NCBI GenBank assembly: GCA_018656555.1
Contig: JABHZQ010000020.1
Location: forward strand, 10,764 to 74,763
Source: an archaeon
GTDB lineage: Archaea; Nanobdellota; Nanobdellia; SCGC-AAA011-G17; GW2011-AR17
DNA: 64,000 bases
Direction: 5' to 3'
A program made the position numbers and the translations under genes. The notes under the pieces are model-generated. The model was not told the origin of the DNA. It ran no database searches and saw nothing but the letters and a program-made list of their open reading frames with translations. Positions 1 to 64,000 of the stretch are shown here, one piece after another (positions within the stretch are counted from its first letter, which is position 1; each line of letters starts with the position of its first letter).

Positions 1-86
1 TCAGAAATAAATCATATATAAATCTTTCTATTTGTTACTACTGTAAAATAACAAACTATTTAAACTATAAATTCCCCTAAATTCCT

Positions 87-605
87 ATGGATGCAGCACA
101 AATGAGGGAACATCAATTGCGATTAATTGGTGGGAACTATAGAACTGACGAGAGAACACTTGAAGTTTATGAATTTATGATTGGAAAACCCAATAGGGAG
201 TTAGCAAGAGTCCTTACTCATTTTGATCAAACTGAAGGTCTAGGGCATTTATATTATCCTGGACAAGGTTTGCATATTTTACCAAGAGATACTTTGGGAG
301 TTGATAGAGTTACACATCTTTCTTTAGATACTGATTATTTTGAACTTTTTGGAGAAGGAATAAAAGTTCAAGGAGATTATAGAACTTCACCTTTTCCTGA
401 TAATAGTTTTGGTTCTACTTTAGTTTGGGGATTAACACAACCTTCAATTGTTGAAGCTATTGATGATATTTTAAGAGTTACAAAAGAAAATGGTTTAATA
501 GTTGTCGGGCAGAGTAGATATTTTGCTGATATTATTAAAGATAGATTAAAAAGAGTTGCTTCACCTGTTGAAGAAATAGATGTTTTTAGAAATAATTGTT
601 CTTAG
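87..605 (+). CDS. hypothetical protein
   Basis: 172-aa ORF with an ATG and an upstream TATA-like tttaaactataaat. I could not assign conserved motifs. Confidence 0.4.
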   Translation: MDAAQMREHQLRLIGGNYRTDERTLEVYEFMIGKPNRELARVLTHFDQTEGLGHLYYPGQGLHILPRDTLGVDRVTHLSLDTDYFELFGEGIKVQGDYRTSPFPDNSFGSTLVWGLTQPSIVEAIDDILRVTKENGLIVVGQSRYFADIIKDRLKRVASPVEEIDVFRNNCS

Positions 606-689
606 TATGAAACAATAGCGTCCTTTCTAGTATATGTTTTGGTTAAAAAAGAAAAAAATAATGAAAACCATACACAGGCAGAGTTTAAA

Positions 690-3600
690 ATAGATTAAAC
701 TATTGGAAACTGCATGCTGAATACCTCGCCGAAGCTTGGTACTTACACACCAGTCCCATCAAACCCCTGTTTTGGGGGTGTTTTAGGTCTCTTTTTGCGG
801 TGTCTTTCGTGCTTAGATGCTTTCAGCACTTATGACTTGCTGCGTAGCTGCCCTGCCTGCCTTATCAGACAACAGGTACACCAGAGGCAACGAACCTCTG
901 TTCCTCTCGTACTAAGAGATCCTTCCACTCAGACCTTTGACATCTCCAGTAGATATCATACAAACTGTCTCGCAACGTTCTTAACCCAGCTCACGAACCG
1001 CTTTAACCGGTGAACACCCGTACCCTTGGGCGCTTCTGCACGCCCAGGATGCGATGAGCCGACAACGAAGTAGCAAGCCGCGCCGTCGCTTTGGGCGCTT
1101 AGGCGCGACAACTCAGTTATCCCCAGGATAGCTTTTCTGTCATACTCGGCCCCCATCAAGGAGGACACGAGGGTTCGCTAGACCAATCTTTCGATGCTGC
1201 ATTTCTTGCTTTTCAAAATACAGTCAGGCAAGCTTTTGCTCTTGCACTCTCCTCCGGATTTCTGAACCGGATGAGCTTACCTTTGGGCCCAATTGATATC
1301 TTTTCAACTGGGTGCCGCCCCAGCCAAACTGTCTACCAACTGCTGTCCTTTCTTTCAAAAGTGAGTGTTGCAAAATGCAAAGGGTGGTGTCTCATTGTCG
1401 TCTATTCCTGATCTGGCGACCAGAACATAACAACTACCACCTACACTGCACAATGTATCTCACAACACAACAATAAGCTACAGTAAAGTTCCATGGGGTC
1501 TTCGCTTCCCACTGGAGATCTCTGGACTTCACACCAGAATGTAATGTTCGGGGGCATCTAGTTTGGGACAATAGGGACCTCGTTACGCCATTCATGCAGG
1601 TCGTCATTTAAACGACAAGGCATTTAGCTACCTTAAGAGAATTATAGTTATTCCCGCCGTTTACCTGCTCTTAGCTCCCTTGGAAAGGAGTTTGAAGTAC
1701 AGGCACTGGGCAGACGTCACAAACTATACACACCATTGCTGGCTAGCAGTTTGTTAGGTTTTTGTTAAACAGTCGGGTCCCCCTTGTAATTGCACCCTGT
1801 AATCGCATTCATATGAATACAATCGCAGGGACCCCTTATACCAAAGAGACGGGGCTAAACTGTCGAATTCCCTAAACTAGGTTAAACCCTCAGACCTTGA
1901 GCTTCTCACCCTGAGACACCAGTGCTGGTTCTAGGTATAGTTACTCTCGATTCTTCCATTTTCCCTTTTCACGGACTCCAGATATCAATCCAACAGACAC
2001 AAGGCCTGCTCATTATAGATTTAATCTATTTCTCACCATTATGGTACTCCATAGATTTATTCTATTTAACAATCACGATGATGATTGTGGGTCTATTCCG
2101 AAGTGTTAGAAATATGGCTTGCGTTGCCGCACGTACAAGAGTAGTACAGGAATATTAACCTGTTTCCCTTTCCCAAAAGTCCAGTTAGGATTTTGGTTAG
2201 GACTAACTAACTCTCAGCTGATCTACATTGCTGAGAAACCCTTGCTCTTTCGGTCCTAGAGATTCTCACTCTAAATAGCTCCTACTTTTACCAGGATTCT
2301 CATCTCGACTCGGTTCAGCAACATTCACATATTGCCTTTTTCCCAAGCAGAGCGCCTACCTACCCCACTCCATCCTCGAGGATGGGTGGCTATAGTATCG
2401 GTAACTGATTTAGCCCCGTCCATTTTCAGGGCATGTGACCTTGACAGGTGAGCTGTTACGCTTTCTTTAAAGGATGGCTGCTTCTAAGCCAACCTCCCCG
2501 CTGTCTGTGGTGACAAACACCTTTCGCCCTTTAACACTTAACCAGTACTTAGGGACCTTAACTATAGTGAGGGCTGTTCCCCTCTAGCAACACAAGTTTA
2601 CCCCGGTGCCGCCGTTTCCAGACTTCTACGATGTTAAGGCATTTGGAGTTGGACAAGAAGGTGAAGGATTTCTCCCCCGGGCCCTCAAATCCGTAGCTCT
2701 ACCTCCTCAACTATCTCAGTCCAGACTAGACTTAGGCCTATTTCGGTAGGAACCAGCTATTACCGGGCTCGATTGGCTTTTCACCCCTAGCCGCAGATTA
2801 TAAGAACGTATGCACACAGCAACTCTTCAGGCCTCCACCATCCATACAGACGGCTTCACCTTACCCACGGCTAGATCGCCCGGTTTCGGGTAGTACTCTA
2901 GTGACTTCTGGCATTTTCATACCATTCTCCTTGCAAGCTGCGAGAAATTGGTTTCCCTGCGAGTACATCCTTGAAAGATTTACTCTTGCCACTAAAGCAC
3001 ACTCCCTGGCTCGTTATTCGAAACGCACGATACAACTCCTAAAAGCTGTATCTTACTGTAACCATTAGATTTCAGGCTCTTTTAACTCTCTATCACGAGT
3101 TCTTTTCAACGTTCCCTCACGGTACTATTCGCTATCGGATTCAAGACATATTTAGAGTTGGAAGTTGATGTCTCCCAAATTCGTGCACAATATCAAATGT
3201 GCCTTACTCTAGATACTATCACTCCTTGTAGAACTTCTCTAAGGGGCTATCACCCTCTTTGGCACTCCTTTCCAGGAGACTTTGAGTATTCTACTTAAGG
3301 TATAAAAGATAGTCTTAACACCACATTTCCATAACATTTCTGTTAAGGATTCAGTTTGCTCTATTCCGTTTTCTCTCGCTGATATTCACGGAATCTCAAT
3401 TGATTTCTTTTCCTCTAGGTACTGAGACGCTTCAATTCCCTAGGTTCCTCGCCCTCTCGGACTTAATGAGAAGTCTCATTCGGGGATCTTTGGTTCAAAG
3501 GCTGCATGCGCCTAGCCAAAGCTTTTCGTTGCTTGCCACGCCCTTCATCAGTGTCTTGAACCAAGTCCTCCATCTAATGGTGTAGTAGCTATTTAAACTC
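690..3600 (-). rRNA. rrl: 23S ribosomal RNA, ends approximate (about +/-30 nt)
   Basis: The plus strand carries reverse complements of 23S landmarks: gcttagatgctttcagc (811-827), the sarcin-ricin loop AGTACGAGAGGAAC (about 890-915), and the 5' region GATGAAGGGCGTGGCAAGC (3520-3560). Length is about 2.9 kb. Confidence 0.85.
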
Positions 3601-3737
3601 TGCCTATGTACGGTATCATTGAATATGATATTTTATTCACCAAGGTTCTAACCTGATGATACCCTTCACACATGATACTACATCAAGTGTTGCATTTGGT
3701 ATTTGATTATATGAACTCGCACTCTGTATGAGTCCAA

Positions 3738-3811
3738 TGGACTCGTCGGGATTCGAACCCGAGGCCCCCTCCTTGCAAGGGAGGTGCTCTACCAGACTGA
3801 GCTACGAGCCC
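3738..3811 (-). tRNA. tRNA-Ala(UGC) in the 16S-23S spacer, no encoded CCA
   Basis: Reverse complement reads GGGCTCGTAGCTCAG...CCTTGCAAGG...GGTTCGAATCCCGACGAGTCCA, with a G3:U70 pair, anticodon-loop CTTGCAA and T-loop TTCGAAT. Confidence 0.9.
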
Positions 3812-3866
3812 ACGACTGAATGTGTATGGGCATTTGAGTATGTAGTGATTGCAATTATAAAAAAAA

Positions 3867-5349
<1,483 letters not shown>

Positions 5350-5652
5350 ACTATTTATTAGTACTTAAAGAAATTGAATAGAACCACTACATTCTACTCG
5401 GCCCATACATCATACTTAATTTTTTAATCAGGTACTCATTAAAATTGAAGAAAAGTTGTCACCAATCTATCTTCTATATTTTTTGAAATTTAGCTCATAT
5501 TTAAAGGTTTTTATTTTTTATTTCTCTTTCTTTTCTCTTTTTTCAGTCGCTTCCTCTGCCACTTCCATCTCATCTGTCCTTTCTTTTTCCACCTTCGTGA
5601 ACTTCTTTTCATTGAACCTTTGGGAAATTTCGGTATTTATAAAGGTTTCTGC

Positions 5653-6102
5653 TCAAGATATGCATTTAAGAAGATTATAGAAAGGTTCATTTATTGAGAT
5701 TTGAAAATATTCCTCGAGAGGAATTGAGAGGTACTTATTATTTACTAAAAATCTTTTAAATTGAATTGCTTTACTTGCGGGCATGCAATACCAAGTTGAA
5801 TAATGTACTTGATTATTTGAGATAATGTACCACACTTGCATGTTAAAATATTTTTGAAGGTTGTTGTATTTTATTATTTCTTTGTAATCTAAACAAATCT
5901 TTTTATGTTTCTTTAATGGGGTTGTGTCTTTGATATCAATTAGTATAGAACCAAAGTTTGGAATTAGAATAAAGAAGTCTGGTCTTTTTGTGTTAAATTG
6001 TTTTAATGTTTTTGAATATGTTTCTAAATCTTGTTGGATAAACCAAAATGGAATGTTGTGTTTGTTGAGGTAGGATTGGAATTGTTGTTCTGCTTTGTTC
6101 AT
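5653..6102 (-). CDS. PD-(D/E)xK-type nuclease-like protein (NERD-like)
   Basis: 149 aa; the motif RPDFFILIPNFGSILIDIKD fits the PD...(D/E)xK signature. Confidence 0.4.
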   Translation of the reverse strand: MNKAEQQFQSYLNKHNIPFWFIQQDLETYSKTLKQFNTKRPDFFILIPNFGSILIDIKDTTPLKKHKKICLDYKEIIKYNNLQKYFNMQVWYIISNNQVHYSTWYCMPASKAIQFKRFLVNNKYLSIPLEEYFQISINEPFYNLLKCIS

Positions 6103-6199
6103 AATTATTTTATTGTTGTTGTTTTATTAAGAGTTGTTGAAGGAATGTTGTAAGATTTTCAGAAAAAGGTTTATAAATTTCGGATGCTGTTGAATAATT

Positions 6200-7183
6200 A
6201 TGAATGAGTTGTTTAAACATTATAATCTTGGTACTTATTTGAGACATAAAGAGATTGATGAAGGGGTTGAGAATAGTAATTTTAAAGTTAGAACTACAAA
6301 GGGTTGGTATTTTGTAAAAAAGTATGCTAGTAAGTTTAAGCCAGGTTATATTCGACGAGTGAATCAAGTGTTGGTGGAAATTGGAAGGTCTGATTTACCA
6401 GTTGCTCCACCTTTCTTTACTAAGGATGGAGATAGTTTGGTTGTTTTGGATGATGGAGTGTATTGTGTTTATCCCTTTATTGAAGGTGAGCCTTACTTTT
6501 TAGATGAGACTTTTACTCATGATCCTGTAAAACATTTGAATGCAGCAAAGGTGTTGGCTAAGTTGCATAAGAAGGTTGTAAGTTTGCCTCCGCGTATGAG
6601 AAATAGATTTTCTTTTGATAAGGTTAAAGAGATAAAATCTTTATGGGGTAAGTTTTTGGTTGAGATTGAGAAGAAGGATATGAGATATGGTTGGGAGAAT
6701 AAACTTGTTGATCTTATTTATTACATTAGGGATTTGTTTTTAGGGATGGAACAAGAGTTTAAGAAATTGAAAGGTGGGGGTGGTTCTTTGTTGCATGGAG
6801 ATTATCATGCTTTTCAGTTGAAGTTTACTAATAAAGAAGTTGCGGCTGTATTGGATTTTGATCTTATGGAGTTTGGCCCGGTTGAATATGATGTTACAAG
6901 TAGTTCTATGTCTTTTGTTCGTGATTATTGGAGTTATGATTTGAAAAGAATGAAAGAATTTATTGATGCTTATATGGAAGTTAATGGTGAGTTGGATTTA
7001 GATGCAGAGAAAATAATTCTTTGGTTGATGTTTGCAACAATTGATACTATTTGTTTTTATGTTAGATTGATTTATGAGAAGAACACAGAGAAAAATTGGG
7101 AGATGTTGTATTATCATATGAATGGTTTGAAGTGGATTATGGAACACCAAGCTGAGTTTTATGATGTTTTTCAAAAGCATTAA
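6200..7183 (+). CDS. phosphotransferase-family kinase (APH/choline-kinase-like)
   Basis: 327 aa; catalytic-loop-like LLHGDYHAFQ and the metal-binding DFDLMEFGP motif typical of the APH/CotS family. Confidence 0.65.
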   Translation: MNELFKHYNLGTYLRHKEIDEGVENSNFKVRTTKGWYFVKKYASKFKPGYIRRVNQVLVEIGRSDLPVAPPFFTKDGDSLVVLDDGVYCVYPFIEGEPYFLDETFTHDPVKHLNAAKVLAKLHKKVVSLPPRMRNRFSFDKVKEIKSLWGKFLVEIEKKDMRYGWENKLVDLIYYIRDLFLGMEQEFKKLKGGGGSLLHGDYHAFQLKFTNKEVAAVLDFDLMEFGPVEYDVTSSSMSFVRDYWSYDLKRMKEFIDAYMEVNGELDLDAEKIILWLMFATIDTICFYVRLIYEKNTEKNWEMLYYHMNGLKWIMEHQAEFYDVFQKH

Positions 7184-7208
7184 AAAGTTTGTTGTTGTAG
7201 ATTAAGTT

Positions 7209-7757
7209 ATGAAGATTCATTTTAAGAAACCTAAACTTTCTGTTATTTTTGGGGTTGTTGGTTTTTTACTTGTAGTGATATTATTTTCTTCTACTATTGG
7301 AAGATCTTGGTTTTATGGTCAGCATCCAAGTCTTTTGTATTTGTATATATTGAACTTTGCAGGGTATTTGTTTTTCCTTGTTATGCCAGTTGAAGCTTTA
7401 GTTCCTTATTATATGTCCCTAGGTTATAATGGATTTCTTATTGGTGTGATTGTTATGGTAACTGCAATTTTAGCTCAGATGGTAGATTATTCAATTGGTT
7501 ATTTGTTACCTGATAGGGCTATTGAGAATATGATTGGTACGCGTAAATATGAAAAATTTACTAATTTAGTTGAGAAGTATGGTTCTTATGTAATCTTTCT
7601 TTTTAATTTGTTTCCTATTTCTTCTCCTATTGTTGTTTTGATCGCAGGGATGGAGAAGGTTGATTTTATGAAAACAATGAAATTGTGTTTCTTTGGTTTG
7701 TTTGTTAAATATACTTTTTGGATTTTAGGAACTTATTGGGTTTTGGGTTTGTTTTAA
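7209..7757 (+). CDS. DedA/VTT-domain-like membrane protein
   Basis: 182 aa, multiple TM segments, a Gly-rich C-terminal motif (LIAGM) resembling DedA. Confidence 0.4.
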   Translation: MKIHFKKPKLSVIFGVVGFLLVVILFSSTIGRSWFYGQHPSLLYLYILNFAGYLFFLVMPVEALVPYYMSLGYNGFLIGVIVMVTAILAQMVDYSIGYLLPDRAIENMIGTRKYEKFTNLVEKYGSYVIFLFNLFPISSPIVVLIAGMEKVDFMKTMKLCFFGLFVKYTFWILGTYWVLGLF

Positions 7758-7792
7758 GAAGTTTTTTATAGTATTAATGTCTGGTAGTTATT

Positions 7793-8545
7793 ATGAAAAT
7801 TGTTACTTTGTTGTTTATACTTTTTTTAGGGATTACAGGGAATACTGTTTCTGATGATCCTTTTAGTGGTGGAGTTCCTGATTCTGAAATTGAGTGTATG
7901 GAGAATTGTATTGGGGAGTATTGTACAATTGGTGATGTTGAATGTGCTGAGCCTTATACTGATGGATGTATGGATGAGTGTGGGGCTGTTATGCCTGAGC
8001 AAACTGAAGATGAACAGTGTGTTCAAGAGTGTTTGTATTCTAATTGTGGAGAGTTTGATTGGGATTGTCAAGATTCTGTAATTGCTGAGTGTGATGTTGA
8101 ATGTGGAATGTTGGGCGATGCACCAGATTGGGATGGCTTAAGTGAAGAAGAGCAGTGTATAACCCTTTGTGTTGCTGATATTGATCCTACTTTAATTTGT
8201 GGTGCTTCAAGTGAAGGAGAAACTGGGAATGAGATTTGTCAACAATGTGCAGAGGACTGTGTGTATTTATATGAAGGGCCCTGTTTGATGGATGAAGAGC
8301 TAACTGTGAAGGAAAATGATTGTGTTACTTGTGAACACTGTTATGGCTCACCTGTGATGGGAGATTCTGGTGAGGGTTATGAATGTATTGTGGATATAGA
8401 ATGTTTAGATGCTTCTGATGAGTTTGGTGATGATGCTGGTTCAGGACCTGGAATTGGTCAAGAAGGTTATGTTCCTGTTGAAGAAGAGAGTCCTAGTACT
8501 TTTATTAGTGGGGTTGTTGATTTTTTTAAGGGAATATTTAAATAG
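7793..8545 (+). CDS. secreted, highly acidic cysteine-rich protein
   Basis: Signal peptide MKIVTLLFILFLGITGNTVS; about 40 Cys organised as repeated E-C-x3-C units (ECMENC, QCVQEC, AECDVEC, QQCAEDC and others); very D/E rich. Confidence 0.6.
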   Translation: MKIVTLLFILFLGITGNTVSDDPFSGGVPDSEIECMENCIGEYCTIGDVECAEPYTDGCMDECGAVMPEQTEDEQCVQECLYSNCGEFDWDCQDSVIAECDVECGMLGDAPDWDGLSEEEQCITLCVADIDPTLICGASSEGETGNEICQQCAEDCVYLYEGPCLMDEELTVKENDCVTCEHCYGSPVMGDSGEGYECIVDIECLDASDEFGDDAGSGPGIGQEGYVPVEEESPSTFISGVVDFFKGIFK

Positions 8546-8566
8546 ATTATAGTTATCATTTATTTT

Positions 8567-9538
8567 ATGTTTAGAATTAAGACTAAAGATTTGGAAGTTT
8601 ATGAGAAGAAATGGGGGAGATGGGTTAAGGTTGATAAATTTCAGAGTGTTCTGAAGATTGTTAAACAGTTTAAGTTTTTTGGGAATTTGGATTTGTTAGT
8701 TGATAAGAAAAATCCAAAGTTTTTGAAGATGAGTAGAATTAATGTTCTTCCAGATGGTAGGAAGTTGGATAAGGCTTATTCTTTGTTTGCTGATGATTTG
8801 GTTGTTCATGGTGAGATTAATGATGATCATTGGGATGTTATGTTTAGGAATAAAAGTGGGAGTTACTCTTATGTTTATACTCTTGAGAAAAAGGAGAAGT
8901 TTGCTAAGAGGAAATATATTAAGGTTAGAAATTTTGAGAAGTATTATCCTAGGTTAAAGAGAAATGTGTTGAAAGGGTTAAGGAGTAATGAAGATTTTTC
9001 TTTAGAAATGTATACTTTGTTAAAAACTTGTATGAGAGTGGGTAATGGAGTTTATTATAATCTGTATAAACACAAAGGTTTGAGTACTTTAGAGAAAAGT
9101 GATATTTCAATTAAGGGGAGGGTGGTTAGTTTTAATTTTATTGGTAAAGATGGAGTTCCTATTTCTATTTCTGAAAGATTTCCAAAAAGTTATATTTTGG
9201 CACTTAGAAAGAGATTAAGGAAAAGTAAGTCTTTTGTGTTTACTTGTAATGGTCGATTTTTGTATGAAAGAGATTTTAAAAATGCATTTAGAAAGTATTG
9301 TGGGAAGGAGTTCTATCCTCATATTGTTCGTTCTTATTATGCTACAGTTGAAGCTAAGAAGTTATTGAAGAAAAGGAAGATTTCTAAGAAAGAGGCTAAT
9401 GATTTGTTTATGTCTATTGCTTCTAAGTTGGGGCATAAGAGATGTGTAAAAGGGGAGTGGAAGGATAACTTTACTGTTACTGTGAATCATTATATAGATC
9501 CTGCTATTGTTGAAAGGATTAAGAAGAGGATTAAATAA
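8567..9538 (+). CDS. DNA topoisomerase IB
   Basis: 323 aa; HIVRSYYATVEA matches the eukaryotic/poxviral FRTYNASITL segment, and the C-terminal TVNHYIDPAIV matches the catalytic SKLNYLDPRI tyrosine motif. Codon usage is host-like. Confidence 0.7.
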   Translation: MFRIKTKDLEVYEKKWGRWVKVDKFQSVLKIVKQFKFFGNLDLLVDKKNPKFLKMSRINVLPDGRKLDKAYSLFADDLVVHGEINDDHWDVMFRNKSGSYSYVYTLEKKEKFAKRKYIKVRNFEKYYPRLKRNVLKGLRSNEDFSLEMYTLLKTCMRVGNGVYYNLYKHKGLSTLEKSDISIKGRVVSFNFIGKDGVPISISERFPKSYILALRKRLRKSKSFVFTCNGRFLYERDFKNAFRKYCGKEFYPHIVRSYYATVEAKKLLKKRKISKKEANDLFMSIASKLGHKRCVKGEWKDNFTVTVNHYIDPAIVERIKKRIK

Positions 9539-10154
9539 ATTCTAAAATTTCTTCAGCAGAATTGATGATTTTGTCTGCTTTTGAAAGATCTTGTTTTTTT
9601 GTATGTTTATTAGGAAGAGCAAAACATTTCATTCCAGCTGCTTTTGCTGACTCTACTCCAACCTGTGAATCTTCAATTACTAAACACTCTTTTGGATTGA
9701 TGTTGAGTTTTTTAGCAGTTACTAGATATGGTTCAGGGGAAGGTTTTCTGTTTTTGTAATCTTCAGAAGTAACAATAACCTCAAATATATTATCTAATTT
9801 TGCTAATTTTAATACTTGGGAAGTACTTCTTTTAGATGAAGAAGTGGTTAAGGCTAAAGGTATTTTCCTATTATGTAGTTCTTTTATTAAAGAAATTGTT
9901 TTTTTGAATAAAGGAGTTGTTTTTATTAGTTCATGATATTCTTTTTTTTGTATTTTTTTGAATTCTTCATAGGAGAACTTGTATTTTTTTAGGAAGGATT
10001 TTTTGAAATCATCTGGGTGTCTTCCAATGATCCATTCTTTCTCTTCTTCTTTTATTTTTATTCCTAATTCTTTGAAAGCTTTGACTGTTGAATCTATATT
10101 TGTAGATTCTGAATCTATGATTATTCCATCTCTGTCAAATATGACTGCTTTCAT
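9531..10154 (-). CDS. HAD-superfamily hydrolase (beta-phosphoglucomutase-like phosphatase)
   Basis: N-terminal MKAVIFDRDGIIIDSE (DxDG motif I), followed by a C-terminal CLVIEDSQVGVESAKAAG segment. Confidence 0.8.
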   Translation of the reverse strand: MKAVIFDRDGIIIDSESTNIDSTVKAFKELGIKIKEEEKEWIIGRHPDDFKKSFLKKYKFSYEEFKKIQKKEYHELIKTTPLFKKTISLIKELHNRKIPLALTTSSSKRSTSQVLKLAKLDNIFEVIVTSEDYKNRKPSPEPYLVTAKKLNINPKECLVIEDSQVGVESAKAAGMKCFALPNKHTKKQDLSKADKIINSAEEILEFI

Positions 10155-10205
10155 TATGTTTTGAAAGATAAGGCAGTATAAAAGAATAACTGCCCTGCCA
10201 GGTAA

Positions 10206-10781
10206 CTAAAAAATTCTATTATCATTATTTTTTGCTCTTTCTACAAGTAATTTAACTCTTCTAGTTCTAGTCTCCTCTCGTTTACCCCTTAAAATCCATC
10301 TGAAAGCCATCTTTTTTACTGAAGGTGTGAATTTTTCAAAATTCTCTCTAGCCTTCTTATTCTTCCCTAAGGCATTTTTCAATTCAATAGGTATATTGGG
10401 GTTTTTGGGAATTCCAAAATCGTGTGTTGGTTTTTTAAGGCCCTCTTTGTAATATTGTAATCCAGAAGGAGCCATCTTACCTTGTTTAATCAAATCTTTA
10501 GCATATTGAATTGTATTATTACTCCATTTACTATTCTTGTTTCTTTTACAAAAAGTTCTTATGTACCTATCTTCGTCCAACTTTTTTATGGTGGTATCAA
10601 TCCAACCAAAACAAATCGCTTCCTCCATCAATTCTTTATGTGAGGGAGATGGTTTGCCTGTGTGTTTTTTATAGACTATAACTTCTATTTTAGTTTCGTG
10701 ATTGTGATTCTCGGCTAACCAATCTCTAAAATCATCTCTAGTAAGCACAGTTATTTGTTTCATTGTAATTAAGGAATACAA
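10206..10781 (-). CDS. YdeI/OmpD-associated family protein
   Basis: 191 aa; AICFGWIDT...and the C-terminal KREETRTRRV motif resemble the YdeI-like family. Confidence 0.55.
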   Translation of the reverse strand: MYSLITMKQITVLTRDDFRDWLAENHNHETKIEVIVYKKHTGKPSPSHKELMEEAICFGWIDTTIKKLDEDRYIRTFCKRNKNSKWSNNTIQYAKDLIKQGKMAPSGLQYYKEGLKKPTHDFGIPKNPNIPIELKNALGKNKKARENFEKFTPSVKKMAFRWILRGKREETRTRRVKLLVERAKNNDNRIF

Positions 10782-10827
10782 GTTTTTTATTAAAGATTGG
10801 TATATTCATGAAAATTGTAAGAAAAAC

Positions 10828-10902
10828 TGCCCCCGCCGGGATTTGAACCCGGGTCTTCACCTCGAAAGGGTGAAATGATTGACCGTGCTACACCACAGGG
10901 GC
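10828..10902 (-). tRNA. tRNA-Glu(UUC), no encoded CCA
   Basis: Reverse complement GCCCCTGTGGTGTAGC...TCACC-CTTTCGA-GGTGA...CCGGGTTCAAATCCCGG-CGGGGGC-A. Closely matches canonical archaeal tRNA-Glu. Confidence 0.85.
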
Positions 10903-10957
10903 ATATGTCTTTGGAAAATTATTGTCTTTATAATATTTTCGGATTGAAGGACTAGCC

Positions 10958-11281
10958 TTAAACCCATCTAAATATAAAAAATAAACCAAAAAGACCTGGA
11001 ATGATATACAAAATTGGATTGTTAACTCCTACAATTAAAAATAAAATGGCTAAAACTATTCCTACAAAACCCACAATCCAAAGATCTTTTGGTTGTTTTT
11101 TAGTAATTTTTGTGTAGATATTGTAAATTAAGTAGCCAATTAAGATAAAGAAACATAAAATTGAGAGAATAAAAAAGATTGCATCTTCAAACTTAAATAT
11201 AGCATAGAAGAAATTGTGTAATACTGTTGAAATTATTGAGATTGAAAATAATAACCAAATTATTCTTAATTGTCGGCTCAT
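10958..11281 (-). CDS. small integral membrane protein
   Basis: 107 aa with three or four hydrophobic helices. Confidence 0.45.
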   Translation of the reverse strand: MSRQLRIIWLLFSISIISTVLHNFFYAIFKFEDAIFFILSILCFFILIGYLIYNIYTKITKKQPKDLWIVGFVGIVLAILFLIVGVNNPILYIIPGLFGLFFIFRWV

Positions 11282-11375
11282 GTTTTATTGGGATGATTAA
11301 AATTATTTAATCTTTTGTATTATAAAATTAGTATATAGCAAATATTTATAAATAATTAAAGTAGCTATCTACTTA

Positions 11376-12059
11376 ATGAGTAAAATTATTGAATTAAAAG
11401 AGGTGTGGAAGACTTATATCATGGGAGAAGTTCCGGTTCATGCTTTAAGAGGAATTAATTTAACTGTGAGAAAAGGGGAGTTTGTTTCTATTCAAGGTCC
11501 TTCTGGTTCTGGGAAGAGTACGGCTATGTTTTTGGTAGGTTGTTTAGATCTGCCAACAAAAGGACATGTTTTTTTAGATAATAAAGATATTTCCAATTTG
11601 GATGAATCAGACCTTGCTCAGATTAGAGGGAAGAAGATAGGGTTTGTATTTCAGAGATTTAATTTGTTAAATACTTTAACAGCTATGCAGAATGTTCAAA
11701 TTCCTATGATGTTCCAAGGAGTTAGTGAAGATAAAAGAATTAAAAGGGCAGAAATGTTGTTAACTAGGGTGGGACTGGGTGAGAGGAGGTTTCACAAACC
11801 TACTGAGTTGTCTGGTGGAGAAATGCAGAGAGTTGCAATTGCTAGAGCTTTGGCAAATGATCCGGAAGTTATATTAGCTGATGAACCTACTGGTAATCTA
11901 GATTCAAAAACTGGAAAAGAGGTAATGCAGTTGTTAATTGATTTACATAAAAAAGAAAAAAGAACTATAATTATGGTCACACATGATAAAAATGTTGCAA
12001 ACTTGGCTGAAAGACAAATCTTTTTGAAAGATGGTCAAGTTGTAAAAGGAGGGAAGTAA
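11376..12059 (+). CDS. ABC transporter ATP-binding protein (MacB/LolD-like)
   Basis: Walker A GPSGSGKST, signature LSGGEMQRVAIARAL, Walker B ILADEPTGNLD. Confidence 0.9.
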   Translation: MSKIIELKEVWKTYIMGEVPVHALRGINLTVRKGEFVSIQGPSGSGKSTAMFLVGCLDLPTKGHVFLDNKDISNLDESDLAQIRGKKIGFVFQRFNLLNTLTAMQNVQIPMMFQGVSEDKRIKRAEMLLTRVGLGERRFHKPTELSGGEMQRVAIARALANDPEVILADEPTGNLDSKTGKEVMQLLIDLHKKEKRTIIMVTHDKNVANLAERQIFLKDGQVVKGGK

Positions 12060-12060
12060 A

Positions 12061-13290
12061 ATGAAAAAAATATTATTTATTGTGATGATTTTATTGATGG
12101 TAGGTAGTGTATCTGCTGTACAAACAGTTATAACAAAAACAGAGGAGTTTAGACTGGATTTGGTTAAGTATGATCCTTCACCAGTTCAACCTGGAGAGAC
12201 TTCTGATTTGCATTTTGAAATAACTAATTTACAAGATGAAATAGTAAATGATTTGGAATTTACTATTGTTGAAACCTTCCCCTTCTTTTTAGACGAATTT
12301 TTAGAGAATACTATTGAAATTGATAGTTTGGCTTCTGGAGAAATGGTTGAGTTTGTTGTCCCTATAAGTGTTAATGCAAATGTGGATGATGGGTTTTATA
12401 GTTTTAGTTTAGACTATTATTCCGAGGTACAGAATGCAAGAGTGAGTGAAGATTTTACAATTTATGTTCAGAGGGTTAATAGGATTGTTTCTGCAACAAG
12501 TATTGCTGTTGAGAGTTCAGGTGTTGAAAATATTCCTGGAATTTTGGAACCTGGGGAAATAGGTAAGATGAATGTTGTTGTTGAGAATTCTGCAGGATAT
12601 ACTATGGAAGATGTTTCTATTAAACTGTTATTAAATGCAAGTAGTGTGCCTTTTGCTCCTATTGGTTCTACTGCTGAGAAACATGTTGCTTCTATTGGTT
12701 CTGGCGATTATGAAAATGTAGTGTTTGATATTATTGCATTACCTGATGCAGATGCTGGAGTGTATAAAGTTTCATTTGAAATACAGTACTATGATGAATT
12801 AGGAAATTTATACGTTAGAAATGATTTGATTGGAATGGTTATTGGTAGTGTTCCTGAGTTTCATCTTGAAATAAAAGAGAGTGAGATAAAAGGAAGAGGT
12901 GGAACTGGTGATGTAACTTTGAATATTGTGAATACTGGCTTATCACAAGTTAAGTTTATGACTATTCAATTAGAAGAGAGTGAGGATTATGAGATTCTTT
13001 CGGAGGATATTCTTTATTTGGGAGATATTGATTCTGATGATGATGAATCAGCTACTTTCTTGTTAGATTTGAGAACATTAAGTGATAATGTTGAATTGCC
13101 TATAACTTTAAGTTTTAGAGATTCAAATAACCAGAGATATGAACAGAGCTTTACACCAGAGTTTACAATATATAATCTTGGTAATGGCGCATTAAGTGTT
13201 GGTTGGATTGTATCTATTGTTATAGTGTTGGCTGTTATAGGAATAATATTTAGGAAAAGGTTGAAAAAACTCTTTAAGAAAAAAAGATGA
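12061..13290 (+). CDS. exported protein with C-terminal TM anchor (ABC-operon associated)
   Basis: N-terminal signal sequence, C-terminal hydrophobic anchor plus KKRLKKLFKKKR; its stop overlaps the next gene (ATGA). Confidence 0.55.
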   Translation: MKKILFIVMILLMVGSVSAVQTVITKTEEFRLDLVKYDPSPVQPGETSDLHFEITNLQDEIVNDLEFTIVETFPFFLDEFLENTIEIDSLASGEMVEFVVPISVNANVDDGFYSFSLDYYSEVQNARVSEDFTIYVQRVNRIVSATSIAVESSGVENIPGILEPGEIGKMNVVVENSAGYTMEDVSIKLLLNASSVPFAPIGSTAEKHVASIGSGDYENVVFDIIALPDADAGVYKVSFEIQYYDELGNLYVRNDLIGMVIGSVPEFHLEIKESEIKGRGGTGDVTLNIVNTGLSQVKFMTIQLEESEDYEILSEDILYLGDIDSDDDESATFLLDLRTLSDNVELPITLSFRDSNNQRYEQSFTPEFTIYNLGNGALSVGWIVSIVIVLAVIGIIFRKRLKKLFKKKR

Positions 13291-14510
13291 TTAAGGATTA
13301 TGCTAAGTTAGCTTTAAGGAGTATTGTAACTAGAAAACTAAGAAGTTGGTTAACTGTAATTGGTATTTTTATTGGTATTGCAACTGTTGTTGCTTTGATT
13401 GCAGTTGGTCAAGGTATGGAGAAGGCTATAACTGAGCAGTTTGAAGAGTTAGGTACAGATAAAATAGTGATTAGTGCTGGTGGTGATGCAGCAGGTAGTG
13501 CTTTTGCAGCAGGGTTAGCCTCGAATCCAATAACTTATGATGACTTAGATGCTGTACAAGGGGTCAGAGGGGTTGATGTTGCAGCAGGAATGATTTCTAG
13601 ATTAGCTTTAGTAGAGTTTGATGATGAAACTAAAACAACTTGGGTTAGTGGATTTCCTACAGATGAAACTGCTAAAGTTGTTGAAGATATTCAATCTTTT
13701 GAGATATTAGAAGGAAGAGATATAGAAGCAGGTGATACTTATTCTGCAGTTGTAGGATATAATCTTTATATGGATGATTTTTTTGAAAAGCCTGTAGAGG
13801 CAAGAGACAAAATTTTCATTGAAGGAATTAAATTTAAAGTTGTAGGGGTTGTTGATAAGATTGGTAATGCTCAAGATGATACTCAAATTATAATTCCTAT
13901 TGATACAGCTAAGGAGATATTTGATACTGGTGATGATATTTATGGGATAATGGTGAAGATTGATGATGGTGAAGAGCCAAGTGTTGTTGCTGAGAGAATT
14001 GAGGAAGAGTTGAGAGATTTTAGAGATGAAGATGAAGGTGCTGAAAGTTTTCAAGTACAAACTTTTGAACAGATTTTAGAACAGGTTGGTGTTGTGTTGA
14101 ATATTATTAGTGCTGTGTTAATTGGTATTGCTGCTATTTCACTTTTAGTTGGTGGGGTTGGGATTATGAATACTATGTATACTGCTGTACTTGAAAGAAC
14201 CAAAGAGATTGGTATTATGAAATCTATTGGTGGAAGGAACAGTGATATTATGATGATATTTTTATTGGAGTCGGGGATGTATGGTTTGGTTGGTGGTGGT
14301 GTAGGTGTAATAGTTGGTGCTTTAATGAGTTTAATTGTTTCTAAGGTTGCAGGTGTTGCTTTAGGTATTGATTATTTTCAAGCAGATATAACTTGGTGGT
14401 TAATAGTTGGTGCTTTAACATTTTCTTTTGTTGTAGGAGTATTATCTGGAGTATTACCAGCTAAACAAGCTTCTAAAATGCAGCCAGTTGATGCACTTCG
14501 TTATGAATAA
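13287..14510 (+). CDS. ABC transporter permease, FtsX/MacB type
   Basis: 407 aa; N-terminal TM, large periplasmic domain, three C-terminal TMs with the FtsX-like motif MKSIGGRN. Confidence 0.8.
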   Translation: MIKDYAKLALRSIVTRKLRSWLTVIGIFIGIATVVALIAVGQGMEKAITEQFEELGTDKIVISAGGDAAGSAFAAGLASNPITYDDLDAVQGVRGVDVAAGMISRLALVEFDDETKTTWVSGFPTDETAKVVEDIQSFEILEGRDIEAGDTYSAVVGYNLYMDDFFEKPVEARDKIFIEGIKFKVVGVVDKIGNAQDDTQIIIPIDTAKEIFDTGDDIYGIMVKIDDGEEPSVVAERIEEELRDFRDEDEGAESFQVQTFEQILEQVGVVLNIISAVLIGIAAISLLVGGVGIMNTMYTAVLERTKEIGIMKSIGGRNSDIMMIFLLESGMYGLVGGGVGVIVGALMSLIVSKVAGVALGIDYFQADITWWLIVGALTFSFVVGVLSGVLPAKQASKMQPVDALRYE

Positions 14511-14542
14511 AATTTTTAAAGGGAAGATTTCTTTTTTTATTT

Positions 14543-14920
14543 ATGGGATTGAAGGATGATGTTTTTGGGGCTTTTGTGAGGGCTAATGAGTTGCAGAGAG
14601 TTCCTGAATTTTCGAAGGCAGGTAGAGATGATCCTCTTTATGTTAAAGATGAAGTTCCTGCTAGAAGAAGTGAGATTGAGAGAACAATTGGCTTTGCTGG
14701 GTTTGTTGATGGATATCAGGGAAGAGAAGAAAGATTTAGGGGACCAAGAGGAAGTCTTGAAGCTGCTAGAACTGGAGGTGTAGATGGAATTCTTGATAGG
14801 TTGGCTGAATTTTCTCCTGATGGAGAAGAAATTGCAAGGGGATATAGAGAAATGGTAGGAGATCCTAGTGAGGCTTATGCTAAACAGTATAGAAGAGGTC
14901 TAGCTGCTTCTAAATTATGA
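14543..14920 (+). CDS. hypothetical protein
   Basis: 125-aa ORF, Arg/Gly/Glu-rich, no recognised motif. Confidence 0.35.
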   Translation: MGLKDDVFGAFVRANELQRVPEFSKAGRDDPLYVKDEVPARRSEIERTIGFAGFVDGYQGREERFRGPRGSLEAARTGGVDGILDRLAEFSPDGEEIARGYREMVGDPSEAYAKQYRRGLAASKL

Positions 14921-14977
14921 AAAGATTTTTAATTTTTTTAGGATAACTTTTTTAAATGTTGGTTCTAGTGATGTATT

Positions 14978-15652
14978 ATGGACATTTCTGAAAGAAATAA
15001 GAAAGTAGCTTTAGCTAGGTGGGAAAATTGCTTTATAAAACAAAGAGAGAGAATAAAGAAAGATCCTTCTAGTTTGATTAAGAAAGCAATTATTTGTGGT
15101 TTCCTTGCTGGTGATGGCAATATACAAATAAGGAGAGATTCTTCTAATTATGAGATAAGATTTTTTCCAGATGATGCCTATATGCTACAAGTTTATTGTG
15201 AATTAATGGAAGAATTATATGATAAATGTCCTTCTGTTTTTATTGAGAAAGGATCTTTTAATGCTAGGTTGACTTCAAAAGTGATTGTTGAGGATATTAT
15301 TTCTTATTCTAATTTTGGATTAGAAAAGTGGGATTTACCTGAGGAATTATTTTTAATTCCAAATGCTAAAGAATATTGGATAAGTGCTTTCTTTTCAGGA
15401 GAGGCATATGTTGGAAAAAATCATATTAAGGTTCAAACAATAAATAAAAGTGGGATGGAAAAACTTTCTAATTTGTTATTTGATTGTGGAATAAATCATA
15501 AATTTTATCAATATTGTCCTAAAAGGAGTAATCATTCTATAGTTTATATTATTTGCATATTGAAGAAGAAAGATCGAAAGTTATTTTATGACAAAATTGG
15601 TTTTTTTCATAGAGAAAAGACTATTAAGTTACAGAAATCGTTAAATTTATAA
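14978..15652 (+). CDS. LAGLIDADG homing endonuclease (free-standing, double-motif)
   Basis: Motif 1 ICGFLAGDGNI and motif 2 ISAFFSGEAYV; 224 aa. Confidence 0.75.
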   Translation: MDISERNKKVALARWENCFIKQRERIKKDPSSLIKKAIICGFLAGDGNIQIRRDSSNYEIRFFPDDAYMLQVYCELMEELYDKCPSVFIEKGSFNARLTSKVIVEDIISYSNFGLEKWDLPEELFLIPNAKEYWISAFFSGEAYVGKNHIKVQTINKSGMEKLSNLLFDCGINHKFYQYCPKRSNHSIVYIICILKKKDRKLFYDKIGFFHREKTIKLQKSLNL

Positions 15653-15677
15653 AATACCTTGTAATCTGACTCTTTAT

Positions 15678-15814
15678 GCCGAGGTGGCACAATCTGGTAC
15701 TGCGCAGATTGTCTTTCTAGGTTGAAAGATAAGTGTAAGCCTGGAAAGAAGTTCTTTTCAAGACTAGATAGCCTGTTTCCTTTGGATATCTGGGTTCGAA
15801 TCCCAGCCTCGGCG
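15678..15814 (+). tRNA. intron-containing tRNA, isotype unresolved by eye
   Basis: Acceptor GCCGAGG/CCTCGGC with discriminator G; D-loop AATCTGGTA; T-arm CTGGG-TTCGAAT-CCCAG. About 137 nt, implying an intron of about 60 nt. No encoded CCA. The 3' end is the att core of the integrated element. Confidence 0.6.
15801..15814. repeat. attL core (tRNA 3' end)
   Basis: tcccagcctcggcg; the extended match also covers the preceding gggttcgaa. Confidence 0.7.
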
Positions 15815-15840
15815 TAATACCTTTATGGCGTCTATCTTGA

Positions 15841-16575
15841 CTATTTCTTCTTAGCCTCCTTGTTTTTGTTTATCTTTGGTTTTTTCTTTTTCCTCCAATC
15901 TGATACTATTTTATCTTTTTTTGCAATCAGTTGGTCTCTTTCTTTTTTTAATTCCTTAGGAATTTCAAATTGTTCATTATATTCTTTATTTGCCCTTCTT
16001 AATTTTGATTCTTCCTCTTTCATTTCTTTATATTCCTTTGTTTTTGTCATTTTTAAGAATGCAGAGGATTTCTTTACCTTGTTTAACTTTGTTCTGAATT
16101 TCTTTTCGTAACTTACCTTTTTCCTACCTAATTTTTTAAGTTCTGGAGAACTTTTTACCATATCTGTGGCTTTATTCCTTATGTTAATCAATTCTGTGTC
16201 TATTTTGGCTAATTCTTCAAGTTTTATAATATCCTTTTTGTTTTTTATTAATGGAATTTTTTTCCAATTTGTTCTTGCGTTTATTCTTAGACCTTCTTTT
16301 GTTGCATAGTATTTCCAATCACTATCTTTTTTGAGCCTTGCGCCCTTTAAATGATGTAAATTTAGCCTGAACTGAACTTCTCCAACTTTTTCATCTTCTG
16401 GTTTTCTTAATATAATCTGATTTTCATCTGCCTTAACTAATAGTTCCATTGTAACCTCATCTTGAGTAGGATTTTTAACCCATTGTAAAGCTCTAAGCCA
16501 CTCTATAGGAACATATACAAAGAACTTTTGCTTTCCCTCATGCCGTCCTTTGTTTTTATATTTCTTCATAACCAT
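15841..16575 (-). CDS. lysine-rich protein, possible AbrB/MazE-like N-terminal DNA-binding domain
   Basis: 244 aa; the N-terminus FFVYVPIEWLRAL...ILRKPED resembles a swapped-hairpin fold; long KE-rich coiled tail. Confidence 0.35.
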   Translation of the reverse strand: MVMKKYKNKGRHEGKQKFFVYVPIEWLRALQWVKNPTQDEVTMELLVKADENQIILRKPEDEKVGEVQFRLNLHHLKGARLKKDSDWKYYATKEGLRINARTNWKKIPLIKNKKDIIKLEELAKIDTELINIRNKATDMVKSSPELKKLGRKKVSYEKKFRTKLNKVKKSSAFLKMTKTKEYKEMKEEESKLRRANKEYNEQFEIPKELKKERDQLIAKKDKIVSDWRKKKKPKINKNKEAKKK

Positions 16576-16577
16576 CT

Positions 16578-16630
16578 TGTAATGTATAAAGCATTACAGC
16601 TATATAAACCTTTCTATTAGGGTATACCCT
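16578..16630. promoter_or_regulatory. divergent control region with palindromic operators
   Basis: Inverted repeat tgtaatg-tataaag-cattaca (16578-16598); perfect 12-bp palindrome agggtataccct (16619-16630); TATA-like tatataaa and ctataaaat serving the two divergent genes. Confidence 0.45.
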
Positions 16631-16684
16631 TTCAAAAAGGGCACACCCCATATTTTAACTATAAAATGTCACATTATATGCACT

Positions 16685-16843
16685 ATGAAAAAAGAAACAT
16701 ACTTGCAGTTTAGAACAACTGAGGATGAAAAGGAATTAATCCTTAACAATATGAGGAAGCAGAGATTTAGAAGTTTTTCTGAATGGGCAAGAATTGTTCT
16801 TATGAATTGTGAGGTAGAAGATGAAACTAACACAATTGGATGA
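16685..16843 (+). CDS. ribbon-helix-helix (CopG-like) regulator, 52 aa (absent from the ORF track)
   Basis: MKKETYLQFRTTEDEKELILNNMRKQRFRSFSEWARIVLMNCE...: a beta strand followed by two helices; TATA about 20 nt upstream. Confidence 0.45.
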   Translation: MKKETYLQFRTTEDEKELILNNMRKQRFRSFSEWARIVLMNCEVEDETNTIG

Positions 16844-16924
16844 AAATATTGAAAAGAGCTTTTCTCCTGAAATCAGGAAGATTAGAGAGTTCTATTTCAA
16901 AAAAATTATAGGAGGAAATGAAAA

Positions 16925-17185
16925 ATGGTAGCAGCAACAATAACAAGGACAATCGAGACAGCACAACCAAAATGTGAAATAGTAGTATTGACTGTATCAG
17001 ATGGAGAATCTTATCGGAGTAGAAAATTCGAGAATATTCAATCAGCTCATGTTTCTTCAAACAAAGTTAGTGCAGTTTTAACATCAGTACCATCTGTTGA
17101 ATATAATACTTCATCAGCCGTTGTGACAGTGCACTGGTCAGAACAAACAGATCAATTAGCAACATTAGTCCTTTGGGGCAATTAA
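16925..17185 (+). CDS. hypothetical protein (element)
   Basis: 86 aa; SD-like GGAGGA 10 nt upstream; beta-rich and T/S/V-rich. Confidence 0.45.
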   Translation: MVAATITRTIETAQPKCEIVVLTVSDGESYRSRKFENIQSAHVSSNKVSAVLTSVPSVEYNTSSAVVTVHWSEQTDQLATLVLWGN

Positions 17186-17239
17186 GACATATACAAAAGA
17201 GATAATTGGTGTGGCTGAGAAGTCACAAGGAAATAAATT

Positions 17240-17650
17240 ATGAAAGAAATAAAGAAAACAGATTGGATAACCTTTGAGAAAGACAAACATGGTATTCAAT
17301 TAAGAGAAGCACATGAAATTCTTGGTGTATCTACACCTTGCCAAATTGAATTAGAGCAAAAAGGCAAATACAAAGTTGTTAGAAGAGGGATTAAACAAGA
17401 AAAGATTCCTATGTATATTCGAGCAACATTGGTTGCTTCTAATTTTAACAATGATAAACTCTGTGGGATGTATCTATGTTATGGAAATTCCCCAATGATG
17501 TGGATACAGACCAATGAGTTTACTAAATTCAGGTTGAGTGATGATAAACCTGAACACAAAACACCTGTCTATCTTGGGCATTTGGTGTATAAATGTTCTG
17601 CAAAGCAGAAGGGAGATAAAAATGAAGAAAAAGGAAATACCACAAGTTAA
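17240..17650 (+). CDS. hypothetical protein, possible excisionase-like HTH
   Basis: 136 aa; IQLREAHEILGVSTPCQIELEQKG looks HTH-like. Confidence 0.35.
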   Translation: MKEIKKTDWITFEKDKHGIQLREAHEILGVSTPCQIELEQKGKYKVVRRGIKQEKIPMYIRATLVASNFNNDKLCGMYLCYGNSPMMWIQTNEFTKFRLSDDKPEHKTPVYLGHLVYKCSAKQKGDKNEEKGNTTS

Positions 17651-17858
17651 GGCATTTATTGACGAAGACTATAATCAAATTACATTCTGGTGTTGTTTCT
17701 GCCAAACATGGCATCGTCATGGACAAGGTTATGGACACAGAGGTGCTCATTGTCATTTTCATAGCCCTATGAGAGATTATGAACTAATAGGATATACTGA
17801 CAAGGAACTGAAAAAGATTCTAAGAATGGTGAAGGAGCAGTTGGGTATTGTAAAATGA
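17622..17858 (+). CDS. Cys/His-rich putative zinc-binding small protein
   Basis: Probable start at ATG 17622 (the ORF track extends to 17538); CCFCQTWHRHGQGYGHRGAHCHFH. Confidence 0.4.
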   Translation: MKKKEIPQVKAFIDEDYNQITFWCCFCQTWHRHGQGYGHRGAHCHFHSPMRDYELIGYTDKELKKILRMVKEQLGIVK

Positions 17859-19588
17859 AGATATCTAATCAATTACAAAGAGATGATTTGAGGTTTATCT
17901 TATTGAAATATAAGAATAAATCTGCTCTTGAGGAAGGATGGAATAAAGATGTTAATTATTCATTTTCTAATCCAAAATTAACCAAACACATTGAAGAAGG
18001 TAAGAATTATGGGTTAATTTGTGGTAATGGTCTTATTGTAATTGATGCAGATACTAAAAGGTTGAATGAAATCGTTAAAGAGAAACTACCTGAGACATTT
18101 TCTGTAAAAACAGCAAAGGGTTACCATTACTACTACTGGTGTCTTGATTTCTTGAAGAAAAAGGTGTTGAATGATGGAAGCGAACACTTGGGAGAGATAC
18201 AATCTAATGGTTCTTATGTTGTTGCTCCTAATTCAATACATCCTTCTGGTAGGATATATGAAGTATCTAAAGATGTTGAGATTGCTGAGTTAGATAAAGA
18301 ATATATAGATAATTTATTTAATAAATACTATAGTTCTGAAAGATTAGGTAAGGAAGTTATTCTAGATGGTGTTGAATCTGGGATGAGAAATGATAGTATG
18401 TTTAAATTGGCATGTAGCTTTAGAACTAAAGACCTTACACCTGAAGAGACATATCAAACATTGGATAGTATCAATCAAAAGAATAGTCCTCCTCTTTCTG
18501 AATATGAGTTGAAGAAAGTAATAGAAAGTGCTTATAATTATAAGAATGAAGATTACTCAAAGCTACAAACTGAGTTTTCTGATTTAGAAGTTAGTTCGCT
18601 AAGGGATATGATGATTAAAGGTGTTCCAGAGATTGAATGGAGGATAAAGAATTTAGTTCCTCAAAGTGGAATTACAATAATAGGAGGTACTGCAGGAGCT
18701 TACAAGAGTTGGGCTGTTATGAATATGGCAATATGTTGTTCAAGAGGGTATGATTTCTTGGATAAATACAAAGTTGAGCCTTGTAAGGTGTTGTATGTTG
18801 ATGAAGAGAACGGAAATGTTACAGTTCCAGTTAGGATGAAGATGTTATTGCATGGTTTTGGTTTGGATGGTACTGAAATTGAGCTGAATGATATTGTTTT
18901 TTCAATATTTAACAATGTTACACTAGATACACCTGGAGGGAGTAAGAAATTAAGGTATCTCATTGAGAAACATAAGCCGAGATTAATTGTTATTGATAGT
19001 ATGGTGAGGTGTATGCAGGGTGTTGAAGATAAATCCTCCGATGTTAGAGCTGTTTTTGATAACTTGAAGAATATCTTTAAAGATTATTCAGATTTGGCTT
19101 TTGTTATATTGCATCACACTGTTAAAACTACTGGAAGACATCTTAGTATGACAAAACTAAGAGGTTCTGGAGACTTCGCTGCATTTTCTGATGTTGTTTT
19201 GATGTTTAGTGCTTATCATAAGTATGTCAATAGAGTTTATGTTGGGATTGAGAAGAATAGACATGTTAACATGCAAGATGTTCCAAACTTTGCCTTTGAT
19301 GTTGTAAACACTGATAGAGATGGTTTAAAATTAGTTTATTCAAAGGAAACTGCTGAGCAAGATGCTATTGAGGATTGTAAGTTAGACATACTAAATTGGA
19401 TAGAAGAGGAAGATATTAAGGAATTTGCAACGAAGTTTACTCTAAACTCCATGTATAAACTAGGACACAAGAAAAATACTATTTATTCTACGCTAAAGAG
19501 GATGGTTCAAGATGGAGATATCAGTAAACTAAAGCGTGGATTATATCAATCTAAGGAGGTAAATTTATCGACTGAAGACAAGAGTTAG
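17855..19588 (+). CDS. replication protein: PrimPol-type primase-polymerase fused to a RecA/DnaB-like ATPase (helicase)
   Basis: N-terminal GLICGNGLIVIDADTK, YHYYYW and SYVVAPNSIHPSGRIYE (Prim-Pol domain); C-terminal P-loop IIGGTAGAYKSW and Walker B VLYVDEENG. Confidence 0.8.
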   Translation: MKISNQLQRDDLRFILLKYKNKSALEEGWNKDVNYSFSNPKLTKHIEEGKNYGLICGNGLIVIDADTKRLNEIVKEKLPETFSVKTAKGYHYYYWCLDFLKKKVLNDGSEHLGEIQSNGSYVVAPNSIHPSGRIYEVSKDVEIAELDKEYIDNLFNKYYSSERLGKEVILDGVESGMRNDSMFKLACSFRTKDLTPEETYQTLDSINQKNSPPLSEYELKKVIESAYNYKNEDYSKLQTEFSDLEVSSLRDMMIKGVPEIEWRIKNLVPQSGITIIGGTAGAYKSWAVMNMAICCSRGYDFLDKYKVEPCKVLYVDEENGNVTVPVRMKMLLHGFGLDGTEIELNDIVFSIFNNVTLDTPGGSKKLRYLIEKHKPRLIVIDSMVRCMQGVEDKSSDVRAVFDNLKNIFKDYSDLAFVILHHTVKTTGRHLSMTKLRGSGDFAAFSDVVLMFSAYHKYVNRVYVGIEKNRHVNMQDVPNFAFDVVNTDRDGLKLVYSKETAEQDAIEDCKLDILNWIEEEDIKEFATKFTLNSMYKLGHKKNTIYSTLKRMVQDGDISKLKRGLYQSKEVNLSTEDKS

Positions 19589-19723
19589 TTTACAGTAAAC
19601 TAAGTGAGTAAACTACGTAAACTAAGGCTATAGTTTTGTAATCAGTAAAAACACAAACTAACTAACTGAAAGTTAGTTTGTTTACTGATTTACTATAGGG
19701 GACAAACTAAACTAAGACTTTGT
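19589..19723. repeat. iteron-like repeat cluster (putative origin or regulatory region)
   Basis: Three GTAAACTA(A/C)G copies (starting 19595, 19608, 19617) plus an inverted AGTTTAC; perfect 11-bp inverted repeat acaaactaact...agttagtttgt (19653-19681). Confidence 0.45.
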
Positions 19724-20185
19724 ATGATAATAGAGAAAATGGGGGAATTTCCAAGTAAAAAGCATCAGTTCAAAGCTGGTAAAAAGCACCAAATTACTGC
19801 AAAAGAGGCAGGAGCAATAGGAGGACGTGTTAAATCGCAGAAGAAGAACATTGCTCAGAAGTTTAGATGGTTAAAGCAGAAAGGGATTACAGATGAGAAC
19901 TTTGAAGAGTTAGTTCAATGGGTACAAGACAGAGAATATTCTATAATGTATACTTGTGAGTATCTCAAGAAAGCTCAAGATAGTTGCAAAACAACAAGTG
20001 AGAAGATAGCATTAGCTAAGGCATACATGCAGTTAATAGAGCTAAATCATGGCAAGAAGAACATAAATTTGAATTTAGATGTGACAAAAGAATGGAGCTC
20101 TCTAAAAGAGTTCTTAGAAGAAAATACAATATCTGTGGAGGCAGAACAAGATGAAAAAATACATAACAAAGAAGGTAATGAATGA
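19724..20185 (+). CDS. hypothetical protein (position consistent with a terminase small subunit)
   Basis: 153 aa, basic N-terminus, immediately upstream of TerL. Called on position only. Confidence 0.3.
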   Translation: MIIEKMGEFPSKKHQFKAGKKHQITAKEAGAIGGRVKSQKKNIAQKFRWLKQKGITDENFEELVQWVQDREYSIMYTCEYLKKAQDSCKTTSEKIALAKAYMQLIELNHGKKNINLNLDVTKEWSSLKEFLEENTISVEAEQDEKIHNKEGNE

Positions 20186-20612
20186 AGAAAAAGTGAAAGT
20201 AGACGCAAGAATAAAAGAATTAGAAGACCAGTTGAATGAGAACAACAGAAGGCAACAGGAATTATCCAGATATAAGTTAAAGAAACATAACATAGAAAGT
20301 GAGGAGAAGAAACAATATGTAAAGGATATACAAGAGGAAAGAAAAAGATTAGAGAAAGAAGCAGTGACTGAGGTAGATTTAAAAGGTGTTTGTAGAAAAT
20401 GTGGTTCTAAATTAGATATATATGGAGATACATTTCGTGAAGATGTGATGGGTGGTGAAACATCAATTATTCTAGAGGCTATCTGTCCAAAATGCACCTT
20501 TGAGGTTAAACACACTGAAAATTTGAAACTTAAGAATGGAATCAGTTATAAAATAATTCCACGAAAAAGAAGTATCTACAACCTCATAAACAAGGGACAT
20601 CCAATTTTTTAA
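20151..20612 (+). CDS. coiled-coil protein with C-terminal zinc ribbon
   Basis: CRKCGS...CPKC. Confidence 0.4.
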   Translation: MKKYITKKVMNEEKVKVDARIKELEDQLNENNRRQQELSRYKLKKHNIESEEKKQYVKDIQEERKRLEKEAVTEVDLKGVCRKCGSKLDIYGDTFREDVMGGETSIILEAICPKCTFEVKHTENLKLKNGISYKIIPRKRSIYNLINKGHPIF

Positions 20613-20698
20613 TCTTGTAGAAATATTGCTATTTTTTTGACAGGGGGGATTTGAACATCTCCTCCTCTTTGGCCTCCTTAGATTAATTATACGGTTGT

Positions 20699-29062: not shown

Positions 29063-29956
29063 ATGAAAACACCAGGATATAGAGATAACCCTAGACATTT
29101 AGAACAATATCTAAAGCAGATAGGAAGATATGCACTTTTATCTAGAGATGAAGAGCAGTTTTATGGTAGTTTATACTCTGAGAGATGTATGGGAGTTAGA
29201 GAGGAGGCTCAAAGAATTTTGATTAATCGTAATTTGAGATTAGTTGTTTCTATTGCACGAAAATTTCAAGGGAGAGGAGTAGATTTTATGGATTTGATTC
29301 AAGAGGGAAATTTGGGTTTGTATAAAGCTATTGAGAAGTTTAACTATAAAAAAGGGTTTAAGATTAGTACTTATGCTACTTGGTGGATTAAGCAAGCTAT
29401 TCAAAGAGGAATTGATCAGAGTTGTAGAGAGATTAGGGCTCCTGTACATATTCATGAAACTGCAAGGACTTTAGAAAATGCTAGGCATTATTTAAAGAGA
29501 AATATGGATAGAGAACCCACTGATGATGAATTGCTATATATTACAGGTATTACATCTTCTAAGCTGGAAAAGGTAAGAGAAGCTCCTATGGCTGCACAGA
29601 TTTTAGATAGTTTTATTGATGGTGAAAATGAGGAAGGTATGAGGGTGGGTGATGGACTTGTAGATGGGGGGGTTGTTGATCCTGTTGAAGTTATGGATGA
29701 AGATAGAGTTTCTAAAGGATTAGATATGGTATTAGACAATTTAGAAATGATTATGAATGCTGAGGGAAGATCAGGAACAAGAGATGTGGATATTTTTAGG
29801 AGAAGAAAAGGATTGAATGGTTATGCTGTTCATACTTTAGATGAATGTGGTGCTGTTCATGAGATTACCCGTGAGAGAGCAAGGCAGATTGAGGTTAAAG
29901 TCATGTGGAGATTAAGGCATCCTTCTAGAAGAGATGCTCTTGCAGCTTTAAGATAG
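29063..29956 (+). CDS. RNA polymerase sigma-70 family factor (regions 1.2, 2, 3, 4)
   Basis: [61 protein letters not shown]...IRAPVHIHE (regions 2-3); [33 protein letters not shown] (region 4.2). Near-identical to E. coli RpoD in these segments. Confidence 0.8.
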
Positions 29957-29980
29957 TTTTTTAAATCTTTATTCTATTAA

Positions 29981-31117
29981 TTGCGTATGGATATAGCAAG
30001 AGAGTATCATTTAAAGTCTTTGTTTACAAGAGAATTGTTTGAGATTTATTTTCTTTTGATTACTAGGGCCTTATCTTTTTCTATGATTGGAATTTTTATT
30101 CCTTTGTATTTGTTTGTAGAATTAAGTTATAGTTTGAATTGGGTTATTTATTACTATCTTGCTTTTATTTTGTCTTTTTTCCTTTTTCAGTATATTGCAA
30201 CTTTTGTAATTATGAGGTTTGGTGCTAAACATTCGATGATTACTGGTGTATTTTTTACTATAGGGATGATTTTTCTTATTTATTTTTTAAGAGATTATTC
30301 TTTCTTATTTTTTCCAGCTGCTATATTTTATGGAATACAGGGTGCTTTTTTTTGGATGGGATTTCATATTGATGCGGTTTTAAAGGGAAGAAAGAGAGAT
30401 TTTGGAAAGGAGTCAGCGATTATAGAGACTGGTTTGATTTTACCTTCTATTATAGGTCCGATTGTTGGTGGGCTTTTGATTAAGTTTTTTGGATTTGGTG
30501 CTCTTTATGGTGTGGCTATATGTATTTTGATTGTTTCTTTTATTCCTTTGTTATTTTCTAAAGAGGTTTATGCTAGAGAGAAGTTGAATTTAAAATCTTT
30601 TTTTGATAAAGATCATTTGAAGTATTTCTTTATTTACTTTGCACAAGGTATTGGATTTATTTCTGGACATGTTTTTTGGACTTTGTTTATTTTTGCAGTT
30701 ATTGGTGGATATTTATCAATGGGAGTTTATGGTTCTGTAGCTACCTTATTAGTTTGTCTAATAACTCTATTTATTGGTAAGGTTGTTGATGAAGGTAAGA
30801 AGAGTAAGTTTGTGGTTAGATTAGGAACTGGATTTAATATACTATTTTGGATTTTGAAGATCTTTGTAAGTAATATTTTTCAAGTGTTTGCAGTGGGTAC
30901 TTTAAGGAGTGCAGCTTCACATGTGATTGATGTTCCTTTTTTAGCTAAGACTTATAGTACAGCTAAGGGACATAAAGCTATTAGTCATATATTATTTAGA
31001 GAAACTTGTTTGAGAATTGGTCAAATCTTTTGTTTGGTTTTAGTGTTAATAATAGGAAAAATAGAATCTTCTTTTATCATCTCTGCAATTGCAAGTGTAG
31101 CTTTTTTCTTTTTTTAA
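29981..31117 (+). CDS. polytopic membrane protein, hypothetical
   Basis: 378 aa, about 10 TM segments. Confidence 0.45.
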   Translation: MRMDIAREYHLKSLFTRELFEIYFLLITRALSFSMIGIFIPLYLFVELSYSLNWVIYYYLAFILSFFLFQYIATFVIMRFGAKHSMITGVFFTIGMIFLIYFLRDYSFLFFPAAIFYGIQGAFFWMGFHIDAVLKGRKRDFGKESAIIETGLILPSIIGPIVGGLLIKFFGFGALYGVAICILIVSFIPLLFSKEVYAREKLNLKSFFDKDHLKYFFIYFAQGIGFISGHVFWTLFIFAVIGGYLSMGVYGSVATLLVCLITLFIGKVVDEGKKSKFVVRLGTGFNILFWILKIFVSNIFQVFAVGTLRSAASHVIDVPFLAKTYSTAKGHKAISHILFRETCLRIGQIFCLVLVLIIGKIESSFIISAIASVAFFFF

Positions 31118-31338
31118 CCTAATCTAGTGTCTAGGTCATCTTTTTTAGCTTTACCAGCTTTACTGGCTTCAGCTTCAAGATCAACACCAAGTTCTTTCAA
31201 TGCTTTTACATGTGCTTCGATTTGTTGTTGAACCACTTGTAATAGTTTGTAGAATTCTTGTTGTTCAATTGCTAATACTGATAGTGCACCCTTATGGATA
31301 CCAATTTGTTCTTCTTTTGTTGGTTTTTTTTCTTCCAT
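31114..31338 (-). CDS. small coiled-coil protein, hypothetical
   Basis: 74 aa. Confidence 0.35.
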   Translation of the reverse strand: MEEKKPTKEEQIGIHKGALSVLAIEQQEFYKLLQVVQQQIEAHVKALKELGVDLEAEASKAGKAKKDDLDTRLG

Positions 31339-31351
31339 TGTAATCTATATT

Positions 31352-31687
31352 TTGAAGGAAATACTTATAAAGGTTATGGTAAAAATGAGAATTATGGCTA
31401 AAGAAAAGAAAGCAGAGGCTAAGAAATTTAGTTTAGAGGCTCTAATTGAGAGAATATTGCCCAAAAGTGAAGGAAAGGGGCTTATTTCGGGTAGTTATAA
31501 CCTTGCTCAATCTTTGTTGCAATATGTAGGAAAGGGCACAGATTTGGCTGTTTATGGTATTAAAAGCACCTATAGTGCAGGTTTAAAGTTTGCTAGAGAG
31601 AGACCAGAATTGACTGTTGCTTTTCTTTGTGTGGCACCTTTGCCAATATTGTATTATATGCCCTATATTCCGATTATAGGCCTTTAA
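31352..31687 (+). CDS. hypothetical protein
   Basis: 111 aa. Confidence 0.3.
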   Translation: MKEILIKVMVKMRIMAKEKKAEAKKFSLEALIERILPKSEGKGLISGSYNLAQSLLQYVGKGTDLAVYGIKSTYSAGLKFARERPELTVAFLCVAPLPILYYMPYIPIIGL

Positions 31688-32720
31688 TTCTCCAATAACT
31701 ATCCCAAGCCTTTAGAATTTTTTTGTATTTGATAAAAATTATAGGATAATGGTGATGTAATGCAATTAGGAATTTTTCTCTAAATCCTGGTGCGGTTTCT
31801 GTATCTGGATCATCTTTTTCTAGTAATGGTTTTTCAATTCTTCCAAAAGGTGTGTACATATGGTTAACAAATGTTTGCCAGTCTTTTCCAATTCTTTCTA
31901 ACCATGCATTTTCATCTTCAGAATTTACTCCCCAGCCATTATCACTTCCTTTCATTACCTTGAATCCTTTTTCATTTATTCTTTGTTCTATTCTGGCAAC
32001 ATATTTTTCCCAGGTTTCTCCTCTTTCTCTGTAGATTATTTCTGTTTCTTTGGGTAGTTTTACAAATCCTACAAAAAAGATATCTGCAGGATGACCACCA
32101 TAGAATGTTATGTTGGATTTTTTTAATTGTTTAAATGGAGTTAAGATTGCTGCATTTGTATCTCTCCAACCTTCTGGTTTTGCTCCATGGGCAGTTACTA
32201 CATGATTTAATGTGAAATGGACAGTAGCTTTCCATCTTGATGCATGCCAGAATTTGGATCTAACTAGTCTTCTTCTTTCACAACTTTGTTCAAAGTATTC
32301 CTTGTTTGTCATACTTACTGCAATTAAATCCTCTTCTTTGAATTCTCTAAAGTCTTTTGATTGAATGACAAGTCTTTTTAATTCATCTTGAGCTTCCTTT
32401 AGATTACAGGTAGTATTTACTACTGTTTTTTTATGTTTTATTTGAACCCTACAGGTTGGTTTTGAGAAATGTAAGAATTTTTGGAAGTCTAGTATTTCTG
32501 TTTCTATCTCTGATATTTTGAAAGATTGGCTTTTTTGCATTTCATCGTCATAGATGGTGGTATTTCTTAGTCCTAATCCTCTAGGGAAGAATAAGTCTAT
32601 AGTGGGGTATTTTTCATCTGTTGTAAGTTTTAAATAAGGATTGAATTTAACAATAATATGTGATTTTTCATCAGTGCTTTCTACTTTTAGAACAATATTA
32701 TCTACTTCTAGATTACTCAT
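31674..32720 (-). CDS. hypothetical protein
   Basis: 348 aa, no recognised motif. Confidence 0.45.
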   Translation of the reverse strand: MSNLEVDNIVLKVESTDEKSHIIVKFNPYLKLTTDEKYPTIDLFFPRGLGLRNTTIYDDEMQKSQSFKISEIETEILDFQKFLHFSKPTCRVQIKHKKTVVNTTCNLKEAQDELKRLVIQSKDFREFKEEDLIAVSMTNKEYFEQSCERRRLVRSKFWHASRWKATVHFTLNHVVTAHGAKPEGWRDTNAAILTPFKQLKKSNITFYGGHPADIFFVGFVKLPKETEIIYRERGETWEKYVARIEQRINEKGFKVMKGSDNGWGVNSEDENAWLERIGKDWQTFVNHMYTPFGRIEKPLLEKDDPDTETAPGFREKFLIALHHHYPIIFIKYKKILKAWDSYWRIKGL

Positions 32721-32758
32721 ATATTTTTTTAAGATTTATTTTTTTATAAATGTTACTC

Positions 32759-32995
32759 TTATAGAAACTCATTATGTCCAAAATGAATTATTAAATCATA
32801 TTTTTCTTTTGGAGTGTCACAAGCACCATAGCAAGAATCTAAAGATATGATTATCTTTGCTTTTGTATGTTTTTTTAATTGATCTACTATTTTAGTAGCT
32901 TCAGGTTTTAGACCATCTGCTAATTGGATTAGAATTGTCTTTGGTTTTTCTTTTTTTATTGTTGCAATTACTTTTTTTAGTTCTAGATCAAACAT
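32759..32995 (-). pseudogene. Dph2-like N-terminal fragment (78 aa), possibly truncated diphthamide-synthesis gene
   Basis: ILIQLADGLKPEATKIVDQLKK...IIISLDSCYGACD...IIHFGH resembles the archaeal Dph2 N-terminus (about 340 aa full length), but the ORF stops after 78 aa. Confidence 0.45.
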
Positions 32996-33046
32996 TTGTT
33001 TTATTAATGAATTGTTCTTTTTATATATTATGTTTTATGAACAAAG

Positions 33047-34369
33047 TTAAATGTTATTTAATTCTTCAGAATATATAGATTTTAATGGTTTTACTATGTT
33101 CTTTGGTAAATTTTTCATTGAGTGTAGTTTGAAGAAGTGGTTGATTAATTGGTCTTCTCTTTCTTGTGCTTCTGCTAGGAATTGTTTTTTGAATAGATCT
33201 ATTAGATATCCTCTTGCTTTGTTTTTGTATGCTAAATAGAATGCTAAGAGTTGTTGGTCTCTGGCTTCTTCACTTTTTTCATAACAGTCTGCTTCCTTTC
33301 CTTGGAAAAGGCAGTATAACTTTTTGTGTTCTTTATTGAATAATGGTTTGAGATTTGCTATTTTTGGATTGATGTTGTTTGCAACTAAGAATAAACCCAG
33401 TCTTGCACATTTTGAACATTCATGACACCATCTGGATTCTAATGAAGCGTCAAGACAATCACAGGATATTTCATATTTTGCAAAATCTGGATATCTTTTG
33501 AAGAGTACTCTCATTATTGCTATATTTGTAAGTGGTTGGATTAAGCTGGATAGCTTTGCTTCTTTGTTTGTGATTAGGGATAGCATTATGTTTTGCTGTC
33601 GCATCCATTCTCTTGTTTGATCATATGCTGGATAGGTTCGGTAGCCTTCTTTATTTACAAAGTAGAAGTTCATGTCTTCTTGGTTGCCAACTATTATGTG
33701 CTTTGCTTTGTAGTAGTGTGAGAAAGGGAGAGCAAGTAGTGAGAATCCTGTTAACATGTGGGTGTAACCTAGACAGGTTTCTTCAGTGTCCCAGGTTTCA
33801 AAGTCATTTAACTTTTCTAATTCATTTTTTACAATATGGATTGGAATCTTATGTTCGTTTGATATTTTTTCCATATGTTTTAGTTTTAGTTTGTTTTCTG
33901 TAGGTGATACAGTATCATTTATGTAGACTCCAACAGGGTTTAGATCTAATTCTTGTGCTGCTGCTAGTGAGAGTAAGGAATCTTTTCCTGCTGAGAAAGA
34001 TACTATTGCATTTTCTTCTAGCTGTTCTTTGTAATTTGGATATTTTACTTGATTGTTCTTGAATTTGTAATCTATGTTTAGGAATTGTTTGATTGTTTCT
34101 TGTGTTGATTGATCATAATCATCTGTTGAATGGGCTATTGAATTGATTATTGCAGTTGAGAAGAATGATTTTAAGAGAGGTAGTGAAGTATTATAGTTTA
34201 CTTTGTTGTTTTTTGAGATTAAAGGGGTGTTGATAGTTAGTAAATGTGCTAGGTTGTCTGTTAAGAACTCTTTTTCAGGATAGGCTTGCCAAATTAATTT
34301 TGGAAACTTTAATTGGTACTTGTTGTTTATTGTTATTCCATTTGGTTGTCTCTTTATTTCTAAGTCCAT
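33047..34369 (-). CDS. PP-loop ATP pyrophosphatase superfamily protein with C-terminal Cys cluster
   Basis: SFSAGKDS (SGGxDS-type PP-loop); C-terminal CDC...WCHECSKC. Confidence 0.55.
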   Translation of the reverse strand: MDLEIKRQPNGITINNKYQLKFPKLIWQAYPEKEFLTDNLAHLLTINTPLISKNNKVNYNTSLPLLKSFFSTAIINSIAHSTDDYDQSTQETIKQFLNIDYKFKNNQVKYPNYKEQLEENAIVSFSAGKDSLLSLAAAQELDLNPVGVYINDTVSPTENKLKLKHMEKISNEHKIPIHIVKNELEKLNDFETWDTEETCLGYTHMLTGFSLLALPFSHYYKAKHIIVGNQEDMNFYFVNKEGYRTYPAYDQTREWMRQQNIMLSLITNKEAKLSSLIQPLTNIAIMRVLFKRYPDFAKYEISCDCLDASLESRWCHECSKCARLGLFLVANNINPKIANLKPLFNKEHKKLYCLFQGKEADCYEKSEEARDQQLLAFYLAYKNKARGYLIDLFKKQFLAEAQEREDQLINHFFKLHSMKNLPKNIVKPLKSIYSEELNNI

Positions 34370-34411
34370 GTAACAAACTTAAGAATTAAGATATTTATAG
34401 TTTATTGTAGT

Positions 34412-35581
34412 CTATTTGAGGTATTTTACCATAAATGGATATATACTTACTAAAGATATTAACATGATAATACCAAAAACCAAATAACCATAACTATAAG
34501 AAATTACCATAATAAAACCTGCTAGATAGGCTAACACAGATTGAAATAATTTTCCTATTTGTTGTTTTATTGATAACATAGTAGCTTTAAATCTTCTATT
34601 GAGTAAGAAGTTATTAATGTAATACTCATCAATTAATGAGTTTCTTGCATGAAAGTATCCTACTTGTATTGCAAATATTAAACCAAGAATATATGGATTT
34701 AGTAGTTGTGAGATTAGTATAAATGATCCAGAAAAGAAAACCATTTCAAAAAATAATAGCTTTTTGATATTTATTTTTTTAATTTGTTTTAGGTTATGGC
34801 CTATAACAAACCAAAATACTCTTGAAAGGGCCATTATTGAACCTATTAAAATAATTGGGAATCCTAATAATGCTACAAAAGGTTCTTTATAGACCGATAG
34901 ACTAAATACAAATGCACTAATAATCCCTAAAAATAAGGATGTGATGTAAAATCCAGTTCCTTTGAATTTTTTTAATTGAGACCATATCTTTTCTCCTTCT
35001 TCATCTTCAGCACTATATTTTATTTTAGGGGAAAATAATGAAAAGGCCATTACAATTCCAATTAGATCAAAGATTAGAAATACTTTTATAGGTAAAACTA
35101 AAGAAATTCCTGCTAGTAAAGGTAATAGTAAGATCATTACTGCTGAAACTAATGATGCCTTTGCATGTAGTTTTCCAAAAATTTCACCATATTCTTTTTC
35201 TCTTTTTAATCCTACAAGGGTGTTATGTAGAAAGGCTCCACTTGTTCCAGAGGTAAATGAGAATCCGAATCCCATAAAAATTGCTCCTAGGATAAAATAA
35301 GGGAATGAATTACCAAAAATAAAGAATAAAGTAGATATTAGCATAGAGAATTTTGCCATTATTAATGTTTTTTTATGTCCAAATATATCTGAAATATATC
35401 CAGAAGGTATTTCTAGAATAAATCCAGCAAACCAACCTATTCCTGTGTATATTCCTATTTGTTGGGCAGTTGTATTTGGAAGAGATAGAAAATATAGAGC
35501 TAAGATAGGGATATAATTTCTTCTATTACTTACTATAAGTATGAAAAATTTCCAAATATTAGCTTGTAATTCTTTTTTCAC
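34412..35581 (-). CDS. MFS-like transporter/membrane protein
   Basis: 389 aa, about 12 TM segments. Confidence 0.45.
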   Translation of the reverse strand: MKKELQANIWKFFILIVSNRRNYIPILALYFLSLPNTTAQQIGIYTGIGWFAGFILEIPSGYISDIFGHKKTLIMAKFSMLISTLFFIFGNSFPYFILGAIFMGFGFSFTSGTSGAFLHNTLVGLKREKEYGEIFGKLHAKASLVSAVMILLLPLLAGISLVLPIKVFLIFDLIGIVMAFSLFSPKIKYSAEDEEGEKIWSQLKKFKGTGFYITSLFLGIISAFVFSLSVYKEPFVALLGFPIILIGSIMALSRVFWFVIGHNLKQIKKINIKKLLFFEMVFFSGSFILISQLLNPYILGLIFAIQVGYFHARNSLIDEYYINNFLLNRRFKATMLSIKQQIGKLFQSVLAYLAGFIMVISYSYGYLVFGIIMLISLVSIYPFMVKYLK

Positions 35582-35620
35582 ATAATCAACAATATATTAT
35601 AGGTTATAATTATATCGAAT

Positions 35621-37258
35621 TTAGAATAATTCACTTAGATTTAATTCAAAGGCAGCAACTGGGAATTCTAGTGAAAAGTTTTCAAGAACTTGTGGATGAA
35701 TTTCACCAATGTATGCAACATCTTTACCTTTTACTGTGATCCTAGCTGTTCTTCCAGGAATAAAAGAGGGATGTTCTGCTTCTTTTGTTTCATATTTAAT
35801 GTTTAACATTCTCATTAGGTAGTCGAAGGATTGTTTTATTTTTGTGAAGTTGGCTGTTGCATCACAAACTAGTACAGCAACTCTATCATTTTCTTCTACT
35901 CCACTTTCAGTTTTACCTTTTTTGAAGATTCTTCCTATGGTGAATATGTTTTGAGGATAGTCATATTGTTTGTTTTCACTTAGAATTTGTAATAATGAAG
36001 GAATTATCCAAGCTCTTAGGGTTGAGTACTCTTGGCTGAATGCATTTGCTAGTTTTATTGTATGCATTTTAGTATTCATTTTCTTGGTTTGTAGATCTTC
36101 ATTTGTAAGATTGTAAGTATCACATTCTAGAAGTTGATTTCCAGCTAATATTTCAGCTACTTTTCTTTTGAATATTTCAAAAGGGTTTTCTTTTCCAATT
36201 GTTGCTACATTTGGAATCTCAGCATCAAAGTTTTCATATCCATAAGCAATTGCAATGTCCTCAGCAAAATCTACTTGATGCATTATATCTGCCCTATAAG
36301 CAGGAACTAGAACTTTGCCCTTTGCATAACCATATCCCATTTTTTCTAGTAATGTTTTTACTTCTTTTTCTTTTAGATTTAATCCCAGTCTTTTATTTAT
36401 GTAATCTATATCCATGTTCCAGGATTTGGGTTTTAGATCTGGACAATCAAATTTTAACTTTTCTTTTGGAATTTCTACTTTAAGTGAATAAATCTTTCCA
36501 CCCATATCAGATAGTGCTGTAGCAATAATGTTGATTGCTTGTTTAATGATCTTAAGATCTGGACCAGTAGCTTCAATGAAAACATCAGTTGTTGTCTCAT
36601 CAATCTTTCCAACATCATGAGAGTTGATAACTGGCGGCATTGACATAAAGGTTCCATTTGCATCTGTGAAGACTGGGAATGTTTTCCAATTTTCCATTAG
36701 ATGGCCATATTCTCTTCCTTTTGGATGTTGACTTAGCATTTGTAATGCAGTTATTTCTTTTGGAAATTCTAATGGTCTAAATTTAATCTCTTTTGGATTT
36801 TTACCTGAGAATGTGATTGGGAATTTAACTTTATTTACTGGATATAATCCAATTCCACCCTTAGCCCTGTTTCTTGTTAGGGTTGTTCCTAGTTTTTCTT
36901 GAATTTGGATGATCTCTCTGACTTTTTCATCATCTAGTTTTAATCCTCTTACCACACAACCTATTGCATAAGGCCATTCCTTTGGTAAGTTTTTAACAAT
37001 AAGTTTATCATTAGTTTTGTTTACTTTATATTCTTTTAATCCGGTTTTTACACCAATGAATGAGGAGAAGGCTCTTGCAAATCCTTGTTCTGATAACATA
37101 TCTGGTCTATTGGGAAATATCTCTACTGAGATTTCATCTCCTTCAATGCTATCTAGATCAGTACCCATCATAGAAATTCTATCTTTTAGTTTTTCAATTG
37201 GGAGTTTCTTACCTACTAACTTTTCAAATACTTTTTTGTTTAGTTTTACAGTTGGCAT
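35621..37258 (-). CDS. pheT: phenylalanine--tRNA ligase beta subunit (archaeal type)
   Basis: 545 aa, archaeal length; adjacent to pheS. Confidence 0.8.
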   Translation of the reverse strand: MPTVKLNKKVFEKLVGKKLPIEKLKDRISMMGTDLDSIEGDEISVEIFPNRPDMLSEQGFARAFSSFIGVKTGLKEYKVNKTNDKLIVKNLPKEWPYAIGCVVRGLKLDDEKVREIIQIQEKLGTTLTRNRAKGGIGLYPVNKVKFPITFSGKNPKEIKFRPLEFPKEITALQMLSQHPKGREYGHLMENWKTFPVFTDANGTFMSMPPVINSHDVGKIDETTTDVFIEATGPDLKIIKQAINIIATALSDMGGKIYSLKVEIPKEKLKFDCPDLKPKSWNMDIDYINKRLGLNLKEKEVKTLLEKMGYGYAKGKVLVPAYRADIMHQVDFAEDIAIAYGYENFDAEIPNVATIGKENPFEIFKRKVAEILAGNQLLECDTYNLTNEDLQTKKMNTKMHTIKLANAFSQEYSTLRAWIIPSLLQILSENKQYDYPQNIFTIGRIFKKGKTESGVEENDRVAVLVCDATANFTKIKQSFDYLMRMLNIKYETKEAEHPSFIPGRTARITVKGKDVAYIGEIHPQVLENFSLEFPVAAFELNLSELF

Positions 37259-37259
37259 T

Positions 37260-38756
37260 TTATTTTATCCAGTTTTTAATCTCCCTTAATTGTTTAAGAT
37301 CATTTTTGTAAAGTTCTCTAATATCATTTATTTTGTAAAATTCAAGGATTATTCTATCAAAACCAGGACCCCAAGCTAATACTGGTACATCCTTACCTAA
37401 TATTGGAATTACAACTTCAGGTCTAAACATTCCTGCCCCTCCAAGTTCTACCCATTTTTTGTGAACTGGATGGAATACATCAATTTCAACTGATGGTTCA
37501 GTGTAAGGGAAATGTGCAGGTCTGAATCTTGCTTTAGGGAATCCCATTTTAGTGAAGAATTGCTTCAAATAACCAAGCAAGTGTCTGAAATTAGCATTTT
37601 CATCAATTACAATTCCTTCTGTTTGATTGAATTCAAATATGTGGCTCCAGTCTAAAGCTTCATTTCTATAACATCTACCTAGTGCAAAGTATTTTTTTGG
37701 TAGATCTTTAATATCTAACTGTGCAATTGTTCTTGCAGATAGATTAGTAGTGTGTGTTCTTAGGACATTTCTCTTTGCATCATTTTCATCCCATTTATAT
37801 TGCCAACCAGTACTTCCAGGAGTGCCTTTCTCATGAGCTTTTTTAACTTTACTTACAAATTCTTTTGGAAGTTTTGCATCTCTTGGATTTGCTATGTAAA
37901 AAGTATCTTGTAAATCTCTTACTGGGTGATCTTGTGCTGTGAATAATGAATCAAAAACCCAGAAGCTTGAATCTAACATTGGACCAGTCATTTCTTCGAA
38001 TCCCATTTCTAGCCAGATCTTCTTTGCATAGTCTGTTGCCTGCTTTACAAAGTGTCTTTTTCCACCATAAATGTTTGGAACATTGATTTTTACATCATAT
38101 CTTCTGAATTCTTTATCTTTCCAGGTTCCTTTTTTTATGTGTGCTGGAGTTAAAGCTTCAATTAGATCTAGGTCTAGTTTTTGTTTTATTAGTTTTTTAC
38201 CTAGTAATGTTAATTTTATTGTTCTTATTTTTTCTAGATTTGTTTCTATGATATTTTTTCTTTTCTTTAGATTATTATATGCTAGTTTGTTCTCATTTTC
38301 TATTTCTTTTAGATCTTTAGGTAATTTTGATAGGAATATTTCCTCTATGAAATCTTTTGTTAGAAGTTTTCTTCCATTGGGGCTTAGTGTTATTTCTTTG
38401 CCCATTTGAATTGCTGCTTTTTTCTTTAGTTCCCCTATTGCAATGTTTAATTCGGATTTGGGAAGATCTATGTTTTTTATTGTAAGTTTACCCTTATCTT
38501 TTAATTGATCTAGAAGTCTTCTTTCTGGTAGTTTAACTTTGGTATATTTCTTTCCAAGCTCACCAAGAGTTACTAGTTCTTTAAGCTCTAAACTAATTTC
38601 AATAACTTTTTTGTTTTGTAGCCATTGAAGGGCTCTCATTACTTCCACTTCTTGTTTTTTTGTTTTTTTGACTAATTGTTTTAGAGTTATAGAATCTTCT
38701 ACTTTAGGTAAGACTTCCCTTTCAAGAGGACTTAGACTTTTTATTAAGTCGTTCAT
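37260..38756 (-). CDS. pheS: phenylalanine--tRNA ligase alpha subunit (archaeal/eukaryotic type)
   Basis: 498 aa; class II core FTAQDHPVRDLQDTFYI; GGAGMFRPEV. Confidence 0.85.
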   Translation of the reverse strand: MNDLIKSLSPLEREVLPKVEDSITLKQLVKKTKKQEVEVMRALQWLQNKKVIEISLELKELVTLGELGKKYTKVKLPERRLLDQLKDKGKLTIKNIDLPKSELNIAIGELKKKAAIQMGKEITLSPNGRKLLTKDFIEEIFLSKLPKDLKEIENENKLAYNNLKKRKNIIETNLEKIRTIKLTLLGKKLIKQKLDLDLIEALTPAHIKKGTWKDKEFRRYDVKINVPNIYGGKRHFVKQATDYAKKIWLEMGFEEMTGPMLDSSFWVFDSLFTAQDHPVRDLQDTFYIANPRDAKLPKEFVSKVKKAHEKGTPGSTGWQYKWDENDAKRNVLRTHTTNLSARTIAQLDIKDLPKKYFALGRCYRNEALDWSHIFEFNQTEGIVIDENANFRHLLGYLKQFFTKMGFPKARFRPAHFPYTEPSVEIDVFHPVHKKWVELGGAGMFRPEVVIPILGKDVPVLAWGPGFDRIILEFYKINDIRELYKNDLKQLREIKNWIK

Positions 38757-38809
38757 TAGAATATATAAATAATTATTATGTTTTTAAATTTATCTAAATT
38801 TTGTAGGAT

Positions 38810-39226
38810 TTAAGGATTTGTTGGAATAGTTGGTGCTTCTGCTGGAGTTTTAGGTATTTGATCTGCTGCTAAATTTTCTAGGAGAAGAAGTGTTCCATGA
38901 TCAGTTAAAATTATTATATCTTGATCTCCATCTCCTTCCATATCTCTAACTTCCATTAATGGGGAATTATCTCCATAGCTTAGATTGTCTTTAGCACATG
39001 CAGAATATATCCATTCGTTACCATTATGAGTATATTCGTCACTACAAATAACATGTCTTGCAAAAGAGGTTCCAACTAATTCATCTATTGTAGTTACTTC
39101 GGCAACAGGTTCAGGTTCAACAGGTTCAGGAACAGTTCTTCCAGTTTCATAATCATCATTACCAGAACAAGCACCTAGGGCTAATCCTAAGCCAATTGCA
39201 AAAGAAGTATAAAAAAATCTTTTCAT
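38810..39226 (-). CDS. secreted lipoprotein with FG-GAP/calcium-binding-like motif
   Basis: LGLALGACSG; DMEGDGDQDIII. Confidence 0.45.
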   Translation of the reverse strand: MKRFFYTSFAIGLGLALGACSGNDDYETGRTVPEPVEPEPVAEVTTIDELVGTSFARHVICSDEYTHNGNEWIYSACAKDNLSYGDNSPLMEVRDMEGDGDQDIIILTDHGTLLLLENLAADQIPKTPAEAPTIPTNP

Positions 39227-39227
39227 T

Positions 39228-40031
39228 TTAAGCTCTTTTCAAACCTTTCCAAGATAATTCAAACATTTGACCTAGTGCTTGTGTGAAGAAAGGTGTGTTT
39301 ACCCAAACTCCCATGTCATAGGCTTCGTGTACTTCTTGGTCATCTGAAAGCATAAAGACTAATTCTTTGTCATCAACAAGAATAAATCTAGCTTTGGAAT
39401 CTTTGTCTGCAACTCTAACTTCAATAACTTCCCTTAATTCTCTTGGAATAAATGAAAGTTCTTTTACAGGTGCTGCAATTTTAATTTTAATTCCTTTACC
39501 TTTTGCTTTTTTTATTGCTGATTTTAGAAGATCAATTTTTCTTAGAAGACCTTTCTCAGTTGTCATGATAAAAACTGAGGTGTCTGCGTTTTGGATTAAG
39601 GTTTTGATATGGTCATAAAGGTTTTTTCTGCCTTTTAGAATACCTGAAAGATCTGCAGGTTCTACCTTGTCAATACCTTGTTTGTATAATAATTCAATTT
39701 CTTGGTAAATATTTGTATTTTTTACCTTATCTAATGATTGGAGATTTTCAGTAGCTTCATTTTCGATCTTTTTTCTTACTCTTTTTAAGATCTCTTCGGG
39801 CTGTACTGCAATATACTTAATAGGCTTTCCAAGCTTCATTATGATGAATCCTTTCTTTTCAAGTGATTCTAGAACGTCATAACTTCTACTTCTTGGTACA
39901 CCAGAAATATCTGCTAATTCACCAGCTGCTGCAACGCCTCTGGATAGTAATGCTGTCCATACTTTCACCTCATAAATATTAAGATCAAACGCTGATCTAA
40001 GCTTTTTTAAAAATTCATCATTAACAATCAT
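39228..40031 (-). CDS. TrmB-family transcriptional regulator
   Basis: N-terminal wHTH YEVKVWTALLSRGVAAAGELADISGVPRSRSYDVLESLEKKGFI. Confidence 0.75.
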   Translation of the reverse strand: MIVNDEFLKKLRSAFDLNIYEVKVWTALLSRGVAAAGELADISGVPRSRSYDVLESLEKKGFIIMKLGKPIKYIAVQPEEILKRVRKKIENEATENLQSLDKVKNTNIYQEIELLYKQGIDKVEPADLSGILKGRKNLYDHIKTLIQNADTSVFIMTTEKGLLRKIDLLKSAIKKAKGKGIKIKIAAPVKELSFIPRELREVIEVRVADKDSKARFILVDDKELVFMLSDDQEVHEAYDMGVWVNTPFFTQALGQMFELSWKGLKRA

Positions 40032-40125
40032 CTTTGAGTATCTCCTTTACCTCTTTAAGTAGGTTAAGAAATTAATTGTTCATTTATAAGTCTTTCGGTT
40101 TTGTTGTTATTAATTAGTAACAACT

Positions 40126-41832
40126 TTATGCAGAATAAAACCTTTTGAAAAGGTATCTGGTGAATACAGCCCCTATAAGCACAGCTACTGCAAACCCTAT
40201 TAAAAGGTAGAAAAACATGCTGATTTCACTGAAACTAGCATTAAATAAGAGTAATTTCTTTAATATGCCCTCACCCATTACATAAGGGTTGTAGAACACT
40301 ATTTTCCTGGTTACTGCTGATAAGGTTTCTAGTGGTAGAATGGTATTTGAGAAGAATAGGAGGACTATCCCTGTTGAAAGGGCGGTTAAAGTTACTGTTT
40401 CTTTAGTATTAAACATATATCCAATAAGCATTCCTGTAAAGATAAATAATGAGCATAAGACTATTAGGACTGCTCCTGAGAGTAGATAGGCATTAACTCC
40501 TGGTGATGGAACAAAGTAGTAAAGAGTGGCTAGAGTTATTGCTACTTCAAATGTTAGGATTATAATAGTAGATAGGTAATGACCTATGATAAATAGGGAA
40601 TCATTTGTAGGTGTGATAAAGTTTCTGAAGTAGGCTAGAGACTTTTTTTCATCAATAATATTAGATGAGCTTAGTAATAATGCTACAAACATGAAGATCA
40701 TAAGTAAGATAGAAGGGATTATGTATAATAGGTAATTATTACTTGAACTTATTGGCTGGATAGAGGTTCTTACTGGTGTTACAATGTTATCTACATTTGT
40801 GATTTTTATTGAATCAATATTTGTAGCCATATTGTTTAGGTTTGTTTCAACTGATGTGATTTTTTCTTGTTGTGAGGTTAGGGTTGAAGATAATGTTGAT
40901 AAATCCGCATTTGATGTTGTTATTGAGCCACTTGCTGCATCAACTTTGGTGCTTAAAGAGGAATATGTTGAAACTATTGAATCAACTGCAGAGGATAGAT
41001 CTGAGAAAATAGAAGTACTCATGTTATAATCTCCTGCTATGTCTGCAATTTCAGTATCTACAGTTGTTGTGTCAACTGCACTATAGGTTAGATCTATTCC
41101 TGTAAGATCTGAGGCTGCTCCAGATGCACTTGAACTTGCTTCTGAGTTTAAACTATTAATATTAGTTATCACTGCTTGGCTTTGTGTGACATCTGCATTT
41201 ACTGAATCTAAAACAGTTAGTATTGAAGAAACCATATCTTCTGATAGTTCTTCTGCTGAGATATAAACTTTAGATGATATTTCTGCAGATATTAAATGGG
41301 CTATGTTCATTCTTGAGTTATCTACATAGATAGTAATGACATTGTTTGCACTATTATCTAATATCATATTCGTAGGGAAAATCACACATACTTGGAAATC
41401 ATCAAATTTTATTGCATCAATACAATCTGTTTCTGAATCCATCCTTAATACATTATATTGAGAAGTTGATAGGTTACTCACAATATCTTCACTAATTGAG
41501 GAATATGATTCTGAATATACTGCAACGTTTAAGTCATATAATGTTGAAGTGTTGAATGCTAGGGCTAATAGAAATACAATTAGTAGTGGACCTAATAATA
41601 ATAGTAGGGCTGAAATCTTTGATCTTAAAATTAATTTGAAGTTTTTGGCCATAATGTAGTAAAGTTTGGTTATGACATTAAGTCTAGGCCTTCCAACAAA
41701 CACATTAAGTTCTTGTTTTTCTTCTTTTTTTTCTTTCTCAACTTTTGGTTTTTTCTTATCTCTTTTTAAGAATTTTTTAAGAAAGCTCATTCCTCCCCCT
41801 TCTTTTTCACTGAATATCTTTTTGTTCTTCAT
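40126..41832 (-). CDS. ABC-2 type permease with large S/T-rich extracellular domain
   Basis: 568 aa; N-terminal TM, long Ser/Thr-rich loop, five or six C-terminal TMs; co-operonic with the ATPase. Confidence 0.6.
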   Translation of the reverse strand: MKNKKIFSEKEGGGMSFLKKFLKRDKKKPKVEKEKKEEKQELNVFVGRPRLNVITKLYYIMAKNFKLILRSKISALLLLLGPLLIVFLLALAFNTSTLYDLNVAVYSESYSSISEDIVSNLSTSQYNVLRMDSETDCIDAIKFDDFQVCVIFPTNMILDNSANNVITIYVDNSRMNIAHLISAEISSKVYISAEELSEDMVSSILTVLDSVNADVTQSQAVITNINSLNSEASSSASGAASDLTGIDLTYSAVDTTTVDTEIADIAGDYNMSTSIFSDLSSAVDSIVSTYSSLSTKVDAASGSITTSNADLSTLSSTLTSQQEKITSVETNLNNMATNIDSIKITNVDNIVTPVRTSIQPISSSNNYLLYIIPSILLMIFMFVALLLSSSNIIDEKKSLAYFRNFITPTNDSLFIIGHYLSTIIILTFEVAITLATLYYFVPSPGVNAYLLSGAVLIVLCSLFIFTGMLIGYMFNTKETVTLTALSTGIVLLFFSNTILPLETLSAVTRKIVFYNPYVMGEGILKKLLLFNASFSEISMFFYLLIGFAVAVLIGAVFTRYLFKRFYSA

Positions 41833-42767
41833 TTTGTTGTCAGAGATTCAAATACTTCTTCTATCTTTGGTTTATTTACTTCAATGTTTATCAATTTTTG
41901 ATTTTGTGATTTTATTAATTTGATTAATTTAAACAGAGTTTCTTCTGCATCTGGAGTGTATAGGTAGACATAGTGTCTTTTTTCGAATATTTTATCTACT
42001 CCCATATCTCTTAATCCTGGAATAAGAGCTCTATAATCTGGAGCATCTGTTTCAAATTTAATTACTTCACTTTTACTGTATTTTTCCTTTAGGTGTTCAG
42101 GGGTGTCAAGTGCTATTACCTTTCCCTTGTGGATAATTGCTAATTGATCACAGATATCCTCTGCTTCTCCCATTAAGTGTGAAGTAAGGATTACTTTTGT
42201 TCCTTCATCATCTATTTTTTTAATTAGGGCAAGTATTTTTTTCCTTAGAATAGGATCAAGATTTCCTGTTGGCTCGTCAAATACTATGATTTTTGGTTTA
42301 TGAATTAGAGCACAGGCAATATCTAGTCTTCTGTACATTCCGGTTGATAGTTCGGATGCAACTACATCTTCTTTATCAGATAGGTCTACAAATTTTAGTA
42401 GTTCTTCAATTCTTAACTTGATGTCTTTATTTCTCATGTTGTACATCTTTCCAAAGTAGGTTAGATTTTCAGCTACTGTTAATTTAGGATAGACAGAACC
42501 AGCTTGAGTTCCAAAACCAAAGAATTGATTGAATATTCCTTTGTGTGAGGATATTTCTACACCATTGTAAAGAATTTTTCCTGAGTTAGGTTTCCAGTAA
42601 TTTACAAGTAGATTTAGAAGGGTTGTTTTTCCAGAACCACTTAAACCCATTATTCCAAAGATTCCATCTCTTTCAATAACTAAGTCTAAATTGTTTAGTA
42701 CAATATTAGAACCAAACTTTTTGGTTACACCTTGAAATGTAATGAATCCCTCTTTTTTACTGTCCAT
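41829..42767 (-). CDS. ABC transporter ATP-binding protein
   Basis: GLSGSGKTT; LSTGMYRRLDIACAL; IVFDEPTGNLD. Confidence 0.85.
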   Translation of the reverse strand: MDSKKEGFITFQGVTKKFGSNIVLNNLDLVIERDGIFGIMGLSGSGKTTLLNLLVNYWKPNSGKILYNGVEISSHKGIFNQFFGFGTQAGSVYPKLTVAENLTYFGKMYNMRNKDIKLRIEELLKFVDLSDKEDVVASELSTGMYRRLDIACALIHKPKIIVFDEPTGNLDPILRKKILALIKKIDDEGTKVILTSHLMGEAEDICDQLAIIHKGKVIALDTPEHLKEKYSKSEVIKFETDAPDYRALIPGLRDMGVDKIFEKRHYVYLYTPDAEETLFKLIKLIKSQNQKLINIEVNKPKIEEVFESLTTK

Positions 42768-42846
42768 TGATAAATTTCAAGATTATTTAATTAATAAATG
42801 TTTTGTTTTAAAAAGTTATATAAATAGAACTATATTCAATAACCTT

Positions 42847-43656
42847 ATGAAACATACTTTAAAAGTTACCTTAATTATTCTTGGTATTTTTTTATTAGCT
42901 CAAATGGTTGGTTTGTATGTTACTGATCATTTTTCACCTCAAGAGGAATTGCCTTTGAATATAGAAAGACCAGAGGTTAGTGAGACTGGTTCTTTTTTCA
43001 CTTTGTTTATATTTATTTTACTAGCTACTGCTCTTGCTTTGCTTTTAATTAAGTTTGCACTTTTTAAGATTTGGAAGTTTTGGTTTCTTTTGAGTGTGTT
43101 TTTTACTTTGACTGTAACTTGGAGTGCATTTATGTGGGAATGGTTGGCTATTGTTTTAGCTATTATATTTGCTCTTTTGAAAATCTTTAAGCCTAATCCC
43201 TGGATACATAATTTTACAGAGGTTTTTATTTATGGTGCTTTAGCAGCTATTTTTGTTCCTATGTTAAATCTTCTTTCAGTTTCTCTTCTTTTGATTTTAA
43301 TCTCAGTTTATGATTATATTGCAGTTAGGAGAACTAAGCATATGATTAAGTTAGCTAAATCCCAAAGTAAGGCCAATATATTTGCAGGTATACTAATACC
43401 TTATGGGAAGAAAAAAGTGGCTATGTTAGGTGGAGGAGATATCGGATTTCCATTATTATTTGGTGGGGTTGTGATGAAAACTTTTGGTTTTGGTTTATTG
43501 GATCCTAGAACTTATATTGTGCCTTTATTTGCAGCTTTGGCTTTATTTTATTTGTTCTATACTGCTGATAAGAAAAAATTCTATCCTGCAATGCCTTATG
43601 TGGCTGCAGGGTGTTTTATTGCATTAGCTTTAGTTTATTTAATTCAATTCTTTTGA
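42847..43656 (+). CDS. presenilin/signal-peptide-peptidase homolog (A22 family)
   Basis: YD motif ISVYDYIAV, GxGD motif LGGGDIGFP, PAL-like PLFAALAL. Start placed at ATG 42847 rather than 42742 to avoid overlap with the divergent gene. Confidence 0.6.
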   Translation: MKHTLKVTLIILGIFLLAQMVGLYVTDHFSPQEELPLNIERPEVSETGSFFTLFIFILLATALALLLIKFALFKIWKFWFLLSVFFTLTVTWSAFMWEWLAIVLAIIFALLKIFKPNPWIHNFTEVFIYGALAAIFVPMLNLLSVSLLLILISVYDYIAVRRTKHMIKLAKSQSKANIFAGILIPYGKKKVAMLGGGDIGFPLLFGGVVMKTFGFGLLDPRTYIVPLFAALALFYLFYTADKKKFYPAMPYVAAGCFIALALVYLIQFF

Positions 43657-43755
43657 AAATCGTCAGATTCGCAAAAGCACTTCATTGATGTAGGTACTCT
43701 TGAGCCTTTGAATTCATAGGCAATACCACAGTTTTTACAAGTTACTTTTCCCATT

Positions 43756-44211
43756 TTAGTATAACACTCCTATTAATTTGTATTTTATTTGTTCTAATCT
43801 TATTTTTCCTGGATCTTCACTAGAATTATTATCTCCTTTTAGAGTGTAATAAGTTCCCTCTTCGTCTTCAGAAATATCTACGATTCTGTGTGAGACTAGG
43901 GTTTCATTCCAAGAGGTTTCGTAGGATACAATATCTCCTATTTCAAGAGTTGTATCATCAGTTACTGGAATTTCAATTCCATTGGCTTCAATGTCCATGA
44001 TTGGGTCCATTGAGTTTGTATCATTATAGGCAACTAGAATAGCATCTTCAACATTGATTATAACTTGACCATTTTGTATGTAAATTTGATCTGCGTTTAA
44101 AGTGTCAGATGGTGAGAATTGCTCATTTGGTTCTTTTTGAGCTACTACTATAGTTAGAAATATGATTAAGATGACTGTTACAAAAATTAGTATGTTTGTA
44201 AATAACCTCAT
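43756..44211 (-). CDS. signal peptidase I (Sec11/S26B type)
   Basis: NSMDPIM (SMxP), GDIVSY, SHRIVDI, KGDNN. Confidence 0.7.
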   Translation of the reverse strand: MRLFTNILIFVTVILIIFLTIVVAQKEPNEQFSPSDTLNADQIYIQNGQVIINVEDAILVAYNDTNSMDPIMDIEANGIEIPVTDDTTLEIGDIVSYETSWNETLVSHRIVDISEDEEGTYYTLKGDNNSSEDPGKIRLEQIKYKLIGVLY

Positions 44212-44306
44212 TTTCTCTATATTTTAAGTGGGTTTTTATGTATATAAACCTTTCGTTTTTGTTATTACTCTAGGATGGTGTCATAAGCAAACAAAGCTTT
44301 AAAAAG

Positions 44307-45605
44307 GTGTTTTTCCTGGATATTAGGATGGGGTTGCTGTCTAGAAATAAAGATGTTTTTGATGAATTTGATAAGCAGGAAAAAGAACTTATTAAGATTT
44401 ATAGGGATCTTCCAGGGGATTGGCTTTTACATGGAGATGTTGTTCAGTTAATTGAAAAGATTGAGAATTCTATTGAAAAAAATGAAAAGAAACTAAAAGA
44501 GTCTGAGTTTGGAAGGTTGGAGATAAAGGTTAATAAGAGAGTTAAGGAAGTGATTAAAAGAATTGAGAGGCATTTATTTTTATTAAAACAACATTTAGTG
44601 AAGGTTAAATCTGGTAAGGTTAAAAAGAATTTAACTCCTGCAATCAAGCAATCTATGCAAGTTTTAGCTGAATCTTTGCATAAGTTAGTGTTTTATGCTA
44701 ATCTATATCCAATTCATAATATTCAGAGAAGGAAATTTTGGAGAGGTATTTTGAAGGGTTTGAATGATGGAATTTTTTTACCTCCAGATATTTCTTATGA
44801 GAAAGCTAGTGAATTAGTAAATAATTTTGTAAATGAAAAATTAGTTGTTGTTGTTCAATATAATAGTAATGAAAGGCCTTATTTGATGATTACATTAGAT
44901 GGTAAAAAACCTGTTTTCCATATTATAAAATCAGGAGATCCAGGTACTGGTTTAATTATTTCTAAGTTGATGAGATTATTAGGAATGAAACATATGATTA
45001 TTGATTATAAAAGAAAGTTTATTGATGATAAGGTCGAACATTTGAATAAAATTAATTTTTTTGAGGGAATGAAGTTTATTGATATTGGTAGGGTTAGGGA
45101 TGTTGATGGGGTAATGAGTTTGGCTTATTATTTGGGTGCTGCTTGTGCTGATGGGTTTGTTATGAATTTAGATGATAGGCCAGGGAATATATATATTGAT
45201 TATGCTTATTTTGGAAAGATTAAAAAAAGAAAGATAAGAGAGAGATATTTGAGTAGTTCTAATCCAATTTTTCATATTGATTATGATTTTGTTGATATTC
45301 AAGATATGCGTTTATATTTAGAGAGTCAGATTTTTGGGGTTTATGGTATTTTTGTACATTTTATTGTAGGTAATGTAGATATGAGAAATTCAAGATTAAG
45401 GATACCTTTTATTTTGGGTTTTTTTAATTTAGGATTTAAACAGGAAATGCAGAGAATTATGGATTATTATAATTCTAATAAGCAACAAGTAGATTCTTTG
45501 TTAGTTAATAATAATCTGGAATATATTAAGAAGCGATTAGATCCCCAAGTTTTTGATTTGTTATTAGCTGTTGAATCAGAATTTATTCCTAAAATTAAGT
45601 TATAA
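44307..45605 (+). CDS. hypothetical protein, possible atypical kinase-like fold
   Basis: 432 aa; LDDRPGNIYIDY resembles the D..PGN catalytic loop of the APH/protein-kinase-like fold. Weak. Confidence 0.35.
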   Translation: MFFLDIRMGLLSRNKDVFDEFDKQEKELIKIYRDLPGDWLLHGDVVQLIEKIENSIEKNEKKLKESEFGRLEIKVNKRVKEVIKRIERHLFLLKQHLVKVKSGKVKKNLTPAIKQSMQVLAESLHKLVFYANLYPIHNIQRRKFWRGILKGLNDGIFLPPDISYEKASELVNNFVNEKLVVVVQYNSNERPYLMITLDGKKPVFHIIKSGDPGTGLIISKLMRLLGMKHMIIDYKRKFIDDKVEHLNKINFFEGMKFIDIGRVRDVDGVMSLAYYLGAACADGFVMNLDDRPGNIYIDYAYFGKIKKRKIRERYLSSSNPIFHIDYDFVDIQDMRLYLESQIFGVYGIFVHFIVGNVDMRNSRLRIPFILGFFNLGFKQEMQRIMDYYNSNKQQVDSLLVNNNLEYIKKRLDPQVFDLLLAVESEFIPKIKL

Positions 45606-46289
45606 GAATGCAAAAATTAGATTGTATTCATTTGGATTTAGTGTTGGAGAAATAGTACTGTAACCTGGTTTGTCAAATCCTAATCTTCCTGGAATTGCAG
45701 AAGGTACATTAACAAGATATCTATTTTCGGATGTGTCAAGAACAAAATGACTAAAAGGCATTCTTATTTCTTTAAAGGATAGTTCACCAGATTTGATATT
45801 ATAGATAGCAAGTCTGGGTAGATGCATATGACCCCCAATTAAAACTTGGTATTCTGTTTGGCTTGCAAGTAAAGGGCGAATATCAGTTTCATTTAAGAAG
45901 AAAGCATTTTCATCATCTGGAGTTCCATGGAAAAGTAAGAAACCATCTCTTGAAAATGATTGAACAAACTGTTCAAGGACTGCCATACCATCTCCTCTTA
46001 TCTCTTCCCTATTTACTCTTGTATCTATAACTGCTCCTTCAGCAAATTGATCTTCATCATTTCTGCCAAGAGTTAGAGTATCATGGTTTCCAGCAATACA
46101 AACATCATAACCTTCTAATCGGGCTAGAGTATCATTAGGATTGTCTCCTCCCATTGCATCTCCTAGAAAACATCTATATCTAATGCTTTTTGCATGTCTT
46201 TCAATAGCTTCTAGGATTCGTGCATCTGCATGGTTGTCTGATACTAATAAAAAAGGATGTGATTCTAGTGCAATATTTGGCTCATTCAT
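45600..46289 (-). CDS. metallophosphoesterase (calcineurin-like)
   Basis: FLGDAMGGD, AGNHD, GGHMH. Confidence 0.75.
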   Translation of the reverse strand: MNEPNIALESHPFLLVSDNHADARILEAIERHAKSIRYRCFLGDAMGGDNPNDTLARLEGYDVCIAGNHDTLTLGRNDEDQFAEGAVIDTRVNREEIRGDGMAVLEQFVQSFSRDGFLLFHGTPDDENAFFLNETDIRPLLASQTEYQVLIGGHMHLPRLAIYNIKSGELSFKEIRMPFSHFVLDTSENRYLVNVPSAIPGRLGFDKPGYSTISPTLNPNEYNLIFAFL

Positions 46290-46394
46290 TTTCTTGAAAT
46301 ATAAGGTAGATTTAAGGTTTATAAGTCTTTTGTTTTGTTGTTACTTCAAAATGGTTGCATAATCTTTTTATAGGGGTGGTTATTTCTCCAGCTG

Positions 46395-47147
46395 ATGAGT
46401 GATACTAAAGTACAAGATCCTCTTCCTGGAGAGGTAGATGAGCTTTCTGCTGCTGTTGCAAGATATGCAGAAGATCCAGATGGTTATGAAGGCGAAGAAG
46501 TACATTATAATAGTGTTTTAATTGGTGTTGAAATAGATGTAGGTGGATTTAAGAGAATGCAATACCCTGCTTCTAGATCTGAATTAATGGATTTAGTTGG
46601 TGCAATGCCGCTTGTGGAGAGGGCTAATTTAGATCATTATGCTCCGACTTTGATGGCAGCATTAGAATATGTTTTAATGGATGATGAATTAGATCAAGAA
46701 GATAGTGGTTTAGCTGTTTATAGTGAGATTATTAGTGATGAAGAATTAATGGATTTTGTTCAAGGAAGTGTTGCTCAAAATTATCTTGATTTAAGAAGAA
46801 TGTATCCAGTTCTTACTGATTTAGCTGAACAGAGAGGTTTCTTTGATGATTATTGTCTTCATTTTGAAGGTAATGGTTGTGAGTCAATGGATCCTGATGA
46901 AGAAGTAGATGATAGGTATGAATTAGATTTAGCTAATCCTTTTACTGTTACAAATGTGGATCTTATTGATTTTATTACTAGAACTGGGATACAAGATTTG
47001 AAAGAGTTTGCAGATGTATATCCAGATGTTTATGGTTTAGCTCAGACTAGGCATGTTGTAAGGAGAGAAAATTTAGAAAAGGTTCCTTTGGCAAATGCAG
47101 TGTTTGAGGAGATGACAGAGCAAAATGCAGATTTTGCTACAGAGTAA
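46395..47147 (+). CDS. acidic hypothetical protein
   Basis: 250 aa, D/E-rich. Confidence 0.4.
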   Translation: MSDTKVQDPLPGEVDELSAAVARYAEDPDGYEGEEVHYNSVLIGVEIDVGGFKRMQYPASRSELMDLVGAMPLVERANLDHYAPTLMAALEYVLMDDELDQEDSGLAVYSEIISDEELMDFVQGSVAQNYLDLRRMYPVLTDLAEQRGFFDDYCLHFEGNGCESMDPDEEVDDRYELDLANPFTVTNVDLIDFITRTGIQDLKEFADVYPDVYGLAQTRHVVRRENLEKVPLANAVFEEMTEQNADFATE

Positions 47148-47823
47148 AATAAACTCTTCTATTATTTTTACCTTTATTTTCTACTTTTAGAAGTTTCATT
47201 TCACCTACTTCAGAAGTATTTTTAACATGAGTACCACCACATGCTTCTTTTGCAAAACCTTCTATTTCAATAATTCTAATTTCTTTTATTGATTCAGGTA
47301 GACCTTTTGCAAGCATTGAGAATCTTTCTCCTAGGATGTTAGTTGCTTCTTCTTTTGAAACTATCATAGAACTTACATTTCTTCCTTCTTTCATTACTTG
47401 GTTTGCTTTGTTTATATATTCTTCAAATTTTTCTTTGTTAAACTCTTCTAATGAGAAGTCAATTCTTATTTTGTTTAATTCTAATTGATTTCCAGTAATT
47501 AAAGCACCAGTTTCTTTGTGAATAACATTGCTTACTATGTGTGCTGCTGTGTGGGATCGCATTAATTTGTATCTTCTATCCCAATCTATAGTACCTTTTA
47601 CTTTGTTTCCAACCTTTAATCCTTCTTTATCCACTTCATGGGAAATTTGATTGTTGAACTTTCCAACAAAAACAACATTATAATCATTTAATTTTCCTGT
47701 GTCATTAGGTTGTCCACCAGATTTAGGGTAGAATAGTGTTTCTTTTAGAACTATGAATTTATCTTTAACTTCTATAATTTCAGATTCAAATTCTTTTTTG
47801 TAACAATCTTCTAAGTATTTCAT
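47137..47823 (-). CDS. alaX: AlaX-type aminoacyl-tRNA editing protein (tRNA_SAD)
   Basis: HTAAHIVSNVI and CGGTHV zinc-binding motifs. Confidence 0.75.
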   Translation of the reverse strand: MKYLEDCYKKEFESEIIEVKDKFIVLKETLFYPKSGGQPNDTGKLNDYNVVFVGKFNNQISHEVDKEGLKVGNKVKGTIDWDRRYKLMRSHTAAHIVSNVIHKETGALITGNQLELNKIRIDFSLEEFNKEKFEEYINKANQVMKEGRNVSSMIVSKEEATNILGERFSMLAKGLPESIKEIRIIEIEGFAKEACGGTHVKNTSEVGEMKLLKVENKGKNNRRVYFTL

Positions 47824-48848
47824 TTCATGTATTTTTTTATTCTTTCTATATATCTTGGAAAATCTTTTTTAGAAATGTTTGATCCACAAGCATGCTCATG
47901 TCCACCACCATATCCATCTAGACCTACAATAGCCTTTTCAACTGCTGATCTTATATCTTTATTTTGTGATCTAAGGCTTAGCATAACTCTAGTTTCTTTT
48001 ACTCGTCCTACAATAATTGTTTTATTAGGATATTTATAGGTTAATTCTTCTGATAACATTCCAGTAAATGAATCTTTTTGTGATGGATAGGTATAGACGA
48101 TGAAATCATCATCTGTGTTTATTTTTTCTTCTGCTTTTTCTAAGATTTGTTCATATCTTTTGTTTATTTTTTCATAATAACTATAGATAAATTTTGCTTC
48201 CTTAGTTGTTTGGTTTAATAGTTCTTCTGGTGAGTTTATTCTTGTAAGGACTCTAATACATCTCATTGAGTCTGAACCTTTTAGTATGAATGAGAATATT
48301 TTTACAAGTTTTCCAAATTCTGTTTTGAATCTTGCTTCTCCAGGGTCTTTTACTTTTGGGAGAAGTTTAGGATAGGCTTTTTTGAAATCATCATCAGTCT
48401 TTTCAGGTAGGAACCAATCTCCAACTATTCCAGTCATTGCAATCCATTTGTTTTCTTCTACTGCTTTGTAACACCAGTAGCAAGTTGGCCTGTTGTCTTT
48501 TTCATCATAGAGTAATGGATTAAAATAATGTACACCCTTTAGATCTTTATTTGGGGGATGGTGGTCTATGTAAATAATTGGAACATTAACTTTATCTATG
48601 AATTCTTGAGATAGAGATGGTTTATCAACAACAAATATTTTATCTGGATGGTATTCTTCTACTTTTCTTAAGTATTCTTCTCCAAGCCGAGGGTTTCCCT
48701 TTACTAGAACTCCATGTCCTTTTTGGATATGTTTCCAAAGTAATAAGAATGAGGATAGACCATCTGGATCATCATCAAAAAAGAATAATGGGTTTTCTGA
48801 TTTTTCTAAATAATCCTTTACTTTTTTAAGTTCTTCCTTGGGTATCAT
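47820..48848 (-). CDS. DHH-family phosphoesterase (RecJ/NrnA-like)
   Basis: IYIDHHPPN (DHH) and LDGYGGGHEHACG (DHHA1 GGGH). Confidence 0.75.
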   Translation of the reverse strand: MIPKEELKKVKDYLEKSENPLFFFDDDPDGLSSFLLLWKHIQKGHGVLVKGNPRLGEEYLRKVEEYHPDKIFVVDKPSLSQEFIDKVNVPIIYIDHHPPNKDLKGVHYFNPLLYDEKDNRPTCYWCYKAVEENKWIAMTGIVGDWFLPEKTDDDFKKAYPKLLPKVKDPGEARFKTEFGKLVKIFSFILKGSDSMRCIRVLTRINSPEELLNQTTKEAKFIYSYYEKINKRYEQILEKAEEKINTDDDFIVYTYPSQKDSFTGMLSEELTYKYPNKTIIVGRVKETRVMLSLRSQNKDIRSAVEKAIVGLDGYGGGHEHACGSNISKKDFPRYIERIKKYMK

Positions 48849-50407
48849 TTTTTCTTATTGTAAAAATCGGTGTAATCCATTGGAGGTTGTACTCCTCCTT
48901 GTTTGTATTGAAATTGTTGTTTTTGTTGTGGTTGTTGTGGGGGTTTTTTTAGCAAAAATAAGTAATATGCACCGATTCCACCACCAATAAGAACTATTAG
49001 GATTATTAAAAAGATTACTATTGTTTTAACTGGAGATTTTTTCTCTATACAGACACCAGCTTCACAATTATAGCCTGTTTCACACTTTACATCTACTGCA
49101 CAGGTTAGGCAGTTTTCTCCTTCTTCTGCTACTCCATTACCACATACAGCAGTTTCAGTACCATCTGTGATTATTGAGTTTGTTTCAACATCTTCACTCA
49201 CTCCAGTGTATCCTGTTCCAGAACCTACTGTTACTTGCCAAGATTTTGCTGTAGTGTCTGTACCATCTGATAGATCTACTCTAACTGTGTAAACTCCATC
49301 TGTTTCTGTTGAAAAAGTGTAAGCATCTCCAGTTGTTGTTTGTGAGTTATCTAGATACCAAGTTGCTGTTACTGTATCATTATCAGAATCTGAGTAAGTT
49401 ACTGTGAAATCTTGAGCTTCTCCTAGTGCAAGTGTTGGATCTGATTCTGGTGAATATGAATCTAGGGAAGGGGCATTGTTTGAAGAGGTACTTGTACTAT
49501 CATTAACTATTAGAGTTATTGTGTTTCCAGTAATTGAAAGAGTTCCATCTGTTGCTGTGAATGCAACTGTTTCTGATCCAGTCCAATCTCTTGTTGGAAC
49601 TAGGGTTGCTATTCCATCAGTTATATTAATAGATATGGAACTGGTTGAGGATGCTGAATAGTTTAGTGAATCTCCATCAACATCTGTGAAAAAAGCAGAT
49701 ACTGTGATTGTATGATTTATGTTTTTATTCCAAGATTGATTTGTGAAATTTGCTGTTTGGTGGGGTGCATCATTTACTGGAGTTATTGAGACATTTATGT
49801 AATTACTATAATTAGTGCTATCTCCATCAGTTCCAGAGAATTGTAATATTTCAGATCCAGTCCAGTTTGTTCCAGGGGTTAAAGTTACTTGGTTATCTCC
49901 ATCTATTGTTGCATTTATGTTTGAACCACCTGTTGAACTGTAAGAAGTTGCACCAGTGAAGTAATCATCAAGATCAAATGCATTTGTAGAAGGGGTATCT
50001 TCTGTTAGTGTTTGATTAGCTATTGATCCTGTAAATGTTACGGTGGAGGAAGCTATTGTGAATGTATAGTTTGAGCTTGCCCATGCTGTTCCTGCTAGAT
50101 CATTTGTAGCAAAACAATTCCAATTGTAGGATCCATCAGATATTGAACTTATTTCATAGGTTAGGTAATTTACACTTCTTTGAGAAGGGGATGAGGTATT
50201 TGTATATTTTGCACTCCAAGTTCCTCCTGTGTCTGTGTATAATGCGAATGTGGATATGTTTTCAGTGTCAGAAACTGAACAAGTAAAAGTGATTGTAGAT
50301 GATTCAGAAGCCCCATTACTTGGTGAATTAAGTGTTGTTGTTGGGGATGCTGCAACTAATGCTAATAGTAAAAGAATGAAAAATGTTATCACTATTCCTC
50401 TTTTCAT
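48845..50407 (-). CDS. cell-surface S/T-rich protein with C-terminal TM and Q/P-rich tail
   Basis: Signal peptide; Thr/Ser-rich repeats; C-terminal CGNGVAEEGENCLTC...TM...QQPQQKQQ. Confidence 0.55.
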   Translation of the reverse strand: MKRGIVITFFILLLLALVAASPTTTLNSPSNGASESSTITFTCSVSDTENISTFALYTDTGGTWSAKYTNTSSPSQRSVNYLTYEISSISDGSYNWNCFATNDLAGTAWASSNYTFTIASSTVTFTGSIANQTLTEDTPSTNAFDLDDYFTGATSYSSTGGSNINATIDGDNQVTLTPGTNWTGSEILQFSGTDGDSTNYSNYINVSITPVNDAPHQTANFTNQSWNKNINHTITVSAFFTDVDGDSLNYSASSTSSISINITDGIATLVPTRDWTGSETVAFTATDGTLSITGNTITLIVNDSTSTSSNNAPSLDSYSPESDPTLALGEAQDFTVTYSDSDNDTVTATWYLDNSQTTTGDAYTFSTETDGVYTVRVDLSDGTDTTAKSWQVTVGSGTGYTGVSEDVETNSIITDGTETAVCGNGVAEEGENCLTCAVDVKCETGYNCEAGVCIEKKSPVKTIVIFLIILIVLIGGGIGAYYLFLLKKPPQQPQQKQQFQYKQGGVQPPMDYTDFYNKKK

Positions 50408-50438
50408 GGAATAAGTAGAGACTTATTTATTTAAAAAA

Positions 50439-51284
50439 TTATCTAAAAATAATAGAAGTGTAAGATACTTGTGATTCATCTTTTGCTATCTTTGTAGAAT
50501 CATAGTAACATATAACTTCTGGTTCTTTTGAATTGATTAATTTTAGTATTTCTATTCCTAATGCTATTGGATATTGTCCACAGATTGTTGCTTTTGTTTT
50601 TTTGATGTATTTTAGAAATGATTCTGAATCATAGTTTAAGATATGATGTATTGCATTTTTATCTAAATCTTTTATTGATTGTTTTATGTTAAATTTGAAT
50701 GGTGTGAATCCAAAGATTGGACCATAGTGGGTGAAGTCACTGGAGATTATTACTGCAATGTCTGGTATTTTTGCTATTTCTTCTGCTAGTTCTTTGTAGT
50801 TGTTGTTAGTTGGACAGATTATTGGAACTATTTGAATATCTTTTAATTGATCTTTATTTGAAAATTGTAAGAATGGTAATTGTACTTCTAATGAATGTTC
50901 TTGCATGTTGGAGGTTTTCTTAACTAGTTTGCTGTTTAAGAGTTGGTTTACTGCTTCTTTGTTTGTTTTTACAACTCCTAATACTGTTTCAAAGTCTTCA
51001 TCTGTTGTTGCAAAGTCAAAATGTTTTCCAGAATGATCTGGTGTTAGGATTATGAAGGTTTTAGGTAGTTTTGATTCTGCTATTTCTTTATAGGCCCATG
51101 CTGCACATTGTCCTGAATAGAAGTAGCCTGCGTGTGGTACTATAACTCCTGTTAATTTTGATTCAGTTCTTTTTGTGGGTAGGTCTCCGGGGCCTAGATC
51201 TCCTGTGTAACAGGTTTCTATTTGCTTTGATAGTTTTTCAAAATCTGCTTTGTAGAACTGTCCTGCAAATACTGGTTTTATCAT
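50439..51284 (-). CDS. MEMO1-family (AmmeMemoRadiSam system protein B) protein
   Basis: VIVPHAGYFYSG. Confidence 0.8.
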   Translation of the reverse strand: MIKPVFAGQFYKADFEKLSKQIETCYTGDLGPGDLPTKRTESKLTGVIVPHAGYFYSGQCAAWAYKEIAESKLPKTFIILTPDHSGKHFDFATTDEDFETVLGVVKTNKEAVNQLLNSKLVKKTSNMQEHSLEVQLPFLQFSNKDQLKDIQIVPIICPTNNNYKELAEEIAKIPDIAVIISSDFTHYGPIFGFTPFKFNIKQSIKDLDKNAIHHILNYDSESFLKYIKKTKATICGQYPIALGIEILKLINSKEPEVICYYDSTKIAKDESQVSYTSIIFR

Positions 51285-51320
51285 CTTTGTTTAGAACTAT
51301 TAGTGATTTAAAAGAATATC

Positions 51321-52424
51321 TTAACTAAAAATGATATCTTTTTGGAATTTTGCTATATTTACAAAATTTTTATTTACTACTTTTTCTATTTTTGGAAGAT
51401 TTAGCTTTCCTTGAACTTGGATTGATACTATTTGTGGTTTAGTTAGAGGGGAACCAATCTGGCTTAGTATTTTTACATTAACTCTTTCTAATTTACACTG
51501 TTTTACAAGATCTCTTGCAATAATATGTGCCATTATTTGATAGGTTTTACCTGGATGGAATATGTTTTTACCTGCTGTTGCTTCTAATGACATTGGTTGT
51601 CCGGGTGTGATAAGATGGTTGTATCTATTTCCTCTTCCTACTTGTCCATCATCTCCATTTTCACAAGAGAAACCAGTTACTGTTATGTAGCAAGAGTTTA
51701 ATGAATTGCCATCTAATGTGTTTAAGTATATTTTTGTGTTGAATTCTTTTTCAAGTTCATCCTTAATGTGTTGTTTTAATTGTTTGTAGTATCTTAAATT
51801 TTTTAGATATTCAGCTACAAATGCTATTGAAATTGTGAAGGATGTTTTTACTCCTTCTCTTAATCCCATTACTTTTGTATCTAAACCTACTGCTTTGTAT
51901 TTTCTTCTAAATCTATCTGAGTTTATGTGCCTTGATATTTTTAGAGTTAGGTTTTCTAGGTGAGTTAATGGATAATGTGCAACTCCAAATGAAGTGTCAT
52001 TTGCAATTTGATGTTTTTCTACTTCTTTTAGGTTTGTTGCTCCTTCTCTTATTTCTATTGAAAGTTCATAGATTAATTCAAATGGTTTTAGGTATTTTTT
52101 TACTGCTTCTTTTATTATTTCAGAAATAGGAAGTTTAATGTTTCCAATTTGTGTGGTTGCTCTACCTGCGATTATTATCTTTATTGGTTCTATGATTTTT
52201 CCTGCTTGAAATTCGGGTTGAGTTTGTCCAGCTATGATTATTCCTTTGTCAATATTGAAGTGTAAAACTCTTTTAAAATTTTTTAAGTAGTATTTTGATA
52301 TGGCTTGAGCTGCTTTTTCACATATATTATCACAAAGAGTGTCTGGGTGCCCAAACCCCTTAGTTTCTACGAATTCGATGTTTTCAGGTGTTTTTCTTAG
52401 GGGCTCTATTACTGTTTTAACCAT
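51321..52424 (-). CDS. mat: S-adenosylmethionine synthetase, archaeal type
   Basis: ETKGFGHPDTLCDNICE, as in archaeal MAT. Confidence 0.85.
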   Translation of the reverse strand: MVKTVIEPLRKTPENIEFVETKGFGHPDTLCDNICEKAAQAISKYYLKNFKRVLHFNIDKGIIIAGQTQPEFQAGKIIEPIKIIIAGRATTQIGNIKLPISEIIKEAVKKYLKPFELIYELSIEIREGATNLKEVEKHQIANDTSFGVAHYPLTHLENLTLKISRHINSDRFRRKYKAVGLDTKVMGLREGVKTSFTISIAFVAEYLKNLRYYKQLKQHIKDELEKEFNTKIYLNTLDGNSLNSCYITVTGFSCENGDDGQVGRGNRYNHLITPGQPMSLEATAGKNIFHPGKTYQIMAHIIARDLVKQCKLERVNVKILSQIGSPLTKPQIVSIQVQGKLNLPKIEKVVNKNFVNIAKFQKDIIFS

Positions 52425-52622
52425 TGTTTTATAAAGGAGATAATAACTTTATAAGGATTTAGCTACCACTCTTGAGTTAATACAACCGAAAGATTTATAT
52501 AGAAGTAAATATGTAATATTATTATCACCTCTTTTTCCCCAGGAAGATGGTCTTCGGGCTGTCTTCCCAGGGTTTATAATTTTTAGATAAAGCTTATTAA
52601 GAGGAGTTTAATTTCTTTAATT

Positions 52623-53774
52623 ATGCAAGATTTACAAAGAGATCAGTTGGCAAGGCTGGCTAGTTTAAGAAGGGAACAGAGAGAAAGAGTTCAAGAGCAT
52701 TTAATGACTCAAGTTACACCTGGTGCTGATCCGGTTGAGGAAAGGTTGCTTGCTGTTGAAGAGGTTGATGATACTTTTGATTATTCTCAATATTTACCCC
52801 AACAGCTTTCAGATGCTATTGATTATGTTCAAGCTAATAAAGAAGGAGCAAAAGGGGAGCTTTTGTTTGGGTTACGAAATATAAATCTGGGACATGTTAC
52901 ACTTGGTATGTTAGTGGTAGCTTTGGGTTTGTCTTTAACTTCTCTAGCTATAAATAATTTTAGACCGAAACCAGTTCTTAAGTATCCACCTACTCATTTG
53001 GAAACTGTTGTTGTGGAAGATGGAGAGTTTTGGACTGATACTAGAGTTCATCAGACTACAGGTGAGATAAATGCTCTTTATGGTGAAGCTATTCATGAAA
53101 TGAGGTTTGGACATATTACTACAGCAAGTACTAGAGTTGAGACAGCTAGAACTTTAGTTTCTCAACCTAATGAAGAGTTGGAAGAATTACTAAAAGTAAG
53201 GGAAGCTGAGGTAATGCAAGTTGCTTATGCGGAAATGCTTGGTGAAGTGAATTCATCATTTTCTTTGGAGTTATATTCTGATCTAACAAGAGACTTGGCT
53301 AGAGAGTCTGATTTGCATGAAGAGAGGAGTGAACATGCAAGGAGTGTTGCAGAAGCTCTATATGCTGAATCTTTTAGTGGTTATTTGCCTAGTCCTTCAT
53401 TTCTTAATCATTTAGATGAAGAGATTGCTTTTTTTAGAGAGTTTTGTAGAGATCACAATTTAGAGGAATTTAGGGTTAAAAAAGAAAAAGAGTTTGTTGG
53501 TAGAATTTATGATGGTGCGATAGAGGATGCAGGATTTTCTAATTATGAGGAGATTACTGATGCATTGAGATATGTTGAGCCTTGGGTTGATGAGTTGAGT
53601 ATGGATGTTTCAGTACAACAGGGAGAAATCCTTCAGAACATTTTTGAAAGAGCAGAGGTTTATTCGGGTACTGATTACTTTGCTGATCATTTTTCTAAAA
53701 GTGTAGATATGGGTACAGAGCTTGCTACTAGATGGGGTAAAACTGATTGGGTGCGTAAGTTTGGAACTTTATGA
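52623..53774 (+). CDS. hypothetical acidic protein
   Basis: 383 aa. Confidence 0.4.
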   Translation: MQDLQRDQLARLASLRREQRERVQEHLMTQVTPGADPVEERLLAVEEVDDTFDYSQYLPQQLSDAIDYVQANKEGAKGELLFGLRNINLGHVTLGMLVVALGLSLTSLAINNFRPKPVLKYPPTHLETVVVEDGEFWTDTRVHQTTGEINALYGEAIHEMRFGHITTASTRVETARTLVSQPNEELEELLKVREAEVMQVAYAEMLGEVNSSFSLELYSDLTRDLARESDLHEERSEHARSVAEALYAESFSGYLPSPSFLNHLDEEIAFFREFCRDHNLEEFRVKKEKEFVGRIYDGAIEDAGFSNYEEITDALRYVEPWVDELSMDVSVQQGEILQNIFERAEVYSGTDYFADHFSKSVDMGTELATRWGKTDWVRKFGTL

Positions 53775-54128
53775 TTATTTAGAATTTCTTTTATGATTAA
53801 CTTTTAGTTTAATATCTTCTCTTGGGTCACCTTTCTTAAACCATTTTCTATAGAAGCTATAGTCTTTGATTAGGAAAGGAATAGTCCATAGTAATGCAAT
53901 AAATCCAATTATGAATATGTATACATTATAGACTTCAGTGTTTGTTGTGAATAAAGGTGAACCGGTAATTGAGAAATAGATTAGAGATATTCCAGCATAT
54001 AGGAAAACTACTGCTAAGAATTTTATTAGGATTTCTTTTGGATCGGTAATTAGTGTTTTTTGATCTATAAATGTTGCAATATAGAATACAAGGAAGATAC
54101 AAATTATAACTATAATACTCCAGTCCAT
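53775..54128 (-). CDS. small membrane protein
   Basis: 117 aa, three TM segments. Confidence 0.4.
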   Translation of the reverse strand: MDWSIIVIICIFLVFYIATFIDQKTLITDPKEILIKFLAVVFLYAGISLIYFSITGSPLFTTNTEVYNVYIFIIGFIALLWTIPFLIKDYSFYRKWFKKGDPREDIKLKVNHKRNSK

Positions 54129-54163
54129 TATTTTTACAAGGAGTTAATTGCTTTTAAATTTTT

Positions 54164-54928
54164 CTAATGTAAGTGTGGTGCGAATAGAGTAACAATTACA
54201 ATTAGAACTATTCCTAGAAGTATTGCAGAGATGTGTATTAATGAATCTTTAAGTTTACAATGTCTGTGTAGTTGAGGTAGTAAGTTGGTTGCTGCTATAT
54301 ATAGGAAGTTTCCTGCTGCAAAGGGGAGAATGAAAGTAGTGAATCCACCTATTTTGCTTGCTAGGATTAAACCTAGTATTGTCCCTACAATTGCTGTAGT
54401 TGCTGTGATGAAATTGAAAGTAAGTGCTTTTTTCTTTGATAAACCTGAATATAATAATACTCCGAAGTCTGAGATCTCTTGAGGGATTTCATGGAATATT
54501 ACTGAAATAGTTGCTGCAATACCTACTGCAGTATTTACTACAAATGCTCCTGCAATTACTAAACCATCAATGAAGTTGTGGATTGCATCTCCAATTAGGT
54601 TTATTGGTGCAAGGCTGTAAGCATGTGCATGTCCTACATTTTTGCTTCCACATTGGTGTTTCCAGTGGACTAGTTTTTCTATTAAGAATAATGCTATGAA
54701 ACCTGCTAATATGTAAATTGCTGTTAGTGTTGTATATCCTTGTTCTATTATTTCTGGTAAAAATTCTAGGAATACAGTACTAAGTAAAACACCTACAGAG
54801 ATGCTTAATAGGAATAAAAGTATTTTTTCTGATACTTTTTTCTTTAGTAGTAAAGGAATTGCTACTATTATTGATAATAAAGATACAATGATGACACTTA
54901 TGATTGCATATAGAGATGATTGTAACAT
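54164..54928 (-). CDS. ZIP-family metal transporter (ZupT-like)
   Basis: HNFIDGLVIAGAF; FHEIPQEISDFGVL. Confidence 0.8.
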   Translation of the reverse strand: MLQSSLYAIISVIIVSLLSIIVAIPLLLKKKVSEKILLFLLSISVGVLLSTVFLEFLPEIIEQGYTTLTAIYILAGFIALFLIEKLVHWKHQCGSKNVGHAHAYSLAPINLIGDAIHNFIDGLVIAGAFVVNTAVGIAATISVIFHEIPQEISDFGVLLYSGLSKKKALTFNFITATTAIVGTILGLILASKIGGFTTFILPFAAGNFLYIAATNLLPQLHRHCKLKDSLIHISAILLGIVLIVIVTLFAPHLH

Positions 54929-54999
54929 GGTTTATTGGGAATATTAATTGTTTATATTGGTTTCTATCTATGATAGAAATTTTTATATAGAAAAAGGTA

Positions 55000-55500
55000 T
55001 TGTGTTTGAGTATGGGAGATATAAAATTTACATATAATCAATTTAGGGCGAAATCACCAGCTTTTACTGCTGAAGAAGTTAGAGCATTGGCAAATGTAAT
55101 TAAAGATGATGCGTTAGCTGATGATGGAGAGGATTCTGGTTTATTAGACTTGTTTTATGGAGTTAGGAATTTTTGGGAAGGACAAACATTGGCTCTTGCC
55201 GATAGAGAAGGTAGGTTATTGAAGCAGATTGAAACTGCAAGAGAGGCACTTAAAGCAGGAGTAATTGAGTTTATGGGAAATAATCAGTGTTCAGCAGATC
55301 TTGGTAGGTTATTGAATGATCCAATTGAAAGTATTGTTGCTGTGGATAAGGTTCAAGCAACAAAGGAAATGTTCAAAGCTAGAATTAGTTTGTTAGAACA
55401 AGTAAGAGAGAACTTATTGAAACTAGCTGATGCTATTGATAGAAGTGAATCCTTTGCTAACTTTAATAGAGCAATAGTAAATGCGATGACTAGTTTTTAG
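55000..55500 (+). CDS. hypothetical protein
   Basis: 166 aa. Confidence 0.35.
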   Translation: MCLSMGDIKFTYNQFRAKSPAFTAEEVRALANVIKDDALADDGEDSGLLDLFYGVRNFWEGQTLALADREGRLLKQIETAREALKAGVIEFMGNNQCSADLGRLLNDPIESIVAVDKVQATKEMFKARISLLEQVRENLLKLADAIDRSESFANFNRAIVNAMTSF

Positions 55501-56753
55501 TCTAAACTCAAAAGCATATGTTCCCTGAAGAAATTCATTGATTTTGGGAATTTGTTGATAGAATCTATTGTTTTTTTGTATTTGTTTCTTAGTTCTTTTG
55601 CTTGTTTTTGAGTTAATCCTTGTTTTACTTTATAGGTTATCTTAGGTTCTAATAGAGTTCTTTCTTCTTCTTGGATTATTATCTTGTATTTTTCTGGATT
55701 GTTATAAACTTCAGTATCTTTTTGTAGACCAAAGATAGAAGTGGAGATTAAATCAATGTATCTTCTATTAGTTTTAAGGAATTCAATTGTTTCTAGGAAT
55801 TCTTCTTTTGTTTCTGTTGGGAATCCGAATAGAATGTAAGTCATGTTTTTAATTCCCTCTTTGTGGCTGTTTTGTAATACTTCTTCTATATCTTCTTTGT
55901 TTGTTCCTTTGTTGATTAGTTTAAGAATTCTGTTATTAGCTGACTCTACTCCCCACATGATAAATGATAGACCTGATTCTTTTAGTTTTTTTAACACATC
56001 ATAGGTTAAATCCTTTGTTGGTCTTAGTTGGCAAGTCCATTTTACATTTAATGGTTTTATCATTTCTGCTATTTTTATTAATCTATTTGTAGGGATCATA
56101 TCGTCGATAAAAAAGAAATGTTTTGCTTTTGATTTTATGATTGTTTGTTTTATTATATCTAAGTCAAATTCTTTGTATGTTTCATTTTTGTGATGAGTAC
56201 AAAAGGAACATTTTTTGTAAAAACAGGTTGAAGTGGTTTTTATTGGTATAACTGGTTCTGGTGTGAAATACTTGCCATATTGTGAAAAGTCTAAAGGAGA
56301 TTCTTCTTCTGGTATTTCTAGGGTTTTATCTGTTAAGTCTAATAGTTTTTTATTAACTGCTGGACCTCCAACTACTGTGTTTTTTAATTCTTTTAATAAT
56401 GCATAAGTGTAAAATGTTTGACTTGAGTAAACAACACTGAATGCTATGATATCTGCATTTTTTTCTTTTATCATTTCTAATAATTCATCAAAGAACTCTG
56501 GTTTTTTCTTATTCAATACCTTTCTATTATTCTTTGCATAGGTTATTGAGGAGATTTTGTTGTAGTCATTTGTTATTTTTTCATAATTTGTACAGTCTTT
56601 TTGATAGTATTCTTTGTAAATAGGAAATTTTAGTTTGTGGAATTCTAGGTTTAAATCTAGAACTTCTGATTTGATTTTAGAGTTTAGATTAGTAATAGAG
56701 TAAGGCGGACTTGCGGGAGTACAAAATGGTGGGTAAACGAATAGGATTTTCAT
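55497..56753 (-). CDS. radical-SAM-like protein with non-canonical CX4CX2C cluster and N-terminal B12-binding-like domain
   Basis: TSTCFYKKCSFCTHH; the N-terminal Rossmann-like segment IIAFSVVYSSQ...VVGGP. Confidence 0.6.
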   Translation of the reverse strand: MKILFVYPPFCTPASPPYSITNLNSKIKSEVLDLNLEFHKLKFPIYKEYYQKDCTNYEKITNDYNKISSITYAKNNRKVLNKKKPEFFDELLEMIKEKNADIIAFSVVYSSQTFYTYALLKELKNTVVGGPAVNKKLLDLTDKTLEIPEEESPLDFSQYGKYFTPEPVIPIKTTSTCFYKKCSFCTHHKNETYKEFDLDIIKQTIIKSKAKHFFFIDDMIPTNRLIKIAEMIKPLNVKWTCQLRPTKDLTYDVLKKLKESGLSFIMWGVESANNRILKLINKGTNKEDIEEVLQNSHKEGIKNMTYILFGFPTETKEEFLETIEFLKTNRRYIDLISTSIFGLQKDTEVYNNPEKYKIIIQEEERTLLEPKITYKVKQGLTQKQAKELRNKYKKTIDSINKFPKSMNFFREHMLLSLD

Positions 56754-56804
56754 GGGTTTTGGTAATTAGGATAGGTTTAAAAAGTGATCTAAATCAATGA
56801 TATT

Positions 56805-58295
56805 ATGCAATATGATATAATTTTTGTTACAGGAGAGCTTTATTTTGATCATCCTTTATGTGGTGTGGCCATATTGAAGAGATGGTTGGAAAAGCATGGC
56901 TTTACTGTGGGTGTGATTGAAAAACCTCTGAAAGAAGAAGAGATTACTAAATTAGGGAAACCTAAGTTGTTTTTTGGAGTTAGTTCTGGTTCTATTGATT
57001 CCATGGTCAGGAATTATACTCCTTTGAAGAGGAAAAGGGAAGATGATGAGTATGTGGATTATGATGAAAAGGTTCCTGATAGGGCTGTTAGTGTTTATAG
57101 TAATTGGATTAAGCATAAGTTTAAGGGTTCAATTATTGTATTAGGAGGAACTGAAGTTTCTTTGAGAAGATTTGTTCACTATGATTATTGGCAAAATCGA
57201 TTAAGAAAACCAATATTGTTTGATACTAGGGCTGATATTATGGCTTATGGTAATGCAGAGAAACAAGTTTTAGAGATTGCTGAGAGGCTTAAGGCTGGTA
57301 AGGATTTAATGGGCATTGAAGGGACTTGTATGATTGTTAAAGAGAGTCAAGGTTTGGAATTGCCCTCTTATGATGATGTTGTAAAGAGTAAGAAAAAGTT
57401 TTGTGATATGCAAAACATGTTAACGAATAATAAGGATATTGTTCAAAAGATTGATAATAGATATGTTGTTCAGTTTAAGTATCCAGAGTATACTTCTAAG
57501 GATTTAGATGAGTATTATGAATTAGATTTTACTAGAAAGGCTCCAAGGGGTTTGAAAGGATTTGAGTTTAGTGTTGTAACTCATAGAGGTTGTATAGGTA
57601 ATTGTAATTTTTGTGCTGTTAGATTATTACAAGGAGAGAGGATTGTTTCAAGATCTGAAGAGTCTATTTTAAGAGAGATAAGAAAGATTACTAAGATGAA
57701 AATCTTTAGAGGTAATATTGATGATTTATCTGGACCTTCTACAAATATGTATGGGATGGATTGTAATAAATGTAACAAAGATTGTATTGATTGTAATAAG
57801 TTGGATAGAACTAATGAGAGATTGATTAATTTGTTAAGGAAGATTAGGGGGATTAAAGGTGTTAAGAAGTTGAGTATAAGATCTGGGATTAGATATGATC
57901 TTGCTTCTGCTGATTTAATTGATGATATTGCTGACTATCATGTGTTTAATGATTTGAAAATAGCTCCAGAGCATGTTAGTGAGAGAGTTTTGAAGTTGAT
58001 GAATAAGGATAGAGGGGATCTTGATGAATTTATTAATTACTTTGCTAGGACTGGAAGGAAATTATCTTTTTATTTTATGACTGCACATCCGGGATCTTCT
58101 ATGAGAGAGGCTGAGGAATTGGGTAGGGCTGTAAAGAGTTTGAGAAATGCAGAGAAGGTGCAAATATTTACTCCTACTCCTATGACTGTTTCAACTTGTA
58201 TGTATTACACTTCTATTAATCCTAAGACTATGAAGAAGGTTTATGTTCCTTATACTTATCATGAGAAGAAGAGACAGAAGAGGGTTTGTTTTTAA
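56805..58295 (+). CDS. B12-binding-domain radical SAM protein
   Basis: HRGCIGNCNFCAV (CxxxCxxC); the N-terminal MQYDIIFVTGELYF...G domain. Confidence 0.75.
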   Translation: MQYDIIFVTGELYFDHPLCGVAILKRWLEKHGFTVGVIEKPLKEEEITKLGKPKLFFGVSSGSIDSMVRNYTPLKRKREDDEYVDYDEKVPDRAVSVYSNWIKHKFKGSIIVLGGTEVSLRRFVHYDYWQNRLRKPILFDTRADIMAYGNAEKQVLEIAERLKAGKDLMGIEGTCMIVKESQGLELPSYDDVVKSKKKFCDMQNMLTNNKDIVQKIDNRYVVQFKYPEYTSKDLDEYYELDFTRKAPRGLKGFEFSVVTHRGCIGNCNFCAVRLLQGERIVSRSEESILREIRKITKMKIFRGNIDDLSGPSTNMYGMDCNKCNKDCIDCNKLDRTNERLINLLRKIRGIKGVKKLSIRSGIRYDLASADLIDDIADYHVFNDLKIAPEHVSERVLKLMNKDRGDLDEFINYFARTGRKLSFYFMTAHPGSSMREAEELGRAVKSLRNAEKVQIFTPTPMTVSTCMYYTSINPKTMKKVYVPYTYHEKKRQKRVCF

Positions 58296-58375
58296 TTGTT
58301 ATGAATATAAATTCGAAACGTTTATATAGTAGTTATGCATATATATTCATTATGAATTGTTGGAGGTAAACAAAA

Positions 58376-58594
58376 ATGCCAAACTTTGATGGAACAGGAC
58401 CTCAATGCGAAGGATCTAAAACAGGTTTTCAAATGGGAAAATGTAAAGGGGCAACTTCTTCAGGTAGAAGGGGTGGTTGTGGAAGAACAAGAGGTTTTAG
58501 AAATAGAGAGAAAATTATGACAAAAACTGAAGAAAAGAGCCTTTTGAAAAAAGAAAAAGAATTTATAGAGAAAAGACTTAGAGAATTAGAATAA
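58376..58594 (+). CDS. DUF5320-like small Gly/Cys-rich protein with C-terminal coiled coil
   Basis: MPNFDGTGPQCEGSKTGFQMGKCKG...GGCGRTRG then KEKEFIEKRLRELE; GGAGGT SD 7 nt upstream. Family assignment is from memory. Confidence 0.5.
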   Translation: MPNFDGTGPQCEGSKTGFQMGKCKGATSSGRRGGCGRTRGFRNREKIMTKTEEKSLLKKEKEFIEKRLRELE

Positions 58595-58890
58595 TGGTAA
58601 GACCCAGGAGATGTAGAAGAGTTAGATTTAGGGGTGATTTCTATTATTTTAAACCAAGAGGGATTCCAATAAACGAATTAGAAGAAATAGAGTTAAGAGT
58701 TGAAGAGTTTGAAGCTTTAAGATTAAAAGATCTAGAAAATATGGATCAAAATAAAGCTGCGGAGAAAATGGAAATTTCCCAATCTACTTTTCATAGAATT
58801 TTAATTGAAGCTAGAAAGAAAGTAGCTGATGCATTAGTTAATGGTAAAGCTATAAAAATAGAGGGTGGAGATTTTAAGAGGAAATCTTGA
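58594..58890 (+). CDS. DUF134/UPF0251 predicted DNA-binding protein
   Basis: MVRPRRCRRV...YFKPRGIP...LEALRLKDLE...KVADALVNGKAIKIEGG. Confidence 0.7.
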   Translation: MVRPRRCRRVRFRGDFYYFKPRGIPINELEEIELRVEEFEALRLKDLENMDQNKAAEKMEISQSTFHRILIEARKKVADALVNGKAIKIEGGDFKRKS

Positions 58891-59153
58891 TGGTTTGGTA
58901 TGTTTATATTCTAGAATGTAAGGATGATTCTCTTTATACTGGGATTACTAATGATTTAGATAAGAGAATGGCTGCTCATAAGAGTGGAAAGGGGAGTAAG
59001 TATGTGAAATGGAAAAGGTTTCATAAATTGTTACATGCTATTGAGGTTAAGGATAAGAGTGAGGCTGCTAAATTAGAATATAAGATAAAACAATTAGAAA
59101 GAAATGAAAAGATTACTTTTTTTGTTAAGCATCCCGATTTGTTAAATTCGTAA
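58887..59153 (+). CDS. GIY-YIG domain protein (small, YhbQ-like)
   Basis: VYILECKDDSLYTGITNDLDKRMAAHKSG. Confidence 0.7.
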   Translation: MMVWYVYILECKDDSLYTGITNDLDKRMAAHKSGKGSKYVKWKRFHKLLHAIEVKDKSEAAKLEYKIKQLERNEKITFFVKHPDLLNS

Positions 59154-59185
59154 TATTTAATAATAAAGAAATTTATCTTATTTGC

Positions 59186-64000: not shown

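Follow-up and report, generated by a model that had tools for sequence, protein, structure and literature searches.

A gene at 8567..9538 on the plus strand of the window, the 64,000-nucleotide stretch of archaeal DNA analysed as a whole in this work, is assigned by sequence profiles and a structural model to the genuine type IB DNA topoisomerases (TopIB) of the minimal size class. The host belongs to the DPANN archaea, and to judge from the sequence and the predicted fold, the open reading frame (ORF) very probably encodes an active, chromosomally encoded type IB topoisomerase of a Woesearchaeota-type member of this group. The first-pass annotation of the window had proposed a TopIB in a non-thaumarchaeal archaeon, and the profile, structural and active-site evidence upholds this proposal. 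The kind of enzyme is known, and the sequences, their Pfam matches and an IMG name are already public. Of moderate interest is the DPANN-wide distribution of a divergent and under-annotated family, which is absent from the topoisomerase reviews searched.

Gene and Genomic Context

The TopIB gene lies downstream of an archaeal rRNA operon, and this part of the window is arranged as follows.

685..3597, minus strand: 23S rRNA gene of the archaeal rRNA operon
3737..3812, minus strand: tRNA-Ala gene of the same operon
3868..5338, minus strand: 16S rRNA gene of the same operon
5656..6102, minus strand: intervening ORF
6200..7183, plus strand: intervening ORF
7209..7757, plus strand: intervening ORF
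7793..8545, plus strand: intervening ORF
8567..9538, plus strand: TopIB gene in the ORF list, ATG to TAA, 323 codons plus TAA

The translation of the gene contains both peptide strings quoted in the first-pass annotation, ...YPHIVRSYYATVEA... and ...VNHYIDPAIVERI.... The co-directional ORF upstream ends 21 nt before the TopIB start, and a convergent ORF for a HAD hydrolase overlaps the 3' end of the gene by 8 nt. A run of four plus-strand genes is made up of TopIB, an APH-like kinase, a VTT/DedA membrane protein and a Cys-rich acidic protein. The G+C content of the window is about 31–33% without the rRNA genes, and the contig also carries PheRS and an archaeal SAM synthetase. Among the window ORFs of at least 300 aa, Topo III, Topo VI and gyrase were sought, and no further topoisomerase was found.

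The description of the gene as lying next to the rRNA operon is only loosely true, since the operon sits 3.2 kb upstream and four ORFs separate the two. Examination of 80 loci of TopIB relatives found rRNA genes near none of them, so the adjacency is incidental and lineage-specific, and a functional link between TopIB and the rRNA operon was rejected. Conserved synteny was also lacking across these 80 loci, with no neighbour cluster present in more than 11 of them, and the neighbours of the window gene recurred only on one contig of 90% identity (L001). This closest relative contig comes from a Woesearchaeota metagenome-assembled genome (MAG); it is colinear with the window upstream of TopIB and differs from it between the TopIB gene and an ABC transporter.

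Further along the window, an integrated element of 12.65 kb (15801..28456) is flanked by identical 14-nt direct repeats and encodes a terminase, a primase-polymerase, an HNH endonuclease and an integrase. The left repeat is formed by the 3' end of a tRNA that had not been called before and that contains a 79-nt insertion.

The codon usage of the TopIB gene had been called host-like. Its GC content is indeed typical (0.307 versus 0.320 ± 0.026), but GC3 lies about 2 SD above the window mean and the codon-usage distance about 1 SD above the mean. As a test of host versus foreign origin, codon usage was dropped because the integrated element in the window was not distinguished by the same test, and the composition of the TopIB gene therefore carries little weight.

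Identification as a Type IB Topoisomerase

Pfam Topoisom_I (PF01028), the model that the first-pass annotation had suggested consulting, matches aa 109–300 of the 323-aa protein with an E-value of 3e-13 and 50.1 bits against a cut-off of 23.7, and the Pfam search of this protein returned nothing else credible. The same domain is present in all of the best 120 of 555 relatives. The score is comparatively low, at 50 bits versus 146 bits for a bacterial TopIB, and no NCBIfam family model matches the protein at E ≤ 10. Searched as a single sequence against the PDB sequences, the protein matches the TopIB of Caldiarchaeum subterraneum (CsTOP1, 6Z01) at 3e-7 and that of D. radiodurans (2F4Q) at 6e-5. 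A family profile built from 30 relatives, which also served for the AlphaFold2 model, matches CsTOP1 at 4e-15 (58.6 bits), D. radiodurans TopIB at 1e-11 and variola/vaccinia TopIB at 6e-8, together with the Leishmania TopIB.

The AlphaFold2 model has a mean pLDDT of 92.6 and a pTM of 0.79. The best 22 Foldseek matches of this model in the PDB are all TopIBs, of bacterial, human, archaeal and poxviral origin, with E-values around 1e-11, and XerH tyrosine recombinases rank after them at about 1e-3, approximately eight orders of magnitude worse. The model superposes best on closed, DNA-bound TopIBs with an rmsd of 3.3–4.3 Å, against 11–13.5 Å for open apo forms. In the BFVD library of viral structures, the top matches are phage and giant-virus topoisomerases, with integrases next. 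The length of 323 aa, earlier likened to that of the minimal enzymes, is indeed close to the 314 aa of vaccinia TopIB and the 346 aa of the D. radiodurans chain.

Active Site and Domain Organization

The predicted domains and the putative catalytic residues map to the gene as listed below, all on the plus strand.

8567..8716, plus strand: N-terminal extension (aa 1–50), predicted three strands plus helix; family-specific, with no Pfam or significant structural match
8717..8881, plus strand: beta-rich N-terminal (capping) domain (aa 51–105), weak profile alignment to the bacterial TopIB N-domain region
8870..8872, plus strand: putative clamp/hinge residue Tyr102, conserved and aligned with the clamp-closing Tyr207 of CsTOP1
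8882..9535, plus strand: catalytic domain (aa 106–323), with Pfam Topoisom_I at aa 109–300
9035..9037, plus strand: Arg157 (MRVGN), pentad position 1, equivalent to human R488, vaccinia R130 and CsTOP1 R269
9146..9148, plus strand: Lys194 (IGKDGV), pentad position 2, equivalent to human K532, vaccinia K167 and CsTOP1 K306
9320..9331, plus strand: His252-Ile-Val-Arg255, with Arg255 as pentad position 3, equivalent to human R590, vaccinia R223 and CsTOP1 R367
9434..9436, plus strand: His290 (LGHKR), pentad position 4, equivalent to human H632, vaccinia H265 and CsTOP1 H410
9437..9475, plus strand: His-to-Tyr insert (aa 291–303), predicted beta-hairpin; family-specific
9491..9493, plus strand: Tyr309 (NHYIDP), predicted nucleophile, equivalent to human Y723 and vaccinia Y274

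The catalytic tetrad of CsTOP1 consists of R269, K306, R367 and H410, with Tyr477 as the nucleophile (Takahashi et al. 2022, PMC8748870), and the profile alignment places R157, K194, R255 and H290 on this tetrad. A wider alignment of 111 sequences combined 16 family members, 90 diverse representatives and reference TopIBs. The references were a vaccinia sequence (residues 1–77 and 81–314 identical to 1VCC and 1A41, residues 78–80 matching variola 2H7F), human TOP1(202–765) identical to PDB chain 1A31, and, from plasmid records, an NCBI-annotated Sphingobium TopIB and a Cupriavidus homologue. The columns of R157, G171, K194 and R255 are invariant in 111/111 TopIBs, and the H290 column holds His or Asn; Asn occupies this position in the bacterial enzymes compared, as opposed to His290 in the window protein.

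When the family was aligned with the single vaccinia or human sequence, hmmalign, hmmsearch and hhalign reached only the first Arg and Lys or both Arg and Lys, and a profile of the C-terminal 50 residues gave only chance matches in the PDB sequences (E ≥ 0.09). The nucleophile was mapped by a dedicated C-terminal multiple alignment of 92 sequences, in which the Y309 column contains Tyr in all 16 family members and in 74 of the 76 others, vaccinia Y274 and human Y723 included. Both motif correspondences drawn in the first-pass annotation, IVRSYYAT with FRTYNAS and NHYIDP with SKLNYLDPRI, hold in the multiple alignments: R255 shares a column with human R590 and vaccinia R223, as Y309 does with human Y723 and vaccinia Y274, and all five residues of the R/K/R/H/Y pentad align.

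Within the family, the pentad R-K-R-H-Y is found in 120 of 121 members, the single exception having His in place of Tyr. This exception, the low profile scores and the absence from the window protein of a loop of about ten residues common to most family members are the points that would suit a degenerate or non-catalytic TopIB relic, retaining for example DNA binding only. Such a relic is extremely improbable, given that the five catalytic residues are intact in the window protein as in nearly all its relatives, that the identical sequence is found on at least 23 contigs from several samples, and that the AlphaFold2 model is confidently folded.

Features That Set the Family Apart

The spacing between the pentad His and Tyr is 19–21 residues in the family (19 from H290 to Y309 in the window protein) compared with 9 in poxviral and bacterial TopIBs, which corresponds to an extra 10–12 aa. 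Three positions ahead of the second Arg, 119/121 family members have His, and 87/95 other TopIBs have Lys. As read from the alignment, His252 thus gives the family a recombinase-like HxxR, and this explains the sub-threshold Phage_integrase matches of some relatives.

The N-terminal part also sets the family apart. None of the three Pfam TopIB N-domain models matches the first 108 aa, and PF21338 is absent even at E ≤ 10. By the family profile, aa ~55–105 align weakly to the N-domain region of the Sphingobium TopIB, where PF21338 scores 94 bits, and by tblastn, aa 56–202 align to bacterial TopIB. Residues 1–50 have no detectable relative, and when the N-terminal lobe is modelled on its own (pLDDT 85.9), the PDB yields no significant structural neighbour.

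Since the fold and the chemistry are common to TopIBs and tyrosine recombinases, the HxxR also raises the question of whether the protein is a TopIB-fold site-specific recombinase or resolvase, acting for example in chromosome-dimer or Holliday-junction resolution, instead of a general relaxing enzyme. Several relatives weakly match Phage_integrase over the HxxR region, one relative (P0079) is named 'tyrosine-type...' in its NCBI record, and XerH and integrases are the next-best structural matches after the topoisomerases. However, the PF00589 matches of the relatives reach 25.2 and 23.1 bits, under the cut-off of 27.1, and PF00589 is absent for the window protein; the first-pass annotation had named assignment to a tyrosine recombinase family, or a catalytic pentad that does not align, as outcomes that would overturn its proposal, and neither occurred. 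The gap of some eight orders of magnitude in E-value favours the TopIB structures, the TopIB-specific G-L-(S/T)-T-L after Arg157 and the clamp residue Y102 are conserved, and the gene stands alone, without a conserved site or partner beside it. A recombinase is consequently very improbable, and a relaxing TopIB remains the preferred reading.

Distribution and Annotation of the Family

The 555 relatives were obtained from a search of 5.8 billion protein clusters. The best 120 of the 555 are 340–390 aa long with about 50% identity to the window protein; where named, almost all of these 120 belong to Woesearchaeota, Aenigmatarchaeota, Nanoarchaeota or 'archaeon', and nearly all are annotated as 'hypothetical protein'. 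Among the GTDB species representatives, at least 160 genomes, mostly DPANN-labelled, encode a relative, and the carriers include Pacearchaeota, Iainarchaeum and a closed 1.84-Mb Woesearchaeota chromosome. The records of some related loci bear the names Omnitrophota, Campylobacterales, Planctomycetia or 'Methanosarcinales', which possibly reflect mis-binning or mislabelling. Pfam analysis of the neighbours at these oddly labelled loci was undiagnostic save for a V/A-type ATPase subunit I on the 'Campylobacterales' contig. The identical protein occurs in NCBI as MBT3985193.1, MBT4396635.1 and MBT4441245.1, each recorded as 'hypothetical protein [archaeon]', and IMG names it 'DNA topoisomerase IB'. 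The identical gene in the same context was found on at least 23 assembled contigs from several samples.

Archaeal TopIB has been placed in Thaumarchaeota, Aigarchaeota and Bathyarchaeota and in some Asgard archaea (Garnier 2021; Dahmane 2016; Takahashi 2022). In the literature searched, the reported archaeal TopIBs are all long and eukaryote-like, and the reviews describe the short form for bacteria and viruses only. In Table 1 of Garnier et al. 2021, no TopIB is entered for DPANN, and a full-text literature search, with most subscription journals outside its scope, found no paper linking TopIB to DPANN. The first-pass annotation had likewise regarded archaeal TopIB as essentially thaumarchaeal. 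The sequence data differ on this point, as the family is carried by at least 160 species-level genomes, most of them DPANN-labelled.

This distribution also bears on the proposal that the gene is cargo of a virus or mobile element, like the poxviral, mimiviral and jumbo-phage TopIBs. The integrated element begins 6.3 kb downstream of the TopIB gene, phage topoisomerases are the best structural matches in BFVD, GC3 is elevated by about 2 SD, and the segment from TopIB to the ABC transporter differs from that of the 90%-identical L001. Nevertheless, TopIB lies outside the repeat-bounded element, with the HAD hydrolase, OmdA, a tRNA-Glu and a MacB-type ABC transporter, genes of housekeeping type, in between. 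No family member was found in IMG/VR by a pattern-based scan of limited sensitivity, and tblastn gave no match in 50,697 phage genomes, in keeping with the earlier remark that the gene is not obviously viral cargo. In the carrier genomes, including the closed chromosome, the gene occupies non-conserved chromosomal contexts, and the contigs that repeat the same gene in the same context argue against cargo, as does a contig bearing the rRNA operon, PheRS and SAM synthetase. Cargo is accordingly very improbable, and a chromosomal gene of the archaeal host is preferred.

Class and Phylogenetic Position

The DPANN family appears from its sequences to belong to the short TopIB class of bacteria and viruses and not to the long, eukaryote-like class of Thaumarchaeota. 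The capping module Topoisom_I_N (PF02919) has no match in the window protein. In a library of 1.84 billion representatives, the family collapses to about 30 clusters at E ≤ 1e-30. In the same library, full-length family members score at least 270 bits and the next proteins at most 90, and 2769 proteins reach E ≤ 1e-3. The nearest non-family representatives carry a bacterial-type N domain in 68 of 93 cases and a eukaryotic cap in one. The family profile aligns with the Sphingobium TopIB from the N domain to LGH/LGN at 56.7 bits.

In a neighbour-joining tree, the family is monophyletic in 40/40 bootstraps, and its stem is about ten times the median internal branch. The distances to every outgroup are saturated, at 1.8–2.9 substitutions per site, so monophyly is claimed and a sister group or a direction of transfer is not. 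Taken with this limit on the outgroup distances, the sequences point to a tight, isolated clade within the short class, nearest to bacterial TopIB.

A broader reading, which is tentative and somewhat doubtful, is that one monophyletic short TopIB of distinct architecture is common to the DPANN archaea (Woese-, Pace-, Aenigmat-, Nano- and Iainarchaeota) and has escaped notice in the topoisomerase literature. It would be recognised by the N-terminal extension, the HxxR and the His-Tyr hairpin, and the HxxR might also mark an intermediate between TopIBs and tyrosine recombinases. If this enzyme dates to an early DPANN ancestor, archaea would possess two unrelated TopIB architectures, and the idea that TopIB is characteristic of Thaumarchaeota and was inherited from the archaeal-eukaryal ancestor would have to be revised.

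Comparison with Known Enzymes

The bacterial short TopIBs of D. radiodurans (2F4Q/3M4A), Sphingobium and Cupriavidus resemble the DPANN protein in their length of ~320–370 aa and two domains. T-V-x-x-x-x-Y-I-x-P around the nucleophile is common to them and the DPANN family, and D. radiodurans 3M4A is the best structural match of the DPANN model in the PDB. Unlike the bacterial enzymes, the DPANN protein has no match to Pfam Top1B_N_bact and carries an extra N-terminal extension of ~50 aa. Where they have Asn at pentad position 4 and Lys at position −3 from the second Arg, it has His, and the family also adds the 10–12 aa between His and Tyr. Sequence identity between bacterial TopIB and the DPANN protein is approximately 27–29% over 140 aa.

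CsTOP1 is likewise archaeal, is the best profile match in the PDB and has His at pentad position 4. In contrast to the DPANN protein, it is 539 aa long and contains a large Topoisom_I_N capping module and a 53-aa coiled-coil linker, and its His-Tyr distance is 67 residues (H410 to Y477) versus 19. Because the DPANN protein has neither the capping module nor the linker of CsTOP1, it is placed in the short architectural class.

The poxvirus TopIBs of vaccinia and variola (1A41, 2H7F, 3IGC) share the minimal size and the pentad His with the DPANN protein, and their closed-clamp structures superpose on the DPANN model with an rmsd of 3.8–4.3 Å over ~260 columns. R130 and K167 align by profile, and R223, H265 and Y274 in the multiple alignments. 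Sequence similarity between the two is limited to ~130 residues, and in the poxvirus enzymes the pentad His and Tyr are 9 residues apart, Y-I-x-P is missing and Lys220 stands where the DPANN family has His.

The best near-full-length structural matches are the topoisomerases of the jumbo phages Motura (Achromobacter) and PaBG (Pseudomonas), whose BFVD models align with the window protein over 298–329 columns with query-normalised TM scores of 0.66–0.69. These phage proteins are 541–606 aa long with additional domains, and their identity to the DPANN protein is ~19–20%. Tyrosine recombinases, represented by XerH and the integrases of phages and archaeal viruses, share with the DPANN TopIB the catalytic fold and the R-K-HxxR-H-Y layout but lack its G-L-T-T-L motif, N-terminal clamp lobe and hinge tyrosine, and in every test they come out well behind the TopIBs.

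Proposed Mechanism and Cellular Role

From the conserved active site and fold, we infer a conventional catalytic mechanism for the DPANN TopIB. The two-lobed protein, composed of a beta-rich N-terminal lobe and the catalytic domain, would clamp duplex DNA, and Tyr309 would attack one strand to form a covalent 3'-phosphotyrosyl link. Arg157, Arg255 and His290 are predicted to stabilise the transition state, and Lys194 may protonate the 5'-O leaving group. Controlled rotation of the 5'-OH end about the intact strand would then relax positive or negative supercoils without ATP or Mg2+, and the nick would be religated after rotation.

The likely role of the enzyme, as suggested by this mechanism, is that of a general swivelase for transcription and replication stress; more speculatively, it could counterbalance DNA gyrase. 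DNA gyrase has been reported in the majority of Woesearchaeota and Pacearchaeota (Villain et al. 2022), which makes it plausible that the enzyme works as a swivelase, offsetting gyrase and removing the supercoils that transcription generates. Aenigmatarchaeota are reported to be without gyrase and also carry the family, and the role of TopIB would thus not be gyrase-specific.

Wider Implications

A second, short form of TopIB that is widespread in another archaeal superphylum bears on the origin of TopIB, namely vertical descent from the archaeal-eukaryal ancestor versus acquisition from bacteria or viruses. It is relevant, too, to the management of supercoiling in archaea with tiny genomes, many of which are reported to have bacterial-type gyrase. 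The chemistry of the enzyme is expected to be conventional, and the advance, which lies in distribution and evolution, is incremental. In practical terms, NCBI annotation currently misses the family, and a model built for it would give a new name to hundreds of 'hypothetical proteins'.

Separately from TopIB, the window contains a full gene for a bacterial-type sigma-70 factor at 29063..29956, whose nearest relatives outside the lineage are bacterial RpoD proteins with ~46% identity. Bacterial-type sigma-70 has already been reported in Woesearchaeota (Jaffe et al. 2021).

Flanks of the TopIB gene

The type IB DNA topoisomerase (TopIB) gene at 8567..9538 is directly preceded by a gene whose very acidic, Cys-rich product carries repeated C-x-x-C/E-C motifs behind a signal-peptide-like N terminus.

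7793..8545, + strand, 250-aa protein directly upstream of TopIB

A Pfam match for this protein was not found. Its conserved counterpart in L001, a sister contig that belongs to a Woesearchaeota MAG and is the nearest relative, is 87% identical. On the other side, the interval from TopIB to the ABC transporter contains a HAD hydrolase, most of which is missing from the 90%-identical L001, together with an OmdA/YdeI gene, a tRNA-Glu, and a small membrane ORF that are likewise missing there, leaving an indel between close relatives of 1.8 kb (window 9539..11375) versus 0.3 kb (L001 4255..4590).

TopIB family members on bacteria-labelled contigs

Several loci carrying relatives of the window TopIB (L005, L012, L036, L060, L063, L072, L075, and L079) lie on contigs whose records name bacteria as the source (Omnitrophota, Campylobacterales, or Planctomycetia), with a G+C content of 0.37–0.51. 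On the 'Campylobacterales' contig, the family member is accompanied by a gene for a V/A-type ATPase subunit I. Mis-binning or mislabelling of DPANN contigs probably accounts for these bacterial labels.

Integrated element and its boundaries

An integrated virus-like element of 12.65 kb, possibly a DPANN provirus, occupies 15801..28456. Direct repeats at its two ends (15801-15818 and 28439-28456) match at 17 of 18 nt and share an identical 14-nt core, TCCCAGCCTCGGCG. The following genes were recognized within it, the integrase adjoining the right repeat:

17855..19588, Prim-Pol/PriCT/AAA_25 replicase
20699..22060, large terminase
26047..26955, HNH endonuclease
27125..28369, tyrosine integrase

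Members of a 38-nt repeat family (23388, 24132, 25229, and 25464) stand 5' of several element genes. The left attachment repeat is the 3' end of a tRNA gene, which was detected by Rfam at 35.7 bits (gathering score 29), was not called by ARAGORN, and bears a 79-nt insertion within its anticodon region, presumably an intron.

15678..15814, + strand, tRNA gene
14978..15652, + strand, free-standing LAGLIDADG_3 homing-endonuclease-like ORF

The LAGLIDADG_3 ORF is located immediately left of this presumably intron-containing tRNA and the element boundary.

Sigma-70 gene

About 600 nt past the right repeat, this archaeal contig carries a bacterial-type sigma-70 gene.

29063..29956, + strand, complete bacterial-type sigma-70 factor (regions 1.2, 2, 3, and 4)

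The NCBI record of the identical protein reads 'sigma-70 family RNA polymerase sigma factor [archaeon]'. Its close relatives number only two (80% and 69% identity) and are followed by bacterial RpoD proteins at about 46% identity, several of the named ones being from Clostridia or Margulisbacteria. Sigma-70 genes in Woesearchaeota were previously described by Jaffe et al. 2021 (PMC8204110).

GC skew

Very strong GC skew, reaching +0.48 in 2-kb windows, was observed in 6001..10000, 12001..16000, and 56001..60000. At those places compared, its sign appeared to track the coding strand, suggesting that coding strands are purine-rich in this 31% G+C genome.

Follow-up and report, generated by a model that had tools for sequence, protein, structure and literature searches.

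A bacterial-origin sigma-70 gene resident in a woesearchaeal lineage and its possible role as a transcription regulator

The use of sigma factors on the one hand, and of TBP and TFB on the other, is the textbook divide between bacterial and archaeal/eukaryal transcription initiation. Sigma-70 proteins have been described in DPANN archaea, where they (family fam00359) co-exist with archaeal TBP, TFB, and TFE and are "particularly prevalent in Woesearchaeota"; the available text of that survey excludes mis-binning as their source and records that anti-sigma factors were not found (Castelle et al. 2021, Front Microbiol 12:660052, PMC8204110). Its main text, as far as accessible, nowhere uses the phrase "RNA polymerase," and in a paper on woesearchaeotal metatranscriptomes "Sigma" appears as a chemical symbol only. 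DPANN sigma-70 factors have thus already been published, and the locus described here is a further example of them and not a new discovery; the exact protein was already annotated at NCBI (MBT3985165.1), so that the novelty first claimed for it was overrated.

The gene occupies positions 29063-29956 on the plus strand of the window, by which we mean the entire 64-kb stretch of DNA that was analyzed. From an ATG start it encodes a protein of 297 amino acids that comprises regions 1.2, 2.1-2.4, 3.0-3.2, and 4.1-4.2, without region 1.1 and the non-conserved region. Pfam places Sigma70_r2 (PF04542) at residues 53-117 (E 3.8e-22, 78.3 bits against a cutoff of 24) and recovers Sigma70_r1_2 (28.8 against 22); Sigma70_r4 (PF04545) is marginal at 24.2 bits against 24.1, and Sigma70_r3 (PF04539), with 23.1 bits, falls slightly below its cutoff of 25.3. 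Region 3 is collinear with that of SigA, keeps H455 and E458, and is modeled with a pLDDT of 79-88; region 3.2 has strongly diverged. The reading frame begins 10 residues before region 1.2, and the Pfam model of region 1.1, PF03979, which is present in most of the bacterial matches listed for this protein, finds no match in it. The NCBIfam model TIGR02937 returns 81.9 bits against 42.9, placing the protein in the sigma-70 superfamily. The best sequence match among solved structures is Bacillus subtilis SigA (7ckq_F, E 1.1e-55, residues 4-292), with SigA and RpoD chains leading the matches. Overall, the protein is approximately 36% identical to Escherichia coli RpoD, and with clostridial RpoDs the figure rises to 44-46%; for region 2 the identity to bacteria, 61-66%, is near the level usual between bacterial phyla. 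An AF2 model (mean pLDDT 81.6) contains the sigma2, sigma3, and sigma4 folds, sigma4 at a pLDDT of 88-93, and every one of the top Foldseek matches to this model is a sigma chain from an RNAP holoenzyme. A C-terminal RHPSR motif is also found. The bacterial-type sigma-70 reading frame claimed in the earlier note is therefore present as described, the Pfam, NCBIfam, solved-structure, and Foldseek matches being in agreement, and the RpoD alignments quoted there were reproduced against the real MG1655 rpoD.

The archaeal surroundings that had been claimed for the gene were likewise borne out. The window carries archaeal LSU and SSU rRNA (2531 and 1409 bits), PheRS alpha and beta of the archaeal/eukaryal type, an archaeal AdoMet synthase, TrmB regulators, and Topo IB. 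It also carries an integrated element, at about 15.80-28.45 kb, that is bounded by a 14-nt repeat, TCCCAGCCTCGGCG, at 15801-15814 and 28439-28452; the repeat forms the 3′ end of an intron-containing tRNA (15678-15814) and was recovered by a mismatch search aimed at att sites, the default direct-repeat search having missed it. Because the attR core (28439-28452, plus strand) marks the right boundary of the element, the sigma gene lies outside it, and the repeat confirms the attR that had been claimed earlier. The gene sits approximately 600 bp from the integrase and att site, seemingly an integration hotspot.

Directly upstream of the sigma gene, in all three orthologous loci, is a gene for a cyclophilin-type peptidyl-prolyl isomerase (PPIase) with an N-terminal hydrophobic segment (28488-29027, plus strand), and downstream is a conserved neighbor encoding an MFS transporter (29987-31117, plus strand). 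Separate assemblies of at least 10 samples yielded the order PPIase-sigma-MFS-...-PheRS, and the locus recurs in many metagenome samples, including JGI Saanich Inlet (150 m). Nineteen contigs, drawn from ENA, Logan, JGI, and NCBI assemblies that are independent of one another, contain the junctions on both of its sides. Synteny is kept around sigma orthologues of 80% and 69% identity, the former in a Candidatus Woesearchaeota MAG that has the gene order of the window and lacks the adjacent provirus, its locus being without an integrase. The orthologue group is narrow, only three 90% clusters being found among 5.8 billion proteins.

These observations bear on whether the gene could be the product of a chimeric assembly or of mis-binning, or cargo of the integrated virus, possibilities to which the nearby integrase, att site, and apparent hotspot lend themselves. 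They have already been refuted, and with them the chimerism that had been raised as an alternative, by the 19 contigs, by the synteny around the 80% and 69% orthologues in provirus-free relatives, and by a composition that resembles the host and not the provirus; the gene also falls beyond the att repeat, and no relatives of the protein were found on IMG/VR viral contigs. We give these possibilities next to no credence. A phage or defense origin was rejected as well, since the PHROG and PADLOC matches concern the generic sigma domain only and IMG/VR holds no relatives.

The composition of the gene is that of its neighbors. Its C3 is 0.023, compared with 0.027 +/- 0.012 for host genes on the same strand and 0.069-0.11 for same-strand provirus genes, and its GC3 skew is 0.79, compared with 0.74 for the host and 0.32 for the provirus; at third codon positions it has ameliorated completely to the strand bias of its surroundings. 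The host-like, C-poor codon usage reported previously holds as a likeness to same-strand host genes and an unlikeness to the provirus, but its cause lies elsewhere: in host genes on the minus strand the third positions are rich in C and poor in G, and the C-poor, T/G-rich pattern is a strand-specific mutational skew and not codon usage as such. With host-like C3 and conserved synteny, the view of the gene as long resident stands.

Comparison with its orthologues, at a dS of 0.44-0.83, gives a dN/dS of 0.23-0.29, and in each of the three lineages the protein is exactly 297 amino acids long, without frameshifts or stops. By these measures purifying selection acts on the coding sequence, and the constraint is only moderate, because the dN/dS of the adjacent PPIase is 0.06-0.09, a value three to four times lower. 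A functionless remnant of horizontal transfer, drifting toward loss, might be expected to evolve faster than its neighbor in this way, to have regions 3 and 4 at or under their Pfam cutoffs, and to be phylogenetically confined. Such a remnant is already largely refuted, and we consider it very improbable, as dN/dS stays well below 1 over a dS of up to 0.83, length and reading frame are maintained, the spacer in front of the gene is perfectly conserved, the key residues are kept, and the fold is confidently modeled. We are all but certain that 29063-29956 is an intact sigma-70 gene of bacterial origin, most like the primary type (group 1/2), that was acquired horizontally, became fixed in a narrow lineage of Candidatus Woesearchaeota (DPANN) from marine oxygen-minimum zones, and has been archaealised.

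The archaealised character of the gene is most apparent in its promoter. The 35-nt spacer between the PPIase and sigma genes (29028-29062, plus strand), which holds the archaeal-type promoter region of the sigma gene itself, is 100% identical in three lineages (the window aligned with loci L011 and L045), whereas the flanking genes have a pS of 0.27-0.50; given the local synonymous divergence, any one pair would be fully identical by chance with a probability of at most 1.5e-5. Within it is a TATA-like box, TTTTTTAA (29032-29039, plus strand), whose TTTWWA hexamer begins at position -29 relative to the sigma ATG. Such a box starting at -30 to -28 is found in 36 of the 59 genes of the window, and there is no Shine-Dalgarno sequence before the sigma ATG. 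The position of the hexamer implies an mRNA that would be leaderless or nearly so, and since the gene has its own TATA-like box of the host's standard kind at -29, its transcription presumably falls to the archaeal TBP, TFB, and RNAP. The PPIase gene has a TATA box of its own at -30 (28458-28463, plus strand), and the MFS promoter has a TATA-like box at -28 (about 29957-29964, plus strand). The MFS and sigma promoters have a motif in common, TAGTTTTTTAA..ATTCT..TAATT, which was defined post hoc. There is no visible sigma-70 regulon around the gene, because matches to sigma-70-type promoters are not enriched between 22 and 40 kb (77 against 81.6 +/- 10.1 expected, in a test that the AT-richness of the genome weakens).

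Whether the interface with the beta-prime coiled-coil had survived was a question raised by the earlier note; the clamp-helix-binding residues of region 2.2 are conserved, D77, Q80, E81, and N83 being the equivalents of E. coli D403, Q406, E407, and N409. Also kept, in E. coli numbering, are the sigma2 residues that serve in bacteria to melt and read the -10 element (Y430, W433, W434, Q437, H455, and E458) and those of sigma4 that read the -35 element (R584, E585, R586, R588, and Q589), and D403, Q406, E407, N409, Y430, W433, and W434 are retained in three diverging orthologues. Substitutions relative to E. coli sigma-70 include F427I, T440Q, F563K, and R596W. When erosion is measured region by region, with identity to bacteria scaled to the baseline between bacterial phyla, region 2 scores 0.89-0.92, region 4 scores 0.68-0.72, and region 3.2 scores 0.49. 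The sigma-3.2 finger, in which R and G stand opposite E. coli H518 and F522, is the most eroded part, and at the 3.2/4.1 junction, at approximately residues 229-238, there is a lineage-specific insertion of 10 amino acids. The modules still constrained are sigma2 and sigma4; the finger and linker, which are meaningful only when threaded through a bacterial RNAP, are the most eroded and bear the insertion. Region 1.1, which auto-inhibits DNA binding by free sigma-70, is absent.

We suggest that the protein acts as a sequence-reading regulator of transcription inside the archaeal cell and does not serve a bacterial core as its initiation subunit, a reading to which we assign, from sequence evidence, a probability of roughly 0.35-0.45 (0.45 as an overall figure). 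The clamp coiled-coil of RNAP is a universal hub for sigma, NusG/Spt5, and TFE (Werner 2012, PMC3382729). Sigma and NusG bind it in bacteria, TFE and Spt5 in archaea. Because it is the sole docking site on RNAP that is common to all domains, we propose that sigma2 could dock on the clamp coiled-coil of archaeal Rpo1, on AT-rich promoter DNA, or on both. So docked, the protein might compete with TFE and Spt4-5 and in this way modulate initiation at some promoters; possible targets would include the sigma promoter itself and the MFS promoter, which resembles it. The region 2.2 residues could instead have been kept for the stability of the fold or for another partner. A more elaborate form of this proposal, in which the factor has been rewired into the archaeal apparatus, would have region 2.2 seated on the clamp coiled-coil at the TFE/Spt5 site while the -10- and -35-reading heads direct or gate dedicated promoters, making a natural hybrid of sigma and TBP/TFB; we regard this as unlikely.

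A different arrangement would dispense with RNA polymerase altogether. A protein that lacks the auto-inhibitory region 1.1 could serve as a stand-alone repressor or activator, its sigma4 helix-turn-helix and sigma2/3 seated on operators without any contact to the polymerase. Region 4.2 retains its full set of -35-reading residues, the finger and linker are eroded, and the post hoc motif common to the sigma and MFS promoters could be such an operator. A pure repressor would have no need, however, of the clamp-helix residues D403, Q406, E407, and N409, whose sole known role is in that contact, or of the melting residues Y430, W433, and W434, and all of these have been kept. We find a stand-alone regulator doubtful. 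Of the two functions that had been put forward earlier, the "repurposed DNA-binding regulator" fits better and is unproven; the "anti-host factor," equally unproven, is favored by nothing that we found.

The second of these ideas is best framed as a cross-domain effector: a sigma factor delivered into a bacterial partner or host, where it would bind the core RNAP and redirect or block transcription. The protein does retain all the determinants for a bacterial core clamp and for a consensus -35/-10 promoter, and bacterial hosts are raised as a possibility for some DPANN in the available text of Castelle et al. (2021). Against delivery, inspection by eye reveals no hydrophobic run in the first 30 residues, and secretion-system genes were not found adjacent to the gene; against action on a bacterial polymerase, the sigma-3.2 finger, which is needed there for productive initiation, is degenerate. 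We know of no precedent for the transfer of a protein from a DPANN archaeon to a bacterium, and we judge the idea improbable.

The same conserved core-binding and promoter-recognition residues would suit a canonical sigma factor serving a bacterial-type multisubunit RNAP core that is encoded elsewhere in the genome or on a mobile element, the visible genome being 64 kb. No bacterial rpoA, rpoB, or rpoC was found within the 64-kb window, the finger is eroded, and, as indirect evidence, the accessible text of the DPANN survey discusses these sigma factors alongside archaeal TBP, TFB, and TFE (PMC8204110). This explanation strikes us as exceedingly improbable.

Other archaeal sigma factors help to define how far a regulator docked on the clamp might extend. 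A scan with the pattern WWIKQAIQ recovered two: L040, a woesearchaeotal sigma of 569 amino acids encoded beside GINS51, iPGM, and TruD, and L042, a pacearchaeotal sigma of 292 amino acids encoded beside prefoldin. T440Q, which occurs in all five DPANN sigmas, was discounted as a sign of common ancestry, since the scan pattern itself selects for it. The window group is only 25-29% identical to L040 and L042, less than the 40-46% that it shares with bacterial RpoDs, and has no synteny in common with them. Several clamp-binding residues of region 2.2 have been lost from L040 and L042, whereas the window group keeps the bacterial consensus there. Because of these losses, clamp docking cannot, to judge from the residues, be general among DPANN sigmas. 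In a rough, bootstrapped NJ tree of 32 sigmas the three orthologues form a 100% clade on a long branch within the primary-like sigmas, apart from the L040/L042 pair. Low identity, lack of shared synteny, separation in the tree, and retention of the clamp consensus suggest that the window group may represent an acquisition independent of L040 and L042. The tree names no donor, the sister of the group being the CPR-like P0004 with a support of only 20%. P0004, the best match outside the orthologues, was rejected as an archaeal relative because its neighbors (TilS, FtsH, UvrB, UvrA, Lgt, and WhiA) are bacterial, and it is probably CPR-like. P0121 (441 amino acids) stood out in the profile search with 366 bits, well clear of the bacterial plateau, and was considered as an evolutionary intermediate or as the donor. 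This was rejected: P0121 proved to be an ordinary RpoD of bacteria, encoded in the order L17-Tgt-DnaG-RpoD, and its score is doubled by an internally duplicated region 2-3, an assembly artifact that also affects P0131.

A sigma factor maintained by selection beside an archaeal RNAP raises the question of what it binds. The locus offers a clean test case: the protein is short, its DNA-reading and clamp-binding residues are intact, its promoter is perfectly conserved, and three orthologues are available. It could be used in binding assays with fragments of the archaeal RNAP clamp and in predictions of the structure of the complex, and since the locus recurs in many metagenome samples, its expression could be sought in matching community transcriptomes. 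If the protein does engage archaeal RNAP, the clamp coiled-coil would be a docking hub interchangeable across domains, and this would also explain how DPANN archaea handle an unusually large load of bacterial genes.

Among known systems, the highest-scoring NCBIfam and PADLOC matches (237 and 159 bits) are to MzaA of the MZA anti-phage system, by way of its RpoD-like C-terminal domain. Membership in that family was rejected: NF041931 scores 237 against a cutoff of 800 and is matched only at model positions 474-712, its C-terminal third, the N-terminal part of approximately 470 amino acids being absent, no Mza partner genes lie nearby, and none of the five neighboring proteins tested gave a PADLOC match. 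The protein resembles group 2 sigmas (RpoS, cyanobacterial SigB-E, and mycobacterial SigB) in its length of about 300 amino acids, in extending from region 1.2 to region 4.2 without region 1.1, and in its primary-like promoter-recognition residues, and structures of RpoS and SigB are among its matches; the group 2 models in NCBIfam all score below cutoff (TIGR02394, rpoS_proteo, 204.8 against 378.7; NF004207, 191 against 394). Its best sequence and structure matches are to RpoD and SigA of group 1, with which it is collinear over regions 1.2-4.2, and the residues that read the -10, extended -10, and -35 elements and bind the clamp helices are identical to those of E. coli sigma-70. The equivalog cutoffs for RpoD/SigA are not reached (TIGR02393, RpoD_Cterm, 224.9 bits against 354; NF006666, 222.9 against 572; NF004208, 217.8 against 555), and unlike those proteins it has neither region 1.1 nor the non-conserved region, its finger is eroded, and it has gained the 10-residue insertion. 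With the DPANN sigma-70 proteins, as far as the available text of the survey describes them (Castelle et al. 2021, PMC8204110), it shares its sigma-70 class, its place on a contig of archaeal markers, its woesearchaeotal host, and the lack of a nearby anti-sigma factor. Unlike a bacterial rpoD, the gene is not adjacent to dnaG, and it stands behind an archaeal TATA promoter in an organism whose transcription apparatus is archaeal.

The open reading frame at 29063-29956 (+) is real: it starts with ATG and encodes a protein of 297 aa. Pfam recognizes Sigma70_r2 (78.3 bits, E 3.8e-22), Sigma70_r1_2 (28.8 bits), Sigma70_r4 (24.2 bits, at the cutoff) and Sigma70_r3 (23.1 bits, slightly below it). 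The NCBIfam sigma-70 superfamily model TIGR02937 scores 81.9 against a cutoff of 42.9, and the RpoD, SigA and RpoS models are the best partial matches, each far under its own equivalog cutoff. In a sequence search of solved structures, Bacillus subtilis SigA (7ckq_F; E 1.1e-55, residues 4-292) comes first, followed by dozens of SigA, RpoD and RpoS chains. An AlphaFold2 model (mean pLDDT 81.6) is confident throughout sigma2 (86-96), sigma3 (79-88) and sigma4 (88-93), and leaves the 3.2 linker (residues 178-199) disordered; all of the best Foldseek matches to it are sigma chains of RNAP holoenzymes. The near residue-for-residue RpoD alignments quoted in an earlier note were reproduced against the real MG1655 rpoD, and that note's main interpretation, a genuine bacterial-type sigma-70 resident in an archaeal host, was correct. 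By Pfam and by alignment to E. coli RpoD, the protein has neither region 1.1 nor the non-conserved region.

The archaeal identity of the host is confirmed by an archaeal 23S-tRNA(Ala)-16S operon in the same window (2531 and 1409 bits with archaeal Rfam models), archaeal/eukaryal-type PheRS alpha and beta, an archaeal AdoMet synthase and TrmB regulators; a diphthamide-synthase fragment is also encoded. Also encoded in this DPANN window is a eukaryotic-type topoisomerase IB (PF01028; 8567-9538, +), an enzyme whose occurrence across archaea is patchy. Assembly chimerism, raised earlier as an alternative, is refuted. Independent ENA, Logan, JGI (Saanich Inlet, 150 m) and NCBI assemblies supply 19 contigs that encode the identical sigma protein, and every one has the order PPIase (cyclophilin-type isomerase; 28488-29027, +), sigma, MFS transporter (29987-31117, +), 74-aa ORF and, farther on, MFS, PheRS beta, PheRS alpha and TrmB. 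In a GTDB species-representative MAG entered as Candidatus Woesearchaeota archaeon, an 80% identical orthologue (P0002) has the same synteny, and a 69% identical one (P0003) likewise follows the PPIase gene. This shared order in independent contigs and around both orthologues excludes chimerism and mis-binning, and an artefactual origin of the gene is essentially excluded. NCBI entries MBT3985165.1, MBT4396662.1 and MBT4441272.1 already label the protein "sigma-70 family RNA polymerase sigma factor [archaeon]". Just 3′ of the PPIase-sigma-MFS block, the contigs with the identical protein conserve a 74-aa coiled-coil-like ORF (31114-31338, -) and a 348-aa ORF (31674-32720, -), neither of which has a family match; loci of the 80% orthologue retain the 74-aa ORF, but a 405-aa gene occupies the position of the 348-aa one.

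A virus-like integrated element of about 12.6 kb (~15801-28452) lies to the left, bounded by a 14-nt direct repeat, TCCCAGCCTCGGCG, at 15801-15814 and 28439-28452. It encodes a Prim-Pol/PriCT/AAA_25 protein (17855-19588), a large terminase subunit (20699-22060), a tyrosine integrase (27125-28369, minus strand), two HNH nucleases, an Imm_superinfect-like protein and a DUF4190 protein; it is probably a DPANN provirus. A 38-nt repeat occurs four times within it (23388-23425, 24132-24169, 25229-25266 and 25464-25501; 68-84% identity), overlapping the promoters and 5′ parts of successive minus-strand genes, and probably serves as a shared viral promoter module. The left copy of the 14-nt repeat is the att core and integration target, and it forms the 3′ end of an intron-containing tRNA (15678-15814, +) whose anticodon-arm region carries an insert of about 79 nt. 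Neither ARAGORN nor an Rfam gathering run over the whole window picked this tRNA up; searched locally with Rfam, it scored 35.7 bits against a cutoff of 29. With its start 611 bp to the right of attR, the sigma gene lies outside the element, as the earlier note had placed it. The P0002 locus has no integrase, and there an att copy and a degenerate copy flank another, small insert; the position 5′ of the PPIase gene is thus an integration hotspot, and the PPIase-sigma-MFS block is host DNA. No sigma relatives were found on IMG/VR viral contigs, and carriage of the gene as provirus cargo is essentially excluded.

The sigma gene (third-position C 0.023, GC3 skew 0.79) is indistinguishable from host genes on the same strand (C3 range 0.008-0.049, skew 0.74 ± 0.13) and lies outside the C3 range of same-strand provirus genes (0.069-0.11; skew 0.32); it has therefore been in place long enough to take on the mutational bias of its surroundings, as previously proposed. 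The host likeness claimed for its C-poor, T/G-rich codons stands, but their reading as codon usage does not: on the plus strand, the third codon positions of host genes are C at a frequency of 0.027 ± 0.012 and G at 0.19, whereas minus-strand host genes are C-richer (C about 0.11-0.22, G about 0.03-0.09). Over the whole window, third-codon C is about 0.03 for plus-strand and about 0.15 for minus-strand genes, an extreme asymmetry. The apparent usage is strand-specific mutational bias, in keeping with a GC skew that is very strong in this window (up to +0.48, e.g., at 6-10 kb, 12-16 kb and 56-60 kb); no skew switch marking a replication origin or terminus is visible within it.

A TTTWWA hexamer begins 30 to 28 nt before the start codon in 36 of the 59 window genes, against 0-3 genes at any other single position. 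Archaeal TATA boxes ahead of leaderless mRNAs give this pattern, which indicates that most host mRNAs are leaderless and made from TATA promoters. The sigma (TTTTAA, -29), PPIase (TTTATA, -30) and MFS (TTTTAA, -28) genes all have the hexamer, and none has a Shine-Dalgarno sequence; two other DPANN sigma loci, L040 and L042, by contrast carry GGTG/GGGGG Shine-Dalgarno-like sequences. The 35-nt PPIase-sigma spacer is 100% identical in three lineages; given that synonymous sites of the flanking genes differ by 27-50%, such identity would arise by chance with a probability of at most 1.5e-5 per pair. A composite, TAGTTTTTTAA..ATTCT..TAATT, is common to the sigma (29029-29053) and MFS (29954-29982) promoters and occurs nowhere else in the 64 kb, where 0.15 occurrences are expected for this pattern, which was defined only after it had been noticed. 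The two genes may share an operator or be co-regulated through it, and it would be a candidate autoregulatory site.

Among three orthologues, all exactly 297 aa long, sigma dN/dS is 0.23-0.29 at dS 0.44-0.83 (Nei-Gojobori), with 0.06-0.09 for the neighboring PPIase. The bacterial-derived gene is chromosomal, ameliorated and under purifying selection, with a conserved archaeal promoter, and its persistence as a neutral remnant is essentially excluded. Numbered as in E. coli sigma-70, the region 2.2 residues D403, Q406, E407 and N409 are retained; they make the beta-prime clamp-helix contact, an interface singled out for checking earlier. Also kept are T429, Y430, W433 and W434 (melting), Q437 and R441 (-12 recognition), R451, H455 and E458 (extended -10), and R584, E585, R586, R588 and Q589 (-35 recognition); F427I, T440Q, M413Y, F563K and R596W are substitutions. 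Identity to bacterial sigmas, divided by the normal bacterial inter-phylum identity, is 0.89-0.92 in region 2, 0.68 in regions 3.0-3.1, 0.49 in region 3.2, 0.68 in region 4.1 and 0.72 in region 4.2. R and G stand in the alignment where the finger has H518 and F522, and there is a 10-aa insertion at the 3.2/4.1 junction. The constrained parts thus appear to be the clamp-binding and DNA-reading modules, and the part that threads through bacterial RNAP appears eroded. With no bacterial rpoA, rpoB or rpoC in the 64 kb inspected, a sigma serving a hidden bacterial core is very unlikely.

Region 1.1 auto-inhibits DNA binding by free sigma-70. Its absence, the constrained modules and the eroded threading segment together favor a protein that would act inside the archaeon as a DNA-reading regulator. 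It could plausibly dock on the archaeal clamp coiled-coil, competing with TFE and Spt4/5; this element of RNAP is used alike by sigma, NusG/RfaH, Spt5 and TFE (Werner 2012, PMC3382729). A true hybrid, with bacterial sigma and archaeal TBP/TFB joined in one initiation system, we consider unlikely (a probability of roughly 0.15). A stand-alone DNA binder, reading DNA apart from any polymerase, is a rival to the favored regulator. Sigma-70-type promoter matches are not enriched around the gene (22-40 kb; a weak test in an AT-rich genome), which, with the merely moderate constraint, counsels caution about a regulatory role.

Castelle et al. (2021, PMC8204110) report sigma-70 factors in DPANN as "particularly prevalent in Woesearchaeota", exclude mis-binning, record that anti-sigma factors were not found, note the mechanism beside archaeal TBP, TFB and TFE as unclear, and raise the possibility of bacterial hosts. 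An effector directed against bacterial RNAP is the other rival to an intracellular regulator. A searchable literature library yielded no functional study.

The orthologue group comprises only three 90%-identity clusters among 5.8 billion proteins; beyond it lie bacterial primary sigmas of Clostridia, Bacilli, Margulisbacteria and CPR at 39-46% identity. Two bacterial RpoD entries of the public protein collection, P0121 (locus L050) and P0131, were rejected as "intermediate" homologues: regions 2-3, or 3-4.1, are internally duplicated, probably through assembly artefacts, and such duplications inflate profile scores and can mimic intermediates. In a bootstrapped NJ tree the window clade has 100% support on a long branch, and with sister support of 20% the tree names no donor. 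The sigma genes of two other DPANN MAGs stand in unrelated archaeal contexts, L040 (Woesearchaeota) beside GINS51, iPGM and TruD and L042 (Pacearchaeota) beside prefoldin, PRPP synthase and GAPDH. The L040 protein (8963-10672; 569 aa) has an N-terminal extension of about 300 aa in which no domain was recognized, an architecture unlike that of the window protein. With the window protein these two sigmas share only 25-29% identity, and in the tree they pair with each other (74%) apart from its clade. Such sigma factors have been described before, and this protein is already annotated; the window sigma is a further, well-characterized case of a mechanistically unexplained kind.
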